Shown here: piece after piece, positions 1 to 64,000 of the stretch
How the letters are laid out: each line of letters opens with the position of its first letter
Position numbering within the stretch: position 1 is the stretch's first letter
Assembly: GCA_963771835.1 (NCBI GenBank)
Contig: CAVYVA010000006.1
Span: 36,495 to 100,494 of the forward strand
Length of the DNA stretch: 64,000 bases
Source of the DNA: an uncultured Actinomycetota bacterium
GTDB lineage: Bacteria; Actinomycetota; Actinomycetes; Prado026
Direction: 5' to 3'
Notes under the pieces: model-generated
The model's input: the letters and a program-made list of their open reading frames with translations, nothing else
What the model was told of the DNA's origin: nothing
Database searches by the model: none
Program-made: the position numbers and the translations under genes

Positions 1-1185
1 GTCGAGGTCACGCTGCACACGCGGTTCACGCGGTGCTCGGGCCCGCTGTCGCTGGGCGACCCCATCTACACGACCACGCTGCTGCCGGGTGAGAAGGTCC
101 GGCTGGCCACCACGGACCGCCGGAGCCGGTTCAGCTTCGACAGCGAGAGCCAGCTGAGCTACCACAGCGAGCAGATGTCCGAGGACCAGTACCGGATGTC
201 CGCCCTGCGGGCGGTGATGTCGGACTCAAGCAGCACCGACAACGGCTCCAGCCGGAACACCGACCAGGGGTCGTGGGACTTCCACGGCGACGCCAGCGGC
301 GGCATCGGGTTCTTCTCGGCCAGCGCGGACGCGAACGCGAAGGGCAGCCACAACGCCTCGTCCACCGCGGACTACCTGCGCGAGCACAAGGCGCACGCGA
401 CGATGGCCGACAACATGTCCGTCGAGGCCACCCGCAAGGCGCACTCGATGTCGATCGGCGAGGTGTCGACCCGCGCGCACTCCGAGGGCGAGTCCGAGGA
501 CCACTTCGAGTCGTCCTCGCGCGAGTTCACCAACCAGAACCAGTGCCACGCGGTCTCGTTCTACTTCTACCGGATCAACAAGTGCGAGACGATCACGTTC
601 GAGCTCGTCGCCATCGACCGGCGGGTCATCGACCCGGTCGCGCCGACGCCGGTCCTGGCCAACCCGGTCCGCGCCGTCGGCCAGATCGCCACCGTCCCGC
701 AGGAGGTCCCCGCGACCGCGACGGCACGGCTCGACGTCGAGGCGCGCGGACTGGCCAGCCAGGCCCAGTACGCCGCGGCCGGCCAGTCGCGGCTGGCATC
801 CCTGTTCGCCGTGGGCGCCTCCTTCGAGCCGGCCGGTGCGCCGCTGCCGGCCGCCGTCCGCACCGCGGCGCTCGCGGAGGTGGACGAGGCGCTGGTCGAG
901 CAGGGCCTGCTGGACAAGGGCACCGGCCTGGTCTCCACGCAGACGCAGGAGGAGATCGGCTTCTCGCGGACCACCTCGCTGCCGACGGCCGGCGTGGTGG
1001 TCAAGGGGTGCCTGGACGACTGCGAGGTCTGCGAACCCGCGCTGAAGCGCAAGATCAAGCTCGACCTGGACCGGCAGGAGCTCGAGAACGAGCTGCTCAA
1101 GCGGCAGATCGAGCTGCTCGACCAGTCGCAGGAGTACCGGTGCTGCCCGCCGGCCGCTCCCGAGCCGGCACCCGCCCAACCCTGA
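1..1185 (+). CDS. Uncharacterised protein, 5'-truncated; Ser/Thr-rich core with amphipathic beta-hairpin, C-terminal Cys motifs and coiled coil (possible beta-pore-forming protein)
   Basis: Frame 1 is open from base 1 (VEVTLHTRFTRCSGPLSLGDPIYTTTLLPGEKVRL...) through the tracked 175..1185 ORF to TGA; strong GC3 codon bias; motifs FTNQNQCHAVSFYFYRINK and LPTAGVVVKGCLDDCEVCE. Confidence 0.85.
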   Translation, partial: VEVTLHTRFTRCSGPLSLGDPIYTTTLLPGEKVRLATTDRRSRFSFDSESQLSYHSEQMSEDQYRMSALRAVMSDSSSTDNGSSRNTDQGSWDFHGDASGGIGFFSASADANAKGSHNASSTADYLREHKAHATMADNMSVEATRKAHSMSIGEVSTRAHSEGESEDHFESSSREFTNQNQCHAVSFYFYRINKCETITFELVAIDRRVIDPVAPTPVLANPVRAVGQIATVPQEVPATATARLDVEARGLASQAQYAAAGQSRLASLFAVGASFEPAGAPLPAAVRTAALAEVDEALVEQGLLDKGTGLVSTQTQEEIGFSRTTSLPTAGVVVKGCLDDCEVCEPALKRKIKLDLDRQELENELLKRQIELLDQSQEYRCCPPAAPEPAPAQP

Positions 1186-1213
1186 CGACCCGACCCGAGC
1201 AGGAGCGTGCACC

Positions 1214-3175
1214 ATGCCGGATGACCTCGACCCCTCCGAGCTCGTCGACGGCGCGCAGGCGATAGCAGCGCTGGCCCAGGACGAGGACCGCTTCCGGGCC
1301 GCCTTCGACGCGTTCCGAGCCTCGGACCGGGACTCGTTCCAGCGGCTGCTCGGCGAGCTCGGCCTGACCGAGCGCTGCGAGCTGGTGACCGAGTGGATCT
1401 GCAGCAAGGAGTGCGTGCTGCTGTGCCTGGAGCTGTGCGGTCCGCCGGTCGAGGGCGACCTGCCGGACCTGCGCGAGTTCGCCGAGGTCCTGGTCAAGGT
1501 CACCGGCGACGAGGAGCTGGTGGAGCGGCTGGCCGAGACCGTCGCCGCCCGCGACGTCGAGGGCTTCCGGTCACTGGTCGCCGAGCTCAAGATCGAGCGG
1601 TACTGCCACCTGCTCTGCCACTGGGTGTGCGCGGTGCGCTGCCGGCTGCTGCGCGAGATCGTCTGCGCGCCGGTGCCGGGCCCGGTCCGGTACCTCGAGG
1701 ACGAGCTCGCCGCCGCCGGCGCCGTCGTGGCCACCCTGGTCGCCGACAAGGAGGCGTTCGCGGTCGCCGAGAAGGCCGTGCTCGCCGGCAACTGCGACCT
1801 GGTCCGGGAGACGGTCGCGCGCCTGCGGCTGACCGACCACTGCGCGATCGTCTGCGAGTGGTTCTGCAGCTGGCGCTGCGTGCGCGTGTGCCGGCTGATG
1901 TGCCGCGGGTTCGACTTCCCGCAGGTCGACCTGTCGCTGGCCGAGGCCTTCGAGTTCGCGAAGGTCACGGCCCGGCTGGCGGCCGAGCCGGACGTCCTGC
2001 CGCGGTTGTCCGCCGCCGTGCAGGCGCAGGACGCACCGGCGTTCGAGGAGATCGTCACCAAGCTGGAGCTGGGCCGGTTCTGCATCCAGCTGTGCCACTG
2101 GATCTGCTCGTGGCAGTGCCACCGCTTCTGCCGCTGCGTGTGCCCGCCGGTGCTGCAGCCGTGGTTCACCCAGGTCGGCCACTTCGACATCTACGCCGAC
2201 ATCGACCCGGGCACCGGCCTGACCAACAAGGGCCTGAGCTACTCCGGCCTGTACTTCAACGGCGGCCCGGACTTCGCGTTCCACGGCTGCCTGGAGCTGC
2301 GCGGGTTCTGCCCGGCGGGGTCACCGATCGACGGGACGCCGATGAAGTACCGCTTCGTGCTCGCCGGCAGCGGCCTGCCGCTCACCGGGAGCCGCGTCTG
2401 CCCAGTGGACGCGGGCACCCGGCGGATCCTGTGGCCGGTCAACTCCAGCGGGGTCGCCGGGACCACGCAGGTCCTGACGTTCCAGTCGATCAGCATCGAG
2501 GGCGCACCGGTCGCGGACACTCCGCCGCCGGCCCCCGGCGACCCGTGGTTCGGGCCGGTCAAGCACGTGATCGCCCCGGACTCCGACGGCTGGATCCCGG
2601 TGGACCAGGACAGCGTGTCCGGAGGCTTCACCACGCTGGTGGGCTTCAACAGCACCGATCCGGTCCCCGGCGGGACGCCGCCCTCGCCGCCGCCCGTGGC
2701 CGGCTCGCCGGTCGCGACCGGCGACCAGAAGAACGGCGCCGACCTGGGCATCACGTTCGAGGCGACCAGGATCTCGTTGCCGCCGGGCCCGCCGGACTCC
2801 ACGAACTCGCTCGCAAAGATCCACATCAACAACTGGGCCGAGGTCAACCTGCTGGACATCACCGAGTTCCACTCCGGCGGCGGCACCGCGTGCACCGGGA
2901 TCACCACCGACCTGCACGTGGAGTACACCACCGACCACGAGCTCATGAAGGAGTGGGACGCGGTCATCACCAGCGCCGCGCTCACCCTGCCGGTGACGGT
3001 GGCCAGCGGGCCGACCGTGCCGGCGCCCAGGGGTGACGGCGCGATCGTCGCGGTGTCCACCACCGGGTTCAAACCCTGCTCGTACGTGGTGACGCTGAGC
3101 ACGCGGGCCGGGCTGACGGACGGACTCATCGACAACGTCGGGTGGAGCCGGCAGCTGACCTTCTGCGTGAAGTAA
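1214..3175 (+). CDS. Uncharacterised 653-aa protein: four ~78-aa helical repeats each ending in CxxxCxWxCxxxCxxxCxxxC, plus a beta-rich C-terminal domain
   Basis: Intact ORF, AGGAG RBS at 1201-1205, repeats visible by eye, 30 Cys counted. Confidence 0.9.
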   Translation: MPDDLDPSELVDGAQAIAALAQDEDRFRAAFDAFRASDRDSFQRLLGELGLTERCELVTEWICSKECVLLCLELCGPPVEGDLPDLREFAEVLVKVTGDEELVERLAETVAARDVEGFRSLVAELKIERYCHLLCHWVCAVRCRLLREIVCAPVPGPVRYLEDELAAAGAVVATLVADKEAFAVAEKAVLAGNCDLVRETVARLRLTDHCAIVCEWFCSWRCVRVCRLMCRGFDFPQVDLSLAEAFEFAKVTARLAAEPDVLPRLSAAVQAQDAPAFEEIVTKLELGRFCIQLCHWICSWQCHRFCRCVCPPVLQPWFTQVGHFDIYADIDPGTGLTNKGLSYSGLYFNGGPDFAFHGCLELRGFCPAGSPIDGTPMKYRFVLAGSGLPLTGSRVCPVDAGTRRILWPVNSSGVAGTTQVLTFQSISIEGAPVADTPPPAPGDPWFGPVKHVIAPDSDGWIPVDQDSVSGGFTTLVGFNSTDPVPGGTPPSPPPVAGSPVATGDQKNGADLGITFEATRISLPPGPPDSTNSLAKIHINNWAEVNLLDITEFHSGGGTACTGITTDLHVEYTTDHELMKEWDAVITSAALTLPVTVASGPTVPAPRGDGAIVAVSTTGFKPCSYVVTLSTRAGLTDGLIDNVGWSRQLTFCVK

Positions 3176-3178
3176 CCG

Positions 3179-3475
3179 CTACCGGTCCAGGAGTCCCTCG
3201 ACGAGCTCGAGCACGCGGGTCCTGGGCACGCCGGCCAGCGCCGGCGCGGCATCCGGCGACGACCAGACGCGCTCGTGCAGGAAGCGGGCGAACGACTCCG
3301 CCGCGTCGACGGTGTCGAACTCGAGGTCGAGCATCAGGTAGCCGGCGTCGTCGAGCGGCCGGCGGATGGCGTGCGCGCGGACGCCCGCACCGGCCCGCAC
3401 CTCGGCGAAGCCGTCGAAAGCTGCCTTCCACGTGCCGTAGTCGGTGATCGCGTGCTCGATCCGCAAGGTGCTCAT
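3179..3475 (-). CDS. Small (98 aa) dimeric alpha+beta barrel / cyclase-like hypothetical protein
   Basis: MSTLRIEHAITDYGTWKAAFD...; ATG at 3475; divergent from the LuxR gene. Confidence 0.7.
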   Translation of the reverse strand: MSTLRIEHAITDYGTWKAAFDGFAEVRAGAGVRAHAIRRPLDDAGYLMLDLEFDTVDAAESFARFLHERVWSSPDAAPALAGVPRTRVLELVEGLLDR

Positions 3476-3553
3476 GGACCGCCACGGTAGGCCGGCCGCG
3501 GGCACCGCAGACATCCCAGATTCCTGGGGGCGGACGGCGCGTACGCTCGCGCC

Positions 3554-4654
3554 GTGCCGAGCCCGAGGACGGCGTCCAAGACCCTCGACCGGATCGAGGC
3601 GGTCGCCGGCCGGGCGGCCGGGGCCGCCGAGCTGCGGGCGGCGCTGCTGGATGTGCTGCGCCCGGCGATCGGCTTCGACGGGTACGTGTGGCTGCTGACG
3701 GACCCGGTCACCACGGTCGGCGCAGCCCCGCTCGCGGACCTGCCCGGCATCGCCCCGGCCGAGCTGCCGGGTCTGATCCGGGCCAGGTACACCAGCGGAG
3801 TCAGCCGCTGGACCGTGCTGACGCAGCAGCCGGACCCGGTGGCGCTGCTGGACTGCGCCGGCGTCGACCACCCGGGCGCGTCCGGGACCGGGCGGTCCGC
3901 GTGGGAGCAGCTGCTGGCCCGGTACGGGATCGGCGCGGTGGCCTCGACGGTGTTCGCCGACGCGTACGGCTGCTGGGGGTTCCTCGACCTGTGGCGCGGC
4001 GTGGCCCGCGCACCCTTCGACGAGGCCGACGCCGCGCTGCTCGCGGGCGCCGCCCCGTCCGTGACCGCCGCCCTACGCAGGTGCCAGGCCCGCACCTTCG
4101 TCGCGCCGGCGCGGCCGCACCGCAGTGACTTCGCTCCGGTCGTGCTGACCCTGGACGACGACCTGCGGATCGTCGGACGGACGGCCGCGTCACAGGACTG
4201 GCTGGACCGGCTGCTGCCCCCCGCGCCCGGCGTCGACGCGGTACCCGCGAGCGTGTTCAACGTGGCTGCGCAGCTGCTCGCCGCCGAGGCCGGCGTCGAC
4301 GACCACCCGGCCAGCTCGCGGACGCATCTGGGCGACGGGTTCTGGCTGACCCTGCGCGCGGCGCGGATGGCGTCCGCCGACGGCACCGACCCGATCGTCG
4401 TGAGCATCGAGGAGACCTCCGCCGTCGAACGGGTGGAGCTGTTCACCCGGGCGCACGGCCTCAGCGCGCGCGAGCACGAGCTCTTCGGACTGCTCGCCAC
4501 CGGCGCCGACACCCGCGCGATGGCTCGCCTGATGGGACTGTCCGAGCACACCGTCCAGGACCACCTGAAGTCGATCTTCGCCAAGACCGGGGCGCGCGAC
4601 CGAGTCACGCTGCTCTCGCGGGCGCTGGGCACCGGGCTCACCCCGGCTCCGTGA
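3554..4654 (+). CDS. GAF-like + LuxR-type HTH transcriptional regulator
   Basis: C-terminal LSAREHELFGLLATGADTRAMARLMGLSEHTVQDHLKSIFAKTG. Confidence 0.85.
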   Translation: MPSPRTASKTLDRIEAVAGRAAGAAELRAALLDVLRPAIGFDGYVWLLTDPVTTVGAAPLADLPGIAPAELPGLIRARYTSGVSRWTVLTQQPDPVALLDCAGVDHPGASGTGRSAWEQLLARYGIGAVASTVFADAYGCWGFLDLWRGVARAPFDEADAALLAGAAPSVTAALRRCQARTFVAPARPHRSDFAPVVLTLDDDLRIVGRTAASQDWLDRLLPPAPGVDAVPASVFNVAAQLLAAEAGVDDHPASSRTHLGDGFWLTLRAARMASADGTDPIVVSIEETSAVERVELFTRAHGLSAREHELFGLLATGADTRAMARLMGLSEHTVQDHLKSIFAKTGARDRVTLLSRALGTGLTPAP

Positions 4655-4718
4655 GCGCGCGGGACCTAGACTTCACGCGGGCAGACGGGGAGCTGCGTCA
4701 AGCCCTGGAGGGATCTGC

Positions 4719-5675
4719 GTGACGCCGACTCAGCTGCGCGCCTTCGCCGCAGTGGCCCGCCTGGGCTCGGTGAAGCAGGCCGCGGCCGAGCTCGACGTCT
4801 CGCAGGCCGCCGTCTCGCTGCACGTCGCGCACCTGCGCCGCGAGCTCGGCGACAAGCTGTTCATCCCCACCGCGGCGGGGCTGTCCTTCACCCCCGGCGG
4901 GCTGCGGCTGGCCAGCCGGGCGGCCGAGATCCTCGGCCTGCAGGACCGCACCGTGCTCGAGGTGAGCCAGGCCGGCAGCGAGCGGCGGCTGCTGCGGGTG
5001 GCCGCGTCGGCCCTGTTCGCCGAGCACGCGGCCCCGGGTCTGATCGAGCTGTTCGCCGACCGGGCGGACGACCTGGACGTCGAGCTCAGCAACCACAACC
5101 CGCACACCTTCGTCCCGCTCCTGCTCGCCCGGACCGTGGACGTGGCCATCGGACCGCAGCCCGCGAGCCTGGACCCGTCGATCGCGAGCACGCACTTCCT
5201 CAACTACCAGGTGGTGGCCGTGGCCAGCCCGGACCACCCCCTGGCGCGGGTCCAGCCGAGCTCCCACGAGCTGCGCGAGCAGACCTGGCTGCTGGGCCCG
5301 TCCGCCGTCGGCGAGGGCGGCGTCATCGCGAACCTGCTGCGACGGATCAACGTGCCGGAGGACCGTCAGCAGATCTTCCAGAGCCACGCTGCAGCGCTCG
5401 AGGAGGCCAAGCGGGGCAAGGGGATCGCGCTCGCCGTGTCGTTCGCCGTCTCGCAGGACCTGGCCACCGGCGACCTCAAGCGGGTGCCGGGACCGTTGCT
5501 GCAGGGCCAGGGCGGATGGAGCATCCTGACGCTGGCCGCAGGCAACGCGCCGCCCGCGGCGGCGGAGCTGAGCCGGTTCGTCACCACCCCGCGCGCGATC
5601 CAGGCGATGCTCCGCGGCACCGGGGTCACCGTGGGGCGGTTCAAGCCGTCCATCCACGTCACGCTCTGGAGCTAG
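4719..5675 (+). CDS. cutR: LysR-family regulator, CutR/Rv0377-like (CO dehydrogenase regulator)
   Basis: N-terminal LysR HTH TPTQLRAFAAVARLGSVKQAAAELDVSQAAVS; C-terminus PSIHVTLWS; abuts cox genes. Symbol inferred from context. Confidence 0.8.
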   Translation: MTPTQLRAFAAVARLGSVKQAAAELDVSQAAVSLHVAHLRRELGDKLFIPTAAGLSFTPGGLRLASRAAEILGLQDRTVLEVSQAGSERRLLRVAASALFAEHAAPGLIELFADRADDLDVELSNHNPHTFVPLLLARTVDVAIGPQPASLDPSIASTHFLNYQVVAVASPDHPLARVQPSSHELREQTWLLGPSAVGEGGVIANLLRRINVPEDRQQIFQSHAAALEEAKRGKGIALAVSFAVSQDLATGDLKRVPGPLLQGQGGWSILTLAAGNAPPAAAELSRFVTTPRAIQAMLRGTGVTVGRFKPSIHVTLWS

Positions 5676-5682
5676 GGCACCG

Positions 5683-8079
5683 TCAGATCGGCGGCCGGGG
5701 TCGGCCCTGCATGGCGTCCCACACCCGCGAGGGCGTCAGCGGCATGTCCGCGTGCCGGATGCCGAACGGCCTGAGCGCGTCGACGACCGCGTTCACGATC
5801 GCCGGCGGCGACCCCACCGTGGCCGCCTCCCCCACCCCCTTGGCCCCGATCGGGTGGTGCGGCGACGGGGTGACCGTGAACCCGGTCTCCCAGTCGGGCA
5901 CCTCGATCGCGGTCGGGATCAGGTAGTCCATCAACGAGCCGCCCAGGCAGTTCCCGTCGGCGTCGAACGCGATCATCTCCATCAGCGCCATGCCGACCCC
6001 GTCGGTCAGGCCTCGGTGCACCTGGCCCTCGATGATCATCGGGTTGATCCGGGTGCCGCAGTCGTCGACGGCGACGAACCGCCGCACCTTGACCTGCGCG
6101 GTGCCCGGGTCGATGTCGACCACGCAGATGTACGCGCCGAAGGGGTACGTGAGGTTGTCCGGGTTGTAGCAGATCTGCGCCTCCAGGCCGCCCTCGACGC
6201 CCTCGGGCAGGTCGCCGGCGCCATGCGCCTTCCGAGCGATCTCCTGGATCGTCACGGACGTCGACCGGTCACCGGTCACGCGGAACGCGCCCTTGTCCCA
6301 CACCAGGTCGGCCGGCGAGATCTCGAGCATGCCGGCGGCGATGAGCCGCGCCTTGTCCCGCACCTTGCGCGCGACCAGCACGGCCGCGGCGCCGGACACC
6401 GGCGTGGAGCGGCTGCCGTAGGTGCCGAGGCCGAACGGGGTCTGGTCGGTGTCGCCGTGGACCACCTCGATGTCCGCCGGTGGGATCCCGATCTCCTGGG
6501 CCACGATCTGCGCGAACGTCGTCTCGTGCCCCTGGCCCTGGGACTGCACCGACAGCCGCAGCGACAGCCTTGCCGGTCGGGTGCACCCGCAGCTCGCAGC
6601 CGTCGGCCATGCCCAGACCGAGGATGTCCATGTCCCGGCGCGGACCGGCGCCGACCGCCTCGGTGAAGAAGCGAGACGCCGATACCCATCAGCTCGCCGC
6701 GCTCGCGCCGCTGCGCCTGCTCGCGGCGCAGCTCGGTCGTAGCCGGCGATCCGCATCGCCTCGCGCATGGCCGGCTCGTAGTCGCCGGAGTCGTACACCC
6801 ACCCGGTCCTGGCCCGGTACGGGAACTGCTCGGGCCGGATGAAGTTCTTGATCCGCAGCTCCACCGGGTCCATGCCCAGCTCGTAGGCCAGGCAGTCGAC
6901 GATCCGCTCGACGAGGTAGACCGCCTCGGTGATCCGGAACGAGCAGGAGTACGCCACGCCGCCGGGCGCCTTGTTCGTGTAGACGGCGGTCATGGTGCAG
7001 TGAGGCGGCCTGCAGGTCGTAGCTGCCGGTGAACACGCCGAAGAAGCCGGCCGGGTACTTCACCGGCGCGGCCGTCCCGTTGAACGCGCCGTGGTCGGCG
7101 AGGACGTGCGCGCGCACCGCGAGGATGGTGCCGTCCCGGGTCGCCGCGATCTCGCCGCGCATGATGTAGTCGCGGGCGAAGGCCGTGCTGGTGAGGTTCT
7201 CCGAGCGGTCCTCCATCCACTTGACCGGCTTGCCGGTGAGCAGCGAGCCGACGATCGTGCAGACGTACCCCGGGTAGATCGGCACCTTGTTGCCGAACCC
7301 GCCGCCGATGTCCGGCGAGACGACCCTGATCTTGTGCTCGGGCAGCCCGGTCACCATCGCGTACAGCGTGCGGTGCGCGTGCGGCGCCTGGGTGGTCGAC
7401 CAGAGCGTCAGCCGGCCCTCGACGGCGTCGTAGTCGGCCACCGAGCCGCACGTCTCCATCGGGGCGGGGTGCACCCGCGGGTAGACCAGGTCCTGGCTCA
7501 CCACGACGTCGGCGGCGGCGAACACCGCGTCCGTGGCGGCTCGGTCTCCGGTCTCCCAGTCGAAGCAGTGGTTGTCGGACTTGCCGGGCAGGTCGTCGCG
7601 GATCACCGGGGCGTCGGGGTCGAGGGCCGTGCGCACGTCCACGACGGGTCGCAGCGGCTCGTACTCGACGTCGATGAGCTCCAGCGCGTCGCGCGCCGCG
7701 TACCGGTCCTCGGCGACGACGAACGCGACCTCCTGGCCCTGGAACCGCACCTTGTCGGTCGCCAGCACCGCCTGCACGTCGTCGGCGAGGGTCGGCATCC
7801 AGGCCAGCCCGCGCTCGGCGAGCATCGCCCCGGTCACGACCAGCGGACCTTCGGGTGCGCCTGCGCGGCGATGGTGTCGATGCTCAGGATCCGCGCGTGC
7901 GCCATCGGCGAACGCAGGATGGCCAGGTGCAGCATGCCCGGCAGCTGCACGTCGTCGCAGTACCGGCCGCGGCCGCGGATGAACCGCGGGTCCTCCTTGC
8001 GCAGCATCCGGCCGTAGCCGACGGGGTGCTGGTCGTTGTCGACGAACGCGGTCACCGGACCGCCCGTGCCCGCGGTCAC
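5683..8079 (-). CDS. coxL: Aerobic Mo-Cu CO dehydrogenase large subunit, form I, copy 1 (mycobacterial-like); several frameshifts
   Basis: [31 protein letters not shown], active-site [14 protein letters not shown] (6934-6954), [12 protein letters not shown]-terminal WDAMQGRPRPPI. Confidence 0.92.
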
Positions 8080-8607
8080 GACACGGCCTCGGCCTCTGAC
8101 TCGGACTCTCGACTCGGTCCCGGACGGGTGGAGGGCGGTCCGGGTGCCGGCCTCCTCCGCGGCCGCCCACTGCACCGAGCGAACGATGCTGGCGTACCCG
8201 GTGCACCGGCAGATCTGGCCGGAGATCGCCCGCCGGATCTCGGTGGCGGACGGGGTCGGGTTGCGGTCCAGCAGCGCCCGCGCGGTCATCAGCATCCCGG
8301 GGGTGCAGAAGCCGCACTGCAGACCGTGGCACTGCATGAACCCGCGCTGGACCGGGTCGAGCACGCCGTCGTGCTCGAGCCCCTCGACCGTGCGCACCTC
8401 GTGACCGCCGGCCATCGCGGCCAGCACGGCGCAGGACTTCACCGGCTCGCCGTCGAGCCACACCACGCACATGCCGCAGTTGCTCGTGTCGCAGCCCCAG
8501 TGCGTGCCGGTCAGGCCGAGATCGTCGCGCAGGAAGTGCACGAGCAGCAGCCGGCCCTCGATCTCCCGGGTCACCTCGTCGCCGTTGACCGTCATGCTCA
8601 CCAGCAT
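8076..8607 (-). CDS. coxS: CO dehydrogenase small (2x[2Fe-2S]) subunit, copy 1
   Basis: [26 protein letters not shown]; stop reconstructed as a GTGA overlap with the coxL start. Confidence 0.9.
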
Positions 8608-8609
8608 CG

Positions 8610-9489
8610 TCAGCCCCCCGCCTGTCGGATCCGCGCGACCGAGCGGCGCAGCGCGCGTCGGGTCAGCTCACGGGCCAGGTGCCGCTTGTAGTCCGCGCTG
8701 CCGCGCTGCGTCCGTCACCGGGCTGCAGCTGCGCGCCGCGATGTCGCCGGCCTGGGCGTACAGGTCCTCGGACGGGGTCTGGCCGACCAGCAGCTCGGAG
8801 ACCGCCGGGAGGCCGGCGGTGTCCGGCCCCACCGCCGCCAGACCCACCCGCGCATCGGCGATCAGACCGTGGTCCATCCAGACCGCCGCACCGGCCGAGA
8901 CCACCGCCCAGTCCCCGGCCCGCCGCTCGACCTTCTCGTACGCGCTCGAGCCGCCCGGGCGCACCGGGAAGCGGATCTCGGTGAGCATCTCGGCGACGCC
9001 GACCGCGGTCTCGTACGGGCCGCGGTGGAACTCCTCCATCGAGACGACCCGCTCGCCGCCGGTGCCCCGGATCACGCAGCTGGCGTTCAGGGTGGTGCAG
9101 ACCGCGGACAGGTCCTCCGAGGGGTCGGCCTGGCACAGCGAGCCGCCCAGCGTGCCCCGGTTGCGGACCGGCGGGTCGGCGATCACCTGCTCCGCGTCGG
9201 CGAAGATCGGGAACGCCTCGGCGAGCTCGGCCGACTCGAGCAGCTCGCGGTGCCGGGTCATGGCGCCGATCCGGATCCACCGCGGCTCGACCGTGATGTA
9301 GCCGAGCTCGCCGTGCAGGTCGTTGATGTCGATGAGGTACTCGAAGTTGGCCAGCCGCAGCTTCATCATCGGCAGCAGGCTCTGCCCGCCGGCGACCAGC
9401 CGCGCGGTCTCGCCCAGCCGGTCCAGCAGCCCGATCGCCTGGTCGACGCTCGTGGCCCGCTCGTACTCGAACGGCGCCGGCACCTGCAT
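8610..9489 (-). CDS. coxM: CO dehydrogenase medium (FAD) subunit, copy 1; frameshift near C-terminus
   Basis: MQVPAPFEYERATSVDQA, AGGQSLLPMMKLR, VRNRGTLGGSLC, KVERRAGDWA. Confidence 0.92.
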
Positions 9490-9530
9490 CCCCGGAGGCT
9501 AACGGCCGGGCGGGGCGCTCGCCGAGTGAC

Positions 9531-9548
9531 CTAAGCGATGACTTATTC
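9531..9548 (+). promoter_or_regulatory. Putative CutR/LysR operator CTAAG-N6-CTTATTC between the divergent cox operons
   Basis: ctaagcgatgacttattc; resembles the mycobacterial CutR inverted repeat TTAAG-N6-CTTAA; second copy at 19967-19984. Confidence 0.6.
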
Positions 9549-9636
9549 AGCCGTTGCGGGGGCCGGACCCGCCGGGCAGTATGTCCCCGCATCACCGGCG
9601 GCGCCGAACGGCGCCGTCCCAGCGAAGGGCGTCGCG

Positions 9637-9894
9637 ATGGCGGTCGAGTCGAGCGGGCACAGCCAGGGGCAACCCGCGCCTGTACGAGCTGATCGAGAAC
9701 GCGCCGAAGACCGGCAAGAGCCCGACCGTCTGGGCCTGGCCGCAGCTGATCGACGTACCTCAAGGTCGCCGGCCAGCCGGTCCAGGGGCCCTGGCCGCCG
9801 CACCAGCAGCCGCGTCCCGACCCCGAGGAGGAGTCGCTGCCGGTCGCCGTGCCCGACCCGCACTCGCCCCGCCACCAGGCCCGCACAGGCCTGA
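9637..9894 (+). CDS. Small hypothetical protein (~85 aa) leading cox operon 2; reconstructed across about 2 frameshifts
   Basis: MAVESSGH..GNPRLYELIENAPKTGKSPTVWAWPQLIDYLKVAGQPVQGPWPPHQQPRPDPEEESLPVAVPD; GAAGGG upstream; GC3-biased codons. Confidence 0.55.
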   Translation: MAVESSGHSQGQPAPVRADRERAEDRQEPDRLGLAAADRRTSRSPASRSRGPGRRTSSRVPTPRRSRCRSPCPTRTRPATRPAQA

Positions 9895-9931
9895 ACCGCC
9901 TGAACCGCAGCCATCCAGAGAGGCGGCTCGG

Positions 9932-10809
9932 ATGTATCCGTCCCGGTTCCGCTACGAGGCCCCGCGCTCGCTCGACGAGGCGATCGGCCTGCTGCACCAG
10001 GGCGCCGGCGAGGCCAAGGTGCTCGCCGGCGGGCAGAGCCTGGTCCCGCTGCTGAAGCTGCGCTTCGCCGCGCCGGAGCTGCTGGTCGACATCAACAACA
10101 TCCCGGGCTGGACTACCACCGGGTGGACGCCGACGGCACCATCCACGTCGGCGCGCTGTGCCGGCACGCCGACCTGGAGCGCTCGACCATCCTCGCCGCC
10201 CGGCAGCCGACGATGGCCGCCGCCGCCCCGCTGATCGCCGACCCGATCGTGCGCAACCGCGGCACCCTGGTCGGCTCGCTGTGCCACGCCGACCCGCAGG
10301 GCGACTGGGCGTCGGTGGTGACCGCGCTCGGCGGGCACGTCGTCGCCCAGGGACCCGGCGGCCGGCGCACCATCCCGGTCGCGGAGTTCGTCAGCGGCCC
10401 GTTCCAGAACGTGCTCGCCTACGACGAGATCGCCGTCGAGGCCGTCATCCCGGCGTCCGAAGGGCACCCCCGCCGGCGGCTACCTCAAGCTGGAGCGGCG
10501 GGTCGGCGACTTCGCCACCGCCGGCGTGGCCGTGGCGATCGAGACCTCGGGCGACCTGGTCACCCGGGCCGGCATCGCCCTGACCGGCGTCGGCGGCTCG
10601 ACCATCGACGCCACCGAGGCCGGGCAGGCGCTGGTGGGCCAGGCCGCTGACGCGCGGACAGCATCGGCCGGGCCGCCGACCTGGCCGCGCAGGCGGCCCG
10701 GCCCCGGACCGACCACCGCGGCAGCGCGGAGTACAAGCGGCACATCGTGCACACGTTCGTCGTGCGCATCCTGACCCGCATCACCGAGTCCGCGGAGAGG
10801 GCGGCCTGA
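9932..10809 (+). CDS. coxM: CO dehydrogenase medium (FAD) subunit, copy 2; frameshifted
   Basis: [56 protein letters not shown]. Confidence 0.9.
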
Positions 10810-10810
10810 C

Positions 10811-11369
<559 letters not shown>

Positions 11370-11373
<4 letters not shown>

Positions 11374-13763
11374 CGCAGGCACTGGACGAGATCAAGATCG
11401 GCGGGATGGGCGCGAGCCGCAAGCGCGTCGAGGACAACCGCTTCATCCGCGGCCGGGGCAACTACGTCGACGACATCGTGCTGCCCGGCATGCTGCACAT
11501 GGAGATCCTGCGCAGCCCGCTGGCGCACGCCCGGATCAGGTCGATCGACACGAGCAAGGCGTGGGACATCCCCGGCGTCCGGCTGGTGCTGACCGGCGAG
11601 ATGATGGCGACCCGCAACCTGGCCTGGATGCCGACGCTCTCCTACGACACGCAGGCCGTGCTGGCCACCGACAAGGTGCGCTTCCAGGGCCAGGAGGTCG
11701 CCTGCGTCATCGCCGACGACCCGTACATCGCCAAGGACGCCTGCGAGGCGATCGTCGTCGACTACGAGCCGCTGCCGGTGATCGTCAACCCGACCCAGGC
11801 GATGGCCGCCGGCGCGCCGCTGATCCGCGACGACAAGGAGAACCAGCACGACAACGTCGTCTACGACTGGGAGGTCGGCGACCAGGGCGGGCACCGACCG
11901 GGCGTTCGAGCAGGCCGACGTGGTCTCCAAGCTCGAGCTGCACTACCCGCGCTCGCACCCGTCCCCGATCGAGTGCTGCGGGTCGATCGCCGACTTCAAC
12001 CGGGCGACGTCCAAGCTGACCGTCTACATGACCACCCAGGCGCCGCACATCATCCGGGCCGCGGTCGCGCTGGTCGCCGAGCTGCCCGAGCACATGATCC
12101 GGATCGTCTCGCCCGACCTCGGCGGCGGCTTCGGCAACAAGGTGCCGGTCTACCCCGGCTACGTCATGTCGATCCTCGCCTCGATCCTGCTCGAGCGGCC
12201 GGTGAAGTGGATCGAGGACAAGTCCGGCAACCTGATCTCGACCGGCTTCGGCCGCGACGTCTACCTGCACGGGCGAGATGGCGCTGCGCCGGGACGGCAA
12301 GATCCTCGGCGTCCGGATGCACACCGACGCCGACCACGGCGCGTTCTTCTCCGACGCCCAGCCGAGCAAGTTCAAGATCGGCCTGATGCACTCGGCGTTC
12401 TCCTGCTACGACATCCCGGCCGCGCACCTGACCGCGCGCGGCATGTACACGAACAAGGCGCCGGGCGGGGTCGCCTACCGGTGCTCGTTCCGGGTCACCG
12501 AGGCGATGTTCTTCCAGGAACGGATGGTGCAGGCGGCCGCCGACGACCTCGGCATGGACCAGGCCGAGTTCCGGCGGATGCAACTTCGTCCGCGACGACG
12601 ACTTCCCGCACCGCACGCCGTTCGGCTTCCTCACCGACTCCGGCCAGTACGGCAAGTGCCTGGACGTCGGGCTGGAGGCCGTCGGCTACCAGGACTTCCT
12701 CGCGCAGAAGGAGGAGGCCCGCAAGCGCGGCCGCCTGCTCGGCATCGGCATCTCGACGATGACCGAGCCGCTCGGCGCCGGCAACAGCCGCGAGTACGAC
12801 ATCCTCGGCATCAAGATGTTCGACTCGGCCGAGCTGCGGGTGCACATGACCGGCAAGGCGATCCTGCGCACCGGCGCGAAGACCCAGGGCCAGGGGCACG
12901 AGACGACCTGGGCGCAGATCGTCGCCCACGAGCTCGGCATCCCGGCCGAGGACATCGTCGTCGAGGAGGGCGACACCGACACCGCGCCGTTCGGCATGGG
13001 CACCTACGCCTCGCGCAGCACGCCGGTCGCCGGCGCGGCCGTCGCGATGGTGTCCCGCAAGGTCCGGGCCAAGGCGCGCAAGCTCGCCGCGCACCTGCTC
13101 GAGGTGTCCGAGGAGGACGTCGAGTGGGAGCTCGGCCGCTTCTACGTGCGCAGCGCGCCCGGACCGCGGCGTCACCATCCAGGAGTGCGCGATGGCGGCG
13201 TACAGCAACATGCCCGACGGCATGGAGCCGGGCCTGGAGAACGTCGCCTACTACGACCCGCCGAACCTGACCTGGCCGTTCGGCTGCTACATCGTCACCG
13301 TCGAGGTCGACCCGCAGACCGGCGTGTGGGACGTGCTGAGCGTGGTCGCGGTCGACGACTGCGGCGTGCGGATCAACCCGATGATCGTCGAGGGCCAGAT
13401 CATGGGCGGGCTGACCGAGGCGTTCGCCATGGCCAGCATGCAGTTCATCACCTTCGACGCCGAGGGCAACTGCGTCGGGTCCAACTACATGGACTACCTG
13501 CTGCCGACCGCGTGGGAGACGCCCGGGTTCGAGCTGCACGAGGTCGTCACGCCCGTGCCCGCACCACCCGATCGGCGCCAAGGGCGTCGGCGAGTGCGCG
13601 ACCGTCGGCGGCCCGGCGGCGTTCGTCAACGCGGTGCATGGACGCGCTCAAGGACACCGGCGTGCGCAACATCGACATGCCGCTGCTGCCGGACCGCGTG
13701 TACGAGGCGCTCACCGAGCGGCACGACGTCTCCGGCGCACCGCCGGTCCGGTCGGACGACTGA
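11370..13763 (+). CDS. coxL: Aerobic Mo-Cu CO dehydrogenase large subunit, form I, copy 2 (divergent from copy 1); several frameshifts
   Basis: [42 protein letters not shown] (12473-12493), [22 protein letters not shown]; GAGGAG RBS before GTG. Confidence 0.92.
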
Positions 13764-14765
13764 TGGAGGCGGGCGGCGCGGCGATGGAGGGCTGGGACGT
13801 CGTCGAGCGGGCCGGCGAGCTGGCCCGGCGCGGCGAGGAGTTCGCGCTGGCCACCGTGGTGTGGCGGCAGGGCCCCTCCTCCGGCCAGCAGGGCTCGCGG
13901 GCGATCGTCACCGCGAGCGGTCAGCTGTACGGCTGGATCGGCGGCGCCTGCGCCGAGCCGGTCGTGATCCGCGAGGCCCAGCGGGTGATCGCCGAGGGTC
14001 AGCCCCGGCTGCTGCTGCTCGGCACCCCCGAGCAGTTCGGCGCCGCCGTGCCGGACGGGATGCGGGTGATCCCGATCTCCTGCCAGAGCGAGGGAGCCCT
14101 GGAGGTCTACGTCGAGCCGGTCCTGCCCGGCGCCGCACCTGGTGGTCGTCGGGCGCTCGCCGATGGCGCACACGCTCGCCGACCTGGCCGGCGGCGCTGG
14201 GCTGGCGCACCGACCTCGTCGACGGGGCGGACTTCTCCGCGGCGGCGGTGGACGCCCGCTCGATCGTCGTGGTCGCCACCCAGGGCCACGGCGACGAGGA
14301 GGCCGTCGAGCAGGCGGTGGCCGGCTTCCCGGCCTTCCTCGGGCTGGTCGCGTCCCGCCGCCGCGGCGAGGCGGTCCTGGGCTACCTCGCCGACCGTGGC
14401 GTGCCGCACGAACCTGCTGGACCGGGTGCGGGTGCCGGTCGGCCTCGACCTGGGCCATACCTCGCACCGCGAGATCGCGGTCGCGATCCTCGCCGAGCTG
14501 GTCCAGCTGCGGGCCGCCGGCGCGCTCGTCCCCGACCAGTCCGGCGAACCGGCAGAGCAGGGCGAGCGGTCGAGCACGGCGAGCGGGCAGCGACCGCGCC
14601 AGGACAGGCGGTCGACCCGGTCTGCGGGATGACGGTGCCGGCCGACCGGTCCAGCCGGCCGTTCGAGCACGCCGGCGTCACCTACTACTTCTGCTGCGCC
14701 GGCTGCCGCCACGCCTTCGAGAAGGATCCCGCCTGCCTACCGTCCCCGAGGAGGTCCGATGCTGA
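13763..14765 (+). CDS. XdhC/CoxF-family Mo-cofactor maturation protein with C-terminal YHS domain; frameshifted
   Basis: ALATVVWRQGPSS..GWIGGACAEP, VVVATQGHGDE, RVPVGLDLG; C-terminal VDPVCGMTV..YYFCCAGCRHAFEKDP. Confidence 0.85.
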
Positions 14766-15345
14766 TCAAGACCGACTTCGAGGTGGCCGAGTCCGTCGGA
14801 CAAGGTGTGGAAGTTCTTCGACGACATCCCCCAGGTGGCCGCCTGCCTGCCCGGCGCGGAGCTGACCGAGGACCTCGGCGACGACACGTACCGCGGCAAG
14901 GTCGCGATCCGGATGGGCCCGGTCAAGATGCAGTTCGCCGGCACCGCCACGATCACCGAGCGCGACGAGACCGCCAAGCGCATCGTGGTCGACGCCGCCG
15001 GCGCCGAGGAGAAGGGCCGCGGCCAGGCCGCGATGCTGGTCACCGCGCACCTGGTGCCGGCCGGTCGCGGCACCAAGGTCGAGGTGGTCCAGGACCTGCA
15101 GCTCTCCGGCGCCGCCGCCCAGTACGGCCGCGGCATGATCTCCGACGTCACCGCCGTGCTGATGCGCGACTTCGCCGCGAACATGCAGCGGCGGATCGGC
15201 GCCATCGACCGGGGCCTGTCCCCGGACCAGGTCGGCGCGGCCGCGCCGGCCAGCGGCTTCGCCATCGGGCTGCGGGCGATGCGGATGGCGCTGACCCGGG
15301 TCTTCAGGCGCTTCTTCGCTGCCCTACCAGCCCAACCCGAGCTGA
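14759..15345 (+). CDS. coxG: CoxG (SRPBCC/START fold) with C-terminal amphipathic extension; frameshifts at both ends
   Basis: VWKFFDDIPQVAACLPGAEL, QLSGAAAQYGRGMISDV; ends FRRFF-LPYQPNPS* after correction. Confidence 0.85.
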
Positions 15346-15357
15346 GGAGGACGACCC

Positions 15358-15614
15358 ATGGTGCTGTGGTGGATCGGCAACGCGCTGCTGCTGCTGGCCG
15401 TCGTGCCCGTGCTCGTCGCCCTGCTCAACCGGCGTGCTGGCCGCGCTCGAGCGCATCCGCGGGGCGTCCGACGACATCCTCGCCGGCGGCGTCGCGCTGG
15501 TCGGGGAGCTGGACGAGCGTGCCCGAGATGCTGGCGACCACCGACCGGACCATCGACGACGTGGCCGTCGGCGCCGTCCGCTACGCGGGCTCCGTCGCGA
15601 AGCTGCTCGGCTGA
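15358..15614 (+). CDS. Small membrane coiled-coil protein A (~85 aa); reconstructed
   Basis: GAGGAGG RBS; MVLWWIGNALLLLAVVPVLVALLNRVLAALERIRGASDDILAGGVALVGELD-VPEMLATTDRTIDDVAVGAVRYAGSVAKLLG*. Confidence 0.7.
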
Positions 15615-15632
15615 GCAGGGAGGAGAACCGTC

Positions 15633-15861
15633 ATGCCGGCCGCCGCCTGGGTCACCATGGTCATCTCCGCGCTGATCATCCGGCCGCAGCCCTCGGGCTG
15701 CTGCGGGTCATCATCCACCTCGACGTGGTGCGCCAGACGCTCGCGAACGTCATCGGCGGCGTCGCAGGTCGTCGCCGACGCAGACCCGCACCGTCCCCGA
15801 GGTCCTGCCCTCGGTCAACGCGAGCCTCAAGCCCGTCCGCGACTTCTGCGAGACGGTGTGA
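15633..15861 (+). CDS. Small membrane coiled-coil protein B (~75 aa); reconstructed
   Basis: GGAGGAG RBS; MPAAAWVTMVISALII-AAALGLLRVIIHLDVVRQTLANVIGGV-QVVAD-QTRTVPEVLPSVNASLKPVRDFCETV*. Confidence 0.7.
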
Positions 15862-15880
15862 CCCGGCGAGAGGAGCCGAC

Positions 15881-16143
15881 GTGCTAGTCGCAGCGAGCAC
15901 CTCGACCACCGGCTGGGTGGTCGGCTACACGATCGGGATCGTCGTGGTGCTGGTGGTCGTCGCCCTGGTGGTGCCGATCCTGTGCTCGCGCACGCGATCG
16001 GCAACGAGGCGAAGGTCATCGACGACTCCCTCACCGAGTCCGTGCACAACACCGCGGCGCTGAAGGAGCTGCACACGACGATCGACTACGCCGAGGTCAT
16101 CGTGGCCGGGCTCAACCGCGGACGCACCAGGCTGGGAGGCTGA
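15881..16143 (+). CDS. Small membrane coiled-coil protein C (~87 aa); reconstructed
   Basis: AGGAG RBS, GTG start; MLVAASTSTTGWVVGYTIGIVVVLVVVALVVPIL-LAHAIGNEAKVIDDSLTESVHNTAALKELHTTIDYAEVIVAGLNRGRTRLGG*. Confidence 0.7.
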
Positions 16144-16144
16144 C

Positions 16145-16445
16145 ATGGACGCACTGTCCGCCGCCGAGCTGACCTCGACCCAGAACAACCTGTGGTGGGG
16201 CGCGATCATCGGCGGTGTCGTCGTCGTGCGTCGCCGTCGCCGCGCTGCTCACGATCCTGGTCGTCCTGGTCCGGACGATCGACCGGCGGGTCGTGCAGGT
16301 CCGGGACACGCTGCAGGCCGCGGCGGCCAACACCGCCGACACGGCGCTGATCGCCGAGACCGCCGACGGCGTCGACGCGGTCCTCGCCGAAGGCCTGGAG
16401 CACCACCTGTTCCTGGGCCGCGTCCTCGGGAAGGTGAGGTCGTGA
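16145..16445 (+). CDS. Small membrane coiled-coil protein D (~100 aa); reconstructed
   Basis: Starts 1 nt after the stop of C; MDALSAAELTSTQNNLWWGAIIGGVVVV-VAVAALLTILVVLVRTIDRRVVQVRDTLQAAAANTADTALIAETADGVDAVLAEGLEHHLFLGRVLGKVRS*. Confidence 0.7.
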
Positions 16446-16449
16446 CGCG

Positions 16450-16851
16450 ATGGTCGTGCTGTCCGTCGATCGACATCGTCCTGCTCATCGCCGGGCTGGC
16501 GTTCTACCTCTTCGTCGTGGGCGACCCAGCTCACCCGGATCGCCACGAACCTCGAGGAGTGCGCCGAGCTGGTCCGCACGATCGTCGCGCAACGCCGAGG
16601 TGATCCGACCCGGCGTCGAGCACATCAACCGCACCGGCGGCGTCGTGGCCGGCGCCCTGCCGCTGCTGTACGGGATGGCCGAGGGCATCGTCGTCGGCGT
16701 CACGCCGCGTCCCGAGCCCCCGGTCGAGCGGCCGCCGGCCCGGCCCGCCTCCGGCCGGCGCCGGTCGCGGCTGCACGACGGCGTCGGCTACGAGCCGGTG
16801 GCCGTAGCGCGCGATCGCCCACGGGGTCGTCCGGGTCGCGGCCGGTGGTGA
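16450..16851 (+). CDS. Small membrane coiled-coil protein E (~120-130 aa, Pro/Arg-rich tail); reconstructed, 3' end uncertain
   Basis: MVVLSV-IDIVLLIAGLAFYLFVVG-TQLTRIATNLEECAELVRTIV-RNAEVIRPGVEHINRTGGVVAGALPLLYGMAEGIVVGVTPRPEPP... Confidence 0.65.
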   Translation: MVVLSVDRHRPAHRRAGVLPLRRGRPSSPGSPRTSRSAPSWSARSSRNAEVIRPGVEHINRTGGVVAGALPLLYGMAEGIVVGVTPRPEPPVERPPARPASGRRRSRLHDGVGYEPVAVARDRPRGRPGRGRW

Positions 16852-17260
16852 GCGGTCCGGTCGTGGGCGCCCGGTACTCGCCGATCCACTCGTCCTTCCA
16901 CGACCGGTCGTACTGCTGCTCGTTGCAGCTCGGGCTGGTAGATCGCGCACAGCTCCTGCGCGATCTGCTCGCGGTGCGAGGCAGCCCGCCGGGCACCTCG
17001 TAGGTGCAGATGTAGACCTTCCAGCGGTCGCCGGCCCGGCTCGACCCAGCAGGCGGCGCGCCGGGTGGCCGAACGGGAACCGCTCGCGCGGACAGGTCCT
17101 CGGAGTGCCCGACGTAGATGACCGCGTACCGGTCCGGCTTGGTCTGCGGGTCCGGCTTGTAGACGATCGCGTAGACCGCGGGGACCGCCGGCGGCGTCCA
17201 GCCGCCGAGGACCCGCGGCCCCTCGAACGGGTAGCCGGCGAGCGAGCCGAGCCGGATCAC
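16800..17260 (-). CDS. GIY-YIG-fold-like hypothetical protein; frameshifted, 3' end approximate
   Basis: MIRLGSLAGYPFEGP..PAVYAIVYK..VIYVGHSEDLS..HREQIAQELCAIYQPSCNEQQYD. Confidence 0.65.
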
Positions 17261-17546
17261 TCGTCGCGTCGTCCGTCGTCCGTCGTCCTCGCTCGACGGC
17301 CACCGCCCGGACGATCGGCCACGGCGGCAGGCCGGCCCTGGCCGCGGCGCCGGCGAAGTCCGCCGTCGCCCGCTCGACGGCCTGCTCGCGGGCGTCCGCC
17401 TCGACGACGAGCTGGGCGCCGTAGCGCGTGGTGCCGATGCCGGAGGCGATCCCGCCGTGCGCGGCGACCGCGTCCGCCAGCTCGACCACCTCCTCGAGCA
17501 TCACCTCGCGGTCGCCCTCGGCGACCACCGCCACGCTCCACCTCAC
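17257..17546 (-). CDS. Small hypothetical protein (~96 aa) in the coxDE operon
   Basis: GGAGGA RBS then GTG; MRWSVAVVAEGDREVMLEEVVELADAVAAHGGIASGIGTTRYGAQLVVEA..; probable GTGA overlap with the next gene. Confidence 0.65.
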
Positions 17547-17555
17547 CGGATCCTC

Positions 17556-18691
17556 CTAGCCCAGCCCGGGCAGCAGCGCGGCGAACTCTTCCAGGCTGCG
17601 CAGGTCGTGGCCGGACAGCAGCAGGTCGACGTGCGGCGCGGCCACCATCATGCCGAGCGTGCTCGGCCGGAACTGCGCGTCGCTCGCCCTTGTGCGGGTT
17701 CAGCCACACCACCCGATGGCTCAGCCTCGACAGCCGCTCCATCGCCGTGGCCAGCACGGCCGGGTCGCCGCGGTCGAGACCGTCCGAGCAGATCACCACG
17801 ATCCCGCCCCGGCACACGCCGCGCCGGCCCCAGTCCCGCACGAACGCCTGCAGCGAGTCGCCGATCCGGGTCCCGCCCTCCCAGTCGAAGACGGCCCTGG
17901 CGGCGCGTTCCAGGGCGTCGTCGGGACGGCGGTGCTCCAGCTCCCTGGTGATCCGGGTCAGCCGGGTGCCGAAGCAGAACACCTCGACCCGGGCCGCCGC
18001 CCGGCTGGTGGAGTACGCGAACTGCAGCAGGTTGCGCGAGTAGTCCGCCATCGACCCGGAGACGTCCAGGATGAGGACCAGCGGCCGTGGCCGGAGCCGG
18101 CGCCGGCGCCAGTAGCAGCTCGGCCGGCTCGCCGTGCGTGCGCATCGTCTCGCGCACCGTCCGGCGCAGGTCGGGCGCTCGCCCGCGCGAGCGGGCGCCG
18201 ACCGTCCGGCGGGTGCGGCGGCGCGGCGGCGTCAGCCGGATCCGCGCCATGATCCGGCGCAGCGCAGCCAGCTCCTCGGGGGTGCAGGCCGCGAACGACT
18301 TGTTCTTGCAGCGCGTCCGCGTCCGAGGCGATCAGGCCGAGCTCGGCCTCGCTGCTCGCGGGCGGTCCCGCCCCGGCTCGGTCTCCGGGACCTGCAGGAC
18401 CGCAGCGGTCTCGACCCTGGCCCGGATCGTCGGCCGGACCGGCTCGGGGAGCCCGTCGGCCTCGTCCAGGAAGAACCGCCGGAACACCCGGTCGTACACC
18501 GGGATCTGGTCGTGCCGGGTCACCATCGTGGTCCGCCCCGCCCAGTACAGGTCGAGCAGGTCGGTCGGGTCCAGCGGGGCCATCGCCGCGCAGTACGTCA
18601 GCACGTCGCCGGACCCGACCGGCAGCCCGGCCGAGCGCAGCTCGCGGGCGAAGTCGACGAGCAGGGCGACGAACGACGCGTCGTCAGGCAC
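17556..18691 (-). CDS. coxE: CoxE-type VWA-domain protein; frameshifted
   Basis: FARELRSAGLPVG, LVLILDVSGSMADYSR (MIDAS-like), EVFCFGTRLTRIT, WEGGTRIGDSL, VVICSDGLDRG. Confidence 0.88.
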
Positions 18692-19564
18692 CGGAGGCGA
18701 TCTCTTCCAGGTTGTCCCGCACCAGGTCGAGGTCGTCGCGCTCCTTCACCACGGCGCCGAGCGTGTCGGCGACGGTCCTGGCGTCCAGCTCGGTCTCGCC
18801 GAGCACGTCGAGCGTGCGCACCCAGTCGATCGTCTCGGCGACCCCGGGCGGCTTGGCCAGGTCCATGGACGCGCAGCCGGTTCACCGCGGCGACGACCTT
18901 CCTGGCCAGCGTCCTGCGGACACGCCCGGCGCCCGGAGCCAGGATGATCTCCACCTCGCGCTCGGCGCTGGGGTAGCCGACCCAGTGGTACAGGCAGCGG
19001 CGCTTGAGCGCGTCGTGCAGCTCGCGGGTGCGGTTGGAGGTGAGCACGACGATCGGCGCGCTCTCGGCGCGTGATCGTCCCGATCTCCGGGATGCTGATC
19101 TGGAAGTCCGAGAGCACCTCGAGCAGGAACGCCTCGAACTCGTCGTCGGCGCGGTCCACCTCGTCGATGAGCAGCACCGCCCGGTTCCCGGCGCGGACCG
19201 CCTCGAGCAGCGGCCGCTCGAGCAGGAACTTCGGGCCGAACAGCTTGTCGACGGCCGCGTCGTCCTCGACGTGCCGCTCGGACAGCGCCCGGATCTGCAG
19301 CATCTGCCGCGCGTAGTCCCACTCGTACAGGGCCTGGTTGGTGTCGATCCCCTCGTAGCACTGCAGGCGGATCAGCTTGCGGCCGAACACCGCGGCCAGC
19401 ACCTTGGCGACCTCGGTCTTGCCGACCCCGACCTCGCCCTCGAGCAGGATCGGCCGATCCAGCGACAGCGCGACGAACAGGGCCGTGGACAGCCCGCGGT
19501 CAGCGAGGTAGCCGCCGTCGCGCAGGATCTCGGTCAGCCCGCCGACGGTCTCCGGACGATCCAT
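18684..19564 (-). CDS. coxD: CoxD-type MoxR AAA+ ATPase; frameshifted
   Basis: LLEGEVGVGKTE, RLQCYEGID, VLLIDEVDRADDEFEAFLLE, LTSNRTRELHDALKRRC. Confidence 0.92.
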
Positions 19565-19616
19565 CCAGTGCTCTCCTCACCGACGCCGCGCTGGCTGCCA
19601 GGCCGGGCAGCCGCGG

Positions 19617-19892
19617 TCAGTCGGCCGGCGAGGAGCCGAGGACCAGGTCGCGGATGCTGCCGCCCGCCGTGCTCAGCTTGCCCTCGCGCGCCAGCTTGCT
19701 CCGCCAGGCCTCGCGCAGGTCGCTGCCCGGCTCGGCCATGCCGTCGAAGGTGATCTCCTTCATGTTCTTGCACGACTTCTTCGGCTCGAAGGTGGCGTCG
19801 AGGTCCTCGCTCGTCTGACCCTGCGCCGCCCACACCGCACGGAGCACCTCGACCGGCTCGTCAGCCTCGTGCGCATCCGCGTGCTGGGTCAT
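19617..19892 (-). CDS. Small hypothetical protein (91 aa) leading the coxDE operon
   Basis: GAGAGGA RBS; MTQHADAHEADEPVEVLRAVWAAQG..PKKSCKNMKEITFDGMAEPGSDLREAW. Confidence 0.65.
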   Translation of the reverse strand: MTQHADAHEADEPVEVLRAVWAAQGQTSEDLDATFEPKKSCKNMKEITFDGMAEPGSDLREAWRSKLAREGKLSTAGGSIRDLVLGSSPAD

Positions 19893-19966
19893 GGTCGGCG
19901 TCCTCTCGGCGGGCTCGTGCTCGTCCGGCTTCACTGTACGACGGCCGGTGGATCCGGGCGACTGCG

Positions 19967-19984
19967 GAATAAGCATTTCCTTAC
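19967..19984 (-). promoter_or_regulatory. Second putative CutR/LysR operator GTAAG-N6-CTTATTC upstream of the coxDE operon
   Basis: + strand gaataagcatttccttac; same arms and orientation relative to its operon as the 9531 site. Confidence 0.6.
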
Positions 19985-20024
19985 TCGCGCGGACTCGCAC
20001 GGACTCGCGCGGACTCGCGCGGAC
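19983..20024. repeat. 10-bp tandem repeat (GGACTCGCGC) x ~4
   Basis: actcgcgc ggactcgcac ggactcgcgc ggactcgcgc ggac. Confidence 0.9.
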
Positions 20025-20034
20025 AGACGAGAAG

Positions 20035-20070
20035 ACCCGGCGCCCTGGGGGGTCACCCAGGGCGCCGGGT
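20035..20070 (-). terminator. Hairpin terminator (perfect 15-bp stem)
   Basis: acccggcgccctggg / cccagggcgccgggt, 20 bp past the stop of 20091..20672, followed by TCTTCTC on the minus strand. Confidence 0.7.
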
Positions 20071-20090
20071 CGGGACGGTCGGACCGTCGC

Positions 20091-20672
20091 TTACAGCTTG
20101 GCCTCGACCGGGGCCGGGACCCGTGAGCCCAGCTCGACGTCCGCCGCCGTCTTGCGAGCGTGGACCAGACCGAGGATCGACAGGATCAGCAGGATCGCTG
20201 CGCCTGCGAAGGCGAAGATGGCGGCGATCCCGGCGATCGTGCCCATCGTGCCGAACGCATAGGCGTTCAGGAGCAGCCCGCGCAGCGCGTTGCCCTTGAA
20301 CAGCGTGTTGGCCTGACCCTGCAGGGTGGTGTTCGTCGGGTCAGCCTGAGCTGCGGAGCTGACCTCGGCGTACGTCTTGCCACCCGCCACCTCGTTGAGG
20401 TGCACGGCGATGAAGTGGTTCGCGTAGACCTCGGCCTGCGCGCCGGTGGTGAGCTGCTGGCCCGCGTACTGCTGCATCGCTGTGAACTCAGGGCCCTTGA
20501 TGGCGTCGCTGCCGGCCGGCGGGAAGAAGATCTTCTGCGCCGCGAGCTGGTCGTGGACCTGGCCGTTGATGTACACGGAGCTCCACGTCAGCAGGCCTCC
20601 TGCGATGACGAGCACGAACGCGATCAGCAGTCCGCCGATCGCCACCATTGTGTCGAACGTCCTACGGCGCAT
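20091..20672 (-). CDS. Conserved actinobacterial two-TM membrane protein (193 aa)
   Basis: GGAGG RBS; N-terminal TM, extracytoplasmic loop, FKGNALRGLLLNAYAF, C-terminal TM. Confidence 0.8.
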   Translation of the reverse strand: MRRRTFDTMVAIGGLLIAFVLVIAGGLLTWSSVYINGQVHDQLAAQKIFFPPAGSDAIKGPEFTAMQQYAGQQLTTGAQAEVYANHFIAVHLNEVAGGKTYAEVSSAAQADPTNTTLQGQANTLFKGNALRGLLLNAYAFGTMGTIAGIAAIFAFAGAAILLILSILGLVHARKTAADVELGSRVPAPVEAKL

Positions 20673-20790
20673 GGCCGCCTCCTGGTTGTCGGCGCTGCCT
20701 TCCCGGCTGGCGCCCCGTGGATGTTCCGGTTCACCCAAGAGACTCGCCTCATCCGCTCGGCGCGGTCAGAGCCGCAAGTCCTCTCTTCAG

Positions 20791-20832
20791 GAGGACCTTG
20801 GTCCCCTCCAACGGTTCGGGACCTTCGGCCCT
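20791..20832. promoter_or_regulatory. Two DosR/DevR-like boxes
   Basis: gAGGACcttgGTCCCc and cGGGACcttcGGCCCt in the divergent intergenic region. Confidence 0.7.
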
Positions 20833-20868
20833 GCCCGCGGCTCGGTGCGACGGCTGAACCTGAACGGC

Positions 20869-21315
20869 ATGAGCGATCGTCGAGAACTGCGGATCCTGTC
20901 CTGGGCCGAGTGCCTCGAGCTGCTCGGCGGCGCCTGGATCGGTCGGGTGGTCCTGACCGCGCACGCGCTGCCGACGGCGATGCCGGTGAACTACGCCCTC
21001 GACGGCGAGGCCATCGTCTTCCGCTCCGGGAGCGGGATGAAGCTGTCGGCCGCCGACGCGGGCACCGTCGTCGCCTTCGAGGTCGACCACTTCGACACCA
21101 AGCTCCGGATGGGCTGGAGCGTGCTCGCCACCGGGTTGGCCCGGCGGCTCAGCGATCCGGCCGACGTGCAGCGGGCCCAGGGACTCGGCGTCCCGACCTG
21201 GGTGGAGCCGGGCCCGGCCGACTCCTTCGTGCGCATCGAGATCGGCTCGATGAGCGGACGGCGCCTGGTCCCGGTCGCGCACGGGAGCGCCTCGGCGGCG
21301 GCCCTGCCCGCCTGA
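20869..21315 (+). CDS. Pyridoxamine 5'-phosphate oxidase-like split-barrel protein (Rv0080/Rv3129-like)
   Basis: LSWAECLELL..IGRV..PVNY..IVFRS..VAFEVD..GWSVLATG. Confidence 0.85.
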   Translation: MSDRRELRILSWAECLELLGGAWIGRVVLTAHALPTAMPVNYALDGEAIVFRSGSGMKLSAADAGTVVAFEVDHFDTKLRMGWSVLATGLARRLSDPADVQRAQGLGVPTWVEPGPADSFVRIEIGSMSGRRLVPVAHGSASAAALPA

Positions 21316-21362
21316 GCGACGACGCCCGGCCAGTGTGCACCAGCGCGCCGCGACGGGTCGTC

Positions 21363-22028
21363 TCAGTCGCGGGTCTCCCGGCGGACCTCGGTGGCCAGCA
21401 CGGCGGCCTGAGTCCGCCGCTCCATGCCCAGCTTGGCGAGCAGGTTCGACACGTAGTTCTTGATGGTCTTCTCGGCCAGGTGGAGGCGCTCGCCGATCTG
21501 CCGGTTGGTGAGGCCCTCACCGATGAGCTCGAGGATCTCCCGCTCCCGCTCGGTCAGCTCGGCCAGCGGGTCCGACTGCGGCGCGGCCGCGGTGCCGCGC
21601 AGCCGGTCCATCACCTGGGCGGTGGTGCGGGCGTCGAGGAGCGAACCGCCGGCCGCCACCGTGCGCACGGCGCCGAGCAGGTCCGAGCCTCGGATCTGCT
21701 TGAGCACGTACCCGGCCGCGCCGGCCATGATGGCGTCGAACAACGCCTCGTCGTCGGCGAACGAGGTCAGCATCAGGCAGGCGAGGTCGGGCAGCTGCGA
21801 GCGCAGGTCGCGACAGACCGAGACCCCGTCGCCGTCCGGGAGCCGCACGTCGAGCACCGCGACGTCCGGGCGCAGCGCCGGGACCCTGGCCATCGCCTCG
21901 GCGGCCGTCGACGCCTCGCCGACGACGACGATGTCGCCGGCCGCCTCGAGCAGCTCCTGGACGCCCCGGCGCACCACCTCGTGGTCGTCGAGCAGGAAGA
22001 CCCGGATCGGTGCGTCGGGCTGCGTCAT
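21363..22028 (-). CDS. devR: DosR/DevR-type NarL-family response regulator
   Basis: [74 protein letters not shown]. Confidence 0.88.
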
Positions 22029-22047
22029 GGTTGCACCGTAGCGGCCG

Positions 22048-23034
22048 TCAGCCGAACTCGAGCACGTCCGACAGCGGCAGCCGCGGGCTCGGCGCCGGCT
22101 GCTCGCCATGACCGAACCGCAGGACGATCTGCGGGTGCCGCCACGCGCTCATGGGGTCGCGGACCAACGGCCGCAGGTCGGCCACCTCGGTGGCCTGCGA
22201 CAGCAGGCCGACGCTCAGGCCGCGGGCCGTCGCGGTGAGCAGGACGCTCTCCAGCGCCATCCCGCCGCGCAGCCAGTCCGCGCGCTCGTCCCCGCTGGTC
22301 AGCAGCACGGCCATCAGCGACTGCTCCTCGAAGTCGGCGGTCGGCCGGTCGCCGACCGGGCGCCCGAAGGCCAGGTCGCGGACGAGCGACTTCGGGTCGT
22401 GCGGCGTCGGACCGAGCGACTCCGGCGGGATGCCCACGCTCTCCCGGCCGGAACGTTCGACGGTCCAAAGGGTCACTTCGTCGACCAGCGCCTGGTCGTC
22501 GCGCTGGGTGCGGTCGGCCTCGTGCAGGGCCCCGGTCACCACCTTGCGGTGCAGCCCGGTGGTCACCTCCAGGTGGGCGCCCTCGAGCGCCGCCGCCTCC
22601 TGCAGCCGGTCGAACTCCTCGTACGCGACCATCTCGCCGGTGAACGGGAGCCGGCTCGAGCGCCGATGCGGGATCGCCTCGTAGAGCAGCTGCTCGGCCG
22701 CTGACAGCGTGGCGGGTCCGGCGATGCGGACGGTGGCGACGAAGCTCGGGTCGAGGGTCGAGGGCACCAGCTCGGCGACCCCGGTCAGGCCGGCGGCGCC
22801 CAGGGCCAGCCGGAGGTTGAGCAGGGCCGCACCGACCGACAGGTGCACCTCGCGCCGGGCCGTGTCCAGCAGGGCCGGAGCCCGCTCGGGGACGACGAAC
22901 ACGTCGATGCGGTCCGTGGTCGCATGGAACCGCCACGGCTGGCTGTTGAGGATGGACGGTGCGGCCGTCGCCGCCGTCACCACCGCCTCCGCGGTCTGCG
23001 GGTCGAGCTCGTGCCTTACCTGGTCGCCGCTCAT
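22048..23034 (-). CDS. Acg-family FMN-binding nitroreductase-like protein
   Basis: [39 protein letters not shown]. Confidence 0.85.
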
Positions 23035-24317
23035 GGGACCCTCCTCGTGGACGTGGCCGACGCACCGTGCTCGGACGTCGGCGTCAGACCCAGGTAGCCC
23101 GCCTCCTCGCGGAGCTCCTCGCGCACCCGCGGGTCGGCCGCGTGCTCGATCAGCGCGGCCGCCTGCTCGACCTGGTCGCGTCCGACCAGCTCGGCCGTGC
23201 CGTGCTCGGTGACGATCGCGGTGTGCTGGAACGACGTCACCGGCTCGCTGAGCAGCGGCACGATGGTGGAGCAGTCCGCCTTCGGGTGCCACGACCGGAG
23301 CGCGATGATCGCCTGGCCGTCCTTGGCGTGCAGCGCACCGCCCACGAAGTCGCTCTGCCCGCCGAAGCCGGAGTACACCTGGCCGCGGACGTGCGCCGCG
23401 TTGGCCTGGGCGAAGAGGTCGATCTCGAGCGCGGTGTTCACCGAGACCATCCGCGGGTTCGCGGCGATCCGGGCCGGGTCGTTGGCCACCTGGGTGCTGA
23501 GCATCCGCAGCCTCGGGTTGCCGTCGGCCCAGGCGTACAGCTCCTGGCTGCCGAACAGGAACGACGTCGAGATCTGCGCCTGCGGGTCGAGGGCCCCGGA
23601 GTGCTCCAGGTCCAGCACCCCGTCGCTGACCATCTCCGACCAGACCCGCAGCCCGCGGCGGTCGCCGAGCCCGCGCAGCACCGCGTCCGGCACGGCCCCG
23701 ATCCCCGCCTGCACCGTGGCGCCGTCCGGGATCCGCGCCGACACCCACTCGCCGATCATCTGGGTCTGCACGTCCGGGACGCCGGCCTGCGCGACGGGCG
23801 AGGGCAGCTCCGCCTCGAGCTCCACGACGAAGTCCACGTCGTCGGCGGGCAGCAGGGCGTCGCCGGAGGTGTACGGCATCCGCGGGTTCACGACCGCGAC
23901 CACCACACCGCCGCGCGCGCGGGCGGCCGCGACCGCGGCGGGCAGGATGTTCACCTCGGTGCCCATCGAGAACACGCCCTGGCGCGGCGGCGCCACGTGC
24001 ACGACCGCCGCGTCCGGGCCCAGCGGGCCGCGCAGCAGCACCGGGACCATCGACAGCCGGCTCGGCACGTACGACAGCGTCGGCTGGCCCCGCATCCCCG
24101 GGCCGACGAAGCAGGTCTCCAGCCGCAGGCCGGTGCGGTGCGGGACCCCGTGCTGCGCGTTCAGCATGTGCAGCGTCCAGTCCGGGATCTGGAGGTCGAG
24201 GGCCTCCACGGCCGCCCACGGCGTGGCGAAGTTGCCGGACACCACCACCCGCGGCCGTTCGGCCGACCCGGCCACCGCCGCCGCCATCTCCTCCATCGAG
24301 ACCTGGCGCACGGTCAC
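23031..24317 (-). CDS. Acetyl-CoA hydrolase / CoA-transferase family protein
   Basis: QAGIGAVPDAV, VWSEMVSDG, NTALEIDL, YSGFGGQSDFVGGA, IVTEHG. Confidence 0.88.
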   Translation of the reverse strand: MTVRQVSMEEMAAAVAGSAERPRVVVSGNFATPWAAVEALDLQIPDWTLHMLNAQHGVPHRTGLRLETCFVGPGMRGQPTLSYVPSRLSMVPVLLRGPLGPDAAVVHVAPPRQGVFSMGTEVNILPAAVAAARARGGVVVAVVNPRMPYTSGDALLPADDVDFVVELEAELPSPVAQAGVPDVQTQMIGEWVSARIPDGATVQAGIGAVPDAVLRGLGDRRGLRVWSEMVSDGVLDLEHSGALDPQAQISTSFLFGSQELYAWADGNPRLRMLSTQVANDPARIAANPRMVSVNTALEIDLFAQANAAHVRGQVYSGFGGQSDFVGGALHAKDGQAIIALRSWHPKADCSTIVPLLSEPVTSFQHTAIVTEHGTAELVGRDQVEQAAALIEHAADPRVREELREEAGYLGLTPTSEHGASATSTRRVP

Positions 24318-25343
24318 CGGCCGGTCCGGACGATGTGCGGCAGCACCGGCGCGGGGATCTGTCCGGGGCCGATGCGGGCCCGGAAGACCCAGTACGTCCA
24401 GCCCTGGTACAGCAGCACGAACGGCGTCAGCACCACCGCGACCCAGGTCATGACGGTCAGCGTGTAGTGGGTGCTGGAGGTGTTGGTCGTGGTGAGGTCG
24501 AACGCCGCGTCCGTGGAGGAGCGCATGACGGCCGGGTACAGCGTCGCGAACAGGGCCACGACCACCAGCGCCAGGCAGCCGCCCATGAGAGCGAACGCCC
24601 AGCCCTCGCGCCCCTGGCGCGAGGCCACGACCGAGGCCACCAGCGCCACGGCGGCCAGCGCGCTGACCGCCCAGGACAGCGGCCGTCCCGAGTCGACCTG
24701 CGTCCAGACCAGGAACACCGCGGCCAGCACGACGGCCACCGGCGCGATCCTCGTCACCATGGCACCGGCCCGGTCGCGCACGTCACCCTCGCTCTTGAGC
24801 GCGAGGTAGTACGCGCCGTGCAACGTGAACAGGGACAAGGTCACCAGCCCGCCGAGCAGTCCGTAGGGGTTCAGGAGCGTGAGCAGCGTGCCGGTGTACT
24901 CCTGGTGCCGGTCGATGGGCACACCGTGCACGATGTTGGCGAAGGCGACGCCCCAGAGCACCGCCGGCACCAACGACCCCACGAAGATGGCACGGTCCCA
25001 GCCGGCGCGCCAGCGTGCGGCTGTCGACCTTCCCGCGGTACTCGAAGGCCACGCCGCGGGCGATCAGCGCCAGCAGGATCAGCAGCAGGGCCAGGTAGAA
25101 GCCGCTGAACAGCGTGGCGTACCAGTTGGGGAAGGCCGCGAACGTGGCGCCGCCGGCGACCAGCAGCCACACCTCGTTGCCGTCCCAGACCGGACCGATC
25201 GTGTTGACCACGACCCGGCGGTCGACCTCGCTGCGGCTCACGAGCGGCAGCAGCACGCCCACCCCGAAGTCGAAGCCCTCCAGGAAGAAGTAGCCGATCC
25301 ACAGGACTGCGATCAGTCCGAACCAGAAGTCGGTGAGCTGCAT
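24314..25343 (-). CDS. cydB: Cytochrome bd ubiquinol/menaquinol oxidase subunit II; one frameshift
   Basis: YFFLEGFDFGVG, IGPVWDGNEVWL, WYATLFSGFY, YQGWTYWVFR. Confidence 0.92.
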
Positions 25344-25357
25344 CGTCCGCACCCCCC

Positions 25358-26829
25358 TCAGTACGCGAACGCCATGGGGCGCGTCTCGTCGGTCTCGCCG
25401 GGTTCGCCGTCACCGGGCCACCGGAGCCAGCGGCGCCACCGGGCACCGGCTCGTCCAGCGGTCCGGCCTTGGCATAGCGCAGGAACAGCGTCAGCTCGAC
25501 CACGGCGAGCACCCCGTACACCAGCGTGAACGCGACCAGCGAGGCCACCACGCTCCCGACCCCCACCGAGGGCGACACCCCGGACTGGGTGAGCAGCCGC
25601 ACCGCCGGGTTCCCGGTCGGGTTCGGCGCGACCACCCAGGGCTGGCGGCCCATCTCGGTGAAGATCCACCCGAAGGAGTTGGCCAGGAACGGCGCGACCG
25701 CCGCGACCACCACGGCGCCGACCCACCAGCGGCTCGCCGGCGAGCGCCCGCGCCGGTAGAGCCAGAAGCCGAGCAGGCCGACCAGGACCGCGACCATGCC
25801 CAGGCCGATCATCAGCCGGAAGCTCCAGTACGTGACCGGCAGGCTCGGCACGTAGTCACCCGGCCCGTACCTGGCGACCGCGGCCGCCTGCAGGTCGTTC
25901 ACACCCTGGACGGTGCCGTCGGTCGAGTCGGTGGCGAGGAAGGCCAGCAGACCGGGCACGGTGACGGACTTGACCTCGTCGCACTTGGCGCTGATCGAAC
26001 CGATGGCGAAGATCGAGATCCCGGCGCCCTGCTCGGTGCTGCACAGCGCCTCGGCGGCGGCCATCTTCATCGGCTGCTGCTTGGTCATGATCTGGGCCTG
26101 GAGATGGCCGGACAGCGTCACGGCCACCCCGGCGAGCACCATCGCGACCAGGCCGACCCGCACGGTCCGGCGGAACACGTCGACGTGCGCGGACACGGGC
26201 TCGCGCCGGGCCAGGTGCCAGGCGGACACGCCGAGGACGACGGCCCCGGCGACCAGGAACGCCCCGGCGATCGTGTGCGGGAACGTCACCAGCACGGTCG
26301 GGTTCGTCAGCAGCTTCCCGATGCTGGTCAGCTCGGCCCGGCCGCTCACCGGGTTGTACGTCACGCCGACCGGGTGCTGCATGAAGGAGTTGGCGGCGAG
26401 GATGAAGTACGCCGACAGGTTGACGGCGATCGCCACCATCCAGATGCACGCCAGGTGCACCCGCTTCGGCAGCACGGACCAGCCGAAGATCCACAGGCCG
26501 AGGAACGTCGACTCGACGAAGAACGCGGCCAGCCCCTCGATCGCCAGCGGAGCACCGAACACGTCGCCCACGAACCGCGAGTACGCGCTCCAGTTCATCC
26601 CGAACTGGAACTCCTGGACGATCCCGGTGACCACGCCGAGGGCGAAGTTGATCAGGAACAGCTTCCCGAAGAACTTGGTCGCGCGGTACCAGGCAGGGTT
26701 GCCGGTGCGGTACCAGGCGGTCTGCATGATCGCCACCAGCGGCGCCAGCCCGATGGTCAGGGGTACGAACAGGAAGTGGTAGACGGTGGTGATGCCGAAC
26801 TGCCACCGGGCGACGTCGAGGGTGTTCAC
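25358..26829 (-). CDS. cydA: Cytochrome bd oxidase subunit I; frameshift near C-terminus
   Basis: ARWQFGITTVYHFLFVP, GIVQEFQFGMNW, QPMKMAAAE, GWIFTEMGRQPW. Confidence 0.93.
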
Positions 26830-26864
26830 CCGGTCAGCCTCACCGACCCCGCGCAGGCCCCAGC

Positions 26865-26899
26865 AGGGTCCAAAGTCCTTGATCAGGACCTTGGGCCCT
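26865..26899. promoter_or_regulatory. Two DosR-like boxes upstream of cydA
   Basis: aGGGTCcaaaGTCCTt (26865-26880) and cAGGACcttgGGCCCt (26884-26899). Confidence 0.65.
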
Positions 26900-27016
26900 G
26901 GGCCGGTGCGCGCCCCCTCCCGCGGTGAGCCTCGACACCGTCGACGTCGACATCCCTGTGCCGCACGTTCTGCCACTCCGAAGAGCATTGCCGGTGGTCG
27001 TGCTGGGTCGGCGCCC

Positions 27017-27032
27017 GGGGACCAAGGTCCCT
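27017..27032. promoter_or_regulatory. DosR-like box upstream of narK
   Basis: gGGGACcaagGTCCCt, near-perfect palindrome. Confidence 0.72.
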
Positions 27033-27140
27033 GGTCCGGTTCGGCCGGCGAGGACGATCCTGGGTGCCTCGCCCCGGCTCCCGGCCGCGCGCGGGGCAGG
27101 TACGCCGGACAGGCCGAACATCGACCGAGGGGCCACTGTC

Positions 27141-28367
27141 ATGACGAGCCAGCAGCCGGACGCGACGACTGCGCCGCAGACGACCCGACGCCCGTCCCAG
27201 GGGCCGATGCTCGCCCTGGCGACGATCGGCTTCGCGGTGAACTTCTGGGCGTGGGCGCTGCTCAGCCCGCTGGGGCCGAAGCTCAAGGACAGCCTGCACC
27301 TGACCTCGTTCCAGCAGGCGCTGATCGTCGCGGTGCCGGTGATCGTGGGTGCGCTGGGCCGGATCCCGGTCGGCGCGCTGACCGACCGGCTCGGTGGCCG
27401 GGTGATGTTCCCGGCCGTGTCCTTCGCCGCGATCGTCCCCGTCCTGTACCTCGGGCTGATCGGCCACTACTCGCTGGCCGGACTGCTCGTCGGCGGCTTC
27501 TTCCTCGGGATCGCGGGGACGGCCTTCGCGGTCGGCGTCCCGTTCGTCAACGCGTGGTTCGCGCCGCGCCGGCGCGGCACGGCCATCGGCGTCTTCGGCG
27601 CCGGCATGGGCGGGCACTGCGATCAGCGCCCTCACGACGGTCAAGCTCGCGGCCGCGCACGGCTTCGCCGCCCCCTTCGTCCTGACCGCGCTGGTGCTCG
27701 CGCTGTACGGCGTGGTCGCGATCCTGGTCCTGCGCGACGCCCCGGGCCGGCAGCTGCCCACCGACCGGGTCACCACCCGGCTGGCCGCCGCCCTGCGCGC
27801 GCCGATCACCTGGCAGGCCTCGGCCCTGTACGCCCTCGTGCTTCGGCGGCTACGTCGCCTTCTCGGTCTACCTGCCCACGTACCTCAAGACCGGCTACGG
27901 CCTGGCCCAGGCCGACGCCGCGAACCGGATGGCCGGGTTCGTCCTGGTGGCGGTCGTCATGCGTCCGGTCGGGGGCTGGCTGTCCGACCGCTTCTGCCCG
28001 ATCCCGGTGCTGGCCGGCGTGCTCGGCGTCGTCGTGCTCGCCGCGGCCGTCCAGGGCGCCACGCCCGCGCTCATGCCGGTCGGGACGGTCGCGTTCCTGT
28101 CCATGGCCGCCGCGCTCGGGGCCGGGGCGGGCGCCGTGTTCGCCCTCGTCGCGCAGCGCAGCCCGGCCTCGACGGTGGGCGCCGTCACCGGTGTCGTCGG
28201 AGCGGCCGGCGGCCTCGGCGGCTTCGTCCCGCCGTTGCTGATGGGCTCGATCTACGGGCGCTCCGGCTCGTACGGTCTGGGTCTGGTGCTGCTGTCCGCG
28301 AGTCGCGCTCGCAACCCTCGTCTTCGCTGTCACCGTGGTCCGGCGCCCGGCTACGGTGCACGCATGA
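27141..28367 (+). CDS. narK: Nitrate/nitrite MFS transporter (NarK2-like); frameshifted
   Basis: LATIGFAVNFWAW, LGRIPVGALTDRLGGR, FAVGVPFVNAWF, GAAGGLGGFVPP; ATGA overlap with narG. Confidence 0.88.
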
Positions 28368-31300
28368 CGGAGCCGTCTGCAGGCTCGACAGTCGCGGGAC
28401 CGGACGGCCCTGGTGCCGACGCCCTGCTGCGGGTCGGCCGGTTCCTGCGCAGGGTCGACCAGGTCTCGCCCGACCTGCGGGCCGTGGAGCGTACCGGCGG
28501 GCGCGAGGGCGACGTCTTCTACCGCGACCGCTGGAGCCACGACAAGGTGGTCCGGTCCACCCACGGCGTGAACTGCACCGGCTCCTGCTCGTGGAAGGTG
28601 TACGTCAAGGACGGGATCATCACCTGGGAGAGCCAGCAGACCGACTACCCCAGCGTCGGTCCCGACTCCCCGGAGTACGAGCCCCGCGGCTGCCCCCGCG
28701 GGGCGGCGTTCTCCTGGTACACGTACTCCCCGACCCGGGTCCGCTTCCCGTACGTGCGCGGCGTCCTCGTGGAGATGTACCGCGAGGCCAAGGCGCGGCT
28801 CGGCGACCCGGTGCTGGCGTGGGCCGACGTCGTCGGCGACCCCGACCGCCGCCGCCGCTACCAGCAGGCCCGGGGCAAGGGCGGGCACGTCCGGGTCGGC
28901 TGGGACGAGGCCGCCGAGATCATCGCCGCCGCGCACGTGCACACGATCCGGGCGTACGGGCCGGACCGCGTCGTCGGGTTCTCGCCGATCCCGGCGATGT
29001 CGATGGTGTCGCACGCGGTGGGCGCGCGGTTCATCGAGCTGCTCGGCGGGGTGATGACGTCGTTCTACGACTGGTACGCCGACCTGCCGGTCGCCTCGCC
29101 GCAGGTGTTCGGCGACCAGACCGACGTCCCGGAGTCCGGCGACTGGTGGAACGCCACGTACCTGCTGATGTGGGGCTCGAACGTGCCGGTCACGCGCACC
29201 CCGGACGCGCACTGGATGGCCGAGGCCAGGTACAAGGGCCAGAAGGTCGTCACGATCTCGCCGGACTACGCGGACAACACGAAGTTCGCCGACGAGTGGC
29301 TGCCCGCGCAGCCGGGCACCGACGGCGCGCTCGCGATGGCGATGGGCCACGTGATGCTCAAGGAGTTCCTCGTCGACCGGCGCACGCCGTTCTTCACCGA
29401 CTACCTGGCCCGCTACACCGACATGCCGTTCCTCGTGACCCTCACCGAGCGGGACGGCGCCTACGTCCCCGGCAAGTTCCTCACCGCCGCCGACCTCGGC
29501 GACGACGAGCGAGGGCGCCGAGTGGAAGACCGTGCTCGTCGACGGTCGGACCGGCGAGCCGGTCGTCCCCAACGGGTCGCTCGGGTTCCGGCACACCGAG
29601 TCGGGCCGGGGGCTGTGGAACCTCGACCTCGGCGAGCGTGGCGCCGCAGCTCACCCTGTCCGGCGGACCCGCTCGGCGAGCCGCCGGTCGAGGTGCTGCT
29701 GCCCCGGTTCGACACCCCGGACGGGCACGGGGAGGTCCTGCACCGCGGCGTGCCGGCCCGCCGCGTCGGCGGCCGGCTGGTGACGACGGTCTTCGACCTC
29801 GTGCTGGCCCAGTACGGCGTCGCCCGACCGGGCCTGCCCGGTCGCTGGCCGACCGGCTACGACGACGCGGACGAGCCGTACACCCCGGCGTGGCAGGAGC
29901 CGCTGACGTCGGTGCCGGCCGACCAGTGCGCGCGGATCGCCCGCGAGATGGCCCGCAACGCGGAGGCGTCCCAGGGCCGCACGATGATCATCATGGGCGC
30001 GGGGGTGTGCCAGTGGTTCCACGGCGACGCGACCTACCGCGCGATCCTCTCGCTGCTGCTGTTCACCGGGTCGATGGGTCGCAACGGCGGCGGCTGGGCG
30101 CACTACGTCGGCCAGGAGAAGTGCCGGCCGCTCACCGGGCACGCGACCATGGCGATGGCGCTGGACTGGGTGCGCCCGCCGCGGCAGATGATCGGGACGG
30201 CGTTCTGGTACACGCACACCGACCAGTGGCGCTACGACGGCTACCGCGCCGACGCCCTGGCCTCGCCCCTCGCCGACGGCCACCTGGCCGGCATGCACAC
30301 CGCGGACACGATCGCCCAGTCGGCCCGGCTGGGCTGGATGCCGTCCTACCCGCAGTTCGACCGCAGCCCGCTGGACCTCGCCGACGACGCGCGAGGCGGC
30401 CGGGCAGCAGCCCGGCGAGTACGTCGTCGACCAGCTCCGCGCCGGCGACCTGCGGTGGGCCGCCGAGGACCCGGACGCGCCGGAGAACTGGCCGCGCGTG
30501 CTGACCCTGTGGCGGGCGAACCTGCTCGGCTCGTCCTCGAAGGGCAACGAGTACTTCCTCAAGCACCTGCTGGGCACGCACTCCTCCGTGCGCGCGCAGG
30601 AGACCCCCGCCGACCGCCGGCCGCGCGACGTGCGCTGGCACGACCATGCGCCCGAGGGCAAGCTCGACCTGCTCGTGTCGCTGGACTTCCGGATGACCAG
30701 CTCGACGCTGCTCGTCCGACGTCGTGCTGCCGGCGGCGACCTGGTACGAGAAGCACGACCTGTCGTCGACCGACATGCACCCGTTCGTGCACGCGTTCAC
30801 CCCGGCGATCGACCCGCCGTGGGAGACCCGCTCGGACTTCGACGCGTTCCACACGGTCGCCCGCCGGTTCAGCGAGCTGGCCAGCGACCCACCTCGGCGT
30901 GCGCCGGGACCTGGTCGCCACTCCCGCTGCAGCACGACACGCCGGGTGAGACCGCGCAGCCGGGTGGGCGCGTCCTCGACTGGCGCGACGGCACCGTCGA
31001 CATGCTGCCGGGCCGGACGATGCCCGCGTTCACGGTGGTCGAACGGGACTACGGCGCCGTCGCCGAGAAGCTGGCGTCGCTGGGACCGCTGGTCGAACGG
31101 CTCGGGCCTGACCACCAAGGCGGTCACGGTCGTCCCGGACGTCGAGGTGGGCCGGCTCGCCGCGTCCAACGGGGTGATGCTCGGGGGCGCCGGCGACGGA
31201 CGGCCGGCGCTCGACACCGACGCGAAGATGGCCGAGGCGATCCTGGCGCTGTCCGGCACGACCAACGGCCGCCTCGCGGTCGAAGGCTTCCGTCGCCTGG

Positions 31301-32080
31301 AGGAGCGCACCGGCCGGCGCCTCGTCGACCTGGCCGAGGGCAGCGAGGAGAAGCGGATCACGTTCGCCGACACCCAGGCCCGGCCGGTGCCGGTGATCAC
31401 CAGCCCGGAGTGGTCCGGCAGCGAGACCGGCGGGCGCCGGTACGCGCCGTTCACGATCAACGTCGAGCGGCTCAAGCCGTGGCACACGCTCACCGGGCGC
31501 ATGCACCTGTTCCTCGACCACGACTGGATGCACGAGCTCGGCGAGTCGCATGCCGACGTACCGGCCGCCGCTGGACATGCACCAGCTGTTCGGCGAGCCG
31601 CGCATCGGCCCCGACGGGTCCAAGCAGGTCACCGTCCGCTACCTCACCCCGCACTCGAAGTGGTCGATCCACTCCGAGTACCAGGACAACCTGCTGATGC
31701 TGTCGCTCTCGCGCGGCGGGCCGACGGTCTGGATGAGCGTGCAGGACGCGGCCGCGATCGGGGTCCGGGACAACGAGTGGGTCGAGGCGGTCAACCGCAA
31801 CGGGGTGCTGGTGGCCCGGGCCATCGTCACCCACCGCCTGCCCGAGGGCATGGTCTTCGTCTACCACGCGCAGGAGCGGGTGGTGAACGTGCCGCTGAGC
31901 GAGACGTCCGGCCGGCGCGGCGGCATCCACAACTCGCTCACCCGGGTGCTGGTCAAGCCGACCCACCTCATCGGCGGGTACGCCCAGCTGTCGTTCGCGT
32001 TCAACTACCTCGGTCCGACCGGGAACCAGCGCGACGAGGTCACCGTGGTCCGGCGGCGCAGCCAGGAGGTGACGTACTGA
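28364..32080 (+). CDS. narG: Respiratory nitrate reductase alpha subunit; several frameshifts
   Basis: VRSTHGVNCTGSCSW, PRGCPRGA, FYDWYADLP, HYVGQEK, LTPHSKWSIHS, GPTGNQRD. Confidence 0.95.
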
Positions 32081-33766
32081 TGCGGGTGATGGCGCAGCTC
32101 GCGATGGTGATGAACCTCGACAAGTGCATCGGGTGCCACACCTGCTCGGTGACCTGCAAGCAGGCATGGACGAACCGCTCCGGCGTCGAGTACGTCTGGT
32201 TCAACAACGTCGAGACCAGGCCGGGGCAGGGCTACCCGCGCCGGTACGAGGACCAGGGCCGCTGGCGCGGCGGATGGCGGCTCAACCGGCGCGGCCGGCT
32301 GGCCCTGCACCGCCGGCGGCCGCGGCCGCAAGCTCCTCGTCGATCTTCTCCAACCCGCTGCTGCCGAACATCAAGGACTACTACGAGCCCTGGACCTACG
32401 ACTACGAGAACCTCATCTCCGCGCCGCTCGGCGACGACTTCCCGGTGGCCGAGCCCAGGTCGTTGCTGACCGGCCGGCCCACGAAGATCGAGTGGAGCGC
32501 GAACTGGGACGACGACCTCGGCGGGGCGCCCGAGCACGGGCACCTCGACCCGGTCGTGGAGCAGCTGCGTCGCGACGCGGTCGACAAGGTGCGCTTCGAG
32601 TACGAGCAGGCGTTCATGTTCTTCCTGCCGCGGATCTGCGAGCACTGCCTGAACCCGTCGTGCGTCGCGTCCTGCCCGTCCGGGCGCGATGTACAAGCGC
32701 AGCGAGGACGGCATCGTGCTGGTGGACCAGGACCGCTGCCGCGGCTGGCGGATGTGCGTGACCGGCTGCCCGTACAAGAAGGTGTACTTCAACCACCGGA
32801 CCGGCAAGGCCGAGAAGTGCACGTTCTGCTACCCGCGCGTCGAGGTCGGTCTGCCGACCGTGTGCAGCGAGACCTGCGTGGGTCGGCTGCGCTACATCGG
32901 TCTGGTGCTCTACGACGCCGACCGGGTCACCGAGGCGGCCTCGACCGCGGACCCGCAGGACCTGTACGAGGCCCAGCTCGACCTGATGCTCGACCCGAAC
33001 GACCCCGAGGTCGTCGCCGCGGCCCGGCGCGAGGGGATCAGCGACGACTGGGTCGAGGCGGCCCAGCGCTCACCGGTCTACGCGCTGGCGAAGACGTACC
33101 GGGTCGCGCTGCCGCTGCACCCGGAGTTCCGCACCATGCCCATGGTCTGGTACGTGCCGCCGCTGTCCCCGGTGGCGGACGCGCTGCGCGACACCGGGCA
33201 CGACGCGGAGGACGTCGACAACCTGTTCGGGGCGATCGACACGCTGCGCATCCCGGTCGAGTACCTCGCCGGCCTGTTCACCGCCGGCGCCACGGCCCCG
33301 GTCACCGTCGGTGCTGCAGCGGCTGGCGGCGATGCGCGCGTACATGCGCCGGGTGACGCTCGGCGAGCAGCTCGACGAGTCGATCGCCGCGGCGGCCGGC
33401 ATGACCGGCGGCGAGGTCACGGCGATGTACCGGCTGCTGGCGATCGCCAAGTACGACGAGCGGTACGTCATCCCGTCGGCGTACGCCGAGCAGGGCCACG
33501 CCCTGGAGGAGACGGCGTGCAGCCTCGACTTCGACGGTGGCCCCGGCATGCTCGACAGCGGCCCGTTCGGCGAGGCCTCCGGCCGGCCCGTCCCGGTCTC
33601 GGTGGAGACCTTCCACGCGCTGCGCGAACGGCAGACCGGCGGCGAGGTGGTCGACACCGACCAGCCGCGGTCGCGGGTGAACCTCCTGAACTGGGACGGC
33701 AAGGGCGCGCCGTCAGGACTGTTCCCGCCGCGACGGCGCGACGGCGGGCCGGAGGCCCGGCGATGA
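32080..33766 (+). CDS. narH: Nitrate reductase beta subunit; frameshifted
   Basis: MNLDKCIGCHTCSVTCK, PRICEHCLNPSCVASCP, CRGWRMCVTGCPY, KCTFCYPR. Confidence 0.95.
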
Positions 33767-34453
33767 GCCGGCCGGACCAGCCCGCCGTGGTCCTGCAGGC
33801 GGCGTCGGTGCTCCTGCAGCTACCCGGACGACCGCGTCCTCGGCGGCGATGCCCGCGGTGCGGGCGCCGTCCGCGAGCTCGCCGACGGTCCGGCCCGGCA
33901 GGACCTGCAGGGCTTCCTCGACGCGGTGGGCCCGATGGGCGCGCTCGAGCTCCAGCAGCACTACGTCGGGACGCTGGACCTCAAGCGACGCTGCTGCCTG
34001 TACCTGACCTGGTGGACCGAGGGCGAGACCCGGCGGCGGGGGCTGGCCCTCGCGCAGCTCAAGCAGCTCTACCGCGAGCGCGGCTTCGAGCTGGACTCGA
34101 CCGAGCTGCCCGACTTCCTGCCGGTCGTGCTCGAGTTCGCCTCCGCCGACGTCGACCTCGGCCTCCGCGTGCTCCAGGACCGACGGGCCGGGGTCGAGCT
34201 GCTGCGGCTGGCCCTGCACGAGGCGGCGTCGCCGTACGCCGGCCCGGTCGAGGCGGTCTGCTCGCTGCTGCCTGGCCGGTCCCCCCAGGACGAGGCCGCG
34301 GCCCGGGCGCTGGCCCGCAACGGACCGCCGGGCGAGCAGGTGGGCCTCGAGCCGTACGGGGCCGGCCCCGATCGCCACGCGGGCGCCCGCCCCGGCCCGG
34401 TCGACCTCGATCTCGGACCCACGTCGCTGATCCCGACGGGGGCCCGCCGGTGA
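33763..34453 (+). CDS. narJ: Nitrate reductase chaperone (delta)
   Basis: YVGTLDLKRRCCLYLTWW, ELPDFLPVVLEF; position in operon. Confidence 0.88.
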
Positions 34454-35209
34454 GCACCCTGGACATCGTGCTGTGGGGGGTCCTGCCCTACGTCGTCCTG
34501 GCCGTGCTCGTCGGCGGCACCGTCTGGCGCTGGCGGTACGACCAGTTCGGCTGGACCACCCGGTCCTCGCAGCTGTACGAGTCGCGGCTGCTGCGGATCG
34601 GCAGCCCGCTGTTCCACTTCGGGATCCTCGTGGTCCTGGTCGGGCACGTCATCGGGCTGCTGGTGCCCAAGTCGCTCACCGACCGCGCCGGTCTGAGCCA
34701 GGAGGCGTACCACGTCCAGGCCGCCCTGCTCGGCGGGGTCGCCGGGCTCGCGACGCTGGTCGGCGTCGGCATCCTGGTCTACCGGCGACGAACCACCGGT
34801 CCGGTCTTCATGGCCACCACGCGCAACGACAAGACGATGTACGTCGTCCTGGTCGCCGCGATCGTCGCCGGGCTCGCCACCACGCTGCTGGGCGTGCGGG
34901 CCACCGGCGACGCGCACAACTACCGGCTCACGCGTGTCCCCGTGGTTCCGGTCCCTGTTCGTGCTGCGTCCCGACGTGCAGGCGATGGCGTCGGCCGACG
35001 CGGCGTACCACGTGCACGTCCTGATCGGGATGCTGCTGTTCGCGATCTGGCCGTTCACCCGGCTGGTGCACGCGTTCAGCGCGCCGGTCGGCTACCTGTT
35101 CCGTCCCTACGTGGTGTACCGGCGGCGGACCATGGCCGGCGCGGCACCCACGACCCGCGCCGGCCGCCGCGGCTGGGACGCCGGCGGTCCGGGCAGCCGG
35201 GGACGATGA
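34450..35209 (+). CDS. narI: Nitrate reductase gamma (cytochrome b) subunit; one frameshift
   Basis: YDQFGWTTRSSQLYE, LFHFGIL..GH, HVLIG..WPFTRLVH. Confidence 0.92.
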
Positions 35210-35216
35210 TGCCGGC

Positions 35217-36992
35217 ATGCACGACATCGCCGAGTTCCTGCGCCGGCACCCGCCGTTCGACGCGCTCGACGACGCGGCGCTGGAACGGGTGTCGGACGCC
35301 GTGCACATCGAGTTCTTCCCCCGTGGCGCCGTGGTCCTCGAGGCGGAGGACGCGGGCGGCTCCGGTTACGTCATCAGGACCGGGACCGTCGACCTGATCG
35401 AGGACGGCCGGGTGGTCGACCACCGGGAGGTGGGGGACGTGTTCGGGGTCGCGTCCACCCTGACCGGCGCGCCGACGGCGCTGCGGGTGAGCGCCCACGA
35501 CGACCTGCTCGTGTACCGGTTCCCGGCCTCGGCCCTGGGGTCGCCCGGGACCGGCGCAACCATGGGGACCGGCTCCGTCGGGCCCGCGGTCCGGTCGATC
35601 CTGCGCCCGGCGGTCGTGCTCGACCCGGACGACCGGGTGCGCGAGGCGGTGCTCCGGATGGGAGAGGCGGGGGTGTCCGCCGTCCTCGTCCGGCAACGCG
35701 ATGGCGGGCTGGGGATCGTCACCGACCGCGACCTGCGCAGCCGGGTGCTGGCCGTGGACGGGCGCGGACCCGAGACGCCCCTGGCAGCGGTGATGAGCGA
35801 GGACGCGGTCTCGACCGGGGCCGGGGCTCCGGCCGACGAGGCGCTGCTGCTCATGCTCGAGCACGCGGTGCGGCACCTGCCGGTCGTCGCCCGCGACGGC
35901 ACGGTGGTCGGCCTGGTCGAGGACGTGGACCTGCTCGCCGCCGAGGGGCACGCCCCGTTCCGGCTGCGCCGCGCGATCACGACGGCCGCGGGCGTCGAGG
36001 ACCTGGTCGACCTGGCCCGACGGCTCCCGCAGTCGCTGCTGTCCGCGGACGCCGCGGGCGTGGCACCCCTGCGGGTGATGGCGACGCGCTCGATCATCGT
36101 CGAGGCGATGATCCGCCGGCTGCTCGAGCTCACGGTGCAGGCGTGCGGCCCTGCGCCCGCCCCGTTCGCCTGGCTGGTCCTGGGCAGCACGGGCCGCCGC
36201 GAGTCCTTCCCCGCGTCCGACGCGGACACCGCGCTGGTGTGGGACGCCGACGACGAGGACGCCGCGACGGGCAGGTGGATGGAAGACCTGGCCGGGCGGG
36301 TCGTCGGCGCGCTCGCCGACTGCGGCGTGCGCAGCGACGAGCACGGCGTCGTGGCGGCGGACCCGCGCTTCGCCCGCCCGCGCACGCAGTGGCAGCGCTC
36401 TGTCGCCCGCTGGCTGGCCGACCCGATGGCGACCGACGCGCTGACGTACGTGTCGGCCCTGCTCGACGGCCGGGTCGTCGCCGGCGCCGGCGCCGGGCCG
36501 GACCGCATGCTCGGCGAGGCTCTGTCGGCGACGGCCCGGGACGAGGCGATGGTGCGCGCCCTCGGGCGCCATGCGCTCGCCCATCGTCCACCGACGGGTT
36601 TCGTCCGCGAGCTCGTCGTCCAGCACACCGGCGAGAACCGCGGCCGGCTGGACCTCAAGCTGCACGGGATGACCCCGGTCGTCGACCTCGCCCGCTACGG
36701 CGGTGTGGCCGCACGGTCGACGGCGGTCGACACTCCGCAACGGCTGCGGGACGCGGCCGCCGCCGGGGTGCTGCGCGACGGCGACGCCGCGATGCTCGAC
36801 GAGGTCTTCACCCTCGTCGCCGGACTGCGGCTGGAGCGCCAGCTCGACGCGATCCGGGCTGGTCAGGAGCCGGACGACCTGCTCGACCCCCGGACTCTCA
36901 GCCCGTTCGCACGCCGGCACCTGCGTGACGGCTTCCGGGCGGTCACCCAGGTCCAGCACTGGCTGCAGGGCGTCCTGGCGCTGGGCGGCTGA
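35217..36992 (+). CDS. cNMP-binding + CBS + DUF294 GlnD/GlnE-like nucleotidyltransferase
   Basis: N-terminal cNMP domain (FLRRHPPFDAL), CBS pair (GIVTDRDLR, VRHLPVV), NT motif LGSTGRRESFPASDADTAL, DLKLHG. Confidence 0.85.
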   Translation: MHDIAEFLRRHPPFDALDDAALERVSDAVHIEFFPRGAVVLEAEDAGGSGYVIRTGTVDLIEDGRVVDHREVGDVFGVASTLTGAPTALRVSAHDDLLVYRFPASALGSPGTGATMGTGSVGPAVRSILRPAVVLDPDDRVREAVLRMGEAGVSAVLVRQRDGGLGIVTDRDLRSRVLAVDGRGPETPLAAVMSEDAVSTGAGAPADEALLLMLEHAVRHLPVVARDGTVVGLVEDVDLLAAEGHAPFRLRRAITTAAGVEDLVDLARRLPQSLLSADAAGVAPLRVMATRSIIVEAMIRRLLELTVQACGPAPAPFAWLVLGSTGRRESFPASDADTALVWDADDEDAATGRWMEDLAGRVVGALADCGVRSDEHGVVAADPRFARPRTQWQRSVARWLADPMATDALTYVSALLDGRVVAGAGAGPDRMLGEALSATARDEAMVRALGRHALAHRPPTGFVRELVVQHTGENRGRLDLKLHGMTPVVDLARYGGVAARSTAVDTPQRLRDAAAAGVLRDGDAAMLDEVFTLVAGLRLERQLDAIRAGQEPDDLLDPRTLSPFARRHLRDGFRAVTQVQHWLQGVLALGG

Positions 36993-36996
36993 GCGC

Positions 36997-39398
<2,402 letters not shown>

Positions 39399-40289
39399 CT
39401 ACCGCTGGACCGGACGCACCACGGCGACCGCGCAGCGGGCGTGGTGCAGGACGGCATGGCTGACCGAGCCGAGCAGCAGGGCCCGGAACCCGCCCCGTCC
39501 ACGGGACCCGACGACGACGAGCTCGGCACCCGGGCTCGCCTCGGCCACGGCCTGGGCCGGCTCTCCGTGCACGAGCCGCTGGCGCACCTCGACGTCGGGG
39601 TACTTCTCGCGCCAACCGGCGAGCGCCTCGGACAGCAGACGTAGCTCGGCCTGCTCGACCTCGTCCATGAAGCTGTTCTCCGGGGCCGGGCCCCTGGCCG
39701 GCAGCTCGAAGAACGGCGCCTCCCAGACGTGCATCGCGGTGAGCCCGACCCCGCGCAGCGACGCCTCCTCGAAGGCGAACCCGACCGCCTCCGACGACGG
39801 TGTCGACCCGTCCACAGCCACGACCACCCGGCCCGCCTCCGGACCCGGCGCCGCGTAGTCCAGCGAGCGGACCACGACGACCGGGCACGGGGCGTAGGTC
39901 ACGAGCTGCACGGCCACCGAGCCCACCAGCAGCTCGGTGAACCCCCCGAGACCACGGCTCCCGACCACGGCGAGCTCGGCACCGGCGAGCTCCTCGAGCA
40001 GGGCGGGGACCGTCGGGCCCTCGACGACCCGGCTCTCCAGCTCGACCCCCGGGACCTCGCGCCGCGACTCGTGCACGGCCGCCAGCAGCATCCGCTCCGC
40101 GGCCGCACGCCGGTCCGCGGAGAACCTCGCGTACGTCCCGAGCCCGGCCAGCGTCCCGGCGACCGGGTTCAGCGCATGCACGATGAGGACCGGAATCGCC
40201 CGGCTGCGCGCTTCTCGCAGCGCCCAAGTCAGCGCGACGCGGCTCGACTCGGAGCCGTCGTACCCGACGACGATCCTCTTGGTGGTCAT
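39399..40289 (-). CDS. Tandem universal stress protein
   Basis: IVVGYDGS, VVGSRGLGGF, VVAVDGS, VGSRGRGGF..LLGSVS. Confidence 0.93.
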   Translation of the reverse strand: MTTKRIVVGYDGSESSRVALTWALREARSRAIPVLIVHALNPVAGTLAGLGTYARFSADRRAAAERMLLAAVHESRREVPGVELESRVVEGPTVPALLEELAGAELAVVGSRGLGGFTELLVGSVAVQLVTYAPCPVVVVRSLDYAAPGPEAGRVVVAVDGSTPSSEAVGFAFEEASLRGVGLTAMHVWEAPFFELPARGPAPENSFMDEVEQAELRLLSEALAGWREKYPDVEVRQRLVHGEPAQAVAEASPGAELVVVGSRGRGGFRALLLGSVSHAVLHHARCAVAVVRPVQR

Positions 40290-40371
40290 GACGGCACTCC
40301 TTCTGCTCCGGGTCGGCCGACGCAATCCGGACGCCCTCCCTCCATGCTCGGCGCGGACGGCGACGACTCCC

Positions 40372-40387
40372 AGGGCCGAAGGTCCCC
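40372..40387. promoter_or_regulatory. DosR-like box upstream of USP
   Basis: aGGGCCgaagGTCCCc. Confidence 0.65.
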
Positions 40388-40401
40388 GCCGGCGCTGCCG
40401 G

Positions 40402-40718
40402 TCAGGCGAGCCGGTCCCCGGTCGGATGCCCGAGCGGGTCGACCACCCTGAGGGGGAGCACGCTGTGTTCGCACAGCGCCAGCCGGCTCATCAGGCGCAC
40501 GGCCTCGCCCCGGCTGTGCAGCAGCTGTCGCTGCCGGTGGCCGTCGCCGTGGACCACGGCCCAGCCGGGCTCGGCCGGCTCGACGTCCGTCTCGCACCGC
40601 GGCACGAGTGCGGGGACCGGAACGATCCGCACGTTCGAGCCGGGTTCGCCGGCGCCTTCCTCGAAGCCCAGTGCGCCGGCCGGCAGGCCGTGCGCCTCGA
40701 CCAGTGCGTCCACGTGGA

Positions 40719-40722
<4 letters not shown>
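40402..40722 (-). CDS. Small hypothetical protein (106 aa)
   Basis: GTG start overlaps the ATPase TGA (GTGA) with GAAGGG upstream; [20 protein letters not shown]... Confidence 0.5.
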
Positions 40723-43513
<2,791 letters not shown>

Positions 43514-43517
<4 letters not shown>

Positions 43518-44011
43518 CCGCCGAGCGTGACGGGCCGGCCCTCGACCGCGGAGATGTCCTCAGCCGCCGTACCCAGCAGCAGGTCGGCCAGCCGTCGGAG
43601 CGCCCTGGCCGCGGCGATCTCGTCGCCGATCTCGGGCACGTCCGGGTCTGAGCTGCGGCGGTGCGCGGTGCCCCGCGCGTCGAGCTGGGTGGGGGCCTCG
43701 GTGCTCAGCACCGCGTGCGCGGTCGTCTCGCCCCCCGACTCGAACAGGTCCACCCTGACCTGCCAGGACCGGACGTGGCGCAGCGTGGGCCCCGCCTCGG
43801 CGCCCCCGGCGGTCGGCTGCTGCGGCTCGCCCTTGACCAGCTGGGCGTCCGGACCCGGGAAGACCAGGGCGCGGTGGCCGTCGCCCGACCACTCGACCAG
43901 GTAGGGCGGAGCGCCGTCCGGGTGGCTGACCTCGACGATGCGCCCGTCGCGCACCGGTCCGTCGAGCCTCGTCGACGCGATGACGATCCTGTCTCCGACC
44001 GAAGCCTTCAT
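43514..44011 (-). CDS. DUF1918 + DUF1876 (dsRBD-like) protein
   Basis: [26 protein letters not shown]; [13 protein letters not shown]. Confidence 0.82.
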
Positions 44012-44101
44012 GGCTTGTCGCCTCCTTCGTACCGCGTTGACCGTCGTGGGCGGGCGTGCGATCCCCGGCACCCATCCCACGCCGGGGATCCGGCGGGCGC
44101 C

Positions 44102-44157
44102 AGGTACGAAGGTCCCGAGCCCGCCCGCCGCGTGGATCCGGCGGGACCAACGACCCT
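44102..44157. promoter_or_regulatory. Two DosR-like boxes
   Basis: aGGTACgaagGTCCCg (44102-44117) and cGGGACcaacGACCCt (44142-44157). Confidence 0.6.
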
Positions 44158-44241
44158 GGCCGTACCGGGCCCTCGTCCAAGAACGTGGACACAGCCACGT
44201 CCCGGTCAGGTACCGGTGACGGCGGACAAAGGCGGAAGGCA

Positions 44242-45664
44242 ATGACCACTCTCATCAAGCCACCGGTGGCCGAGGCGACGACGAAGCCTCGTGCGATCCC
44301 GGTGGGCCTCGGACTTACCTCTGCGACCGCTCTCGTGGTCGGCAGCATCATCGGGACCGGTGTCTTCACCATGCCAGCCGTCATGGCGGGTGCGGGCACC
44401 GTCTCGATCGTGACCCTCGGCATCATCTCGGTGTGCGCCGTGCTCCTGGGGATGATGTTCGGACAGCTCACGAAGCGGATCCCGTCGAGCGACGGCGGCC
44501 TCTACGCATACGCCCGCCACGAGTTCGGCGACTTCGCCGGCTTCCTGACCGCGTGGTGCTACTGGATCACCTGCTGGGCGGGCAACGCCGCGATCGTCGC
44601 GTCCTGGGTGCTCTACGTCGAGTCCCTGTTCGGGATCGAGAACCCCTCGACCGCGACGAACATGCTCATCGCCCTGACCGGCCTGTGGATCCCCGCCGTC
44701 GTCAACCTCGGCGGCATCCGCGGCATGGCCTGGTTCCAGAACGTGACGGTGGTGCTCAAGTACGTGCCGTTGCTCCTGGTCGGCGTTCTCGGCTGGTTCT
44801 TCATCAGCACGTCCAACTTCCCACCGTTCAACGCCTCCGGCGGCAGCCTCTGGGACGCGGTCTCGATCGCGGCCGGCGTCGCCCTGTTCTCGTTCATCGG
44901 GGTCGAGTGCGCCTCGATCGCCGCCGGACGGGTCCGGAACCCGCGCCGCAACGTCGGGCGCGCGTCGGTGCTCGGCACCGCAGCCAGTGCGTTCGTCTAC
45001 ATCGCGGTCACCGCGGCCGTCATGGGCCTGGTGCCGCACGACTCGCTGGTCAAGGACGGTGCGCCGTTCGTCGCCGCGTTCCAGACGATGTTCGGCGTCG
45101 GCTGCATGGGTCGGCAAGGGAGTCGCCCTGGTGGCCGTGATCTCCGGCATCGGTGCGCTCAACGGCTGGACGATGGTGACGGCCGAGATGCCGTTCGCCG
45201 CCGCCAAGGACGGGCTGTTCCCGAAGGTGTTCGCCCAGGTCAACCGGCGGCAGGCGCCGTGGTTCGGCATCGTCGTCTCCACGATCGTCGCCTCGCTGCT
45301 CATGGCGTACAGCTACGCGGGCGGCACGCTCGGGCTGAAGGTCTTCACGTACCTCGTCTCGCTGTCCGTGGTGACCGTCGCGATCCCGTACTTCTTCTCC
45401 GCGGCGGCCCAGCTGGCGTTCCTGGTCTCGCGTCGTCGCACCGTGAACGGGGCGCGGCTCGCGCGTGACGTGGCGATCGCCGTGACCAGCCTGCTGTTCT
45501 CGCTCTGGGTGACCGCGGCCTCCGGCTACCAGGCGGTCTACCAGGCCGTGCTCCTGCTGCTGATCGGGCTGCCCCTGTACGCGTTCATGAAGGCCGCGCG
45601 CGAGCGGGAGGGACTGGTCCCGGAGCCGGTCGAGTACAAGGCCGACCTGTCGGTCTCGCGGTAG
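44242..45664 (+). CDS. APC-family amino acid permease/antiporter; one frameshift near 45110
   Basis: VVGSIIGTGVF, GGLYAYAR, FSFIGVECA, GALNGW. Confidence 0.9.
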
Positions 45665-45672
45665 CTGACCGC

Positions 45673-45712
45673 GGCGCAGCCGGTCCACACCTCGGAGTGG
45701 GCCGGCTGCGCC
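45673..45712 (+). terminator. Hairpin terminator (16-bp stem, one G-U pair)
   Basis: ggcgcagccggtccac / gtgggccggctgcgcc just after the permease stop. Confidence 0.65.
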
Positions 45713-45754
45713 TGCCTGGAGCACCGCTTGACCCCGCGACCGCCACCATGGTTA

Positions 45755-45789
45755 CCTAACGACGTTCGGATATCCTAACGTCTTTAGGA
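45755..45789. promoter_or_regulatory. Putative TetR operator pair
   Basis: cctaacgacgttcgga and tcctaacgtctttagga, imperfect palindromes immediately upstream of the TetR start. Confidence 0.55.
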
Positions 45790-45795
45790 GAACGA

Positions 45796-46449
45796 GTGAG
45801 CGCGACGTTGTCTCCCCTGGCGCCCCCGGCTTCGGGCCGGGTGCAGGCACGTCGGGCCCGGACACGTCGGGCGGTTCTGGACTCAGCGTGGCGACTGGCG
45901 AGCGGATCCGGGCTGGACGCGCTGTCCCTTCGGGAGATCGCTGCGAACGTAGGCATGCGGGCACCGTCGCTGTACTCCTACTTCCCCAACAAGGCAGCGA
46001 TCCTGGACGCCTTGTTCGTCGACGGCTACCGCGCTCTCGACGCCCGCATCGCCGAGGTCGCCGAGGCGCTGCCCGCGAAAGCATCACCTCGACAGCGGCT
46101 GGCCCAGCTGCTGCGTGCCTGGGTCGGCTTCTGCCAGGCCGACCCGGCCAGGTACCAGCTGCTGTTCACCAGTGCCGTCCCGGGCTGGCAGCCGTCCGCC
46201 GACGCCTACGCGGCGAGCCTGGCCAGCTACGCGCTGCTGTGCGACTACCTCGCGCTCGCCGGCATCACCGAGCCGGACGACGTCGACCTGTGCACGGCGC
46301 TGTCCGCCGGACTGATCGCGCAGCAGATGGCCAACGACCCGCATGGCGACCGGTGGCTGCGTCGGGTCGACGACGTCGTCGACATGTTCCTCCAGCACCA
46401 GAGCTCCCGCCGAAGGCGGGCCGCCCGACTCCCCGAGAGGGACTCATGA
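45796..46449 (+). CDS. TetR-family regulator
   Basis: LSLREIAANVGMRAPSLYSYFPNKAAILDAL. Confidence 0.9.
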   Translation: MSATLSPLAPPASGRVQARRARTRRAVLDSAWRLASGSGLDALSLREIAANVGMRAPSLYSYFPNKAAILDALFVDGYRALDARIAEVAEALPAKASPRQRLAQLLRAWVGFCQADPARYQLLFTSAVPGWQPSADAYAASLASYALLCDYLALAGITEPDDVDLCTALSAGLIAQQMANDPHGDRWLRRVDDVVDMFLQHQSSRRRRAARLPERDS

Positions 46450-47237
46450 TCCAGCAGCCGCTCGACACCGCCGCCCTGACCCGGATCGCAGCCGGTCCCG
46501 AGGCCGACGCGCTGGCCCGGGCTGTCTACTCGGCGCTGCTCGACGACCTCGCCGGGTTGACGGTCGACGACTGGTACCGACCGACCGAGTGCACCGGGTG
46601 GTCGGTGCACGACATGGTGGCCCACCTGGTCGGTGCTGCTCAGGGACACGCGTCGCTGCCCGTCTTCGTGCGCCAGTACGCCTGGGGCGTGCGACACCGC
46701 AAGGACTTCGGCGGAAGCAGCCTGGACGCGATGAACCAGCGTCAGATCGACGGGCTTCGCGAGCGCTCCGGCGACGAGCTCCTGCGGCTCTTCGTCGACC
46801 TCGCCCCGAAGGCGGTGGCCGGGCGGGCCCGACGTGCCCGCGTGCTCGGCTGGGCCCCGATCCACCTCGACGCGGCAGGGTCCTGGTACGAGGGGATGCC
46901 GACCACCACCACGATGGCGGAGCTGTGCGCGGTCGTGCTCACCCGCGACGTGTGGGCCCACCGGCTGGACATCGCGCGGGCCACCGGCACCGTCCCGTCG
47001 ATGGAGGCCACCGTGGACGGCCGGATCGTGGCCGACATCGTGACCGACTGGGCGATGCGGCACGGCCGACCCTTCACCCTCACCCTGACCGGCGTCGCAG
47101 GCGGGGCGTTCCGGGCCGGCGACGCGGGCCCCGACCTGACGCTCGACGCGCTGGACTTCGCCCGCCTGATGGCCGGCCGGCACCCCGACGGCGAGATCCC
47201 CGACTCACCGCTGTGGACGACGAGAGTCCTGTTCTGA
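46446..47237 (+). CDS. Mycothiol-dependent maleylpyruvate isomerase (DinB/MDMPI) family protein
   Basis: WYRPTECTGWSVHDMVAHL, RDVWAHRLDIARA; ATGA overlap with TetR. Confidence 0.82.
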   Translation: MIQQPLDTAALTRIAAGPEADALARAVYSALLDDLAGLTVDDWYRPTECTGWSVHDMVAHLVGAAQGHASLPVFVRQYAWGVRHRKDFGGSSLDAMNQRQIDGLRERSGDELLRLFVDLAPKAVAGRARRARVLGWAPIHLDAAGSWYEGMPTTTTMAELCAVVLTRDVWAHRLDIARATGTVPSMEATVDGRIVADIVTDWAMRHGRPFTLTLTGVAGGAFRAGDAGPDLTLDALDFARLMAGRHPDGEIPDSPLWTTRVLF

Positions 47238-47303
47238 CCGACGCCGGCTCAGGACGCCGACCCCGCGGTGTCCGCGAGCGCCGGCCCTTGGTAGAAACCA
47301 GTC

Positions 47304-47765
47304 GTGCAGCTGGTCATCGCGGCCGACGACCCTTGGTCTGACGACGTGCGTCCCCTGCTCGACCAGCATCTGCGGTTCGCCCACGAGGAGAGCCCGCCTG
47401 AGCACGTCCACGCGCTCCCGCCGGACCGGCTCACGCAGCCCGGGGTCACGTTCTTCAGCGCTCGACGGGACGGGACGGTCGTCGCAGTGGGGGCGCTGAA
47501 GGAGCTCGACGAGTCGCACGGCGAGGTGAAGTCGATGCACACGAGCGCGGCCTTCCGCGGCCAGGGTGTCGCGCGGGCGATGCTGACCCACCTCCTGGAG
47601 GTCGCGGCGAGCCGTGGCTACCAGCGCGTGAGCCTGGAGACCGGGGGCACGGACGGCTTCGTGCCCGCCCGCACGCTGTACCGGTCGTTCGGTTTCGAAC
47701 CGTGCGCGCCGTTCGGCGAGTACACGTCGAACGAGTTCAGCGTGTGCATGACGCTGGAGCTGTGA
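47304..47765 (+). CDS. GNAT N-acetyltransferase
   Basis: GEVKSMHTSAAFRGQGVA, SLETG, LYRSFGF. Confidence 0.88.
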   Translation: MQLVIAADDPWSDDVRPLLDQHLRFAHEESPPEHVHALPPDRLTQPGVTFFSARRDGTVVAVGALKELDESHGEVKSMHTSAAFRGQGVARAMLTHLLEVAASRGYQRVSLETGGTDGFVPARTLYRSFGFEPCAPFGEYTSNEFSVCMTLEL

Positions 47766-47776
47766 CGCCATCCGGG

Positions 47777-48877
47777 CTAGAGCCGGAACGCGGCCCTGAT
47801 CGACGGTGCGCTGCTCGCCTGCCCGAGGTAGGGCAGCCCGAGGAGCTGCTCGGTGGCCTGCAGCAAGGAGTACTGGTTGGCTAGCGCCGTCCAGCGGGTC
47901 CCCGGGCGTACGTACGGGCTCAGCACCAGGAGGGCGATGTGACATCCCGGGTCGGTGGCGTTCGTCGCGCAGGCGCTGGTGTGGCGCGGCGTGCCCCCTT
48001 CGTCCCAGGTCAGGAAGACCACCGTCGAGCCGGAGCGGTAGGCGGCGCTGGCCAGGATCGCGCCGAGGTGCGTCCGCAGCCAGCTGTCGCCGGCGGCCAC
48101 CGACGACGACGTCTCGTGCATGTCGTTGCGCACGTTCGGGACGATGAGCGAGAAGCTCGGCAGCGCCCCCAGGTTGAGGGCGGTGAGCGGCACGTCGTTC
48201 GTCGCGCAGTTGGTCACCGACACGTAGTACGGGGCCGCCGTGTGGTGCACCACGTAGGGCCCCGCGTTGTGGCGCACGCAGTTGCCGGGCATCGACTCCG
48301 CGTACACACGCCATGACCTGGTCTGCGTGAAGATCGACGGCCCGGAGACCGGGCAGAACGTCGGGCAGTCCGTCCGTGGGAGCTGCCCCATCGCTCGCCC
48401 GGAGGTCATCGCGATGTAGTTGGGCAGGCTCGGGTGGGACACGTTGTGGAAGTTCGTGGCTACGCCGCACTGCGACGCCAGCGAAGAGATGTACGGCGCT
48501 CCGATCACCTGCGAGTAGCTGCGGTTCTCCATCACGATCCAGATGACGTGGGAGATGTGCGCCGTCCCGGTCGCCATCGCGCCGCAGACCGAGCTCGCGA
48601 CGGCCTTCGGTGTCGCAACGGCTGCGGACTTCGCCGGAGCGGGTCGCTGGTGCAGGTGCGGCTTGTGGGTGCGGTGGTGCCGGACCTGGGCGTGATGCAC
48701 TCGAGCGGCCTTCTTGTGCGCCCTGTTCGCGGCATTCGCCGTCGCGCCGACACCGGCCGCCGCCAGCGCGCTCACCAGGACCAGGACGGCCGCCGCCCCG
48801 AGCACCGGGTGCCGTCGGGCGCGGCCCGCGGCGCGGGTGGTACGGATGGTGCGGGTGGTGCGGTGAGCGTTCGTCAA
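47777..48877 (-). CDS. Secreted phosphoesterase (acid phosphatase / alkaline phosphatase superfamily)
   Basis: AGGAGA RBS then TTG; signal-like N-terminus; VIWIVMENRSY, HPSLPNYIAMTSG, NDMH, FLTWDE, YSLL. Confidence 0.8.
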   Translation of the reverse strand: MTNAHRTTRTIRTTRAAGRARRHPVLGAAAVLVLVSALAAAGVGATANAANRAHKKAARVHHAQVRHHRTHKPHLHQRPAPAKSAAVATPKAVASSVCGAMATGTAHISHVIWIVMENRSYSQVIGAPYISSLASQCGVATNFHNVSHPSLPNYIAMTSGRAMGQLPRTDCPTFCPVSGPSIFTQTRSWRVYAESMPGNCVRHNAGPYVVHHTAAPYYVSVTNCATNDVPLTALNLGALPSFSLIVPNVRNDMHETSSSVAAGDSWLRTHLGAILASAAYRSGSTVVFLTWDEGGTPRHTSACATNATDPGCHIALLVLSPYVRPGTRWTALANQYSLLQATEQLLGLPYLGQASSAPSIRAAFRL

Positions 48878-49007
48878 GGGGACTCTCCTGCCGCGATGCG
48901 AGAACGGGCGGCCGTCGAGCCCCCTCCACGGCCTACCTGGTGCCTGCTTCATAACCCTTCCCGGGTCAACGGAGGGCTAACCCGCGGTGAAGCCCCGGAG
49001 TCGCCAC

Positions 49008-49033
49008 TGAACCGGACCGGTCCCGCGTGCGTT
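49008..49033 (+). promoter_or_regulatory. Possible ECF-sigma promoter TGAACC-N16-CGTT
   Basis: Exact 16-nt spacer; -10 element ends 8 nt before the ATG at 49042. Confidence 0.4.
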
Positions 49034-49041
49034 GTACGGGC

Positions 49042-49416
49042 ATGGCCCAACGACGATCGTTGGTGGCACTGGCACTGGCACTGGCAGCCCTCTCGATCAC
49101 TGCGGGCTGCTCGTCCGCGACCTCCGGGCCCGGGTCCTCCGCCGCGTCCACGACGCAGCCAAGTGGGTCTTCGGGCCCGACCCTGGTCATCTCCGGGTTC
49201 GCGTTCTCCACGCTAACCGTCAAGCCCGGTGCGCTGGTCGCAGTGAGCAACCAGGACAACGTCGCCCACACCGTGAAGGTGAACGGCACGACCATCGACG
49301 TCACGGTGGGGGGCGGCGGCCATGCCACGTTCACGGCGCCCGCCAAGGCCGGCAGCTACCCGCTGACCTGCGACTTCCACCCCAGCATGCACGGCACCCT
49401 CACCGTCGCCGCCTAG
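49042..49416 (+). CDS. Cupredoxin-domain lipoprotein
   Basis: Lipobox ITAGC; AHT and CDFHPSMHG type-1 Cu ligands. Confidence 0.85.
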   Translation: MAQRRSLVALALALAALSITAGCSSATSGPGSSAASTTQPSGSSGPTLVISGFAFSTLTVKPGALVAVSNQDNVAHTVKVNGTTIDVTVGGGGHATFTAPAKAGSYPLTCDFHPSMHGTLTVAA

Positions 49417-49442
49417 CCCCCAAACGCCGCGAGTCGTGGGGG

Positions 49443-50006
49443 CTACTCGGCTCCCTGACGACGGGACTCGCCGGCCGCGCGACCGAGCTCGGCCCTGGCC
49501 AGCGCCCCGCCCCACTGCTCGGCCCGGTCCGCCTCGCCGGGCTTGAGCCCGGACTCCTTGCCGATCACGAAACCGTGTGGCCCGTCGACGAGGCGGAACC
49601 CGGTGCGCCGCAGCCGCTGGGCGATGCCCTTGGCGGCACGGCCGGACAGGACCGCGGGCACGTCCGCACGGGTGTCGAACGCGGCGGCCGCTCCCGTCAT
49701 CGCCGGCAGACCCTCGAACCACTCCCGCAGGCCGATCCCGTCCGCGCCGGGCTCGAGCGGTGCGCCCCTGCCGTACTTCGCCGGGTCGGACACCGCGGCC
49801 TGCCGCGTCTGCGGCCGGGACATCCCGTGCGCGTGCGTGGGACCGCCGACCACCACGAGGTCGGCGTCGGCCACCAGCACGACGTCGGCCTCGCCCACCC
49901 GGCGGACCTCCACCTTGTCCACCACGGTGCGCAGCCCGACCGCGATGCGCTCGGCGATCTCGCGGGTGCTCCCGAACATCGACTCATAGACGACCAGTGC
50001 GTGCAT
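49443..50006 (-). CDS. Flavodoxin-domain protein
   Basis: VVYESMFGSTREIA, VVGGPTH, AAFDTR. Confidence 0.85.
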   Translation of the reverse strand: MHALVVYESMFGSTREIAERIAVGLRTVVDKVEVRRVGEADVVLVADADLVVVGGPTHAHGMSRPQTRQAAVSDPAKYGRGAPLEPGADGIGLREWFEGLPAMTGAAAAFDTRADVPAVLSGRAAKGIAQRLRRTGFRLVDGPHGFVIGKESGLKPGEADRAEQWGGALARAELGRAAGESRRQGAE

Positions 50007-50058
50007 GGCCGCACCTCCTTCTTGGCTCAGATCCTTGGTGGGTCAGGGCTGCCTCGAC

Positions 50059-51069
50059 TCAGAGCTGGAAGACCACGCGGGCCGGGATGTCGCCGGCGAG
50101 GACCTCATCCATGGACTGGTTCACCTCGTCCAGCTTGCGGTCGACGGCGACCACCCGCGTGCGTCCGGATGCGTGCAGCGCGAACACGTCGCGCAGGTCG
50201 TTACGGGTCCCCACGATCGACCCGATGATCGACTTCCCGTTCAGCACGGTGTCGAAGATCGGGACGCTCATGGTCCCGTCGGCCGGCAGCGCGACGCACA
50301 CCAGCCGGCCGCCGCGCCGCAGGGACGCGTAGGCCTGCTCGAACGACTTCGCGGACGCGGCCAGCGCGACCGCGACGTCCGCGCCGCCGAGGCGGCGGAT
50401 CGCTTCGACCGGGTCGTGCAGCCTCGCGTTGACGACATGGTCGGCGCCGAGCTCGGTGGCCATGCCCAGCTTGACGTCCTCGACGTCCACGCCGATGACG
50501 AACGCGCCGGCGATCCTCGCGTACTGCACGGCCAGGTGGCCGAGCCCGCCGACCCCGAAGACGGCGACCGTCTCGGCGGGAGCGACCCGCGCGACCTTGA
50601 TCGCCTTGTACGTCGTCACGCCGGCGCAGGTCAGCGGCGCGGCGTCCCGGGACGGGATGACGTCGGGGACCGGGGTCGCGAAGGCGGCGGGGAGCACGGC
50701 GTACTCGGCGAAGGCACCGTTGACCGAGTAGCCGGAGTTGTGCTGGCTCTCGCACAGCGTCTCCCACCCGCCGATGCAGTACCGGCAGTGCCCGCAGGCC
50801 GAGCCGAGCCACGCGATGGCCACCCGGTCGCCGATCGCCCGCTCGGTCACCGCGGACCCGATCCGCTCGATGTGCCCGATGCCCTCGTGCCCCGGGATGA
50901 ACGGCAGCGTTGGCCGTACCGGCCAGTCGCCGTGCGCCGCATGGATGTCGGTGTGGCACAGACCGCTCGCCTCGATCCGAACGAGGACCTCGTCCGGGCC
51001 CGGCTCCGGGGTCGGTACGTCGGTGACCTGCAGCGGGGAGTGGAAGTCGGTGACGACGGCAGCCTTCAT
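50059..51069 (-). CDS. adhP: Zn-dependent alcohol dehydrogenase (AdhP-like)
   Basis: GLCHTD, PGHEG, CGHCRYCIGGWETLC, GVGGLG. Confidence 0.9.
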   Translation of the reverse strand: MKAAVVTDFHSPLQVTDVPTPEPGPDEVLVRIEASGLCHTDIHAAHGDWPVRPTLPFIPGHEGIGHIERIGSAVTERAIGDRVAIAWLGSACGHCRYCIGGWETLCESQHNSGYSVNGAFAEYAVLPAAFATPVPDVIPSRDAAPLTCAGVTTYKAIKVARVAPAETVAVFGVGGLGHLAVQYARIAGAFVIGVDVEDVKLGMATELGADHVVNARLHDPVEAIRRLGGADVAVALAASAKSFEQAYASLRRGGRLVCVALPADGTMSVPIFDTVLNGKSIIGSIVGTRNDLRDVFALHASGRTRVVAVDRKLDEVNQSMDEVLAGDIPARVVFQL

Positions 51070-51150
51070 GGCCGGCTCCTCTCGGTGTCGGAGCGGCCGG
51101 GGTCGCCGCTCGGTTCCCATCGACTCTGGTCCGCCCGAGCCCTCGCCCCT

Positions 51151-51166
51151 AGGGCCGTAGGTCCCG
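51151..51166. promoter_or_regulatory. DosR-like box between adh and the membrane protein gene
   Basis: aGGGCCgtagGTCCCg. Confidence 0.6.
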
Positions 51167-51274
51167 ATCGGACGGGTCGATCGCCCCTGCGCGGACATGG
51201 GTCCACTGGAGCAGGCTCGAGGTGTCGCCGCGCCGATCGGGCGCGGCCCGCGACCGATCGGGGGTCAGCCGGCC

Positions 51275-52642
51275 ATGTCTGCGACCACGCGAACCGATCT
51301 CCTCCAGGTCCGGTCCGAAGACCGCCAGGACCTTGATCTCACGCCGGGGCCGGTCGCCACCGGGCTGTCCGCCGCCCTGGCGGCGGTGGCCGCGCTCACC
51401 TGCGCGCTGACGCTGTTCGTCCCGGGGGTCCTGACCGGTCCCCCGGCCATGAACGGGTCCGCGCGCGGGACGGCGCTGGTCGCGCTCGTCGTGGCGGTGC
51501 CCGTCCTGGTCACCGCGATGGTGCTCGCCCGCCGCGGCTCGGTGCGCGCGGTACCGGTGTGGATCGGCGCCGTCGCCTACCTGCTGTACAACGCGGTCCT
51601 GTTCGTCCTCGCGACCCCGTTCGACGACCTGTTCCTGCTGGACGTCGCGACCCTGTCACTGGCGCTGTGGTCGCTGGTCGCGGTGCTGCACGGCGTGGAC
51701 GTCGCGCGGTTCGGCGCCCTCTTCGCCGGCGGCACACCGGTCCGTGCGGTGGCCGTCTACGTCTGGGTGGTCGTCGGGCTGAACACGCTCGCCTGGACCG
51801 CCCCGGTGCTGCGCGCGATGGCGGCCGACGGTCCACCCGCCTTCCTGGCCGGCACGGGCCTGACCACCAGCCCCACCTACATCCAGGACCTCGCCTTCTG
51901 GCTGCCGGCGATGGCGGTCGCCGCCGCCTGGCTGTGGCGCCGGGCCGCCTGGGGCTTCCTCGTCGTCGGCTCGGGACTGGTGGCGTGGGTCGTCGAGAGC
52001 CTCGGCATCGCGGTCGACCAGTGGCTCGGGCATGCGGCCGACCCCGGCTCGGAGGTGGCGTCCGCGTCGATCAGCCCGGCCTTCGCGGTGCTCGCCGTCG
52101 TCGGCATGGTGCCGCTCGTCGCGCTGCTGCGCGGCCTGCCGTCCGGAGCCGGCCGCGCGCCGGGCCGCTCACCGGACCGGGCCCGGCGGGGTGGCTGGGC
52201 CTGGGCCCTGGTCGGCATCGAGGCCTTCGTCGGCGGGATGGCCGTCCTCGGCGGCGTCCGGATGATCGTCGACGGGTTCGGCATGCCCACCGACTGGCTG
52301 GTCGCGGCCGGGGTGGACAGCTGGGTCCTCCCCGGGATCGCGCTGCTGGCGGGCGTGGCAGCACCGCAGCTGCTCGCGGCGGTGCTGGTGGCCACCGGGA
52401 GCCGGTGGGCCGTCGCGGTCGCGTGGGTGGCCGGCGGGGGCCTGCTGGCCTGGATCGTCGTCCAGATGGCCGTGCTGGAGAAGTACTTCTTCCTGCAGCC
52501 GGTGATCGCGGTGCTGGGCCTGGCCGAGGTCGCGCTCGTCGCCCTCATGCAGGCCTCGGGACCAACGACTCTGCCCGTGGCTCCGGCGACGCGCGACGCT
52601 CGAGGCGTGAGCGGATCCATGCAGATGAGGAGGTCGTCATGA
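51275..52642 (+). CDS. Polytopic membrane protein of unknown function (apparently two membrane domains)
   Basis: Many hydrophobic segments; YIQDLAFWLP; C-terminal SWVLPGIAL..YFFLQP module. Confidence 0.75.
   Translation: MSATTRTDLLQVRSEDRQDLDLTPGPVATGLSAALAAVAALTCALTLFVPGVLTGPPAMNGSARGTALVALVVAVPVLVTAMVLARRGSVRAVPVWIGAVAYLLYNAVLFVLATPFDDLFLLDVATLSLALWSLVAVLHGVDVARFGALFAGGTPVRAVAVYVWVVVGLNTLAWTAPVLRAMAADGPPAFLAGTGLTTSPTYIQDLAFWLPAMAVAAAWLWRRAAWGFLVVGSGLVAWVVESLGIAVDQWLGHAADPGSEVASASISPAFAVLAVVGMVPLVALLRGLPSGAGRAPGRSPDRARRGGWAWALVGIEAFVGGMAVLGGVRMIVDGFGMPTDWLVAAGVDSWVLPGIALLAGVAAPQLLAAVLVATGSRWAVAVAWVAGGGLLAWIVVQMAVLEKYFFLQPVIAVLGLAEVALVALMQASGPTTLPVAPATRDARGVSGSMQMRRSS
52557..52572. promoter_or_regulatory. 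DosR-like box upstream of the second USP
   Basis: cGGGACcaacGACTCt, 66 bp before the USP ATG. Confidence 0.5.
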
Positions 52643-53544
52643 GAAGCGACAAGACTGTGCTCGTCGGGTACGACGGATCCGAGTCGAGTCGGTACGCGTT
52701 GCGGTGGGCCCTGGATGACGCCCGGCGCCGCCACCTGCCGGTCGTGATCCTTCACGCGGACACCCCGGACGTGGTCCTGAACAGCGTGGGGATGGGCTTC
52801 TACCAGCCCGTCACCGACCCGCCAGGCCCCGAGGGGACCTCGACGCTCGCCGACGCGACCTCCCTGGCAGCGAAATGGGCGCCCGGCGTCACCGTGCGCC
52901 AGCGCCTGACGGCTTCGTCTCCCGCGGTCGCCGTGCTGGACGCGATGGGCGACGCGGCCCTGGTCGTCCTCGGCTCGCGCGGGCTGGACGGCTTCGCCGA
53001 GCTGCTCGTCGGCTCTACGTCCCTGCACGTCGCGACGCACGCCACCGTCCCCGTGGTGGTGGTCCGTGTCCACGACACGATCCTCACCGGGCCGGAGGCC
53101 GGTCGCATCGTCGTCGGTGTCGACGGTTCCGACGCTGCCCAGGACGCGCTGGCGTTCGGGTTCGAGGAGGCCGCTCTCCGCGGCGTCGGGCTCACCGCAG
53201 TCCGCGCCTGGTACTCCGACTTCTTCGACAGCAGCGGCCCGAAGAGCGGAGCGATCCCGCTGAACGTGGAGACCGAGGTCGTCGTCCCGGCCGAGACCGC
53301 GGCGCTGACCGAGGCCGTGGCCGGCTGGCGGAACAAGTTCCCGGACGTCGACGTGCGCGAGCGCGTGGTGCACGGCATCGCGGCGCCGGTGCTCGTCGAC
53401 GCCGCCCGAGGCGCAGAGCTGCTGGTCGTCGGGTCGCGCGGTCGCGGCGGGTTCCGCTCGCTGCTGCTCGGCTCGGTCAGCCACGCGGTGATGCACCACG
53501 CGACGGCACCGGTCGCCGTCGTCCGACCGTTCTCGACCGTCTGA
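52639..53544 (+). CDS. Tandem universal stress protein
   Basis: VLVGYDGS, LGSRGLDGF, VVGVDGS, VGSRGRGGF..LLGSVS. Confidence 0.92.
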   Translation: MRSDKTVLVGYDGSESSRYALRWALDDARRRHLPVVILHADTPDVVLNSVGMGFYQPVTDPPGPEGTSTLADATSLAAKWAPGVTVRQRLTASSPAVAVLDAMGDAALVVLGSRGLDGFAELLVGSTSLHVATHATVPVVVVRVHDTILTGPEAGRIVVGVDGSDAAQDALAFGFEEAALRGVGLTAVRAWYSDFFDSSGPKSGAIPLNVETEVVVPAETAALTEAVAGWRNKFPDVDVRERVVHGIAAPVLVDAARGAELLVVGSRGRGGFRSLLLGSVSHAVMHHATAPVAVVRPFSTV

Positions 53545-53587
53545 CCCGACGAATCTCGCCGGCCGTAGGACGACGGAGGTGGGAACC

Positions 53588-54565
53588 GTGGCCGCGGAGA
53601 GGCTCAGCCGCCCTGCCTGGGAGTTGATGCTCGCCGCGGCCACGGCCGCACCCTCGCTGCACAACAGCCAGCCGTGGCGGTTCGTCGTGACCGGCGCACA
53701 GATCGACCTGTACGCGGATCCGGGACGGCAGCTGCGCGAGGTGGACCCCACCGGGCGCCAGCTGCTGATCAGCTGCGGCGCGGCCCTGTTCAACCTGCGG
53801 CTGGCCGCCGGCCACCTGGGCCTGGAGCCGAAGGTGCGGGTCCTGCCGGACCCGACCCAGCCCACCCTGGTGGCCAGGGCCACCATCTCCGGGCACCGGA
53901 TGGCGCCCGGCGTGTCCGAGCTGCTGTACCAGGCCATCCCGTACCGGCACACCAACCGGCATCCGTTCGAGGACGTGCGCATCCCCGAGGAGACCGTGCT
54001 GGCGATGCAGGAGGCCGGGCAGCTCGAGGGCGCAGGGCTGGACGTGCCGCGCGAGCGCGCGGAACGCGTGCGGCTGGCGGAGCTCATCCGGGTCGCCGAC
54101 TTCGAGCACGACCACCGGCCCGCCGTCGCCGTCGAGGCGGTGCAGTGGACGGGCGTGCACCCCGACCGCCGGGACGGTGTCCCCGGCTACGCGCTCGGCC
54201 CGGTCGCGGACGACCCCGACGCGATCGTCCGCGACCTGCGCCGCGGGGCCCCGCTCCCCGACCGGCCGCGAGAGCAGTTCGAGGCGGTGCCGGTCCTGGC
54301 GGTGCTGTTCACCGCGGCCGACGACCGCGGGTCGTGGGTCCGGGCGGGGCAGGCGCTCCAGCGCGTGCTGCTGACGGCGACCCTGCACGGCATCTCGGCG
54401 TCGTTCGTCAACCAGCCGCTCGAGGTGCCGGCGCTGCGCCGCACGGTGTTCGGCCCGGGCACCGTGCAGGGCCACCCGCAGATGCTGCTCCGGCTGGGTC
54501 GCGGCACTCCGGTCCCGCCGACCCCGCGGCGGCCGCTCGACGAGGTGACCCGACAACGGTTCTGA
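53588..54565 (+). CDS. Acg-family FMN-binding nitroreductase-like protein
   Basis: ATAAPSLHNSQPWRF, RHTNRHPF, WVRAGQALQRVLLTAT, PTPRRP. Confidence 0.87.
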   Translation: MAAERLSRPAWELMLAAATAAPSLHNSQPWRFVVTGAQIDLYADPGRQLREVDPTGRQLLISCGAALFNLRLAAGHLGLEPKVRVLPDPTQPTLVARATISGHRMAPGVSELLYQAIPYRHTNRHPFEDVRIPEETVLAMQEAGQLEGAGLDVPRERAERVRLAELIRVADFEHDHRPAVAVEAVQWTGVHPDRRDGVPGYALGPVADDPDAIVRDLRRGAPLPDRPREQFEAVPVLAVLFTAADDRGSWVRAGQALQRVLLTATLHGISASFVNQPLEVPALRRTVFGPGTVQGHPQMLLRLGRGTPVPPTPRRPLDEVTRQRF

Positions 54566-54703
54566 GCAGAGGCGGGCTCCGCCGGCGCTCGCTGCTCAGC
54601 CGACGCGGACGAGACCCTCGGCCCGGACGGCGTACTCGGTCGTGACCGAGAGCACCGGGGAGTAGACGAGCAGGCTCACCGCGGGTGCGAGCTGCTGGAC
54701 CGG

Positions 54704-55496
54704 TCAGCGAGTCGGTCGCCGGTCGAACAACCACTGCGCCCACAGGTAGGAGCCGACGTGCGATCCCCACGCTCCACGCGATCGCGACTGCGACGTCGCG
54801 ACCGCTGGGAGTCCCGAGCAGCAGCCCACGGACTGTCTCGATCGTCGGCGTGAACGGCTCGTTCTCGGCGAACCACCGCAGCGGTCCGGGCAGCGACCCG
54901 GTGGGGACGAAGCCGCTGCTGAGGAACGGCAGCAGGACCAGGAACATGGGCAGGTTGCTCGCGCTCTCCGGTGTCTTCGCGACCAGGCCGAGCGCGACGG
55001 ACAGCCAGGTGAGCGCCACCGTGAACAGCGCGACCACGCTCGCCGCCACGATCCAGCCGTTCACCCCTGCCGTGGGCCGGAAGCCGACGGCCAGCGCGAC
55101 CGCGAGGACGACGACCAGGCTCAGCATGGTCTGCAGGAAGCTGCTGACCGCGTGGCCGGTGAGCACGGCAGACTTCGTCACGGGCATCGTCCTGAAGCGG
55201 GCGATGAGGCCCGCGTTCATGTCCAGGGCGACCGAGATTGCTGTGCCCTGGGCGGCGGCAGCCACCGTGATGAGCAGGATCCCGGGCGTCACGTAGTCGG
55301 CGTAGCCCGCGCGTCCGAGGTTCCCTCCGCCCAGGCCGGTGCCCAGGGTCTGGCCGAAGACGTAGACGAACAGGAGCAGGAACACCACCGGCATCCCGAC
55401 CAGGATGATGGTCATGCTCGGGTAGCGGACGATGCGTCGCAGGCTCCGCCGGGTCATCGTCGAGGAGTCGTGGACGGCCTCGCTGAGTGTGGACAC
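54704..55496 (-). CDS. ABC-2 transporter permease (DrrB-like); frameshift near C-terminus
   Basis: RRIVRYP, YVTPGIL, IARFRTMP, FLSSGFVP..LPGPLRWFAENEPFT; corrected end LFDRRPTR*. Confidence 0.88.
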
Positions 55497-55502
55497 GGGT
55501 CA

Positions 55503-56496
55503 TCAGCTCCGCTCGGTCTGCTCCTGGCCGGTCAGGCTCAGGAACACGTCGTCGAGGTCAGGCAGGTGGACGGACAGCTCGTCGGGGACCAGCGAGCTCC
55601 GGTCGAGCGCGTCGAGCACGGACCGCAGCGCGTGGACGCCGCCGTCGCTGGGGACCTGCAGGCTCAGGCTCGCCGGGTCGCGGGTCGATCGTGGGAAGGC
55701 GCGAGCCGCTGCATCGAGCTGCTCGGCGTCGGCGAACTGCAGGCGCACGTGGCCGCCGGGGACCAGCCGCTTGAGCTCGGCCGGCGTGCCTTGCGCCACC
55801 AGTCGGCCCGCGTCGAGCACGGCCACCCGATGGGCCAGGTGGTCGGCCTCCTCGAGGTACTGCGTGGTGAGGAAGACCGTGACGCCGGCGCGCGGCGAGC
55901 TCCCGGACGATCTGCCAGACGGTGCGCCGGCTCCGGGGGTCGAGCCCAGTCGTCGGCTCGTCCAGGAAGATGATCGTGGGCTCGCCGACGAGCGTCATGG
56001 CCAGGTCGAGCCGGCGCCTCATGCCGCCGGAGTACGTCGATGCCAGCCGGTCCGCGTCCGCCGTGAGGTCGAACCGCTCGATGAGGTCGGCGACCCGTCG
56101 CTGCGACGTCGAGCGCCCCAGGCGGTACAGGCTCGCCATCAGGGCGAGGTTCTCGCGGCCGGTGAGCAGGTCGTCGAGCGCGGACGCCTGGCCGGTGACG
56201 CCGATCCGGCTGCGTACCGAACCGGCCTGCGAGCGGACGTCGTAGCCGCCCACCAGCGCGGTCCCCTCGTCGGCGGGGATGAGCGTGGACAGGATCTGCA
56301 CGAGCGTGGTCTTGCCGGCGCCGTTCGGACCGAGCAGGGCGAACACCGTGCCCTCGTCCACCGTGAGGTCGATCCCGTCGAGCACGGTGGCGTCGCCGTA
56401 CGACTTGCGCAGACCGGCCGTCGCGATGGCGGATGTGGCGGCCGTCGTGGCGGTGGCGGCGGTCGAGGTGGTCGTCATCGAGCCGGCTCCCGTCAC
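55503..56496 (-). CDS. ABC transporter ATP-binding protein (DrrA-like); one frameshift
   Basis: GPNGAGKTT, YSGGMRRRLDLA, FLDEPTTGLDP, LTTQYLEEA. Confidence 0.92.
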
Positions 56497-57350
56497 GACT
56501 CGTCGTCGGGGACGCGGACGACGTGGATGTCCCCGGCGCTGGTCTGGGCATGGACCTCGACGGTCCGCTCGCCGGCGGCAGGCTGGTCGGTGGCGTCGAG
56601 GTCGCTGCGCACGGTGCCGAACGAGGTGCTCACGTCGAGCCGCGCGGAGGTGCCGGTCGCGATGCCGACCTCGATGCGACCGAGCGACGTCTTCAGCTGC
56701 ACGGATCCGCGCTCGACGCTGCCGATCCGCAGGTTGCCGTTCGCCGTGGTCGCGGTGACGTCCCCCTGCGCACGGTCGACCGAGACGCTGCCGTTCGCCG
56801 ACTTGACCCGCAGCGGGCCGCCGCTGTCGCCGATCCTCGTGTCGCCGTTGGAGTTCTTCACCTCGGCGCGACCACCGATCCGGTCGATGTGCACGGAACC
56901 CGAGCCGGTCGAGCAGTACACCTCGCCGGCGATGTCCCCAGCGACGACGGCTCCGATGGCCGTCCTCAGGTCGGCGCTGGTCGCGTCCTGCACCCGGATG
57001 TCCCCCGCCGACGTCTTGACCCGGCAGCTGCCGAGCTCGCCCTCGACCCCGATCGCACCGAGGGCCGACACCGCGTCGAGATCCGACCCCGACGCCAGCC
57101 GGACCGCGACCTGCACCGATCCGCGCTTCTTGGTGAAGCTGACCGGATGCTTCGGTCCGACCACCCGCAGGCGACCGTCTGCGCAGGTCATCGTGGTGGC
57201 GTCGGCTGCCCGGCGGTCCTTCTCGTTCGTCGGGTCGGTCGGGGTCACGTCCACGACGGTGGGTCCGTCGTCGCCCGCGACGATCCAGATGTCGCCCATC
57301 TCGACCTCGACGGAGGCCGCGATCGGGCCGGTGGTGGGGAAGCTGGTCAT
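56493..57350 (-). CDS. DUF4097 beta-strand-repeat protein
   Basis: MTSFPTTGPIAASVEV; repeated KTSAGDI / KNSNGDT / KSANGSV / TTANGNL units. Confidence 0.85.
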   Translation of the reverse strand: MTSFPTTGPIAASVEVEMGDIWIVAGDDGPTVVDVTPTDPTNEKDRRAADATTMTCADGRLRVVGPKHPVSFTKKRGSVQVAVRLASGSDLDAVSALGAIGVEGELGSCRVKTSAGDIRVQDATSADLRTAIGAVVAGDIAGEVYCSTGSGSVHIDRIGGRAEVKNSNGDTRIGDSGGPLRVKSANGSVSVDRAQGDVTATTANGNLRIGSVERGSVQLKTSLGRIEVGIATGTSARLDVSTSFGTVRSDLDATDQPAAGERTVEVHAQTSAGDIHVVRVPDDES

Positions 57351-57411
57351 GTCGTGTCCTCCACTGCGATCGGTGAGTCGGGTCCGGGGCGGGACGGCGC
57401 TTCCACCGGGG

Positions 57412-57917
57412 CTAGTGCACCCATCCGTGGTAGCGGTCGCCGCCGCGTGCAGAGGCTCCGGGTCGGGGACGGGCTGGGCGGTCCTGCGGCCAGCGCGGCG
57501 GCGGCCGCGCGCACGAGCCACGCGTTGACCGACATCCCGGCACGCCGGGCGGCCGCGTCGACCCGGTCCTTGAGGTCCTGCCCGAGCCGCAGGTTGATCC
57601 GGGTCATGGCCGCGTCGTCGCCCGACGGCGGTCGCCGGTTCGTCCGCTGCGGCGCGGTCGACGGCCTCCGGCACGGCCGGAGCGACCACCACGAACTCCG
57701 GGTCGCGGCCGCGCAGCCGCAGCTCGACCGACCCGGGGGCGAGCTCCTGGGTGATCTCGGCAGCGGCCACGGAGAGCGCATCGAGCAGGGACAGCCGGAA
57801 GGCCGACTCCAGCGTCGCGGTCAGTCGCTCGGCCAGATCCCGCGCCTCGGGGCCACCGGGTTCGGCGGCGGCGGCGAGCTGGCTCCGCAGGTCGGTGAGG
57901 TACGGCGCGAGATCCAT
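57412..57917 (-). CDS. Ribbon-helix-helix regulator (family often labelled HicB-like); frameshifted
   Basis: MDLAPYLTDLRSQL.., TRINLRLGQDLKDRVDAAARRAGMSVNAWLVRA; corrected end GDRYHGWVH*. Confidence 0.8.
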
Positions 57918-57924
57918 GGCACAA

Positions 57925-57950
57925 CTATGGCACCATAATTGGTGCCATAG
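57925..57950. promoter_or_regulatory. Perfect 11-bp inverted repeat, probable RHH auto-operator
   Basis: ctatggcacca-taat-tggtgccatag, 8 bp upstream of the ATG; extra TGGCAC/GTGCCA half-sites nearby. Confidence 0.7.
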
Positions 57951-58099
57951 TCAAGTGATGTGATGCCAAGTTAGGTGCCACTCGGCATTCTCGGGTCGGT
58001 CCGAGGGTGGACGGTTCGACGAGACTGACGAGTAGGGTCGCGAGCATGGTCGCCACCGGTGCGGCAGCTGCCCGGCCGTGGGCGTCCCTCGGCTAGGCC

Positions 58100-59733
58100 A
58101 TGACCAACCCACCGCACGACCTGACCGCGCTGCCGGACCTGCTGCACGGCCGTCCGCTCTCGGGGCCCGTCAGGGAACGACGTCCGGTCTACGTCGACCT
58201 GCTTCCGCCGTGCAACGCCGGCTGCCCAGCCGGCGAGAACATCCAGGCGTGGCTGGCCTACGCCATCGACGGGCGCCACGAACAGGCATGGCGTCAGCTG
58301 GTGGCCGACAACCCGCTGGCGGCGATCCACGGGCGGGTCTGCTACCACCCCTGCGAGAGCGTCTGCAACCGCGCGACCCTCGACAGCGCAGTCTCGATCC
58401 ACTCGATCGAGCGGTTCCTCGGCGACCTCGCGCTGCAGCGCGGCTGGACCTTCGAGCCCCCGCCCGCGCGCACCGGCAGACGGGTCCTCGTCATCGGTTC
58501 CGGGCCGAGCGGGCTCTCGGCGGCCTACCACCTGTCCCGGCTCGGCCACGAGGTCGAGGTCCGTGACGCGGGCGCCGAGCCCGGCGGGATGATGCGCTAC
58601 GGCATCCCGGCATACCGGTTGCCGCGCGACGTCCTCGCCGGCGAGCTGGACCGCATCGCCGCACTGGGCGTGCGTCTGACCTCCGACCACCGGGTCGAGG
58701 ACCTGGCGGCCGAGCGGGACGAGGGCAGCTTCGACGCGGTGTTCGTCGCGGTGGGCGCACACCTGTCCAAGCGCGTCGACATCCCCGCCCGCGACACCGG
58801 CCGGATCGTGGAGGCCGTCACGTTCCTGCGCGACGTCGCCTCGGGCGACAGGCCGGTCATCGGTCGCCGGGTGGCGATCTACGGCGGTGGCAACACCGCG
58901 ATGGACGCTGCTCGGGTAGCGCGACGCCTCGGCGCTGACGAGGCGATGGTGGTCTACCGTCGCACGCGCGAACAGATGCCGGCGCATGCCGAAGAGGCGC
59001 AGGACGCCGAGCGCGAGGGCGTACGCATCAACTGGCTGCGCACGATCACCGCGTTCGACGGACCACAGCTGCAGGTCGAGCTGATGGAGCTCGACGAGTC
59101 GGGCTTCCCGCAGCCGACGGGGCGGTTCGAGACGCTGGCGGCGGACACGCTGATCCTGGCGCTCGGGCAGGAGACGGACACCACGTTCCTTCGCTCCGTC
59201 CCGGGAGTGGAGTTCGGGCGCGACGGGACCGTACAGGTGTCGGCCTCTCTGATGACCGGGTGCCCGGGGGTGTTCGCCGGCGGGGACATGGTGCCGAGCG
59301 AGCGCACGGTGACGGTGGGCGTCGGCCACGGCAAGAAGGCGGCCCGCCACATCGACGCCTGGCTGAGCAGCAGACCGGTGGCATCGGACTCGAAGCACCG
59401 GACCGCGACCTTCGACCTGCTGAACCCCTGGTTCTTCGGCGACACGGCCCGCCGCCAGCAGCCCGAGCTGGCGCCCGACGAGCGGGTCGAGAGCTTCGGT
59501 GAGGTCGTCGGCGGACTGACGGAGGCGGAGGCGACCTACGAGGCGGGCAGGTGCCTGTCCTGCGGCAACTGCTGCGAGTGCGACGGCTGCCTGGGCGCCT
59601 GCCCGGAGGATGCGGTGATCAAGCTGGGCGTGGGGCACCGCTACCGGTTCGACTACGACCGCTGCACCGGGTGCGGCGCGTGCTACGAGCAGTGCCCGGT
59701 GCACGCGATCGACATGTTCCCGGAACCCGACTG

Positions 59734-59734
<1 letters not shown>
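58100..59734 (+). CDS. GltD/PreT-like FAD/NAD(P) oxidoreductase with N-terminal Fe-S and C-terminal ferredoxin domain
   Basis: PPCNAGCP, GRVCYHPCE, IGSGPSGL, YGGGNTAMD, CLSCGNC, CTGCGACYEQCP. Confidence 0.88.
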
Positions 59735-63273
<3,539 letters not shown>

Positions 63274-63303
63274 CTTCCCGCAGGATGCCCGGAAGGAGCC
63301 CTG

Positions 63304-64000
63304 ATGGAGCTCGCGACGGGCTACCTGGGCCTGCGGCTGCGCAACCCGGTCGTGGCATCAGCATCACCGCTGTCGACGTCGGTCGACGGCGTGCGCAGCC
63401 TCGTCGACGCGGGCGTCGGCGCAGTGGTGCTCCACTCGCTGTTCGAGGAGCAGCTGCTCCAGGATGCGGAGCGGGACGCTCGTCAGGTCGAGGTCGGCAC
63501 CGAGAGCTTCGCCGAGTCCCTGACGTACTTCCCGGCCGACACGGACGGCGAGCCCTGGCCCCGCCGCTACCTGAGCCTGCTCGAGCGCTCGGCTGCCGCG
63601 GTCGACGTTCCGGTGATCGCCAGCCTCAACGGCGTCACGCCTGGTGGCTGGGGCACCTATGCCACCGCGATGCAGGACGCCGGTGCGGCAGCGATCGAGC
63701 TCAACCTCTACTACCTGCCCGGCAGCTCCGAAGATTCCCGGCCGCGACGTCGAGGACCAGCTCCTCGACGTTCTCACCGGGGTGAAGGGCGTCGGTGCAG
63801 GGTCCCCGTGGCGGTCAAGCTGAGCCCGTACTTCAGCTCGACCGCCGAGATGGCGGTGCGGCTGGACGAGGCCGGCGCCGACGGGTTGGTCCTCTTCAAC
63901 CGGTTCCTGCAACCCGACATCGACCCGGAGTCCCTCACCGTCGTGCCCGCCGTCGGCCTCTCCCACCCGTCCGAGGCACGGCTGCCGCGCACCTGGATCG
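63304..64000 (+). CDS. Dihydroorotate dehydrogenase-like protein, 3'-truncated, one frameshift
   Basis: YLGLRLRNPVVASASPL, VLHSLFEEQ, IASLNG, IELNLY, VAVKLSPYF, LFNRFLQPDID. Confidence 0.85.
   Translation, partial: MELATGYLGLRLRNPVVASASPLSTSVDGVRSLVDAGVGAVVLHSLFEEQLLQDAERDARQVEVGTESFAESLTYFPADTDGEPWPRRYLSLLERSAAAVDVPVIASLNGVTPGGWGTYATAMQDAGAAAIELNLYYLPGSSEDSRPRRRGPAPRRSHRGEGRRCRVPVAVKLSPYFSSTAEMAVRLDEAGADGLVLFNRFLQPDIDPESLTVVPAVGLSHPSEARLPRTWI

Follow-up and report, generated by a model that had tools for sequence, protein, structure and literature searches.

The 440-aa protein P0001, whose gene opens the analysed DNA, belongs to a large and strongly conserved family that is unnamed and has neither a solved structure nor a fold relative recognisable in the PDB. 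It does not belong to the ordinary secreted beta-pore-forming toxins. The explanation we favour, tentatively and at somewhat less than an even chance, is a cysteine-stapled, coiled-coil oligomerising protein, that is, a scaffold or assembly with optional large partners specific to single lineages.

The window, i.e. the whole 64,000-nt stretch of DNA that was analysed (G000:C6:36495-100494), begins inside the P0001 gene and covers its C-terminal 394 codons. The initial annotation, made from the window only, had placed the gene start beyond its edge, and the recovered upstream genomic DNA agrees: the ATG lies at G000:C6:36357, 138 bp before the window, with GGGAG ahead of it. The complete open reading frame (L003:18358-19680) adds the N-terminal PCCPVLEECPPC motif to the protein and ends in a TGA at 1183-1185. 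The translation of the plus-strand frame at 1-1185 is the same as the one quoted in that annotation, and the elements it had singled out are all found in P0001: SWDFHGDASGGIGFFSASADANAKGS, which spans nt 271-348 and residues 137-162 of the complete protein, the motifs CLDDCEVC and YRCCP, and the heptad helix. The next gene does follow after 28 bp with a ribosome-binding site of its own. The GC3 of the P0001 gene is 0.96 and matches that of the neighbouring genes, so the gene is not a recent arrival at this place. The features of the locus are collected in Table 1.

Table 1. Features of the P0001 locus in window coordinates
Feature	Position	Strand	Basis
Gene of the 440-aa protein P0001, 3' 1,185 nt of 1,323 nt	1..1185	+	Translation and upstream genomic DNA
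Gly/Ser-rich segment, residues 121-162, of tightly limited length, holding the proposed hairpin (nt 271-348)	223..348	+	AlphaFold2 model and homologues
Most conserved family motif ESSSREFxNxNxCHA, residues 216-230, with invariant N224 and Cys228	508..552	+	Alignment A1
C-terminal cluster CLDDCEVC (Cys383, 387, 390)	1009..1032	+	Alignment; Cys390 lost with Cys228, Cys383 with Cys13
C-terminal 35-residue heptad helix, residues 392-426, likely to serve oligomerisation as a coiled coil	1036..1140	+	AlphaFold2 model, pLDDT 90-96
Terminal YRCCP with vicinal Cys427/428	1135..1149	+	Kept in nearly all full-length homologues; both cysteines kept or lost together
28-nt intergenic spacer with GGAG (1202-1205) ahead of the partner ATG	1186..1213	+	Sequence
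Partner gene, 653 aa: N-terminal half with four Cys-ladder helical repeats, C-terminal half (from about residue 317) all-beta	1214..3175	+	AlphaFold2 model

A search of 5.8 billion proteins yielded at least 2,331 relatives of P0001, and those that bear a name are all annotated as hypothetical except for a single DUF2382 label. In an exhaustive HMMER search of representatives at 50% identity the family comprised 486 clusters. P0001 is 65-68% identical to proteins of Rhodanobacter, Thiomonas, other Betaproteobacteria and Acidobacteria, and full-length members reach down to 26-30% identity. Identity of at least 65% between phyla is comparable to that of core housekeeping proteins. Domain libraries contributed nothing to the naming of the family: a Pfam scan of the full 440 aa at E values up to 10 gave only a spurious 7.8-bit match, NCBIfam, PHROGs and PADLOC gave zero matches, the sequences of the PDB contained no significant match, and a literature search with sequence motifs of the family returned nothing relevant. 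The distribution of the family is very patchy. An even sample of 300 other genomes from across the phylum did not contain the gene, and among 60 relatives it occurred only in one genome of the same genus and two of the same family. A contig scan started from a single sequence found only 4 loci, its patterns being too specific, and an alignment-based metagenome scan found 80. Carriage on mobile elements was considered and dropped, since there was no match to the family in 72,556 plasmids or in a pattern scan of the IMG/VR viral contigs. The sole significant structural relative found is a protein of the giant virus Yasminevirus (Yasminevirus sp. GU-2018, A0A5K0U6Q4), which was matched by Foldseek with an E value of 2.9e-15 (304 aligned columns, 24% identity). 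This protein is in all likelihood a true homologue; with 642 aa it is longer than P0001 and, being uncharacterised, gives no clue to function.

The structure of P0001 was modelled with AlphaFold2 from an alignment of 45 sequences with identities down to 26% (alignment A1), and the model has a mean pLDDT of 75 and a pTM of 0.66. The protein is predicted to be elongated, with four very long beta strands (residues 22-38, 44-73, 229-256 and 367-388) forming a sheet, long helices behind it (107-125, 165-193, 287-316 and 330-346) and a coiled-coil end. Two regions are of low confidence: an N-terminal arm (residues 1-20) and the Gly/Ser-rich stretch 124-156. Neither a signal peptide nor a transmembrane helix was found in P0001 (maximum KD19 1.18), and in alignment A1 the N-termini of the family are polar and variable. 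The conserved polar residues in the same alignment are E77, R86, E107, E216, R220, N224, N226 and H229; N224 is invariant across the 45 sequences, and E216, R220, F222, N226 and H229 are present in at least 90% of them. The initial annotation had also proposed an oligomerising protein, which the C-terminal coiled coil of the model makes plausible.

Ten cysteines are conserved in P0001: 12, 13, 22, 58, 228, 383, 387, 390, 427 and 428; two others, Cys19 and Cys241, are lineage-specific. In divergent members of the family the conserved cysteines vanish two at a time. Six members (P0243, P0249, P0306, P0325, P0330 and P0337) jointly miss Cys13 and Cys383, and four (P0249, P0274, P0287 and P0307) jointly miss Cys22 and Cys58. 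Over 150 cluster representatives the highest phi coefficients are 0.77 for 427/428, 0.76 for 22/58, 0.63 for 13/383 and 0.60 for 228/390, values that come from small counts and ignore kinship among the sequences. Pairwise loss with retention of the other cysteines argues for disulfide partners, since a four-ligand metal site would go as a whole; from this pattern we infer that the paired cysteines are staples or latches of the disulfide type. The low-confidence N-terminal arm bears Cys12/13/22, of which Cys13 varies together with Cys383, and Cys22 together with Cys58. Since the bacterial cytoplasm is reducing, disulfides conserved in a protein that has no leader would call for a particular cause, for example oxidative stress or release from the cell; alternatively, the cysteines may bind metal.

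In the scaffold reading that we favour, the staples would join three parts of the molecule, with Cys12/13/22 on the flexible N-terminal arm, Cys58/228/383/387/390 at the ends of the long strands and Cys427/428 in the C-terminal tail. The coiled coil would make P0001 a homo-oligomer, and the product would be a scaffold or assembly with a redox lock. Large partners, optional and each specific to its lineage, may then attach to this assembly; three unrelated classes of such partners were seen.

The first class is represented by the 653-aa protein encoded directly downstream of P0001. Its AlphaFold2 model (pLDDT 85.6) has helices within residues 8-309 and strands within 317-652. Foldseek returned for the beta-rich half only generic, non-significant Ig-like matches such as pilins, SiiE and arrestin, a loose likeness to beta-sandwich proteins of the tandem Ig type, and no Pfam or NCBIfam family was found in the 653-aa protein. 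Its C-terminal half constitutes a family of its own, for which 132 proteins were found, including proteins of Pedobacter, Kiloniellaceae, Anaerolineae and Limisphaerales at 42-50% identity; a few of these relatives start with a transthyretin-like/CarboxypepD_reg part in place of the Cys ladder. The two genes have no terminator-like site or hairpin between them, and with a gap of only 28 nt the P0001 gene is probably co-transcribed with that of this Cys-ladder, beta-rich partner.

A gene for a LysR regulator, the 440-aa gene and the 653-aa gene lie next to one another and point the same way, both in the genome under study and in the same-genus genome G301. The same layout is found in the near-identical metagenome-assembled genome L007, in the loci L018-L022, which are closely related, and in L013, whose partner is 67% identical. 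Another genome of the genus, G302, keeps both flanks (71-76% DNA identity) and has a gene for an MFS transporter in place of the three genes, which shows that the block behaves as an accessory cassette. The two-gene unit proposed in the initial annotation is thus conserved within this lineage (the studied genome, G301, L013 and L018-L022) and does not extend to the family as a rule: the Cys-ladder partner lies downstream of the 440-aa gene in about three independent loci out of 45, near-duplicates included, whose downstream sequence extends for 1.5 kb or more. Nor do the homologues co-occur as that proposal had implied, since four genomes (G359, G360, G361 and G306) carry only the 440-aa gene and two (G357 and G358) only a homologue of the partner. 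The link with the Cys-repeat neighbour is a local cassette of a few actinobacterial lineages. The LysR regulator of the cassette is closest to AlsR, CatM and BenM and scores far under every equivalog cut-off; an OxyR-type redox regulator was dropped on these grounds.

Among the other loci of the 45, an unrelated partner of about 730 aa occurs in about three cases (Rhodanobacter, Chitinophagales and L028/29), and a third type of about 750 aa in one or two (L088/L091). At the remainder the downstream gene is unrelated to any of these or lies on the other strand. By eye, motifs resembling HINNW and C..VY..T(D/N)G had suggested a link between the Cys-ladder and the 730-aa partners. Homology of the C-terminal half of the former with the latter was dropped after a comparison with hhalign (probability 0.1%). 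The first 104 or so residues of the third type match, at 45% identity and with an E value of 3e-20, the N-terminal extension of P0330, a member of the P0001 family in which this extension is fused to the 440-aa protein in an uninterrupted 526-aa open reading frame, present on a single 2.2-kb contig. This fusion is one piece of evidence that ties the partners physically to the 440-aa protein.

When Pfam families were counted over 54 distinct neighbours downstream and 55 upstream, no theme recurred in the wider neighbourhoods. General control of the sigma-54/PspF type was considered and dropped, as a TGGCAT-N5-TTGC promoter together with a PspF-like activator was found in Rhodanobacter loci only, in 2 of 72 distinct upstream regions.

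The central claim of the initial annotation was that P0001 resembles a beta-pore former, with an amphipathic hairpin like those inserted by toxins of the aerolysin/ETX-MTX2 and anthrax protective-antigen types, and is an oligomerising pore or fibre protein. Worked out in full, the pore-former reading would have the segment 121-162 refold into a transmembrane beta hairpin, the coiled coil drive the formation of a ring and the cysteines serve as a redox latch; the protein would act from inside the cell, as gasdermins do, or after lysis, in the manner of crystal toxins. We consider this reading unlikely. The segment itself has properties that would suit such a role: its length is tightly constrained (39-53 residues, median 41, across 147 full-length homologues), it is flanked by helices, it is left unresolved by the AlphaFold2 model (pLDDT about 30 at residues 124-156), and short alternating runs in it are kept. 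The sequence at 271-348 is almost invariant among close homologues. The alternation of hydrophobic and polar residues in P0001 is real but not exceptional: SWDFHGDASGGIGFFSASADANAKGS has a beta-periodic hydrophobic moment of 1.2-1.5, and two other stretches of P0001 reach 2.1-2.2. In 26 diverse homologues, where the segment consists to 20% of Ser and to 18% of Gly, the alternation is retained only in 5-residue runs at 137-141 and 156-160, with Gly-rich sequence, up to runs of eight glycines, in the middle and the second arm; conserved hairpin alternation, which the pore-former proposal had presumed, was thus limited to these short runs in distant members. The insertion hairpins of the aerolysin/ETX-MTX2 toxins have arms of roughly 10 strictly alternating residues. 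No hairpin with two such arms was found in the P0001 family, and two arms of about 5 residues, of which the second turns into poly-Gly in distant members, are too short and too polar to span a bilayer.

Comparisons of fold and sequence point in the same direction. Foldseek searches of the PDB with the P0001 model returned nothing significant (best E 0.32; TM 0.08-0.13; rmsd 15-35 A), the aerolysin prepore being matched with an E value of 1.0 and parasporin-2 with 1.4, and neither Pfam nor NCBIfam profiles assigned the full 440 aa to an aerolysin/ETX-MTX2 family or, in the case of Pfam, to any toxin family. Pore formers (pleurotolysin, Tpp80Aa1, Cry78Aa, aerolysin, leukocidins, parasporin-2 and NetF) account for about half of the best 50 PDB matches, all of which fall short of significance. 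At such scores these matches show only that very long beta hairpins are shared. The only PDB sequences matched by the family profile belong to the protective antigen PA-63, which would fit a pore former as well; these matches cover positions 127-181 with E values of 5.6-8.2 (about 9 bits), which is the level of chance, and Pfam gave no protective-antigen match. Gasdermins were absent from the best 50 Foldseek matches listed, and PADLOC matched no defence system.

P0001 resembles aerolysin, parasporin-2, Tpp80Aa1 and Cry78Aa in being elongated with very long antiparallel strands and in having a Ser/Gly-rich segment with some hydrophobic/polar alternation. It differs from the aerolysin-type toxins in its ten conserved, paired cysteines and its C-terminal coiled coil, and it carries no export signal. 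Toxins diverge fast and typically to an extreme degree, whereas P0001 keeps at least 65% identity across phyla. Proteases adjoin a few loci: TPR-CHAT in L080, Peptidase_S8 in L074 and L079, and calpain in L004 and L082, the last two from one species. They make up only about 5 of the 54 distinct downstream neighbours, a small minority among mixed Pfam families, and a gasdermin-like logic built on them was dropped. The initial annotation had itself named three findings that would speak against its reading, namely a fold unrelated to beta-pore formers, hairpin alternation that homologues do not keep and homologues that do not co-occur with the Cys-repeat gene; two of the three are now largely observed.

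Outside the toxins, P0001 was compared with the Ena family. In the Ena (DUF3992) subunits of the endospore appendages of Bacillus cereus, a flexible N-terminal CC...C motif links neighbouring subunits by disulfides. P0001 likewise bears a CC...C motif on a flexible N-terminal arm, and both proteins lack a leader or assemble without the classical machinery of pili. P0001 is, however, about four times larger, combines long strands with long helices and occurs mostly in phyla that do not sporulate, and Pfam found no DUF3992 jellyroll in it. In all, P0001 has none of the aerolysin-type features looked for in its sequence and model (profile match, fold, insertion hairpin and export signal) and, of the Ena features, lacks the DUF3992 domain; the pairing of its N-terminal cysteines would suit bonds within a subunit as well as between subunits. 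For the partner, the copper-storage four-helix bundles Csp1/Csp3 offer a likeness, as its N-terminal half consists of helices with a cysteine at every fourth residue; the partner differs from them in having no sequence or family match and in its additional beta-rich C-terminal half of about 330 aa.

Handling of soft metals, sulfur or redox equivalents, in which the vicinal CC arms and the CxxxCxxC cluster would act as ligands or donors of Cu(I), Zn, As(III) or Hg, or would carry persulfides, together with the Cys-ladder partner, is likewise improbable in our estimate. It would account for ten conserved cysteines in a leaderless and presumably cytoplasmic protein, for the four Cys-ladder helices of the cassette partner, for the conserved acidic, His-containing motif GESEDHFESSS and for a ligand-binding LysR regulator within the cassette. 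The loss of cysteines in twos while the rest are kept is instead the signature of disulfides, and the remaining observations are no more favourable: most members of the family have no Cys-ladder partner, genes for metal resistance or metal transport do not recur in the neighbourhoods, and the LysR regulator is not an equivalog of OxyR or of a metal-type regulator.

In a further reading, which we regard as distinctly unlikely, the family would be a Cys-latched assembly of new fold, inert in the reduced cytoplasm, and oxidation or another trigger would free the Gly/Ser segment and the coiled coil to form an oligomer that perforates membranes or builds a lattice.

An enzyme of new fold, with the invariant polar residues as its active site and cysteines of only structural use, is very unlikely: the conserved polar residues would also fit an enzyme or ligand site, the columns of highest conservation hold polar or charged and not hydrophobic residues, conservation is very high over the whole length and the gene mostly stands alone amid varied housekeeping genes, as many enzyme genes do, but there is no likeness to a catalytic family or fold, and the predicted strands of 30 residues, helices of 30-35 residues and coiled coil describe a structural protein of elongated shape, whereas a catalytic domain would be compact.

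With more than 2,300 relatives and neither a name, a domain model nor a solved structure, the P0001 family is of the kind of uncharacterised families in which new cell biology tends to hide, and the label "beta-pore-former" should not be propagated to its members. The covarying cysteine pairs, the giant-virus homologue and the three swappable, unrelated partners point to an assembly or switch of an unfamiliar kind. If the latched assembly were true, the family would be an effector of cell fate or of the envelope not seen before, spread over many bacterial phyla and giant viruses, on which interchangeable large beta-rich partners dock.

In the same-genus genome G302, the position held by the LysR-440-653 cassette (three adjacent genes encoding a LysR regulator, the 440-aa protein and its 653-aa partner) is occupied by a gene for a 509-aa MFS transporter resembling drug-efflux proteins (coordinates of this and the other features are collected in the table). 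A 230-aa open reading frame (ORF) of the window is 52% identical to its counterpart at the same position in G302, and had no match in Pfam or NCBIfam.

The beta-rich C-terminal half of the 653-aa partner represents a separate, fairly widespread family with 132 matches in several phyla, and some of its members carry transthyretin-like/CarboxypepD_reg domains instead of the Cys-ladder N-terminus. The homologues of this half in Kiloniellaceae and Phycicoccus stand alone, the 440-aa gene being absent from the genome. The partner-like frame of the same-family genome G309 matches the partner profile only at positions 5-160, corresponding to the first Cys-ladder repeats, and is located on a different contig from the 440-aa gene of G309 itself.

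A third type of partner, of roughly 750 aa, begins with an N-terminal domain of roughly 100 aa (MAI.MQGSW...RFII.GA...DFNDLIL), which is covered by no Pfam family and is present in two settings: the partner gene (locus L091) and a direct fusion to a 440-family protein (P0330). The partner and fused copies share 45% identity (E 3e-20).

A few 440-family genes have another notable gene directly on their 3' side. Its product is a radical-SAM enzyme (two types, independent of one another), a TPR-CHAT protease, a subtilisin-like peptidase, or an 859-aa protein whose Zn-phospholipase-C match is sub-threshold; every one of these is a minority context.

In the two Rhodanobacter loci (L004 and L082), the 440 homologue is preceded by a canonical sigma-54 promoter (TGGCATGTTCGTTGC), located 179 nt 5' of the start of the tblastn match and ~100 nt 5' of the annotated ATG. 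A PspF-like activator without a sensor domain is encoded directly 5'; on the 3' side, the second gene along encodes a calpain-type Peptidase_C2. This arrangement accounts for 2 of the 72 distinct upstream regions.

For the cassette itself, an upstream motif, CT(C/G)TGCTCGGA-n-T-n-GC-n-TTTCC ... GGGCT(C/G)TGCTG, is common to the 440-gene loci L003 (the window's own genome), L025, L013, L016 and L020. LysR was confirmed at L003, L013, L020 and L025, and was looked for at L016 and not detected; the motif is absent from L008, L017 and L098, which are loci without LysR. The shared motif is probably the operator or promoter of the cassette.

Coordinates of features at the cassette and at related loci
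Feature	Location	Strand	Remarks
Upstream motif region	L003:18270-18357		84-nt gap before the 440-aa gene, just beyond the window edge
MFS transporter gene	L119:2138-3667 (G302:C1)	opposite	same HtrA-like and LuxR-type flanks on either side
230-aa ORF	window 3179-3871	-	overlaps start region of LuxR-type gene on the other strand
Partner C-terminal half	window 2162-3172	+	
Partner-profile match in a 464-aa open frame	G309:C325:2313-2789 (L104)		profile positions 5-160, E 1.5e-43
~100-aa domain, partner gene	L091:5698-7971		starts the roughly 750-aa gene, 3' of 440-family gene
~100-aa domain, fusion	L120:293-1873 (P0330)		joined directly to 440-family protein
Rhodanobacter sigma-54 context	L004:6768-8000		
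Other 3' neighbours	L069:7422-8603, L070:1707-2897, L077:2622-3548, L080:7499-10711, L074:7419-8891, L079:1451-3013, L016:2343-4922

Follow-up and report, generated by a model that had tools for sequence, protein, structure and literature searches.

A rare protein family with a helical cysteine ladder in an uncultured Actinomycetota bacterium: predicted bundle topology and possible soft-metal binding

Described cysteine-lined helices and the present locus

Copper-storage proteins (Csps; PDB 5ARM, 5FIG) are single bundles of 110-140 residues which form tetramers, and a Csp monomer takes up many Cu(I) ions with an affinity of about 1e17 M-1. A copper-sensitive E. coli copA deletion strain has served for rescue tests with Csp3. 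In Csp3, a cytosolic protein, the cysteines are all helical and none is disulfide-bonded; 15 of the 19 Cu(I) ions are held by two thiolates, and these two-coordinate sites alternate between CXXXC pairs on one helix and Cys from adjacent helices (PMC5171941). The opposite redox state is found in the alpha-hairpinins, in which disulfide-bonded C-X3-C...C-X3-C motifs adopt an antiparallel i/i+4 geometry and of which a six-Cys, three-rung form exists (PMC11591084). The alpha-hairpinin and twin CX3C motifs have two or three rungs within a helix-loop-helix of 30-90 residues. Small Tim proteins, which carry the twin CX3C motif, share the same disulfide-bonded antiparallel geometry, and motifs of both kinds are oxidised in the mitochondrial intermembrane space or the secretory pathway.

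In contrast to the two or three rungs of these hairpins, covariation indicates six rungs per helix pair, in two such pairs, for a protein encoded in the window, the whole stretch of 64,000 nucleotides that was analysed. The genes and signals discussed here are:

1..1185, + strand: 3' part of an upstream 440-aa Cys-motif gene (full gene G000:C6:36357-37679)
1201..1205, + strand: Shine-Dalgarno-like AGGAG, 9 nt 5' of the ATG at 1214 (direct sequence reading)
1214..3175, + strand: Cys-ladder protein gene, 653 aa, stop codon included (ORF list and translation)
3554..4654, + strand: LuxR-type (GerE HTH) regulator gene, downstream (Pfam GerE, E=2e-9)

The GC3 of the ladder ORF is 0.96, like that of real genes of the same genome. 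Only 28 nt separate its start from the stop codon of the upstream gene, and the two are probably co-transcribed. The 653-aa protein has neither a signal peptide, as the initial annotation had stated, nor a transmembrane segment (maximum KD19 hydropathy 1.38); a Tat motif and a lipobox were likewise not seen. Inspection by eye of the sequences of relatives and architectural variants showed none of these export features in those read.

The likeness to Csp1 and Csp3 lies in Cys carried on alpha-helices, frequent CXXXC and an antiparallel four-helix bundle. The differences are that neither phmmer nor profile searches of the PDB show any similarity in sequence and that no fold match is found, that the ladder bundle is buried in a four-repeat, 16-helix domain of 316 aa joined to a beta region of 340 aa, and that the ladder Cys are spaced strictly by four over 21 residues and co-vary as pairs. 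With the twin CX3C and alpha-hairpinin motifs the protein shares antiparallel helices in which i goes with j and i+4 with j-4, the same register being given by covariation in the ladder. Unlike in those motifs, the paired helices are ~50 residues apart, with three short helices between them, there is no export signal and there is no homology; neither a short helix-loop-helix nor an oxidising compartment is indicated for a protein of 653 aa lacking a signal peptide and transmembrane segments.

Repeats, cysteine rungs and the predicted bundle

The protein is laid out as four helical repeats of ~76 aa, each closing with a CxxxC ladder, followed by an all-beta region of ~340 aa. The annotated repeats, with Trp at 61, 137, 216 and 296, are recovered as an internal alignment of aa 1-232 with aa 75-310 (E=3e-23). 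The individual repeats are:

1229..1447, + strand: repeat 1, aa 6-78; three short helices and the long Cys helix H4 (aa 52-75, nt 1367-1438); ladder residues C55, T59, C63, C67, C71 and C75; Trp W61 (AlphaFold secondary structure, repeat alignment, ladder statistics)
1457..1675, + strand: repeat 2, aa 82-154; long Cys helix H8, aa 128-150; ladder residues C131, C135, C139, C143, R147 and C151; Trp W137
1694..1912, + strand: repeat 3, aa 161-233; long Cys helix H12, aa 207-229; ladder residues C210, C214, C218, C222, C226 and C230; Trp W216 (AlphaFold, ladder statistics)
1934..2152, + strand: repeat 4, aa 241-313; long Cys helix H16, aa 287-309; ladder residues C290, C294, C298, C302, C306 and C310, with an extra C308; Trp W296
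2162..3172, + strand: C-terminal all-beta region, aa 317-653, about two Ig-like sandwiches (alignment, AlphaFold)

The annotated count of 30 Cys, 24 of them within aa 55-310, was reproduced. The four long helices carry 5, 5, 6 and 6 ladder Cys, besides the extra one at 308, and 16 CxxxC pairs are seen against 1.3 expected, 20,000 shuffles having reached 8 at most; the Csp-type trait of many helical Cys with CXXXC is present in these 22 ladder Cys and 16 pairs. The proposed rule of a Cys at every fourth residue in all four segments holds for repeats 3 and 4 and fails in repeats 1 and 2, where position i+4 is T59 and position i+16 is R147; the equivalent positions are both Cys in 160 of the 166 relatives. 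Conservation of the ladder across homologues, on which the initial annotation had made its proposal depend, amounts to 90-100% at most positions (70-166 homologues from many phyla). The alternation of E-W and H-W, read there as a sign of a duplicated two-repeat unit, is family-wide, the residue preceding Trp in repeats 1-4 being E in 44%, H in 72%, E in 47% and H in 71%, and relatives with only two repeats also exist.

The C-terminal 337 aa are rich in Gly, Thr and Pro and all-beta in the AlphaFold model, in agreement with the Pro/Gly/Thr-rich, beta-like stretch of ~340 aa annotated earlier. The most conserved motifs of the family sit in this region (GGPxFAF, LELRGFCP, MxYRF, HINNWxEV, YTxDHE, CSYxV and TFC), and C560 and C622 within it are invariant. 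Its Foldseek matches are to generic beta-sandwiches (Ig/FN3) only, at E>=0.008.

Covariation was analysed in 166 non-redundant homologues. The ladder positions of repeats 1 and 2 pair in antiparallel fashion (55-151, 59-147, 63-143, 67-139, 71-135 and 75-131, from DCA and tree-based independent contrasts) as do those of repeats 3 and 4 (210-310 through 230-290, from joint losses and DCA). For these in-register pairs, both members were lost in 150 cells and one in 26, while the tree-based contrasts gave 27.3 changes in the same direction versus 0 in the opposite one. Parallel or shifted helix registers were rejected, as such controls give ~1-2 contrasts each. Among the top mfDCA couplings are C75-C131, C63-C143, C67-C139 and C55-C151 (ranks 1, 2, 4 and 9 for repeats 1 and 2), with C230-C290 and C222-C298 at ranks 45 and 48.

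Other couplings (R144-E215, H132/H136-S219, H295-S64, L69-I297, E56-A211 and E66-V223) link H8 with H12, H16 with H4, and H4 with the parallel H12, such that Cys-Cys rungs join H4-H8 and H12-H16 while polar pairs join H8-H12 and H16-H4. Read from these couplings, the four long helices make up a single up-down-up-down bundle in which the Cys stack four to a layer in six layers, and the earlier proposal that the four Cys helices pack together is thus supported by covariation. AlphaFold predicts the N-domain alone as one compact 16-helix domain (pLDDT 92.5, pTM 0.91). The N-terminal 316 residues would accordingly fold around a central antiparallel four-helix bundle (aa 52-75, 128-150, 207-229 and 287-309), with twelve short helices wrapped around it, Cys-Cys rungs between long helices 1 and 2 and between 3 and 4, and Cys that presumably point inward.

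The rungs are lost singly. Five rungs between repeats 1 and 2 are the commonest pattern (65 sequences), followed by six (48) and four (24), and a lost rung is replaced by an Ala-Ala or an Arg-aromatic pair; at rung 3 the replacement is most often Arg with Tyr, Trp or Gly, which suggests that an exposed seam between two helices was compensated structurally and not that a buried metal core was altered. As the covarying unit is the pair and not the quartet, Zn(Cys)4 or Fe-S sites are disfavoured, whereas a rung as the unit fits two-coordinate sites.

Relatives, distribution and neighbouring genes

The protein belongs to a rare, unannotated family which shares neither sequence nor fold with anything described. 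The initial annotation had recognised no named family of this architecture, and searches of Pfam, NCBIfam, PHROGs, PADLOC and PDB sequences likewise returned no family match. The sole Pfam match at E<=1 is a weak one to CATASP (PF20271, E=0.004); membership was rejected at 17.5 bits versus a cut-off of 29, over 27 residues only. No Pfam or NCBIfam family of RiPP precursors (Nif11/NHLP-type leaders; MNIO substrates such as bufferins and oxazolins) was matched. In Foldseek searches, the full-length model against PDB and BFVD and the N-domain model against PDB gave no match at E<1e-3, the best for the N-domain having E 0.33 and TM <=0.2.

Homology to Csps was rejected, since phmmer and profile searches of the PDB at E<=10 matched no Csp chain. 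The single four-helix bundle of ~120 aa that makes up a Csp is not seen either, the ladder bundle being embedded in a 16-helix domain. The only PDB sequence matches of the repeat profile are de novo designed helical bundles (ABLE, KABLE and related; E down to 7e-5), which align over the three short amphipathic helices and do not cover the Cys ladder; they reflect idealised-helix composition and not common descent.

The family is rare and patchy. It was found in 140 of 185,579 species genomes from more than 8 phyla. More than 262 full-length homologues were collected, and the ladder module accounts for only ~300 sequence clusters among 1.8 billion representatives. The carriers are strict anaerobes as well as aerobes and include Geobacter, Desulfobulbales, Anaerolineaceae and Bathyarchaeota MAGs; among those in culture are Humibacillus xanthopallidus DSM 21776, Specibacter cremeus C1-50 and Phycicoccus badiiscoriae.

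No universally conserved neighbour emerged from all-against-all ORF clustering in 80 loci or from a Pfam tally of the 136 nearest neighbours, in which BTAD occurs 6 times, DUF1360 5 times and the rest 3 times or fewer. Some contexts recur in some lineages each, namely BTAD regulators (about 12 loci), a divergent MNIO peptide-maturase cassette and Cys-motif partners. The LuxR-type regulator of the present locus is possibly a local regulator. Apart from this genus, only loci L012 and L027 have the upstream 440-aa gene next to the ladder gene; it was rejected as an obligate partner, since none of the 37 other ladder-carrying genomes that were tested has it, and its product is a facultative and not a family-wide partner. 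A 729-aa neighbour of a 440-aa-type gene in Rhodanobacter proved unrelated to the ladder protein.

The MNIO cassette lies within 3 kb of the ladder gene in three loci from three phyla (L009, L056 and L079, of ~82 loci) against ~0.02 expected. MNIO enzymes act on Cys and are able to modify whole proteins, and several of their characterised products are copper-binding peptides (PMC12452194). This context counts in favour of a metal reading of the ladder, with Cu(I) the likeliest ion.

Metal, disulfide and other readings of the ladder

The reading that we tentatively prefer is a cytoplasmic, thiolate-lined bundle which binds soft metals, most likely Cu(I), and which resembles Csp3 in its working while being unrelated to it. 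The ladder thiols are probably reduced, because no export signal is present and the family occurs in strict anaerobes as well as in aerobes. A reduced ladder would offer soft metal ions a row of thiolate sites of low coordination number, and its geometry could reproduce the alternating site pattern of Csp3, with Cu(I) bound in turn by inter-helix Cys pairs (the rungs) and by CxxxC pairs within one helix. The protein may then sequester, store or hand over metal in the cytoplasm, while the conserved beta-sandwich region may serve partner binding, targeting or a second function.

Several observations count against metal binding. The initial annotation had suggested looking for copper genes beside homologues, and no copper or metal-homeostasis gene recurs among the 136 immediate neighbours in the Pfam tally. 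Moreover, Cys that are lost strictly in pairs, with few singletons, are classically a mark of disulfides, whereas a lone ligand would be expected to linger once a metal site is lost. The replacements at rung 3 and the lack of any similarity to Csp in sequence or fold count against it as well. In an ideal alpha-helix, a strict four-residue spacing drifts by ~40 degrees per step, so six Cys cannot all face one axis without distortion.

The main rival, which we consider unlikely, is a disulfide zipper, an extended version of the twin-CX3C/alpha-hairpinin motif in which 11-12 disulfides staple helix 1 to 2 and helix 3 to 4. Such a zipper would give the beta-sandwich region a hyper-stable helical base, and the protein would work in an oxidising place, reached for instance upon lysis or by an unrecognised export route, or in a cross-linked assembly; in the genus of this DNA the adjacent 440-aa Cys-paired protein might be its partner there. 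Apart from the strict co-loss of Cys, the Ala-Ala and Arg-aromatic replacements are as expected when another contact takes over from a cross-link, and the same antiparallel i/i+4 geometry is disulfide-bonded in alpha-hairpinins (PMC11591084). The beta region resembles adhesin, S-layer and FN3 sandwiches in Foldseek, and a Cys-motif protein without a signal peptide adjoins the gene in four lineages. Some relatives also contain an insert of a kind known from phage tail fibres. Against these points stand the lack of a signal peptide, Tat motif, lipobox or transmembrane segment in the protein and in the relatives and variants read, the presence of the family in strict anaerobes, and the absence of DsbA, VKOR or thioredoxin-type genes from the tally of 136 neighbours. 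To our knowledge, twelve disulfides in the cytoplasm of a mesophile would be unprecedented. Six consecutive i+4 rungs would also demand strongly distorted or super-twisted helices.

Redox or sulfur chemistry, in which the ladder would cycle between dithiol and disulfide or polysulfide as a thiol buffer, a sink for oxidants or electrophiles, a redox switch or a carrier of sulfane sulfur, is improbable. Many closely apposed Cys pairs in a cytoplasmic protein are consistent with it, as are dedicated regulators close by (BTAD in about 12 loci, LuxR here) and pyridine-nucleotide disulfide oxidoreductase genes within 1.3-3.7 kb in 7 loci. These seven enzymes, however, are different paralogues drawn from separate subfamilies (SthA, glutathione reductase and ferredoxin reductase among them), and their proximity is therefore probably due to chance. 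Among the 136 neighbours, genes for thioredoxin, peroxiredoxin or sulfur transfer do not recur, and twelve pairs go far beyond the number in any redox sensor known to us.

The remaining suggestion of the initial annotation, that each repeat joins a leader-like helical unit to a Cys-rich core which is modified, for instance by an MNIO enzyme, to give a modified protein or released peptides, is very improbable: by eye the helical part is laid out like long helical leader peptides, the weak CATASP match points the same way and the MNIO cassette adjoins the gene in three loci far above chance, but a small precursor of its own, with a GCxxCG motif, belongs to each of these cassettes, most loci have no maturase, and MNIO is missing altogether from 27 of 41 ladder-carrying genomes, that of the present DNA included. 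Nor is there a recurrent protease, exporter or cleavage motif. The Cys lie within a confidently folded compact domain (AlphaFold), and their pairwise covariation indicates a structural role.

Within the soft-metal reading, a bolder version can be drawn, which we regard as quite unlikely. The protein would be a natural, protein-sheathed "metal cartridge" that arose independently of Csp, in which the thiolates of a four-helix core, stacked four to a layer in six layers, keep at least 12 two-coordinate Cu(I) or other soft-metal ions in a linear chain and to which a beta-sandwich docking module is fused. In some lineages, a new MNIO-made CxxC peptide would deliver or extract the metal, so that chalkophore and store would form one system in organisms other than methanotrophs.

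A metal-binding ladder would make the family a second, independent solution to the safe cytoplasmic storage of copper-like metals, and its architecture, far more regular than that of Csps, would be attractive as a scaffold in the design of metal wires. An oxidised ladder would instead be a helical disulfide zipper longer than any other in nature, formed without a known export signal. In either case, the pairwise covariation already shows which Cys to mutate jointly.

The ladder gene and its family

1214-3175, + strand: ladder gene, an open frame of 653 codons
1-1185 (full gene G000:C6:36357-37679): 440-aa Cys-motif gene, upstream of the ladder gene

The ladder gene has a GC3 of 0.96, matching the real genes around it, and AGGAG lies 9 nt 5′ of its ATG. 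Because only 28 nt separates this ATG from the stop of the upstream gene, the two genes probably share a transcript. The window corresponds to G000:C6:36495-100494; outside it, immediately upstream (G000:C6 ~33700-36272), lie an HtrA-like trypsin/PDZ protease frame and a LysR-type regulator gene, both ahead of the two-gene unit. At 5683-9498 the − strand has frames for a CO dehydrogenase/xanthine dehydrogenase-type enzyme (large, small and medium subunits); in the ORF list the large-subunit frame seems to be split or shifted near 6990-7060.

The initial annotation had described 24 cysteines in aa 55-310 and 30 overall, tryptophans at 61, 137, 216 and 296, no signal peptide and a beta-like C-terminal region. 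All of this was reproduced: the sequence contains neither a hydrophobic segment nor a signal peptide, and its C-terminal half is G/T/P-rich and all-beta. The internal repeat was likewise recovered by self-alignment (aa 75-310 against aa 1-232, E=3e-23), and the protein has 16 CxxxC pairs against 1.3 expected (maximum 8 among 20,000 shuffles). The full Cys ladders it had proposed stood in part: the pattern is real, but residue 59 is Thr and residue 147 is Arg, therefore repeats 1 and 2 of this protein carry five Cys per ladder.

A word-indexed search revealed more than 262 full-length relatives (650-690 aa), none with a name or Pfam domain, in agreement with the earlier view that no named family has this architecture. 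They occur in Actinomycetota, Thermoleophilia, Chloroflexota, Alpha- and Betaproteobacteria, Desulfobacterota, Acidobacteriota, Verrucomicrobiota, Armatimonadota and two MAGs labelled archaeal. A relative is encoded in only 140 of 185,579 species genomes, and the gene is found in only 4 of 61 relatives of the source genome and is absent from one same-genus genome; the distribution is therefore patchy, like that of a horizontally moving accessory gene. With a single-repeat profile, only 296 proteins were matched among 1.84 billion representatives. Three architectures were observed:

Four repeats and a ~340-aa beta region, as in the 653-aa protein
Four repeats and longer beta regions, 777-834 aa
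Two repeats and a different beta region, 430-615 aa

Ten architectural variants scanned contained no Pfam domain, and no signal peptide was present in any relative or variant sequence read. The beta region of some relatives contains an insert (P0147, aa ~430-500; P0175, aa ~330-400) with the motif F.VVI..GEI(L/M)TVT...G..TV.RG..GT.A..AAAGA, which may be one of phage tail-fibre and minor tail proteins.

Cysteine pairing and the helical bundle

The ladder positions are 90-100% Cys across 70-166 homologues, repeat 1 W+2 and repeat 2 W+6 (each ~40%) excepted; the cysteines, whose conservation the initial annotation had left in question, are thus mostly retained. The two exceptions vanish jointly (63 sequences have both Cys, 98 have neither and 5 lack one), mostly in favour of Arg with Tyr, Gly, Thr or Trp. 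T59 and R147 of the 653-aa protein represent one such jointly lost rung, that is, a Cys-Cys pair between two helices.

In mean-field DCA (166 sequences, Meff 117), C75-C131, C63-C143, C67-C139 and C55-C151 ranked 1, 2, 4 and 9, while C230-C290 and C222-C298 ranked 45 and 48. All coupled Cys fit one rule, pairing position x of the first helix with 8-x of the second. Independent contrasts, on a tree built from C-terminal columns only, gave 27.3 same-direction co-changes, 0 in opposite directions and 11.7 with no change for the in-register antiparallel arrangement; for C63-C143 alone, the sign test gave p ~0.002 with 13-17 independent changes. One-rung-shifted and parallel registers received only about 1-2 contrasts each, as did the R2-R3, R1-R4, R1-R3 and R2-R4 pairings. 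Covariation thus argues for an antiparallel, in-register ladder, with R1 facing R2 (zipper 1) and R3 facing R4 (zipper 2).

DCA also coupled the long Cys helices H8 (aa 128-150) and H12 (aa 207-229) through R144-E215 and H132/H136-S219, H16 (aa 287-309) and H4 (aa 52-75) through H295-S64 and L69-I297, and H4 with H12, in parallel, through E56-A211 and E66-V223. These couplings place the four long helices in an up-down-up-down bundle whose Cys form six layers of four. In the AlphaFold model (71 sequences), aa 1-316 make up a single compact domain (pLDDT 92.5, pTM 0.91) of four units, each with three short helices and one of 23-24 residues. Foldseek found no PDB structural neighbour of this model (best E 0.33).

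Gene neighbourhoods

No universal neighbour was found among the ladder-gene loci examined; five neighbours recur in particular lineages, one of them an MNIO cassette described below. The other four are:

BTAD/SARP regulator, adjoining the ladder gene: about 12 loci, both of the two-repeat loci examined among them
Small MCCG-start protein, 220-410 bp downstream on the same strand: 13 loci (L062:10326-10697, L038, L044, L046, L051, L060, L061, L063, L065, L066, L078, L086, L087)
DUF1360 protein, nearest neighbour: 5 loci
440-aa Cys-motif protein, upstream: source genus, L012, L027

The small protein, without a Pfam match, starts with MCCG[SQ][KR]R, followed by a low-complexity linker and a conserved C-terminal ~55 aa (..RVxGxxTGRxYEFS..VDxRDAxxL..). 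The N-terminus of the 440-aa protein bears CCP/CPPC motifs, and its C-terminus CLDDCEVC, a coiled coil and YRCCP; its family, with more than 2,300 members 65-87% identical across phyla, is unannotated and without a Pfam domain. Elsewhere its members adjoin other large beta proteins together with a calpain-type peptidase (in Rhodanobacter, L091/L092, the gene is followed by a beta protein of 729 aa and this peptidase), or, at L094, lie amid TIR, SIR2 and SLATT genes. The 440-aa gene was found in none of 37 other ladder-carrying genomes tested, and its association with the ladder gene in the source genome is facultative. Proteases (papain-type, subtilase/kumamolisin, trypsin-like) are the nearest neighbours at several other ladder loci and flank the gene on both sides at L079.

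Possible metal, disulfide and modification chemistry

The ladder may be a thiolate-metal site, a reading that we hold tentatively. The lack of an export signal and the strict anaerobes among family carriers support it. Csp3, a cytosolic four-helix bundle whose Cys stay unoxidised, provides a precedent: two thiolates bind 15 of its 19 Cu(I) ions, at sites that alternate between CXXXC pairs within a single helix and Cys from neighbouring helices (PMC5171941).

Less probably, the rungs are disulfide bonds between paired helices, which we consider rather unlikely. The very strict Cys coupling, with singletons rare, and the Ala-Ala or Arg-aromatic pairs that replace lost rungs speak for such bonds. 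The i/i+4 antiparallel pattern of the ladder protein is also that of small Tim proteins, where it is disulfide-bonded. Alpha-hairpinins, one form of which has three rungs, carry disulfides in this pattern as well (PMC11591084).

Zipper 1 most often has five rungs (65 sequences), then six (48) or four (24); zipper 2 keeps all six in 145 of 166. Rungs are lost singly and the two remaining Cys of the layer are retained, which speaks against Cys4 sites (structural Zn, rubredoxin-type Fe, Fe-S clusters) as a general design and fits disulfides and two-coordinate sites for soft metals alike.

At three loci, from three phyla, the ladder gene has a divergent MNIO (PF05114) cassette no more than 3 kb away:

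L009:411-2193, − strand: MNIO cassette
L056:10195-12222, + strand: MNIO cassette
L079:3753-5572, − strand: MNIO cassette

Each comprises a small precursor (75-85 aa, GCxxCG, no signal peptide), an MNIO enzyme scoring lower than every named NCBIfam MNIO type, and an unannotated partner protein. The cassette may correspond to one CxxC 'adjamnio' precursor group of PMC12452194. A set of 41 ladder-carrying genomes contains 18 MNIO genes, of which 3 lie at most 3 kb from the ladder gene against ~0.02 expected. Each cassette brings its own precursor, and MNIO genes are absent from 27 of these genomes, the source genome included; the ladder protein is therefore not generally an MNIO substrate, and the modified-peptide reading, one of three first suggested, is weak. 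As several characterised MNIO products are copper-binding peptides (PMC12452194), the adjacency is compatible with a common thiol or metal theme.

Taken together, the ladder proteins are a real, strongly constrained and undescribed family with a fold that is new as modelled. Residue covariation defines their architecture down to which Cys faces which, and their chemistry would be thiolate-metal or disulfide, the metal reading being ranked first.

Follow-up and report, generated by a model that had tools for sequence, protein, structure and literature searches.

Two divergent form I carbon monoxide dehydrogenase operons of different clades in an uncultured Actinomycetota bacterium: a probable conserved supercluster

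The stretch of 64,000 nucleotides analysed here (the window), from an uncultured soil Actinomycetota bacterium, carries two divergent coxM-S-L operons, at positions 5683-9489 on the minus strand and 9932-13763 on the plus strand, which very probably encode intact form I enzymes belonging to different clades, in a juxtaposition that is real and conserved. As a whole, the locus is probably best explained as a conserved actinobacterial 'double CODH' (CO dehydrogenase) supercluster made of two parts. The first would be a complete form I Mo-Cu CODH cluster of the mixed 2 clade, arranged in a forward operon (leader ORF, coxM2-S2-L2, xdhC::YHS, coxG and genes for small membrane proteins) and a convergent operon (orf-coxD-coxE-orfs). 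The second would be a stripped-down actinobacterial-clade (type-1) coxM1-S1-L1 operon that kept its own LysR gene and lost its xdhC-coxD-coxG-coxE block. Among the sinks for atmospheric CO, aerobic CO oxidation is a major one, and the enzymes that serve as models for it were taken from organisms that have only one CODH; the locus offers a natural system for asking why cells keep two CO-oxidising enzymes.

Layout of the locus and clade placement of the two enzymes

The features of the locus are the following (window positions, strand):

4719-5675, plus: LysR-type regulator gene, convergent with coxL1; intact 318-aa ORF with NCBIfam LysR-family matches
5683-8055, minus: coxL1, encoding a CODH large subunit (form I Mo-Cu, actinobacterial clade) with loop AYSCSFR; 1527 bits to 8UEM_A
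8076-8607, minus: coxS1, [2Fe-2S] small subunit (Fer2 and Fer2_2); coordinates projected from the intact gene of the sister genome G001
8610-9489, minus: coxM1, FAD-binding medium subunit (FAD_binding_5 and CO_deh_flav_C)
9532-9548, no strand: Box 1, TAAGCGATGACTTATTC, inverted repeat TAAG-N6-CTTA, candidate LysR operator
9637-9894, plus: unannotated leader ORF of about 83 aa, MAVESSGHSQGNPRLYELIENAPKTGKSPTVWAWPQL...GQPVQGPWPPHQ, with a Pro-rich tail; first gene of the mixed-2 operon, frameshifted in the window
9932-10809, plus: coxM2, FAD-binding medium subunit of the mixed-2 enzyme
10811-11333, plus: coxS2, [2Fe-2S] small subunit
11370-13763, plus: coxL2, encoding a CODH large subunit (form I Mo-Cu, mixed 2 clade) with loop AYRCSFR
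13784-14757, plus: XdhC/CoxF-like Moco chaperone with a C-terminal YHS/TRASH metal-binding domain (xdhC::YHS), found by tblastn with the Planosporangium ortholog; frameshifted in the window
14793-15341, plus: coxG (SRPBCC, quinone-shuttle type) of the mixed-2 cluster
15358-16807, plus: genes for small membrane proteins TMa-TMd, 3' of coxG, found alongside the mixed-2 cluster at every informative locus
16807-17546, minus: two conserved ORFs at the end of the coxDE operon, no Pfam family
17556-18691, minus: coxE (VWA_CoxE), frameshifted in the window
18684-19564, minus: coxD (MoxR/AAA ATPase), belonging to the lineage linked to mixed 2; frameshifted in the window
19617-19892, minus: conserved ORF of about 90 aa at the head of the coxDE operon
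19967-19983, no strand: Box 2, TAAGGAAATGCTTATTC, upstream of the coxDE operon

Both operons have the gene order M-S-L and encode subunits with FAD and two [2Fe-2S] domains, as identified by Pfam. The intact G001 orthologs of the two CoxLs, which share 97-98% amino-acid identity with the window copies, score 1386.5 and 1092.4 bits against TIGR02416 (curated cut-off 991 bits); the window copies themselves score only piecewise because of their frameshifts. The best PDB matches are CoxL from M. smegmatis, H. pseudoflava and O. carboxidovorans. In a CoxL tree rooted on form II sequences, with clade names following Cordero et al. (2019), form I separates from the AYRGAGR sequences at SH-aLRT 100 and both CoxLs lie on the form I side; the genome's own form II copy, on C4, carries the AYRGAGR loop. 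CoxL1 falls within the actinobacterial clade (SH-aLRT 97; 45 rows, with all six labelled references, including M. smegmatis, Rhodococcus and Saccharomonospora), and CoxL2 falls within the mixed 2 clade (SH-aLRT 100), a placement that relies on one labelled reference, Amycolatopsis rubida, among reference sequences truncated at about 400 residues. Over the first 383 residues, CoxL1 and M. smegmatis CoxL (PDB 8UEM) share about 85% identity, and CoxL2 is 82% identical to the A. rubida 'Mixed 2' reference over 385 residues, while the two are only 55% identical to each other. Judged from these comparisons, both CoxLs are form I Mo-Cu CODHs.

A preliminary description of this DNA had proposed two distinct form I CODH operons back to back, encoding isoenzymes of different lineage. 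The coordinates, the loops, the clades and the conserved junction all bear this out, and neither CoxL clusters outside form I. The loops also agree with that description: AYSCSFR on the minus strand, where the CoxL1 protein carries it together with MDILGLGMADGCELRVH, and AYRCSFR on the plus strand. The gap of about 440 bp that it placed between the operons matches the start-to-start distance of 442 bp, but this interval is occupied by the conserved ORF of about 83 codons (9637-9894), so that true intergenic DNA amounts to 147 bp.

Integrity and conservation of the locus

All six structural genes are frameshifted in the window (indel columns: 5 in coxL1 versus G001, 11 in coxL2, 8 in coxM2 and 19 in coxS1), and genome completeness is 82%, both of which would fit pseudogene decay of one or both operons, or a chimeric junction. 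This reading is contradicted on several counts and we regard it as highly improbable. The essential rpoB gene is equally broken, occupying at least four frames in the studied genome and a single frame in G002, a genome of the same genus. Compared with G001, the window shows 128 indel events in 21.4 kb, of which 76 are insertions of 1 bp on the window side; these appear random, are independent of homopolymers and are scattered across the whole 21 kb. All six cox genes are intact in G001, a 95%-identical sister genome, and coxL1 is intact in L111 too; when indels are ignored the six genes contain no stops and show 93-98% amino-acid identity, and dN/dS is 0.076 for CoxL1 and 0.084 for CoxL2. Moreover, the same junction is present in about 30 independent assemblies. 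Because rpoB is likewise broken, the G001 genes are intact, stops are absent and dN/dS is low, the window frameshifts are best read as long-read assembly errors and both enzymes as functional; the suspicion that one copy might be truly inactivated is thus not upheld.

The locus is collinear with G001 over 23.6 kb and is also collinear in L111, both belonging to the same genus. In other Actinomycetota, a type-1 operon adjoins the mixed-2 operon in 30 of the 65 mixed-2 loci with enough flank, and the paired isolates include Planosporangium flavigriseum and Actinoallomurus acaciae. The junction is thereby real, and the chimeric assembly across 9.5-9.9 kb that had been considered earlier can be set aside. 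Lineages group alike in both subunit trees, indicating that the pair is co-inherited, and this is the case in at least two large lineages. G002 has no mixed-2 enzyme; its type-1 operon belongs to a different subclade, lies at a different locus and is solitary, with its own xdhC-coxD-coxE. In a larger group of paired loci ('variant B') the type-1 operon retains its own coxD-coxE, and pairing is therefore not generally tied to accessory-gene loss.

Regulator, accessory module and maturation

The window LysR is 65-72% identical to the cluster-end LysR proteins of Streptomyces, Angustibacter and Streptosporangium, and its L111 ortholog is annotated with HTH_1 and LysR_substrate domains; by this resemblance it corresponds, as an ortholog, to the LysR found at the end of canonical solitary cox clusters of the actinobacterial clade. 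The nearest solitary type-1 relatives (87% identity) have the order coxMSL-xdhC-(mocA)-coxD-(coxG)-coxE followed by a convergent LysR gene. Seen against this gene order, the type-1 operon of the window appears as a canonical cluster that retained LysR and lost its own xdhC-coxD-coxG-coxE block. The motif TAAG-N6-CTTA occurs in exactly two copies in the 3.82-Mb genome, namely Box 1 in the intergenic region that the two operons share, at distances of 43 bp to the start of coxM1 and 89 bp to that of the leader ORF, and Box 2. In relatives, every locus with the LysR gene has the box upstream of the leader ORF, and in solitary type-1 clusters it lies upstream of coxM. A simple scan of the intergenic region found no sigma-70-like promoter. 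A single LysR acting at both boxes could jointly control coxDE and the two divergent structural operons; we consider such a shared regulon, with LysR binding predicted from the motif, reasonably likely.

The leader ORF is found in all informative mixed-2 loci at 60-84% identity, with 38 invariant columns in an alignment of 30 sequences, and is predicted as a gene in L111. It has no family match in Pfam or NCBIfam and its AF2 model is of low confidence; we flag it here as a highly conserved, unannotated protein of mixed-2 clusters. The Planosporangium ortholog of XdhC::YHS contains the Pfam domains XdhC_CoxI, XdhC_C and YHS. The whole accessory module, comprising the leader ORF, XdhC::YHS, CoxG, the small membrane proteins, coxD and coxE, always accompanies the mixed-2 enzyme, whether type 1 is present or absent. 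In the CODH literature cited here we found no description of the leader ORF, the XdhC::YHS fusion or the small membrane proteins.

The preliminary description had further stated that only one set of XdhC, CoxG, CoxD and CoxE is present. This holds within the 64-kb window, where each occurs once, but not genome-wide, as unlinked CoxD, CoxE, XdhC and CoxG paralogs exist elsewhere. Its claim that the two operons share one maturation set stands in part: there is one local set and the type-1 block is lost, but the local set belongs to the mixed-2 cluster by co-occurrence and the unlinked paralogs could serve type 1. The type-1 apoenzyme would receive its Mo-cofactor, sulfur and copper through accessory proteins encoded in trans, the simplest candidates being those of the neighbouring mixed-2 cluster. 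Such sharing is plausible, although the unlinked paralogs leave it unproven, and we give it an even chance.

Alternatively, maturation of type 1 might depend on the unlinked C1 set (coxD-coxE-xdhC-mocA) and its coupling to quinone on an orphan CoxG encoded on C2, with adjacency to the mixed-2 cluster reflecting co-regulation or simple accretion; we consider this possible, if on balance doubtful. Such a set does exist (C1:271968-275933), and its CoxD is a distant sister of type-1-linked CoxDs, in a weak grouping with a long branch (SH-aLRT 91). The orphan type-1-like coxG (C2:621738-622373) is conserved in G001 and G002, and its product is 57% identical to a Streptomyces type-1-cluster CoxG over the full length, including the C-terminal anchor, the two CoxG types being 41% identical. 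However, G002 has this C1-type set as well, in addition to a type-1-linked xdhC-coxD-coxE, and within the genus the set therefore resembles a housekeeping set for other Mo-hydroxylases; its neighbours are ribA, ribH and his genes, with no cox genes among them. Planosporangium, with the same architecture, has only two CoxGs (one mixed-2-linked, the other, at 48%, near another CoxD) and no third, type-1-like copy. Through Box 2, the coxDE operon linked to mixed 2 would also come under the candidate operator of coxM1.

Active-site differences, division of labour and known systems

Ala at the position of M. smegmatis Ala380 (Ms 380) was described as 'universally present' in the actinobacterial clade (PMC12202499). 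CoxL1 carries Ser here and so departs from that pattern. Ser is found at Ms 380 in 26 sequences in all (the window, G001, L111, 22 other type-1 enzymes adjacent to a mixed-2 cluster, and one same-genus sequence of unknown context), while Ala is found in 117 of the 120 nearest database homologs. Type-1 operons adjoining a mixed-2 cluster usually have Ser, and the published generalisation is corrected accordingly. CoxL2 has Arg at this position, as in the mixed 2 clade, and the two enzymes differ also at Ms 237 (Ala in CoxL1, Ile in CoxL2); the M. smegmatis structure paper linked both sites to catalysis and gas channels. It is conceivable, albeit speculative, that actinobacterial-clade CODHs beside mixed-2 enzymes repeatedly change from Ala to Ser at this second-sphere pyranopterin residue and can shed maturation genes, becoming a specialised 'partner' isoenzyme of a kind hitherto unrecognised. 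If so, the partner's active-site assembly or kinetics would be adapted to the presence of the mixed-2 system, on which it would depend, as a CO counterpart of the multiple-affinity hydrogenases of mycobacteria.

The two isoenzymes may divide labour, and they might differ in CO affinity, O2 regime or electron acceptor coupling, as the preliminary description supposed. The M. smegmatis-like enzyme would, by homology, be a high-affinity scavenger of atmospheric CO, and the mixed-2 enzyme would belong to the same clade as that of the carboxydotroph Streptomyces thermoautotrophicus; a RuBisCO large subunit is present in the genome, and CO-driven CO2 fixation is therefore possible. We propose a kinetic division of labour only tentatively. 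The pair could instead be functionally redundant, with horizontal transfer into a cox 'hot spot' having brought the operons together incidentally, given that cox clusters are mobile here, as the different placement in G002 illustrates, and that atmospheric CO oxidisers occur in all clades (Cordero et al., 2019; PMC6794299). We think this unlikely in view of the strong purifying selection on both CoxLs, the co-inheritance of the pair, the differences at Ms 380 and Ms 237, and the recurrent Ala-to-Ser change in type-1 enzymes beside the mixed-2 cluster. Because the clade-distinct pair is widespread and co-inherited, and comes with a candidate operator for both operons and a single accessory set nearby, our data suggest that in many soil Actinomycetota two CO-oxidising enzymes operate as one unit. 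This raises the questions of which enzyme is used at atmospheric and which at elevated CO, whether CoxD, CoxE and CoxF act across clades, and what effect the Ala-to-Ser change has beside the pyranopterin.

The coxMSLDEFG cluster of Oligotropha (Afipia) carboxidovorans (PDB 1N5W), of the proteobacterial clade, has the same subunit order and the same accessory classes (CoxD AAA ATPase, CoxE VWA, CoxF XdhC-like and CoxG). There, one cluster serves one enzyme, whereas here two structural operons accompany one local accessory set split over two convergent operons. In Mycobacterium sp. JC1, CutR is reportedly the LysR-type activator of duplicated CODH genes, cutBCA, which are said to be near-identical copies. 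A LysR-type regulator is likewise encoded beside the form I structural genes here, with a predicted operator; unlike in JC1, the operons are of different clades and 55% identical at the CoxL level.

CoxL1 resembles the M. smegmatis Mo-CODH (CoxSML; PMC6794299, PMC12202499) not only in clade and identity but also in its gas-channel positions (Ala at Ms 237, Leu at Ms 490), the M-S-L order and the LysR regulator at the cluster end. It differs in Ser for Ala380, in an operon without its own xdhC, coxD, coxG and coxE, and in having a second form I cluster arranged head to head with it. The mixed 2 clade, whose members comprise S. thermoautotrophicus, A. rubida, Thermocrispum agreste and Nocardioides sp. 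JS614 (Cordero et al., 2019, Table S3; PMC6794299), shares with CoxL2 the canonical AYRCSFR loop; our literature search found no solved structure or published kinetics for this clade. A survey of 2026 reported a single coxMSL in most carriers (PMC13203968). Two AYxCSFR coxL genes in one actinobacterial genome, as here, are known from S. thermoautotrophicus UBT1, with two form I operons (MacKellar, 2016; PMC4735515), and from Nocardioides sp. JS614, listed under both clades in the same Table S3. The adjacency, the stripped type-1 operon, the candidate shared operator and the Ser variant are not reported in those papers.

Two divergent form I CO dehydrogenase operons of different clades

The genome from which the window derives (G000, with the window at C6:36495-100494; 3.8 Mb in 8 contigs, ~72% G+C, 82% completeness) carries two divergent coxMSL operons, with the active-site loops AYSCSFR and AYRCSFR that the preliminary description had reported; both peptides quoted there were found. 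Corresponding subunits of the two operons, here called type-1 and mixed-2, are 55% (L), 59% (S) and 43% (M) identical. The ~440-bp gap described between them is present but not empty, as it holds a conserved leader gene.

Structural genes and related features (window positions unless a contig is named)
coxL1, 5683-8055, minus strand: Ald_Xan_dh_C/MoCoBD_1/MoCoBD_2 (Pfam), loop AYSCSFR
coxS1, 8076-8607, minus strand: Fer2/Fer2_2 (Pfam)
coxM1, 8610-9489, minus strand: FAD_binding_5/CO_deh_flav_C (Pfam)
Leader ORF, 9637-9894, plus strand: unannotated, ~83 aa
coxM2, 9932-10809, plus strand: FAD_binding_5/CO_deh_flav_C (Pfam)
coxS2, 10811-11333, plus strand: Fer2/Fer2_2 (Pfam)
coxL2, 11370-13763, plus strand: Ald_Xan_dh_C/MoCoBD_1/MoCoBD_2 (Pfam), loop AYRCSFR
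Form II coxS-L-M-G operon, contig C4 of G000, 740036-744379: loop AYRGAGR

The leader ORF heads every mixed-2 cox operon examined, with 38 invariant columns in an alignment of 30 sequences and a Pro-rich tail. It matches no Pfam or NCBIfam family, and its AF2 model is of low confidence (pLDDT 66.6, pTM 0.31).

Against TIGR02416 (cut-off 991 bits), the intact orthologs from G001, the 95%-identical sister genome, score 1386.5 (CoxL1) and 1092.4 bits (CoxL2); a third CoxL-like gene, on C4, reaches 697 bits and is form II, given this score and its loop. CoxL1 is ~85% identical to the CoxL of M. smegmatis (8UEM, 1527 bits), and CoxL2 scores 961, 924 and 910 bits with the proteins of M. smegmatis, H. 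pseudoflava and O. carboxidovorans, respectively. A CoxL tree built with the labelled references of Table S3 in Cordero et al. (2019; PMC6794299) and rooted on form II placed CoxL1 in the 'actinobacterial' clade (SH-aLRT 97) and grouped CoxL2 with the 'Mixed 2' reference Amycolatopsis rubida (SH-aLRT 100). The phylogeny thus bears out the proposal of two isoenzymes of different lineage, and neither copy falls outside form I, by tree or by bit score. CoxL2-type proteins are very common and strongly conserved (88-93% identity in Acidimicrobiia and Actinomycetes MAGs), and growth on CO as well as ambient CO uptake are on record for Streptomyces thermoautotrophicus, a Mixed 2 member. A RuBisCO large subunit is encoded full-length in all three genomes of the genus (the G000 copy, C4:72024-72824, is frameshifted; those of G001 and G002 are full-length), so CO-supported CO2 fixation is possible. 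The observation in the preliminary description is confirmed and its interpretation supported in part; that the two enzymes differ in affinity or induction is a hypothesis.

All six cox structural genes are split over several frames in the window assembly, which could be read as decay of one or both operons. These frameshifts are assembly errors, because the same genes are intact in G001, which is collinear with window positions 1-23645 at 95% nucleotide identity, and because the indels are scattered: 128 events in 21.4 kb, 76 of them single-base insertions in the window, without any tie to homopolymers. Moreover, the essential gene rpoB is broken into at least four frames in G000 (C2:798541-801841) and occupies one frame in G002, another genome of the genus, while the window cox genes, once the indels relative to G001 are ignored, are stop-free with 93-98% amino-acid identity and dN/dS values of 0.076 (CoxL1) and 0.084 (CoxL2). 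Neither copy is therefore a pseudogene, and the inactivation considered earlier does not hold. Single-base indels are frequent genome-wide (~1 per 170 bp relative to G001, itself milder in this respect) and essential genes are split, so that any pseudogene call in G000 calls for caution. The alignment with G001 is otherwise collinear, except that ~330 bp of G001 are missing at window ~21331-21339.

Recurrence of the paired layout and a putative common operator

The same two-operon layout is found in G001 and in L111, on a 3.85-Mb contig from a third assembly of the genus. A CoxL2 scan of species-representative genomes yielded 80 loci, 65 of them with enough upstream flank, and a type-1 coxMSL operon adjoins the mixed-2 operon in 30 of these 65. 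Orientation could be fixed by a long coxL1 match in 28 loci, of which 26 are divergent and two co-directional. Paired loci include Micromonosporaceae, Streptosporangiaceae, Actinoallomurus acaciae, Planosporangium flavigriseum and a Nocardioides MAG. This synteny rules out a chimeric assembly at the junction.

Two variants were distinguished. The architecture of the window is shared by five Micromonosporaceae-type loci, whose CoxL1 proteins form one clade with those of the window genus (SH-aLRT 99). In the larger, Streptosporangiaceae-like group, the two operons flank a different LysR gene (35% identity), and the type-1 operon has retained coxD-coxE of its own. G002 carries a type-1 operon alone; it belongs to another subclade and comes with its own xdhC-coxD-coxE genes. 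Just left of the window LysR gene lie genes for a Cys-ladder protein and a GerE-type regulator (1214-3175 and 3444-4669); these are kept only within the genus (G001, L111) and, being absent from the other 80 loci, are placed outside the CO dehydrogenase supercluster.

The two enzymes are members of known clades. S. thermoautotrophicus UBT1 has two form I operons in one genome, not described as adjacent (PMC4735515), the table of Cordero et al. (PMC6794299) gives Nocardioides sp. JS614 in both clades, and a 2026 survey reports that most carriers have one coxMSL (PMC13203968). In the literature we found no paper that explicitly describes two form I operons side by side, nor any account of the supercluster in its fused form, of a type-1 operon stripped of accessory genes, of the inverted repeat, of the leader ORF or of the Ser variant.

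Only two copies of the inverted repeat TAAG-N6-CTTA exist in the 3.82-Mb genome, and each lies in a cox promoter region.

Copies of TAAG-N6-CTTA in the window
Box 1, 9532-9548: between coxM1 and the leader ORF
Box 2, 19967-19983: upstream of the coxDE operon

Across ~80 loci, every locus with a LysR gene has the box in these two positions, the Acidimicrobiia-type loci, which have no LysR gene, lack it, and in solitary type-1 clusters it lies ~100 bp upstream of coxM. Since it tracks the presence of LysR in this way, we infer that the box is a putative LysR operator; if LysR acts at both copies, coxMSL1, the mixed-2 operon and the coxDE operon would be three transcription units of one regulon. 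No sigma-70 promoter (by a simple scan) or terminator was found in the intergenic region.

Accessory genes and their possible sharing

In all informative loci the mixed-2 structural genes are accompanied by the same module, with or without a type-1 operon. Its forward part consists of the leader ORF, an XdhC::YHS fusion, CoxG and small membrane proteins, and its convergent operon reads orf-coxD-coxE-orf-orf, sometimes followed by a second XdhC gene. The single local accessory set, which had been described as one maturation set shared by both operons, thus belongs to the mixed-2 cluster.

Accessory genes in the window and elsewhere in G000
Window 13784-14757, plus strand: XdhC/CoxF-like chaperone fused to a YHS/TRASH metal-binding domain
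Contig C1, 271968-275933: coxD-coxE-xdhC-mocA-like set among ribA, ribH, hisE and hisG, in all three genomes of the genus
Contig C2, 621738-622373 (L115:4736-5374), minus strand: orphan coxG of type-1-like sequence, membrane anchor at the C terminus

The YHS/TRASH domain may handle copper for the CuSMo site. In G002, the XdhC of the solitary type-1 operon aligns with the Planosporangium fusion protein up to residue 316 of 322 and hence appears to carry the same C-terminal domain; no YHS match was obtained in three other solitary type-1 clusters.

The nearest Ala-type relatives of CoxL1 (87% identity) come from Streptosporangium, Angustibacter luteus and Streptomyces sp. GMY02, whose solitary clusters read coxMSL-xdhC-(mocA)-coxD-(coxG)-coxE, followed by a convergent LysR gene. 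As the window LysR (4719-5675) is orthologous to theirs (65-72% identical) and these relatives carry the accessory block, the window type-1 operon corresponds to the canonical cluster minus exactly that block.

That both enzymes draw on one accessory set is a reasonable reading, though not proven, because the genome also encodes unlinked paralogs that might serve the type-1 enzyme instead, namely the C1 set and the orphan CoxG. The latter, kept in all three genomes of the genus, adjoins a methyltransferase gene far from any cox gene and shows 57% identity along its whole length to a type-1-cluster CoxG, as compared with 41% between the two CoxG types; Planosporangium, however, is without such a third, type-1-like CoxG. 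The C1 CoxD, on a long branch, is distantly sister to the CoxDs that are linked to type-1 operons, but the reading of the C1 genes as a displaced type-1 set was not supported, as they are equidistant (58-59%) from the two linked lineages, lie among rib and his genes and in G002 exist besides the type-1-linked set. This last point makes the C1 set look like housekeeping for other Mo-hydroxylases. The operator-like box that the coxDE operon has in common with the structural operons likewise speaks for a common set.

A serine variant at the active site of the type-1 enzyme

In the high-affinity M. smegmatis enzyme described by Kropp et al. (2025, PMC12202499), Ala380 replaces Afipia Arg387, Ala237 opens a second gas channel and Leu490 narrows that channel; the same authors state that all members of the actinobacterial clade have this Ala at 380. 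In CoxL1 the channel residues 237 and 490 are likewise Ala and Leu, but residue 380 is Ser; in CoxL2 the three are Ile, Ile and Arg, respectively. Twenty-six type-1 sequences carry Ser380, each of them from a lineage beside a mixed-2 cluster; one is a same-genus sequence whose 4-kb contig does not show its context. Ala is present in 10/10 type-1 sequences from related genomes without an adjoining mixed-2 operon in the sequence seen, in the three inspected solitary clusters and in 117 of the 120 nearest homologs from a collection of 5.8 billion proteins, the other three being from this genus. Four type-1 operons that adjoin a mixed-2 cluster nevertheless keep Ala (L036, L090, L102 and L109).

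The Ser sequences fall into two distinct clades; their union in a single clade was rejected by an AU test (p = 0.0008), although the group to be tested was defined with the tree already in view. Two independent origins being a small number, the association between Ser380 and operon pairing is suggestive, not established. No other convincing substitution convergent with the Ala-to-Ser change emerged in the two lineages; the sole candidates were a K-to-R change at position 82 and a column near the N terminus where the alignment is poor.

Among 401 genomes sampled evenly across the class, only G000, G001 and G320 show the Ser-coding pattern, and G320 also encodes a mixed-2 CoxL. In G320, the mixed-2 leader ORF is directly preceded by a type-1-type LysR gene and an additional XdhC gene (L120, G320:C581, 959-3746), and the Ser-type coxL1 is on another contig, which ends in coxM1; this layout may represent a third architecture or an assembly break.
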